Positions 1-22,210 of a stretch of 22,210 bases of DNA are shown here, one piece after another. The notes beneath the pieces are model-generated. The model was not told the DNA's origin. It saw nothing but the letters and a program-made list of their open reading frames with translations, and searched no databases. The stretch comes from Fimicolochytrium jonesii (Eukaryota): positions 930,001 to 952,210 of the forward strand of contig NW_026515675.1 in the NCBI RefSeq assembly GCF_025526975.1, in the 5' to 3' direction. The position numbers and the translations under genes are program-made. How positions within the stretch are numbered: position 1 is the first letter of the stretch; each line of letters begins with the position of its first letter.

Positions 1-5
1 TGGTA

Positions 6-131
6 CAGTCACCTCGCAAAACTCTGTGCCCCCCCTCTAATTGAAATCAACATTGGTCACTCACGTGAATTTGGCGTCGCGGCAGTCGCTGATTTATTTC
101 AGGGGGGGTACAGAGTTTTGCGAGGTGACTG
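6..131. mobile_element. 126-bp MITE, Tc1/mariner-like (31-bp TIRs, TA target duplication)
   Basis: 6-36 CAGTCACCTCGCAAAACTCTGTGCCCCCCCT is the reverse complement of 101-131 with one mismatch. TA flanks both ends (4-5, 132-133). CAGT termini plus a TA TSD are typical of Tc1/mariner. Confidence 0.85.
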
Positions 132-553
132 TACGCTCGACTCCTTCTCCGCTTACCTCCTGACCTCTTCGGCGATCATGCAATTTGCAAAACCGAACCA
201 ATTTCGTTCTACGACATCATATTTATTATGACAACGAAAGGAACAACAGATCACTATCCTAGCCAAAGTGTAAACAACAAGTGGGACGCAGGCCAAGTCT
301 TCAATGGAACTAATTTGGCACATCAGTATGTGCGTGTGATCTGCCTGAATCTACTCGTCGATCTTTAAAACCCCAGTCGCAAGTGTTGCACCTGGGGTTC
401 CACAAGCAAGTGGGGAACTTGCAGTTGGGTTAGGGTTGAGATTAGCCACGAGTTGTTATTGGGCCAAGTCGCGTTTGATATACTTGAACCCTGGGACTAC
501 TTGGTTTTCGACAGACTCAAAACGAAGTTGCTTCCCACTCTCAGCAACACATA

Positions 554-3341
554 ATGAAGGAGATGGCGGGCGGCCCAGAAGTCCAGGTATGCCGGCCGTC
601 GTTGGGGACTATCCGCGCTCTGGATACCTCTGAATGGCACCTTGCTCAACATGTCTTTGTTATTCCCAGGAAGTACAGGCGCTAAACCGTCGACTGGTAA
701 GCTTTCGTCCTGGGAAACATGGTATCCATTTGCAGTTCCTGCTAGCTTGCAGAGACTAAGAGAAGTATTCTATCAAAGGGCGAGGCCGTCAGCTTCTGCG
801 ACTCGGCCGCAGCATTTGCCCGCGAACGGGCCGACTTGGAGAATGACTACGCTCGTCGGCTTGGCGCTCTGGCGCAAAAATATGCTCAGCGGCACGACGC
901 AGGACATATTTCCGCTACACCAGGATCGAATGCTAGCACCTTGTCGACAGAAGCATGCTGGGCTACTCTCTTGAAGCAGACGGAAGGAATCGCACAGTCC
1001 CACAAGGAGTATTCGCAGACCCTGCACTCCCAGGTTATCGATCAACTAGTCGCAGCCGTGTCGAAAACGAACCAGGCCCGAAAGAAGCACGAAGCTTTCT
1101 TCATGGATCTGTGTGCTGCACGGGATCTTACCTATGCTGAGAAAGATAAGGCGGAGAGCAAGTACAAGCAGCTGTGTACGTCGTTGGCGACCGTTAGGGA
1201 GAAGGCTGCCATGACCCCGGATGGTAAAGCTGGCGAAAAGTTGCGACGAAGACTGAAGGAGGAGATGATTGATGTTGGGAATGGCAAGGTCCGTGAATCG
1301 GTCATCTCGTGGGCCGCATATGAAGACACGATGTTTATTCCCTTCACGTAACAGAACACGTATATTCTGAGCGTCCTTTCCGCGAACACTGTAAAGAGTC
1401 GATTTCACAACACGGATGTACCAGCATTGCTTGAGGTACAAGATGGCAAGGCTTGTCATCACTCCTTCAGGTGTACTCACGTCTTCGACTATAGGACATG
1501 CTCTCACTGTTGCAGCACACATTGGGGCGGCTACAAACTTCCTGGCAATCCGCCACTTCACTCCAACAAACACTTGCATCCTCTGTGGAAGAGTCGGCAA
1601 AGTCCATGAAGGAAGCCGTGGGGAAAGTCAACGTCGAGGCTGATGCACAAGCGTATGCAGTTTCGCGGAACAATTTCGCTGTCGTTGCATCATCAGAGGC
1701 AGCAGAGTTTTCACTGGATGCATTAGCAGAAGAAGGGGTATGAGCTGTAATGTTCACACAGGCTCTCGCCCTCCCCGGCACGGACGACTGACGTCCGTTA
1801 TTAAATCACTGTAGAGTCACCTCACGAAAGACGAATCAGCCACAATCTTCCTGGGAAACAAATACCGGAAACTCGTGAAACGTGTGGCACAGATTGACGA
1901 GGACATTGAGAAAAGGGAAAAGACACTTCAAGGTCTAAAACGACTACTGGACGTTTACGAGAAGGATCCAGCACAGGGAGACATTGGACGCGTGCGGGAG
2001 GTACGATATACTCCATATCGGTGTTGTAAGATGAACCCAATACTGGTTCTAAACTAGGATGTTGTTGCAGAGCATCCTGGAAGAGAAACGGGAAACGATG
2101 AAGCAGCAAACTTCACGCAGCAAGTTCCAAGTCCAAATCGATCGAATATACAGCCTCCTTTCTTCCGACCTGGAGGACATGCACCCGCACAACCTCACTG
2201 GTAAAACATTTGTACATCCCGTAACATGCGACTATTGCCACGGCACGATATGGGGCGTTGGGAAGCCGGGGCTGACTTGTGATGGTATGTTTTGGTTCGA
2301 GAGATTATGGTCCCTGGATCTGACTGACTTCCGCTTTCCCCACTTTTGCAGATTGGTTTGTAGTAGTTCTCCCAACAATCTATTTCACTCCCGCCCACTG
2401 ACTAATGTCTTTCCCAGCGGGTACCATGCCCACCTAAAATGCGAGCTCAAAATCCCCGCGCTCTGTCCCGGCGTAATGAACAAGCGCCGAACCTTCTTAG
2501 ACAGCAGGCAATCCCTCGCTATGAGTTCCGTCGGATCCAGTATGTCTTTGCCGTCTCTCACGCGCTCGATATTTTTTGTGCCTTACAACCTCACAACTCC
2601 ATTGCAGTCTCAAGCATCCTCGGCTCCACGAAATGGTACGGAGGCTCCTCCGCCTACATACTCTACGACTACACACCCTCCGCCACCGCCTCCGAGGAAC
2701 TACAAGTCGCCGAAGCAGAGATCGTGAAAGTCGTAGAACACGACGACGGATCCGGTTGGACGCTTGTAGAGAAGGAGGACGAGAAAGGGAAGGTTGTACA
2801 GGGGCTGGTGCCGACGAGTTATATGGAGTTAGCGAGTGAGGCGCCTGTCGTCGCTGTTGCTGCGGAGGGGTCGGATGTGGAGGCGGTTGCTTCTACGGCA
2901 TCGGGCAAGCAATTGGGGACAGAAGTGGTACGTCACGTCATTTTCGTCCCTCCCGTTCGAGCATTTTGTCAGTCCCCAACGATCCCATATCTACTTTCGC
3001 AGGTGGTGGCGTACGACTATACGGCCCAAACGGAGGAAGAGATGAGCATCACTGATCAGCAGGTCGTTTGGGTTGTTGAAGAAGGTAAGGATCCCTCTAT
3101 ATTTTGCAAAACACCTGTGCTTGTCTTTCCTGAATGGTTGCGATGTTGCTTTTCTAGATGTCGATGGGAGTGGGTGGGTGATGGTAAGCTGCATCATCGA
3201 GCTGGATTCGCTGTTCATCCCAAGATGGGAGATGGCAACAGTGCAGGGTTTGCTGAAACTGTTCATTTCCAATCTCGGATGCAGGCAAGCAACGGAATTC
3301 GCAAAGGACTGGTCCCCGCGGCGTACCTGAGGACTCCCTAG
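554..3341 (+). CDS. BZZ1: Bzz1-like F-BAR + C1 + tandem SH3 endocytic adaptor, multi-exon (start codon uncertain)
   Basis: F-BAR: FARERADLENDYARRL...TPGS...CWATLLKQTE (exon from ~779). C1 zinc finger: HNLTGKTFVHPVTCDYC...GLTC / HAHLKCELKIPALC. SH3-1: LYDYTP..EEL...DDGSGW...GLVPTSY. SH3-2: YDYTAQTEEEMSI...DGSGW / GLVPAAYL, stop at 3339-3341. GT-AG introns separate the pieces. Confidence 0.85.
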
Positions 3342-3610
3342 ATCTAGACGCACACATATATTCATTTTGGGCTTTCGACATCTCCCCACCGTGACTCTAT
3401 TAACTTTTTGCGTGGTTTGTCTAGGCCATTATCTCCGTCATGGCATCGTAGGTTCATGAAGTGTAGCAGTTCAGCGCTCTATATCATCTTCACCGGCTAG
3501 AGTTCTCTATATCTAAACAATTACTACATATACACACATGGCACATACAGTACAATCAACAGGTCATACGCCAGGGTTATCTCACACTGCGCAAAGAAGC
3601 AGCCGCACGT

Positions 3611-5731
3611 CTACAGAACCCCCCTCACACAATCCTCCACATCCCGCACCTCCTTCGGCGCCCCGCCACTCAACACCACAGCCGCCCACCCCTCCTCCCT
3701 CCCCCCGACAAGCACATCATCCTCAATCCGCACACCCACCCCGCGCAACCCCGGCGGGTACGCGGCCGTGTCGGGGATGTACAGCCCGGGCTCGATGGTG
3801 AGCACCATCCCGGCCTGCAGCGGCGTCGAGCGCGAGACGGAGAAGGTGTCGTGCACGTCCAGACCGAGGTAGTGCCCGACGTGGTGAGGGTAGAGGGTGT
3901 TCATTTCCTGTGGGTAGCGGGAAATAAAAAAGCATGAACAGTCGTCCGTTTTTTTTTGTTTCCTGCCTTTGTTTATCACCCAACACTATCCCGGTGGGCG
4001 GGATACAAGTCTCCCCCCCGCCAAAAAAAAAAAATCCACGACACCCCAACCACCCTATCCTCGCCAACCCAGCACATACCCTCACACCCACGGCCCTCCC
4101 GAGCACCTTCTGCACCTCCACCCTCAACGCGTCCCAACACTCGCGCTGGATCGCGTCCAGGCTCGTCCGGCTCTCCACGGTGCATTTGGCGACACACTGC
4201 TTCTGAACTCTCAGCACGGCCTCGTAGAGCTGCCGTTGCGGGGCGGTGAAGACCCCGCTGGTGGGCCAGGTGCGCGTTACGTCGGCGCAGTAGGAGGCGT
4301 ATTCCTGCGGGGGGGGGGGGGGGGGAATAAAGAGTTTCATAGGTGTTAGTTTACCCCTGTGATATCGACATGGAGGGGGGGAAGATAAGAATGGATCCTC
4401 ACCGCGCCCGCATCGACCAACACCAAGTCCCCCTGTCGCAACCGCTGATCATTGACCACATAATGGATCGTCAGGCTGTTCACGCCCCCGGCGACCACCG
4501 GCACATACGCCAGCCCGCTCGCGCCTGCGCGCCGCGCCGTGTACTCCGCGAGGGCCCACAGGTCGCTTTCTGCCGTGTTGGGGAGGGGGGTTTCGCGCAT
4601 CATGGCTTTGAAGGCGCTGGAGGTGATGGTGGAGGCGGTGGTGAGGAGGGCTGTTTCTGCGCGGGATTTGAGGAGGCGGTGCGGGGTGAGGTGCGGGGCG
4701 AGGGGGTGTATGTTGGGTTTGGGGTGGGGGGTTGATGCGCGGGGCGGGAAGGCGTAGCTGGTTGTGCTGGGGTCTGGTTTGGCGGTGTTGTTGAGGATGG
4801 ATTCGGCGGGCCCGTGCAGGGGAAGGTCGGTGTAGACGGGCCGGGTGGCGGTCGGGGAGGTGAGGGTGGTTAGGTAAGATTGGAATGTGTCGATTGAGCG
4901 TGCCTGCCGTGAACGAAACATCAGAACGAAAAATTCACCCCCATTGGAATCGTAAATGACCTGCTTTGACGAACTGTACCTCGGTAGCCCCAAAGAACCC
5001 CACGGCGCCCTCCAACCCCGCCCGCGGCCCGTCCCACACGACCCGATGCGCGTCCGTCGGCTTCACAAACAAGATCATCTTGTAACCCGCCCCCGTCGTT
5101 TTCTCTACCATTCAAAGTACCATCAGTGTGTTGAAAAACGACCATAGATGTGTTGGTTGTTGGGACCGCACGGTTACCTACCCAGCACCAACGCACAATC
5201 CGGCTCGTTCACCCCACACAGATAGAACAGGTCCGTGTTCTGATGAAACGGGTAACTGCACCCACAAACATCGTCAGCCCACCCACCTCTTCGCACGTTG
5301 ATCCCCCCCCACACCCGTTATACGTACAAGATCCCCTGCGTCGCATACCGCAACCCATACCCCGCGACCACCACCACACTGCCGTCGGGCAGCCCACTCA
5401 CAAGTCGCGCACGCCGCGCCGCGTATTCCGTCCCCTGTATCCCCCGCGTCACTGAAAACCAAAAAAAAAAAAAATCAACATCCAATGCGTCCGTTGTGCA
5501 TAATGGGAAGAGAAAGGGGGGGTGGGGGCGTTTACCTTCACCCGGTTTGAGGAGATGCGGATGCGTGTCCGGCGTCGGTTGGCCGATTTTGGAGGCGGGG
5601 GTGGTTAGCCGGCGTGGGGAGGGTGATGAGGGCGCCGGGCGGGGGCGGAGGGTGCGGCATGGCGGGTGTCGTGACGCGGCGGTGAGGAGGGTGGTGAGGG
5701 TGGGGAGACGGTGGGGGGCGGGTGGGGGCAT
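3611..5731 (-). CDS. ICP55: Mitochondrial Xaa-Pro aminopeptidase (M24B; Icp55/XPNPEP3-like), multi-exon
   Basis: R/S/T/P-rich presequence, then [21 protein letters not shown]...[10 protein letters not shown]24 motifs: [59 protein letters not shown]. Confidence 0.9.
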
Positions 5732-6149
5732 TGTTGCGATGGGAGTAGGGGGGGGGGGGGGGGGGGGGGGGGGGGATGCCGGTCAAGGACGAGAATTGCC
5801 CAACGTTGGAGGTTCCCGTTTTCCCGTCGGACGCGTTCAGGGCGCACCTGCTGACCTGCATGTTCCCTCAGTGTTCTCCAGGTGTTCCCCGTCGGTGGAT
5901 GTTTTCTTTCAAACAGAACCGATGCATTGCACAAAAACGTAATACAAAAAAAAATGAGATTCCAGGAAACGGGACAGTGAAAAAAAGTCTATATATATGC
6001 GGGGAAAAGTGTCTAGTGTCTGCTATCTAGGGGAAGCTATACTGCCGTCGGCGAAAAATGCAACTACGCCAAAGTCTCCTCCCAAATCCTGATGTTTGTT
6101 TTTTTTCCATCACTCCGCCAGCGGCCAATGATGTCCTCCCTCTCCCCCA

Positions 6150-7956
6150 CTACGCCCTCAACGGCACCTCATCATCATCATCAACAACCACATCCTCCCC
6201 CTCGTCCCCATCACCATTCCCACCACTGAGAGTCTCAGTCCGGTACTGCTCGTACAAGAAATCGTGCGTGATCTCTTTGAGGTCGTGCAGGTGCGAGGAG
6301 AGGAGGCTGTAGCGGAGTTGGGAGAAGTCGCAGTGGCGGGCGTTGTCGACTGAAATCAAAAATAGGGACGGGGTCAGATTTGGGGAGAGGGGGAGGGGGG
6401 AGGGCACGGGATGGGGAGGGGGATTTGTAGTTACCTTCGACGATACCCCATGGGTACTGACGACACCTGATCCTCCGTCCGTCGATGACGACCTCGTCTT
6501 CGGATCCGACGATTGCGAATGGCAGGGCGGCCCTCAACTCCCGATTCTCCTCAATAGTCTCCTCATCATCCTCCCCCTCATCATACGGGAAATTGTAGAT
6601 CGGGATCCCGTAGTGCGCGATATCCTCCATCACGCGTTTCTTGGTCGCGGCCAGCTCGGGGGGTGTGAGGGTGTCGGCTTTCGCAATGACGGGGATCACG
6701 TTCACGCGGTGGGCGAGCTTGCGCATGAATTCGATATCGATTTCGCGGAGGCTGTTAAGGGGGGGAGAGGGTGGGAGAGTTTAGTGGGGGAGAAAGTTGA
6801 TTTGGAGGGAGGGTATTGGTACTTACGAGTGGCCGGTGGGAGGGATAAAGTACAGGAGGACGTGGACGCGGTTGTCTTGGGATTTGGGGTTACGTTTGAT
6901 GCGGGACTCTTCTTGGAGGACGTCGTCGAATTGTTTTTCGATGTAGGCGAGGATATCCGTGAAGCTGTAGGAAAGAATTCGCATGTGAGTGACTGAATGG
7001 AGAGGAAATGGGCGAAGAATCCGGTGACTGGTACATACGCTCCCTCGTTGTTGATGTTGTCGCCGAACCCAGGGGTGTCGACGATCGTCAATGCCAGTCT
7101 GATACCATCTTCCTCCATGTCTAGTATAAAACAGTATATCATCGTCAGCCAGGTTGAGCTCTGATCAATAACTCGATCATCACCCCGCAGCGCAGTCCCA
7201 ACATACCAACCGACACGGGGTTTATGCTGACGGTCTTTTCGAGGGCAGCTTTTTCGGGGCTGGAGTGGTCGTACTTGCGGACGACGGGTGATTCGCATAG
7301 GGTGTTCAGGAAGGTCGTCTTTCCGAGTCCCGAGGAGCCTGTACATTTGATGAGAACGTAAGAGGGTGTTCCACCAGTTGGAAACCGACATTCGCACGAC
7401 ATCCTTCGAACGACAGCGAGCAGGAAGGAGTTGGACCGAGGAATAAATAGCCCCGTGCCAACTCTCCAATTCCCCTCCCCTCCCATCCCATCCCATCCCA
7501 TCAGGTTAGGCTGTAGACCGCGCTGTGTCAAACATTCTCTCGTCAACCCCGCCTCCGGGCTCGCAGTCCCTGTCGCTCTTTTTCTCACTGTCGTTTGCGT
7601 TTCCTCGCTCGTCCGGCCTAGCCTCTATCTCTCTCGCCGTCCTTGCGCCCTCTCCTTTCCAAGCCCAACTTTGATTTCCTCCGCCCTCCACTCCCCAAAC
7701 TCGGCCCTCGCTCGATTCACGACTCCAACTCCCGCGTCCCGACCACAGACTCCGGCCCCCCCTTCAACATACCAACGGTCATGATAGTGAAGGCCAAGCC
7801 CTTCTTGACGGTCTTCCTGCGAATGTTGGAGGCCTATAAGCATGAGGGGGGTTGCGTACAACAAAACAAGTTAGAAGGTTCTTTTGTGACGCTGACCCGA
7901 CGGAGGGTGCGACGACCGATATAGAATGCGGTGCGGGGTAGCCAACGTACCAGCAT
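6150..7956 (-). CDS. CDC11: Septin, Cdc11/Spn3/AspA group, multi-exon
   Basis: Inferred 6-nt first exon ATGCTG|gtacgt (7951-7956), then exon ASNIRRKTVKKGLAFTIMTV (~7774-7833). G1 GSSGLGKTT, G3 DTPGFGD, G4 AKAD, LPFAIVGS, RQYPWG, and HLHDLKEITHDFLYEQYRTETL typical of the Cdc11/AspA group. Confidence 0.85.
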
Positions 7957-8443
7957 GGTAGCAGTGGGGGGGTTTACTTTGGGAGGGAGGGAGGGGGTTC
8001 TGTGTCTGAAGTGGAGAGGCGGTTGGGTAACCAGAAGTGAGTGACGGCTGGCTGGCTGGCGGGCGTGCGGCTTTGCGAAGTGACACCGCGCAAGTTTGTC
8101 TCGTGTGAGGAGGAGTCTCGCGAGTCGCTCGCTGATGCTGAGGGATGAGGGATGAGTGAATCTGAAGTGCGTGTGCGGCATCCATCCATTCATGCATTCG
8201 GGCTCTGTCGTTTTTAAGTTGATAGCACGTGGGATCATGCACTCACATGAGCCAATTGAATTGACCTGAAGGAAGGGAGAATGGATGATGTCATAGGCAG
8301 GTTGTCAACCTCATCCACGCGTAACAAGTAACTGCAAGGACAGACAGGGCAGGCAGGCAGGCAGGGCTTAGCATCATTCATCATCATCCCTCGTGCCCCC
8401 CACGCGCGTCCCTCCCCTCGCTCAACTCTCTCCGTCTGCCAAG

Positions 8444-8450
8444 TATAAAA
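8444..8450 (+). promoter_or_regulatory. TATA box of the 8612 gene
   Basis: TATAAAA ~170 bp upstream of ATG 8612. Confidence 0.5.
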
Positions 8451-8611
8451 AGGGGCTGGCTGGCTTCCCATACCCCCCCGCCCCTCCGCTATTCGAGCAT
8501 CGAACATATCGCCCCCCCCCCCCCCCCCCCCACACATAATATATCCTTATTGCCAATTCCACAACTACAACTTAACCCCCCTCACATATCACCAATTCAC
8601 ATCAAACAACC

Positions 8612-9960
8612 ATGTCGGAACAGAAAAACATCACCAAAACAGAGATCGACACCCAGTCCGGTTCCGCCTACGAATACCATGGTGGGAGTGCGCCCCCAAA
8701 GGCGACCGATAAGGTGTTGGAGCCAAAGGTTGTTGAGGAGGAAGTCAAAGGTACACACAAAGGAGAAGTGGACGGCGAGCGTTAGCGAGAGGATTGCTTT
8801 TGAGTTTGAGCGAAGCGAGGCGCAAGGTTGCTTGAGGGTGGGGAGGGTTGCGGAGGATTGCGCGAGGGTCCGAGCGAAGCGAGGCGCAAGGATGCTTAAG
8901 GAAACACGTGGCCGCCCAACATCCTCGTACGCAACACACAATGCGCACACACACCAACATCATTGTTCCCTCCCTCCCTCCCTCCCCATTTCACAGAGGC
9001 CATAGTCCACGAAAACATCACCGCCATCGAACGCGAAGAAATCCAACCCATCATCGAGCGCGAGCGCCTCCAGACCGAGATCGTCCAAGTCGTCCAACCG
9101 GTCCTCGACGTCGTCACCGAGGCCCCCACCGTCGAGAAGGTCCAACTCGAGGAGGAAACCCACAAGTACCGCGAGAAAGCGAGCGAGGAGGATATTAGGA
9201 AATATGAGGAGCAGGCGGAGGCGTTCAGTGAGGAACGCAGGGAAGAGGTGGTCCATGAGAAGGTCTATAAGGCCCCCATTATTCATGAGGTGGTAAAGAC
9301 AAAAGTCATTACGGAGGTTCAGCCCGTGATTGAGAGAGTCATCAACAAGACTCATGTCATCGAGGAGTAAGTACCAGCGAACGCGCGAATGGAGTGACGG
9401 AGAGCGAACGGGCGAGCGAAGCGAGGACTACTGCAGTAAAGTACGAGCGAAGGATGCTAATCCACTCCCCTCCTTATCCCAGAACACAAAACATAAAAGA
9501 GACCTTCGTAAAAGCCCCCATAGTCCACGAGCAACAAATCGCCGCCCCGATCTCCATGTCCGAATTCGCCGCAGGCTCCACACCCCTCAAGCGCACTCGC
9601 GGCACATCCCTCAGCCCCTCCCCGTCCACCACCACCACCCTCACCGGCACGCCCCCGGGCCCCATGACCCGCCTCAAGCGCAAAAAGCTCGCCGAAGCCG
9701 CCGAAGGCCCCACCTCGCCGTCTTCCCACTCCCATGAAACCACCTCGCTTGACATCACCACACCCACGCCCGCGGAACCCTCAACAGTCCACGGGACATT
9801 GGAAAAGATCGTGGGGGTTGTGGAGGCGGGTGTTGGGGAGCTGTTGGGGAGCGATCGGTTGGTTGTGGAGGGGGAGATGAGGAAGGCCGGTGGGGAGGAG
9901 GAGATCAGGGAGGCGAAGAGGAGGAGAGTTGAGAGGGGCGAGAATGGGGTGGATGTTTAG
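8612..9960 (+). CDS. V/I/E-rich repeat protein (fungal 'allergen'-like) with CsbD-like C-terminus; 3 exons 8612-8750, 8997-9366, 9483-9960
   Basis: Phase-compatible GT-AG junctions. Repeated motifs AIVHENI..EREEIQPIIERE / APIIHEVV...EVQPVIERVI / APIVHE. The tail GTLEKIVGVVEAGVGELLGSDRLVVEG resembles CsbD-type repeats. Family names are from recall. Confidence 0.7.
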
Positions 9961-11516
9961 GAAGGGCGTTTTGGGAGACACGTTTGATGTGGATTGGTAC
10001 CCGCGCGCACCCCGTATATGCAGACGGGAGTACATACATACGACTGCATTCTTTTTTTCTATTTGATTATGCTTTTCAGCGGTGTATCATACCATACCGT
10101 CTGTCCTGTAAATAAGAAACCATTTTGTCGCTGCAACGTGTGTCCTTGGGGTTGTAAAGCGAAAGACCCGTCTTTTTTGATGTCCAAGAGCAACACGCGA
10201 CTGGCACTTTCGGACCATCGTCGGCCGGCTTGCTTCTTTGAAAGCCTTTGAACACCTCCACCAGCAGCTCAATTACGCCACCCAGCAACTCCACATCAGC
10301 AGCAGCCTCGGGTCCACCTTCATCTCGATCCCCATAACCCAACCATCCCTCACCTCAAGGATGGTCCCCGCAATGTCCAACCACACTCATCCCAACCCCA
10401 CCTCCGCCTCCGCCCCTTCTCCCCCTCCCGCCACCCCTCCCCCACGCCCCTCACCCAGCCGAAAATGCACAAACCCCTTCCCGCTGACCTGCGAAAGCAT
10501 GTGGAAGTACGTGCGCGGGGACGTCGTTCATGCGCAGTTCGAAGCGCACTACTACAACGCCTAGCAGTCCGGGGTTGCCAATATACGGAGTACACCCAAG
10601 CGTGTCTACTTGTGTGGTGAGAATAGGGATTTAGTTGGTCTCTACCTTTTACCTTGCACTCTCCACGAGTAGATCATCTCCACCCGCGAACGACCCAATT
10701 TAGGACCTATCTCAGGGAATAATCGACCACTTTCACACTAGTGCACGTTGCCTGGAAGCCAGTGGACAGTCTCTGCCTTAGAGGAATGTCTTAGAGGAAT
10801 GTCAGGAGGGGGTTAGGGTTAATCCCCCACATGGAGCTAGAGATTGCAATTCATCAGCCGCAGGCAGATCCCAAAGGCACTCACAGCATTACCGGTTCAA
10901 GCGTGAGATGGTGGCATGTAGCTGACTATCCCCAGCTGGTCAAAGAAAAAAATTCTTCACGTATGTATGGGAAGATGTCTGTGAAATGGTCTTTGAAATG
11001 GTGGAGGAAGAAGAGTCACTGTCAGTCAGATGCGGCACGAGTCGCGGCCGCTGGTCTTATGAGCCCTGCGCGTTTCCCCCGTACGGGACGCCGAACAATT
11101 CACCATAGGGCTTTGTCTGCTTTGCAGCCATAGAATAGACCACTTGCGGATCTGTTGTGGAACTCGTTACTTTATTCCCCTTCACACACACCACTAGTTT
11201 TATAGACATTCGATCGGACGGTCTGCACACACACACAACCAGCTCTCTATCTGCAGAGAAGAAAAGGGGTACGGTAACTATAAAAAGGAAGCTGTGGCTG
11301 AAACTGGTTGTTTACAACAGGATCTCCGAGTCCCAGAAGTCACACAGACCCTGCAGACTCCGTTTGCATTGTTCTATCTCTCCCCCCCCGGTCAAGCCAT
11401 CCTAGGCACGACCTGCTATACCCTTTGGACAAGCGTAAAATCCCAATGCCTTGTCCGTGCTCGCGACCTATATCAGTACCCGTCCGGGCCTTATCCTTAC
11501 GCGCAGAGCTGGACCA

Positions 11517-14500
11517 ATGGCCGAGGAAGCCGATGTCAGGGAGCTCCTGATGACCGGACAGCGTTGGATCAAAGATTTCATCGACGCCCATCTTCGATAT
11601 CGAGCGGAGTTACCTCCATCGCTACAAATCAAGTTTTCGAAGCGCATTCTTCAGTTACTGCGCCCCGGGTTCTCCTCGTCTCCACCGGCCACCGGCGGCA
11701 TCTGTTTATCAATCAACGTCCCTCCAGAAAAAGCAGACCACTTCTTCCAGGTTGTGATGAACATCGGAAACAATTTGCACGAAATTGGTCGGCTTCAGGA
11801 CGCACTAGAAATCTTCCAATTCCTCGAGCAGACTACGGACGACTCAGACGTAAACGTTCCCGCCAAGGCTGGGCAGGCCCTTTGCTACATTAGCCTGGAT
11901 GATCCTAAATGCATTGAACTCAATGAAGACTGCATGAGGATCATAGAGCTGCACATCGGAAGTGACGAGCAGAGAGAGAGCAGGCCAACGCACGCGTTCA
12001 ATCTCAGCTTGCAGTATCTGAAGTGCTACTGTGGAAACCTGCAGTACCGCGGGTTTACAGACGATCCATCTGAAATAACGCAGAAGGCATCACAGCAGCT
12101 GGACTGGATGGCAACAGCCATTTCTCGAATGGAAAGGGAAAAGCATATCTGCGAGCAGGACGTACGCGAGCGCCGTGGCCTCGTTGAAGTTCAACGGTCC
12201 AGCCTTCTGTTCAACAGGGCCAACGCGCATTTCGGGCGGAAACAGTACGAACAAGCGGATACACTCCTGAGGGAGCGGTTACAACTCCAACCTCAAGCGC
12301 CGGGTTATCTTGTCGCTCCCCTCCATCTTCTGGTTCGTACTTTGTTGGCGAGAGGAAGGCTGGCGGAAGCCTACAAAACGGCACGGGGCGCATTGGACCA
12401 GGCCCGCCAATGCGGCAGTACAGTCTTTGAAGCTAAGATCCTGGTAGAGCTGCATGGGATTGCGCAACAAATCGACAAACGTAATGCCAGGTGGTACCTG
12501 ACCGAAGCTTGCCGGTTGCAGTCGCAGGCTCCTCTCGAAGCCACACTAGCAGCGGAGCTCGTGCATGCTCTTCGCCCAGTGAGCCCCTCAAACGGAGATA
12601 TCGCCCTGATGAAAGTTTTTGAAGGCTGGCTACAAGACAAAATCAGATCGTACGGAGCTTCTACCTCGATGCCAACTCAATTATACCTGGCTATCCGTGC
12701 AGAGCAGGCAAATCTTGCATCGGAACTTGCCCGCCTCGATCCAGACCGGAAACAACAAGCGATGAAGGTTTGCCAGGAGATCTTAAACGATATGGACATG
12801 CGGATTGGAAGCAGCGAAGGCATTGGAAACATCACCGAATGGTGCCATAAAACCAGTCCCCGTCCATTGTCATCAGTGTTATGTGCTTACCTCCAGCTGC
12901 TGCAAGATGAGGAAACGGAAGATTGGAAGACCAAGCGCACCGCCATCGAGACGCGATTGAGCTCTTTGGATGATGATTTCGTGCGGACTCGTCTCGCTCT
13001 GGCACGGGTAATTCGCGGGAACGGCCGTCTGGACGATCTGGAACCGTCGTTCAAGATGCAGAACCACCGCGAGGCAAACTGGAGAACTCTGACGGACGAA
13101 GAACATCAGATCAGCGGCGCAGACGGGCTTTGGTCCGATCTTGCTCAAGTGCTCTACTCCCTGTGTAATTTCGCATTAGTTGGCGCCAACGAGAGCCAGC
13201 GCTTTCAAAAAGCAGCCTTTTACGGAGATCGTATGATCAACATCAACACGCTTAGTCTTTTGCAAGCTGTAAGTGCTGATGTTACTATTTCGTTACGTTA
13301 TTTCCAGCTTCATTTCAACAAGTTTTGCTAGCGCAAGGTCTCAGAGTTTCCTGATTGGTATCTTGGCCCCTTGCCCGCGTCGGAAAGCGCCTTTTCCGAG
13401 TCCATCGGAGCCTTAATCCGCAAACTTGAAATTACAGTGGTTCAGTACATCTTGCTGAAGGAAGTTGCCCACGACTGGTGTCTGTATACATGGGTCACTG
13501 TGCCAAATCCGACCGGTCCAATACCCTCCGTACGTTTTTTCCGTGAGAAGCTCGACGACTTGTTCAACACGCCCAGAGGTTGCGGAATGGAAGAGCTGGA
13601 GAGATTGATCGCAGTGTTTAAAGACACGATAAGAAGCGGGTCGAGCTTCTCAGAGCGGAAGAAGCGAATGGATGCTTCCGAGGCCAATGACGGCTGCTTG
13701 CATAAGTTGTACAGCATACTAATCGCGCGAATCAGCCGGGAACAGCTGTTTCCTGCCCAAGAAAACGGTGCCGTCGTTTTTGTGCCCTACGGTATACTGT
13801 GTCGGGTGCCGTTCCCAGCACTGAAACCCGCCGCGACCGGAACGTATCTCATCGAGCGCTTCCACGTCTGCACCGTGCCTTCCTTGCGCCTATTGCACTT
13901 GCTACACACTCGACGTCCCCAGGACAAAGCATTTCAACCCGTAAACCACAAAGCCTTGATTGTCGGGGATCCTAAAATGCCGACGTTTAGCGCCTCCGAA
14001 CCTGTGTCAATACCTCTTCCGGGCACGAAAAAAGAAGCAGACGACCTTGATAAGCTACTTCAGGAACGGGACGCGCGAGTCACCAAGCTCATTGGTGCTG
14101 CAGCTACGAAGTCGGCAGTTCTCGCGGAGTTGAAGTCGACAGATCCTTTGCACCTTCTGCACATTGGAACTCACGGCTCGGAATCGGATTTTCTGGAAGG
14201 CGGCGTTTACCATCCAGGTTCCTTCCTGCTAGCGCCGCCAGGATCTCAGCCTCCATACCCAACCCGAGACAAATGCACCCTCTACGCAACCGAGCTCCAG
14301 CAAACAGACCTGTCCAGCTGCCAGCTGGCCTATCTTAGTGCCTGCCAGACGGGTCTTGGTCGAGGGTCCAGCGATGGGACGATCGGTCTGAGTCGAGCAT
14401 GCTTGGTGGCTGGATGCCACGCCGTCCTTTCCTCGCTTTGGAGGATCAACGATCAGTTCAGCTCCGAATTCTGCGAAGTTTTTTACGACGAGTGGCTTAG

Positions 14501-14618
14501 GAATGGGAAATCGCAGCTGTCGGCGTATCGAATTGCCATGATGAAAGGCGTTAAGAAAGGGCTGAATCCTGCACTGTGGGCACCGTTTGCAATTGTCACG
14601 GCCGATCTCGCTCGCTAA
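11517..14618 (+). CDS. TPR-CHAT (caspase/HetF-like) protease, ~1012 aa; one intron 13269-13331 (an additional 5' exon is possible)
   Basis: The two long ORFs join in frame through GCT|gtaagt...ttttgctag|CGC. Helical TPR-like N-terminus (GNNLHEIGRLQDALEIFQ; LARGRLAEAYKTARGAL). CHAT motifs: VPYGILCRVPFPAL, ALIVGDP, LPGTKKEA, catalytic LHIGTHG and LSACQTG, LSSLWRINDQ, WAPF. Confidence 0.9.
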
Positions 14619-15001
14619 TGCCTCACTCAAATTCTGTACGATATCGTACGATAAGCGACCGGAGGATGCGATGCGCGAGCTACAGTTGTTGAGCTTTATG
14701 CGGGGGATGGGGAGGTGGGCGGTGCACAATGGGAGCGCGTATAAATCGAAAGTTTCCGGCGGCTCACTTGACTCTGTCTTTGATGGTCTAGAGGGCCTTC
14801 GTGTATGTCTCCTGACTTTTTCGAGCTAATACAGTTGGCGGCTTCCGCAGCTTGTAGGTGCACATTTAGACTTTCATCCGGATATGTATTTGTGACATCG
14901 TAAAAAAATACGCCAAGAATGTATCTGCAAATAGTATATGTATGCAGCGATTGCTCTGATCCATATGAGAGCGTACGATACCCCTCGTCTCCTCGTTTCC
15001 T

Positions 15002-15505
15002 TCACGACCGAGTGATCTCCAGCCAAACAAGGCCGCCAGACAACTGTATCTGCATCGAGCTAGTCTGTCCTGCAGGTATTTCTTCCACCTGGATAACCAT
15101 GTGTCCAAGCCGTTTCTCGGCGCTCTTATCCGTCCTTGTCTCACGCAATTCCACAAGCAGCGCCTTGGGGGGTACGTTCAATGGCTTTGGAGTTAATAGA
15201 TTCACATCTGCCTGGGCGCCGACGTATCCACTCCAATGCATCCTGTTCTGTGTCACTATATTCATTGCCTGCGCACGTGCGGCAGCCATCGCGGGTGTTA
15301 CCACCGCTACCCCCGGCTGTGGGGGGGCCGGGTCGTGGAAGATGACGGGGTCGTCACGAAAAAACAGGCTCGTGGCGTCGCATCGAGACGGGTAGATCGA
15401 GTAAGTATCACCCAGCCGCGAGAGCCGGATGTGGAGGAAGTGTTTGTCGTGCGGGTCTGGCGCGACATTTGTTGTCTGCTTGATGCGGACCGTGTAGCTT
15501 GAGCG
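15002..15505 (-). pseudogene. 5'-truncated ORF with C2-domain-like beta-sandwich pattern, cut by an LTR insertion
   Basis: The frame is open for 168 codons from the LTR edge to TGA: RSSYTVRIKQ...FLHIRL...LLVELRETRTDKSAEKRLGHMVIQVEEIPAGQ...GGLVWLEITRS. The C2 assignment is by eye. Confidence 0.45.
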
Positions 15506-16094
15506 TGTTATGATCTCGACGACTGAGGCGGAAGCGAAGTAGAGAAGACAAGGCGAGAGCGATGGGCGACAAGAGATTGTATTGGCGAAACAAGAGACAA
15601 GGACTAGAACAAGAGACGAGAAGAACTGGTGTTGATCTGCTGGGGAGGAAGGGAATGGACGAAGAGAGGCCGGCTATTTATAGATAGACAACCCAGCAGA
15701 TCAAAGAACAACAACAAGAGGGGACTGGGGGGGCGCCAGCTATGCTCCTAGAGCGGGCGTGGCGAGCGTAGAGAGCATTGCTACAGCTGCTGGCTATGGA
15801 GAGGTAGTGGGGGTGTGGAGAAGCCATGGGGGGATTGGCGAAATGAGAGGAGAGAGGAGGAGTGGCGATATTGCGGGAGGATTGGCAAAATGAGAGGAGA
15901 GAGGGGGCTTGGCGAAATGAGAGGAGAGAGGAGGAGTGGCGATATTGCGGGAGGATTGGCGAAATGAGAGGAGAGAGGGGAAGTGGCGTTGACATTGGCA
16001 TTGACATTGGCATTGACATTGTCATTGACATTGGCGTTTGACATTGGCAGCTGTCAGTAGGTAAGATTATGGTATGAGCGCGTCGTCCATAACA
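15506..16094 (-). mobile_element. 3' LTR (589 bp) of Ty3/gypsy chromovirus, element 1
   Basis: Minus strand runs TGTTATG...CATAACA (7-bp terminal inverted repeat). It is preceded by the polypurine tract AAAGGGAGGGG (16098-16108). Internal TATAAATA at 15675-15682. Confidence 0.8.
15833..16050. repeat. Tandem repeats inside LTR 1
   Basis: Four copies of the TTGGC(G/A)AAATGAGAGGAGAGAGG core, followed by ~12-bp GACATTGGCATT units. Confidence 0.8.
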
Positions 16095-16106
16095 TCACCC
16101 CTCCCT

Positions 16107-16447
16107 TTAGCGGCGGCGGCGGCGGCGTCGAGTCTGGTGTGGTCACAGAGGAGGAGCACCGGGGACGGAGGAAGGCTTGTTGGGGTATGCGCTGTGGAAG
16201 TCTTTGAGGAGTGGGTTGGTATGGGTGAGGTGTTCCCCGGGTTCCCAGGTGTTCTCGGAGTCAGGCCAGTTTTGCCCTTTGCCCAAGTACTGAAGGTGAC
16301 GACAATGGATGCGGGAGTCGAGGATGGCTTCGACACCCCATTCTTCTTGCCCCTCAACGTTCTCGGGGGGCGCAGGTTTGGGTTCGTGTCGTTTGGCAAT
16401 GGTGTAGCAGGGTTTGAGAAGGCAGACATGGAAGACATTGTGGATTT
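16107..16447 (-). pseudogene. Integrase C-terminus + chromodomain remnant of element 1
   Basis: IHNVFHVCLLKP...EEWGVEAILDSRI...LQYL...DSENTWEP..HL, with an in-frame TGA before a terminal RRRRR*. Confidence 0.88.
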
Positions 16448-16743
16448 TGTAAGTAGGCTCTCGGGGATATCTCATCTTCACTTGTATTTCATATTATATC
16501 TCTTTACTTCTACTTGATCCGAGACCCGGGCTGGCCACCCAAGCTCTCGGTGATACATTACATAAGGCGCCAAGCCTCACTAAAGCCACGCAAGCCCCAC
16601 TGGCAGCCTATATGATAAGCTGTCAGTCGAGCGGCCGCTGCGAAGAGCTTCTTACTTTTTTCTTCACTACAATACACTGCTCTCAGCCCTCTCAGAAGGG
16701 CCCAATATCGTCTACGTTTCCTCTGACGTTATATGGTAGCACC
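16448..16743 (+). mobile_element. Probable 5' LTR (16448-16733) and primer-binding site (16734-16743) of element 2, nested in element 1
   Basis: TGTAA starts exactly where element-1 integrase similarity stops. The segment ends TTATA (probably a mutated TTACA), followed by TGGTAGCACC, which resembles a tRNA-iMet PBS. An alternative boundary TGTATT..AATACA (16483-16676) is possible. Confidence 0.6.
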
Positions 16744-16827
16744 ACCTACCGCTAGCATCACCAAGACATTCCTCGTCAACGTCGCCCCTCTACCGGACGT
16801 CGCCCTTACACTCGTTCACAAGCAAGA

Positions 16828-17196
16828 ATGGACCACCAAACTCAAGCTATCGTTGCGGCTGTTGCAGCTGCTTTCGCTACTCGGGAGCGTGCTGTTACGC
16901 AAGACACCCAATGAGCCGAACGTTTCAGACTTCTTACAGACGCTCGCAAGAACAAGCTCGTCGAATACGATGGCGCCAAAGCTGCCAAAAAGATCGAAGA
17001 GTTTGTTACGCCTCACAGGAACTTCCTCGAGTCTCTCACTGTCCCGGCTGTACAAGCTGGACCAGACGGTACTGGAGCTGCCAACGCCATAGCCTTTACT
17101 ATGACAGAGTACGCTCCTACGCTCACTACCTACCTCAAGGGTACTGCTCTCGAGTGGTACAATACGACTTACGCCGTCGGCGCTCCCGCAACTTGG
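16828..17196 (+). pseudogene. Ty3/gypsy gag N-terminal fragment (element 2)
   Basis: Read manually, absent from the ORF track: MDHQTQAIVAAV...Q*AERF...EYDGAKAAKKIEEF...YLKGTALEWYN...PATW, a retrotransposon capsid pattern. TGA at 16912. Confidence 0.75.
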
Positions 17197-17213
17197 ACCC
17201 TAACCCTAACCCT
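17197..17213 (-). repeat. Short interstitial telomeric sequence, ~3 units, inverted relative to the main arrays
   Basis: ACCCTAACCCTAACCCT exactly at the gag/chromodomain junction. Confidence 0.85.
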
Positions 17214-17841
17214 GATAACCGAGCCATTTGACTAGAAGATTTCGTATGGCACATCGCTCGTCGATGATATCTTCCACAACCCATTCAGGTTGTCCGCGTT
17301 CTTCAGTTGGTGGAGGAGGTTGTGGAACTGCACGTTGCGGATATTGCTCTTCGCGATGTGGTCGTAAAATATCGACGTGAAAGACGGGCCAGATGCCGCT
17401 GATCTTTGATGGTGATAAATCGAGTTCGTAGGTATCAGGATGTGCTCCCAGTGCGATAATTTTGAATGGTCCAATCCAAGTAGCTGAGTATCAAAGTCCT
17501 CTTCGAGCGTCTACTTCTAGGTTGATTCCTTGTCGATTTAGATCGACGAGGTCGCCAATTTTATATGCAATTGGCGTTCGACCTTTGTCGTGTTGACGTG
17601 CGAATTGATCTTGCGATCTCTGAAGGTTTTCGCGTACGATACAGGCGATGTCTTCTTGCCCTTTCTTGAAGAGTTCGATTTGTTTTCGATCTACAGCTCG
17701 AAGTTTGAGTTCTTGTCCTTCGAGTGTTGGATTCCAACCCGGGAGGATTGGAGAGCGTGCGAGATCTACTTCGAATGGCGATAAACCTTCATATTCCTCC
17801 CTCGGAGCGGTATTGTATGCGAATTCGATTAAAGGCAATAG
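17214..17841 (-). pseudogene. Ty3/gypsy integrase core end + GPF motif + partial chromodomain (element 3)
   Basis: LPLIEFAYN...SPFE...YKIGDLV...*...WIGPFKII...TYELDL...WPVFHVDILRP...EWVVEDIIDER...LVKWLGY. One in-frame TGA at 17491-17493. Confidence 0.9.
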
Positions 17842-17842
17842 T

Positions 17843-17977
17843 TTAGGGTTAGGGTTAGGGTTAGGGTTAGGGTTAGGGTTAGGGTTAGGGTTAGGGTTAG
17901 GGTTAGGGTTAGGGTTAGGGTTAGGGTTAGGGTTAGGGTTAGGGTTAGGGTTAGGGTTAGGGTTAGGGTTAGGGTTA
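17843..17977 (+). repeat. Telomeric array 1, (TTAGGG) x ~22
   Basis: Perfect TTAGGG tandem. Confidence 0.98.
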
Positions 17978-19014
17978 CAAGACCCCCTGGGTTGGGTTTT
18001 ATTATTGGGTTGCCTGGAACCCTAGGGACTTAGAAATTTTCGAGTTTTTTGGCTTTTGGGTGTGTTCTACAGTTCGAATTTTTGACTCTGAGGGATGTAG
18101 TGGCGGGGGGTGTTGCGCACCTAGGCAAGTCGGGGAGGACTAGGTGTGCAAGGGCAAGTGATGGGTCATATGGGCGGTGGTGCGGGTACGGGGGGCGGCA
18201 GGGGTGCCAATAGGGGGGGGGGGGGGTTGATATAAAGGGGACATATATGTTATATATACGTTATAGGACTTGTGCAAATTGGGATTTTTCTAGTGCCGAT
18301 CCGGAGTTGGCGTCCTAATTGAAAAGTTGGCCCCATATCATATTCTCTAATTGAAGTACTCTCGGATTGGCAATCCGTGCGGAAACGGCTTCAGAAACTT
18401 AGAAAAACGAAATTTTCACGCGACGGGGGGTAAAAAGTTGGAAAATGTGGTGATATCTCAACATCTGGCTGACTATCCAGTGTAGGGCACTTAATGAAAG
18501 TTGATTGTAGCCTATGGTTTGCATAGCTGATGTGGTAGCAAATCTTGTGTAACCTCGCTTTTGGCTGAAGAACAGGGCCCCTTTTCAATTCTCAAGTAGT
18601 GACCCCCAAGACCTCCTAACAAAAGACACGAGTACGTATGTGCAGGCAAAGGGGTTTGGCTGTGTTCTCCAGTAAACATTTTGTGATTCCGCTGTGCATC
18701 GTAGACTGTTTGTAGGACCCTTGCGGAATGTCATTTACCAAAACTGTTGAACATTTTCCGGTTAAAGCAGTGTTCTACAGTTTGTCCATGCAGGTTAGAG
18801 CACGTGACCTGGGCTTGCTTGCAGGGTACGCAGAGTGAGAGGGTTGGGGTTAGAGATTTCCCAGATCACTTATTAAATTCAGCCAAACTGTCTCTGTCAT
18901 GGAACATTTAAAATGGTGGAAAGTAGTATTGCATTTATTGATTTAGAGTACATTGGAAAAGCGCACATTCAGAAAAGGGTTTTGGTGTAAAGTTATCAAC
19001 GACATTCAACAGTA

Positions 19015-20583
19015 CTAAAGGACTTCCGCAAGCATGTCACGGACTTGGTTCTGTCCAAAAGTCGTACGGCACTCAGGGTACCTGGCGCAGCGGAGACGGA
19101 AACGATGCTGACCGCCAATGCTATGAAAAGCTGAGCCTCCACAGTTGGGACATTGAAGCTGATCACGATGCTGATGGAAGAGTTCACGGATATTGCCAAT
19201 GGGAGCAGCATCAGGCACTTCCCCATCCCCATGACCCCACCAAGCACGAGCAGGATCAATGACGGGTGCAATGCCTTTGAACCATCCGGGATTGAAACCA
19301 AAAGAGTTGAGAACATCTCGGAAGCGCTGACAGTCTGTCACAGTAGTCTGTCCATTGCGATCTCCTCTGAATAGAACTCTGGTGGCAGCGTCCATGATGC
19401 CATTGATGAGACCGTAGTACTCTTCCACCGGCACAAGCTTCAAGGAGTTTGCGCCCATGTGCTGGAAAATGGTCTCGATCTGGTCCAAATGGAGATTCAA
19501 AACCATCTGTTCCGCTGATTCCAACCTGGCGCACTGAACTCGCACTTCAACTCGCATGCCAGTAATGTGGAGCGGGTGACTGTTGAGCCATTGACGTAAA
19601 CCTCTCAGTGTCTCACTGCGATCACCAAGGCTGGACTTGGTTTGGGGCATTCGCGAAGACAAAGTCGAGGAGTAGGCTTTCAGCGCATGAACAAGCTTTG
19701 GGTAGCAAGTAACCCGAACATTGGCGTGACCCGCAATGTCAAAGCGGGTGGACCCAAATCCCTCACCAAGGATGGTGAGCATGGGAAAGGTGGCGCCAAC
19801 TCCACGTCCATTGTAGCGAACCAAAGGAATGACCCCATGAGTGTTCAACGTCTGACCAATGTCCCATGTGTTCAGTGCAGCATTGGGATGGTTGCTCACT
19901 TCCTGATCAAAGGAATAAGCTGGCAAAGTCCGAATGCGTTGCTTCATTCCATACTGCACAATGCGTACAGAGGGTGACACAGCACCAATGATGTCCTGGA
20001 ATCCAGACATCAACAGATTTTGCCGCCCAGCAATCAATCGTGAGTGATCCGTGCTTTCCCTCACGATGATCGAATGTTCATTGTGAAGTAACTCAAGAAT
20101 CCTTGCCTTTGACTCTGGATTGAATGGAATGCTAATGATACAAGGTCTGCTAGCGATCCGCATCCAACCGGCGAAAGCTTCACTGTCCTTGATATGCTGC
20201 ATCACTCCAGACAGTTCAACCAAGGTGAAGGCACCAAAGAGGGTGGTCAGCTTTGTGGTAGGGAGCGTAAAGGCCATCCAGTCCACATCAAAGTAGCCAG
20301 TACTGCGAAAGACCCCAAACTGCTCATCCTGAGGGGCAGGAGAGTGATGGTGTTCCTCATCTGAAGAGCTTGAGCGAGAAGTTGGCAACTCGATGTCCTC
20401 ACGCCCCTCATCACTATGATGATGAAAGTTGGAGCCGTTTGAACCAGAAATGGACAACTCCACATCCAAACTGCCGATGCTGGATGAGGTCTGGGAGATT
20501 TCGACCTGAAGGCTGGTGTTTGACATGGATGAGGTAAGGCTCGACGGCGAAAGGGTGTTGTTGGTGAATGCGGTGAAAGGCAT
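19015..20583 (-). CDS. 522-aa intronless protein of unknown function; disordered S-rich N-terminus, alpha/beta core, C-terminal C4 Zn ribbon
   Basis: Long uninterrupted ORF with upstream TATAAAA (20693-20699, minus strand). CPNCGG-x-CARYPEC resembles the topoisomerase C4 zinc finger. Confidence 0.85.
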   Translation of the reverse strand: MPFTAFTNNTLSPSSLTSSMSNTSLQVEISQTSSSIGSLDVELSISGSNGSNFHHHSDEGREDIELPTSRSSSSDEEHHHSPAPQDEQFGVFRSTGYFDVDWMAFTLPTTKLTTLFGAFTLVELSGVMQHIKDSEAFAGWMRIASRPCIISIPFNPESKARILELLHNEHSIIVRESTDHSRLIAGRQNLLMSGFQDIIGAVSPSVRIVQYGMKQRIRTLPAYSFDQEVSNHPNAALNTWDIGQTLNTHGVIPLVRYNGRGVGATFPMLTILGEGFGSTRFDIAGHANVRVTCYPKLVHALKAYSSTLSSRMPQTKSSLGDRSETLRGLRQWLNSHPLHITGMRVEVRVQCARLESAEQMVLNLHLDQIETIFQHMGANSLKLVPVEEYYGLINGIMDAATRVLFRGDRNGQTTVTDCQRFRDVLNSFGFNPGWFKGIAPVIDPARAWWGHGDGEVPDAAPIGNIRELFHQHRDQLQCPNCGGSAFHSIGGQHRFRLRCARYPECRTTFGQNQVRDMLAEVL

Positions 20584-20692
20584 GGTGTCGGCCCTGGTGT
20601 TGGCAATGGTATTGGTGTTGGTATTGGCGTAGGTGCTGAAACGTGGTGGTGGTGCGTGCTTTTGGAGGGAGGGAATCTGAACAGCCCTCTCC

Positions 20693-20699
20693 TTTTATA
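20693..20699 (-). promoter_or_regulatory. TATA box of the unit A ORF
   Basis: TATAAAA ~110 bp upstream of the ATG at 20583. Confidence 0.55.
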
Positions 20700-20736
20700 A
20701 AAGTCTGGCCAAAGGCAACCTGGAGCTGTTCTTCAG

Positions 20737-20874
20737 TTTTTTTCTGCAACCCTCCCCTTTTTTTTTCCTAACTTTTTTTTCTTCCTTTTTTTTTTTTCAC
20801 TAATCCTTTTTTTCTCGACTTTTTTTTTCACTAATCCTTGTTTTTTTCCTGACTTTTTTTTTCCACTAATCCTT
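20737..20874. repeat. T-tract-rich degenerate repeats at the distal end of unit A
   Basis: CACTAATCC at 20798, 20829 and 20864, separated by long T runs. Confidence 0.75.
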
Positions 20875-21141
20875 TTAGGGTTAGGGTTAACCCTAGGGTT
20901 AGGGTTAGGGTTAGGGTTAGGGTTAGGGTTAGGGTTAGGGTTAGGGTTAGGGTTAGGGTTAGGGGTTAGGGTTAGGGTTAGGGTTAGGGTTAGGGTAGGG
21001 TTAGGGTTAGGGTTAGGGTTAGGGTTAGGGTTAGGGTTAGGGTTAGGGTTAGGGTTAGGGTTAGGGTTAGGGTTAGGGTTAGGGTTAGGGTTAGGGTTAG
21101 GGTTAGGGTTAGGGTTAGGGTTAGGGTTAGGGTTAGGGTTA
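20875..21141 (+). repeat. Telomeric array 2, ~44 units with variants
   Basis: TTAGGG tandem containing one inverted unit (20889-20894), one TTAGGGG and one TAGGG. Confidence 0.98.
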
Positions 21142-21691
21142 CAGGACTGTTCCCGGTTATGGGTTATTTTTGGCCATCCAAAAAGTGTCAAACAAAGTTG
21201 CTAGCAATGTTCAGGGGCATCTTACTGTAATGTGCTTCAAATTTTGGGGCATGTTTTCCACTCAATGCCCCGGGAAAATCTGTTTTTCCGATTTTTTACT
21301 ATGAAAATATTGCCAAAATGCATTTTCTGAAACTCTGAGTGGATGGATTTCGCTTAAAGTGGAATATGTCTCGGAAAACATCCCCAAAAACATCTAGGAA
21401 CCTTCATCTACTCTAGTATTCATCAACTCCTGGTACTTTTTGTTTCCAGGCAATATGGGGGTGTTCTCTAGTTGGCGGCGAATGACTCATTTTGGTTTGC
21501 TCTCAATTTGCTCCATGTTTAAATCCTTTTAAGGCCCAAATACTTTCTTTTCTTCCATTGCTCCTCCTGTTGGTGGAGGATGGCAAATGCCTTTTTGCAT
21601 TGCAATACATGGATATGACAGGGTGTTTGTCAACCAGCAAATCATGGAAAAAGCATGCAGTGCATGTCCATTTGCATGCCCTATGTCATCC
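21142..21691. other. Unit B: 550-bp insert between telomeric arrays
   Basis: AT-rich, CpG-poor, no convincing ORF. Begins CAGGAC after GGGTTA, similar to the CAAGAC start of unit A. Confidence 0.6.
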
Positions 21692-21809
21692 GTTAGGGTT
21701 AGGGTTAGGGTTAGGGTTAGGGTTAGGGTTAGGGTTAGGGTTAGGGTTAGGGTTAGGGTTAGGGTTAGGGTTAGGGTTAGGGTTAGGGTTAGGGTTAGGG
21801 TTAGGGTTA
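21692..21809 (+). repeat. Telomeric array 3, ~19 units
   Basis: Perfect TTAGGG tandem. Confidence 0.98.
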
Positions 21810-22210
21810 CAAGACCCCCTGGGTTGGGTTTTATTATTGGGTTGCCTGGAACCCTAGGGACTTAGAAATTTTCGAGTTTTTTGGCTTTTGGGTGTGTTCT
21901 ACAGTTCGAATTTTTGACTCTGAGGGATGTAGTGGCGAGGGGTGTTGCGCACCTAGGCAAGTCGGGGAGGACTAGGTGTGCAAGGGCAAGTGATGGGTCA
22001 TATGGGCGGTGGTGCGGGTACGGGGGGCGGCAGGGGTGCCACTAGGGGGGGGGGGGTTGATATAAAGGGGACATATATGTTATATATACGTTATAGGACT
22101 TGTGCAAATTGGGATTTTTCTAGTGCCGATCCGGAGTTGGCGTCCTAATTGAAAAGTTGGCCCCATATCATTCTCTAATTGAAGTACTCTCGGATTGGCA
22201 ATCTGTGCGG
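21810..22210 (-). mobile_element. Second copy of unit A (runs off the window)
   Basis: Direct repeat of 17978-18382 with only a few substitutions and short indels. Confidence 0.9.

What the first reader, a model, noticed from the sequence alone, without database searches (positions are those of the whole stretch)
17978..22210. Tandem, telomere-embedded 2.9-kb gene-bearing element with no RT, helicase or DDE motifs
Seen: (TTAGGG)22 - unit A - (TTAGGG)~44 - unit B - (TTAGGG)~19 - unit A'. Both A copies join the array at an identical register (GGGTTA^CAAGACCCCC) and differ at only a handful of sites over ~400 bp. The ORF is intact and points away from the presumed chromosome end. Known: elements living inside telomeric tracts include yeast Y' (helicase), Magnaporthe MoTeR, insect SART/TRAS and Penelope-like Athena/Coprina (RT-based). 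I see no YxDD, Walker A/DEAD, HUH or DDE motif here. Inference: this may be an undescribed telomere-targeted mobile element or a recombination-amplified telomere cassette.
Basis: partly seen in the sequence, partly recalled or inferred. Interest (0 to 1): 0.88.

Follow-up and report, generated by a model that had tools for sequence, protein, structure and literature searches.

The report
Telomere element with Rep_trans-like nickase
A 2.9-kb DNA unit sits in tandem inside a fungal telomere and encodes a protein predicted to be a plasmid-type (Rep_trans-like) DNA-nicking enzyme, so it is likely a new kind of telomere-targeted DNA transposon using an enzyme class so far described only in bacteria and archaea.

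Summary
In detail: (TTAGGG)22.5 - unit A (2.9 kb) - (TTAGGG)~44 - unit B (0.55 kb) - (TTAGGG)19.7 - A' (cut by the window end; 398 of 401 aligned bases identical). All three units join at GGGTTA|CA(A/G)GAC, and A and B share a left-end motif.

The 522-aa ORF belongs to an unnamed family (156 clusters at 50% identity). Its named members are chytrid and basidiomycete fungi, and Fimicolochytrium has two identical copies at adjacent locus tags. No homologue (0 of 150) has an RT, helicase, HUH, DDE or recombinase domain.

The AlphaFold model (pLDDT 94-96) has Rep_trans rolling-circle initiators (RepDE, RepSTK1; TBP-like fold) as top PDB hits, at modest scores (Foldseek E 1e-3; Z 6.6). Near-invariant D101, D241, Y294, R344 and E346 fall in the order of the Rep_trans metal triad and catalytic tyrosine.

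Best reading: a telomere-targeted copy-paste DNA element mobilised by a non-HUH tyrosine nickase, with B as non-autonomous partner. Nicking, mobility, copy number and telomeric location of homologues are untested (no genome held). My paper searches found no eukaryotic Rep_trans-fold enzyme or transposon.

The parts
17843..17977 (+). Telomere tract 1, (TTAGGG)22.5; begins inside a retrotransposon integrase-like frame, likely a de novo telomere addition
17978..20874 (.). Unit A, 2897 bp (right end may extend to 20898/20901 to include the palindrome)
17978..18015 (+). Left terminal motif of A, beginning CAAGAC, shared with B; candidate nick/recognition end (inferred)
   Evidence: 3 of 5000 shuffles and 1 of 5000 random windows score as well
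19015..20583 (-). 522-aa ORF (P0001): low-complexity residues 1-~90, TBP-like/Rep_trans-like core ~95-380 (D101, D241, Y294, R344, E346), C-terminal zinc ribbon ~476-508
20694..20700 (-). TATA-like box (TATAAA) about 110 bp upstream of the ATG; promoter role inferred
20758..20876 (+). Subterminal array, 3.6 copies of a ~31-bp T-run/CACTAATCCTT repeat; candidate protein-binding sites (inferred)
20888..20901 (.). Perfect 14-bp palindrome TAACCCTAGGGTTA (inverted telomere unit) near the right end of A; forms a hairpin
   Evidence: 0 of 1000 shuffled termini as stable
20875..21141 (+). Telomere tract 2, ~44.5 repeats with variants
21142..21691 (.). Unit B, 550 bp, no ATG-started ORF over 44 aa; begins CAGGAC; likely non-autonomous partner
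21692..21809 (+). Telomere tract 3, (TTAGGG)19.7
21810..22210 (.). Unit A', second copy of A's first 401 bp, cut by the window end

Best explanation
Unit A is likely a telomere-targeted, copy-paste DNA transposon whose single ORF is predicted to be a Rep_trans-like (TBP-fold, non-HUH) metal-dependent tyrosine nickase, and unit B is likely its non-autonomous partner. Shown: the array, the shared GGGTTA|CA(A/G)GAC junctions, the intact ORF and the family's near-invariant D/D/Y/RxE residues. Predicted: the fold and the roles of D101, D241, E346 (metal) and Y294 (nucleophile). Inferred from Rep_trans chemistry: Y294 nicks the G-rich strand at GGGTTA^CA and stays on the 5' end; host replication displaces the unit's + strand up to the telomeric repeats at the right end; that 5' end is joined to a telomeric ...GGGTTA-3'OH (a nicked repeat or the natural single-stranded G-overhang); telomerase or the captured repeats rebuild a tract beyond it. 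Repeating this gives head-to-tail units separated by telomere tracts. TTA stands on both sides, so end and target look alike, as in rolling-circle insertion, and need not be a target-site duplication. Odds by step: nickase about 0.8, selfish mobile unit about 0.75, this exact joining route about 0.35.
For: Fold: models at pLDDT 93.6 and 95.6. Foldseek's top 6 PDB rows for the long model and top 2 for the core are Rep_trans initiators (4cwc E 1.1e-3, prob 0.99). VIA-align against 48,161 chains ranks RepSTK1 first (Z 6.6, rmsd 4.3, 181 aligned, model 1-285) and its top 5 rows are all Rep_trans or TBP (same picture). Residues in 118 aligned rows: D101 84/85, D241 117/118, G277 118/118, K292 111/118, Y294 117/118, R344 113/115, E346 114/115. 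RepD uses D46, D142, E214 for metal, Y191 as nucleophile, with conserved G180, R189, R212 (PMC4797284, section read). Five Rep_trans motif profiles slid along the family profile rank the expected sites 2, 2, 3, 1, 1 of about 278, in order (the sites were chosen beforehand from conservation). Element traits: same junction register in A, B, A'; shared A/B left end; terminal hairpin; identical protein at adjacent locus tags in Fimicolochytrium jonesii; OTU domain in 22 of 150 homologues and no RT, helicase, HUH, DDE or recombinase domain in any. Tract 1 starts inside an integrase-like frame, so the units were likely added beyond a newly made telomere.
Against: Fold scores are modest: no Foldseek hit at E<=0.001, TM about 0.35, Z under 8, TBP only about 1 Z lower. 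Profile-profile alignment to Rep_trans was not significant (probability under 1%), and no Pfam, PHROG or NCBIfam Rep hit appeared. The R140 equivalent is not conserved (T239 variable), the canonical YxxK motif III is not matched, and P0001 has T at the K292 position (3 of 118 rows). Active-site geometry could not be measured on the model. No genome, so copy number and other chromosome ends are unknown. The only homologue locus I could fetch (L001, a short match in frames broken by stops) has no TTAGGG pair in 3108 bp. The right ends of A and B are not alike (1213 of 5000 shuffles), and the hairpins at A-left, B-left and B-right are no better than shuffles.
Confidence: 0.58

Rival explanations
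1. The protein is a Rep_trans-like nickase, but it replicates a plasmid-like circle (unit plus telomere repeats) by rolling circle. The circle re-enters chromosome ends by homologous recombination between TTAGGG tracts, as recalled for yeast Y', not by enzyme-catalysed strand transfer.
For: All characterised Rep_trans-fold enzymes are replication initiators or relaxases, not integrases (PMC13107129). D-loop and rolling-circle array growth is proposed for MoTeR arrays (PMC7367193 passages).
Against: Tract lengths between units differ (44 vs 19) and A and B alternate; PMC7367193 treats identical spacers as the mark of D-loop or circle amplification. A and A' differ at 3 substitutions.
Confidence: 0.2
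2. A and B are RT-less passengers (MoTeR2- or Athena-like) copied onto the telomere 3' end by a reverse transcriptase encoded elsewhere, and the ORF is cargo.
For: Same head-to-tail geometry and orientation as MoTeR arrays, 5' end towards the chromosome end. An AATAAA lies on the minus strand about 22 nt before A's left junction.
Against: No poly(A) at any junction. The TATA-like box lies about 175 bp inside the right end, so a normal transcript would lose that end (inferred). The ORF keeps a catalytic-looking residue set across chytrids and basidiomycetes.
Confidence: 0.09
3. The ORF is a host or domesticated gene (a TBP-fold DNA-binding or telomere-processing protein) duplicated passively by subtelomeric recombination.
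For: TBP is nearly tied with Rep_trans in Z (5.5 vs 6.6). The subtelomere shows several break-and-heal scars. L001 is not telomeric.
Against: Invariant D/D/Y/RxE set; exact and shared junctions; the family appears patchily and mostly on short contigs.
Confidence: 0.1
4. The arrangement is an assembly artefact (chimeric joins of telomeric reads).
For: The window ends inside A'; no reads spanning the array were available.
Against: A and A' differ by real substitutions; B has its own version of the junction motif; two 151-nt contigs of a soil run match the ORF at 151/151 and 148/151 (may not be independent); adjacent identical copies in F. jonesii.
Confidence: 0.03

Closest known systems
Rep_trans (PF02486) initiators RepD/RepC of pT181-family plasmids, RepSTK1, and MOBT relaxases
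   Same: Predicted TBP-like fold; metal triad D/D/E, a single tyrosine and RxE in the same order on predicted strands (PMC4797284, PMC6499999 passages).
   Different: No sequence-level match; about 35 extra residues of helical insert after the tyrosine with invariant H299/K302; zinc ribbon and often OTU; fungal and chromosomal instead of bacterial plasmid or ICE.
Rep-Arvir (archaeal TBP-fold RCR endonucleases; PMC13107129)
   Same: A distant Rep_trans relative recognisable only by structure, with similar Foldseek scores reported there.
   Different: Archaeal viruses and plasmids, wHTH fusion; not compared directly here.
MoTeR1/MoTeR2 and FoTeR (fungal telomeric retrotransposons; PMC7367193, PMC12857005 passages)
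   Same: Head-to-tail mixed arrays separated by TTAGGG tracts; coding strand pointing away from the chromosome end; long plus short partner.
   Different: They encode or borrow an RT with REL endonuclease; MoTeR2 shares 860 and 77 bp ends with MoTeR1, whereas A and B share only a ~35-bp degenerate motif.
Helitrons, Replitrons, IS91 (rolling-circle transposons; PMC10288648 passages)
   Same: Likely tyrosine nicking, oriented site-specific insertion, terminal hairpin, non-autonomous partners; OTU accessory domain (recalled for Helitrons).
   Different: All use the unrelated HUH fold; no HUH motif here.
Leishmania TATE (PMC2696322 passages) and yeast Y' (recalled)
   Same: Tandem elements inserted at a fixed position in telomeric hexamers or between telomere tracts.
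   Different: TATE encodes RT and a phage-integrase domain, Y' a helicase; neither is found here.

Membership tests
Rep_trans / PF02486 | Match to the PF02486 profile or significant profile-profile similarity | tested here: not met
   No hit; 0 of 150 homologues; hhalign probability under 1%
Rep_trans / PF02486 | TBP-like fold of the catalytic domain | tested here: met
   Predicted model only; top rows are Rep_trans and TBP over the whole domain, at modest scores (Z 6.6, rmsd 4.3, 181 aligned)
Rep_trans / PF02486 | Three distant acidic metal ligands (motifs N', I, IV) in order | tested here: met
   D101 84/85, D241 117/118, E346 114/115; ranks 2, 2, 1 of about 278; by sequence order, not by 3D distance
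Rep_trans / PF02486 | Catalytic tyrosine in motif III with canonical basic neighbours | tested here: inconclusive
   Y294 117/118, rank 1; -2 position K in 111/118 but T in P0001; +2 position R or K in 84/118
Rep_trans / PF02486 | Metal-dependent nicking and religation with a 5'-phosphotyrosine adduct | not testable with these tools
   Needs biochemistry
Rep_trans / PF02486 | Homodimer | tested here: inconclusive
   The complex prediction gave no verdict
Telomeric non-LTR or Penelope-like retroelements (MoTeR1, FoTeR, SART/TRAS, Athena) | Encoded reverse transcriptase | tested here: not met
   No [YF]xDD; no RT Pfam hit in P0001 or 150 homologues
MoTeR2-type non-autonomous retroelement | Termini shared with an RT-encoding element in the same genome | not testable with these tools
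   No genome held
HUH rolling-circle transposons (Helitron, Replitron, IS91) | HUH motif and Rep fold | tested here: not met
   No HUH pattern; no Pfam hit; model is TBP-like
DDE cut-and-paste transposons | Terminal inverted repeats and a DDE transposase domain | tested here: not met
   End-to-end inverted match only 10 bp and internal; no transposase catalytic domain in Pfam
Yeast Y' / telomere-linked helicase cassettes | Helicase ORF | tested here: not met
   No Walker A or DEAD/H pattern; no Pfam hit
Telomere-targeted mobile element (general) | Many copies at several chromosome ends, polymorphic between strains | not testable with these tools
   No genome; only 2 copies of A seen here

The most novel reading that the evidence does not exclude
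A new class of eukaryotic DNA transposon, spread across chytrid and basidiomycete fungi, that uses a TBP-fold (Rep_trans-like) tyrosine transesterase to paste itself onto the telomeric G-strand: the first eukaryotic branch of this enzyme superfamily and the first use of it as a transposase.
Probability: 0.5. Interest if true: 0.93.

Novelty: categorically new. Interest (0 to 1): 0.85.

Why it matters
A 2026 paper (PMC13107129; passages and first part of the Discussion read) describes Rep_trans-fold nickases as bacterial, newly extended to archaea, while the eukaryotic rolling-circle transposons it and PMC10288648 discuss use the unrelated HUH fold. If this reading holds, it adds a eukaryotic branch of the superfamily and a new transposase chemistry. 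It would also be an RT-free way of colonising and lengthening telomeres, and it gives a function to an unnamed fungal family of more than 150 clusters. The claim is directly testable with one protein, four point mutants and short oligonucleotides.

Tried and rejected
No genome for this window, so no copy count. Sequencing-run search listed one soil DNA run with 6% of words and no RNA holder; nothing laid on unit B. Neither bears on expression or absence.

No relatives confirmed in viral contigs (junction pattern) or prokaryote genomes; these word-based scans are insensitive. The phage tblastn gave only two E 0.02 rows. A profile search of PDB sequences gave 0 hits. Rfam gave 0 hits over 16500-22210. 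PHROGs and NCBIfam gave nothing useful for 10 proteins.

hhalign against a 104-row Rep_trans alignment was not significant. ESM Atlas rows naming Rep_trans or Phage_CRI scored 0.77-0.79, leads only. The viral fold library had no hit at E<=0.001; its top row was an inovirus protein. The homodimer prediction returned no verdict.

The tree (quick method, 108 of 118 rows, 10 short rows left out) places the query in a 14-row set with the F. jonesii protein; I draw no conclusion on origin from it. No earlier findings of the scan were returned.

Paper searches listed nothing on a eukaryotic Rep_trans-fold element or on six homologue identifiers. I saw most as listings only; subscription journals, Repbase and bioRxiv supplements were not visible.
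Full report
Observation. The window is eukaryotic, with F-BAR/SH3, septin, TPR and CHAT gene pieces; the nearest named relative of the ORF is from a chytrid, so the host is probably a chytrid fungus (inferred). Three TTAGGG tracts (22.5, 44.5, 19.7 copies) separate unit A (17978-20874), unit B (21142-21691) and A' (21810-22210, open). A and A' have 398 identities, 3 mismatches and two 2-nt gaps. All three units begin at GGGTTA|CA(A/G)GAC. The first ~38 bases of A and ~35 of B are more alike than 4997 of 5000 shuffles and 4999 of 5000 random windows, with lengths chosen after looking. The right ends are not alike (1213 of 5000). A's right end has 3.6 copies of a ~31-bp repeat and a perfect 14-bp palindrome, TAACCCTAGGGTTA, at 20888-20901. 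There are no terminal inverted repeats and no poly(A) at the junctions.

Context. Tract 1 starts inside an integrase-like frame that runs on into a chromodomain-like stretch (17214-17842, minus; family recognised by eye). A short inverted telomere run (17197-17213) and a second chromodomain fragment (Pfam) lie further in. The end has likely been broken and re-capped, and the units were added beyond the new telomere.

The protein family. The 522-aa ORF has 156 relatives at E<=0.001 among 1.84 billion representatives, 150 listed. Of 30 looked up, 7 clusters carry an organism name, all fungi: Fimicolochytrium jonesii, Phlyctochytrium arcticum, Ustilago trichophora, Puccinia triticina, Tremella mesenterica, Trichosporon asahii and Tilletia horrida. 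F. jonesii has the identical protein at consecutive locus tags 570366 and 570367 on one contig, which suggests a tandem pair like A and A'; its flanks could not be read. Pfam on all 150 finds OTU in 22 (17, one of them under the curated cut-off; 5) and no RT, helicase, HUH, DDE or recombinase catalytic domain.

Fold. AlphaFold models of residues 90-522 and 95-380 are confident (pLDDT 93.6 and 95.6). VIA-align over 48,161 chains gives RepSTK1 Z 6.6 (rmsd 4.3, 181 aligned, whole domain), then TBP 5.5 and RepDE 5.5. These scores are below the tool's own caution line of Z 8, and hhalign sees nothing, so the fold alone is suggestive.

Active site. RepD uses D46, D142, E214 for metal and Y191 as nucleophile, with conserved G180, R189, K193, R212 (PMC4797284, section 11). 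In 118 aligned rows the family keeps D101 (84/85), D241 (117/118), G277 (118/118), K292 (111/118), Y294 (117/118), R344 (113/115) and E346 (114/115), plus D99, K214, N238, H299 and K302. RepSTK1 reads VDWLQVT at its first metal aspartate and P0001 reads VDWMAFT. Sliding five Rep_trans motif profiles along the family profile ranks the expected positions 2, 2, 3, 1 and 1 of about 278, collinearly; the positions were picked first from conservation, so this is support and not a blind test. Against: no R140 equivalent, a long helical insert after the tyrosine, and T instead of K at 292 in P0001 itself. By profile the protein is not a member of PF02486; it is predicted to work like one.

Mechanism. 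Rep_trans enzymes nick one strand, hold the 5' end on tyrosine and free a 3'-OH (PMC4797284 and PMC13107129 passages). Every unit here has GGGTTA on its 5' side on the G strand, which is also what a telomere offers as a target. The simplest model is a nick at GGGTTA^CA, displacement of the unit, and joining to a telomeric GGGTTA-3'OH, followed by re-extension of the tract. All of this is inferred. A circle replicated by the same enzyme and re-entering by recombination fits nearly as well. A retro-passenger has the same geometry (MoTeR arrays, PMC7367193 passages) and has an AATAAA near A's left junction in its favour, but would not explain the conserved catalytic set or the ~175 bp of element beyond the TATA-like box.

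Limits. No genome was held. One soil run holds two short contigs matching the ORF at 151/151 and 148/151, the one listed change being synonymous. The single homologue locus fetched is a broken fragment without telomere repeats, so telomere targeting is shown only for this window.

Novelty. Ten paper searches listed no eukaryotic Rep_trans-fold element. PMC13107129 (2026) calls the family bacterial, extended there to archaea. Papers seen as passages: PMC6499999, PMC10288648, PMC7367193, PMC12857005, PMC2696322; as passages plus one section or part: PMC4797284, PMC13107129. Statements on Y', Athena, SART/TRAS and OTU in Helitrons are recalled.

Verdict. Real and unusual: likely a new type of telomere-resident DNA element with a Rep_trans-like nickase. 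Interest 0.85; mechanism confidence about 0.58.

Noticed in passing
window 17197-17842: LTR-retrotransposon-like integrase C-terminus plus chromodomain-like fragment (minus strand; recognised by eye), cut by telomere repeats at both ends: tract 1 on the right and an inverted (CCCTAA)2.8 run at 17197-17213 on the left; looks like break, telomere addition and fusion scars.
   Followed up: partly
window 16143-16481 (-) and ~16900-17197 (+): A second chromodomain/SH3_Tf2 fragment (Pfam Chromo E 3e-9) and a gag-like fragment (motif recalled) that ends at the inverted telomere run.
   Followed up: partly
window 11451-14618 (+): Adjacent TPR (626 aa) and CHAT (415 aa) ORFs in the subtelomere, probably one gene or a TPR-CHAT pair.
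   Followed up: no
window 15829-16049: Purine-rich 74-bp tandem duplication followed by a 12-bp/6-bp repeat array.
   Followed up: no
window 18231-18270: A TATA-rich stretch on the + strand near A's left end, after a G run, with no ATG-started ORF over 40 aa downstream on that strand before the main ORF; possible antisense promoter.
   Followed up: no
window 17978-21691: CpG is depleted in unit A (observed/expected 0.61) and B (0.30) against 0.93 in 1-15000, which may reflect methylation of these repeats.
   Followed up: no
L001:1881-2306: Short homologue match in frames broken by stops, on an AT-rich metagenome contig with no telomere repeats; may be a decayed internal copy.
   Followed up: partly
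proteins P0101/P0260 cluster: Trichosporon asahii homologue cluster has 15 members at 90% identity; the full-length 994-aa ones lie on 4.0-6.1 kb contigs, about the size expected for a repeat-bounded element.
   Followed up: no
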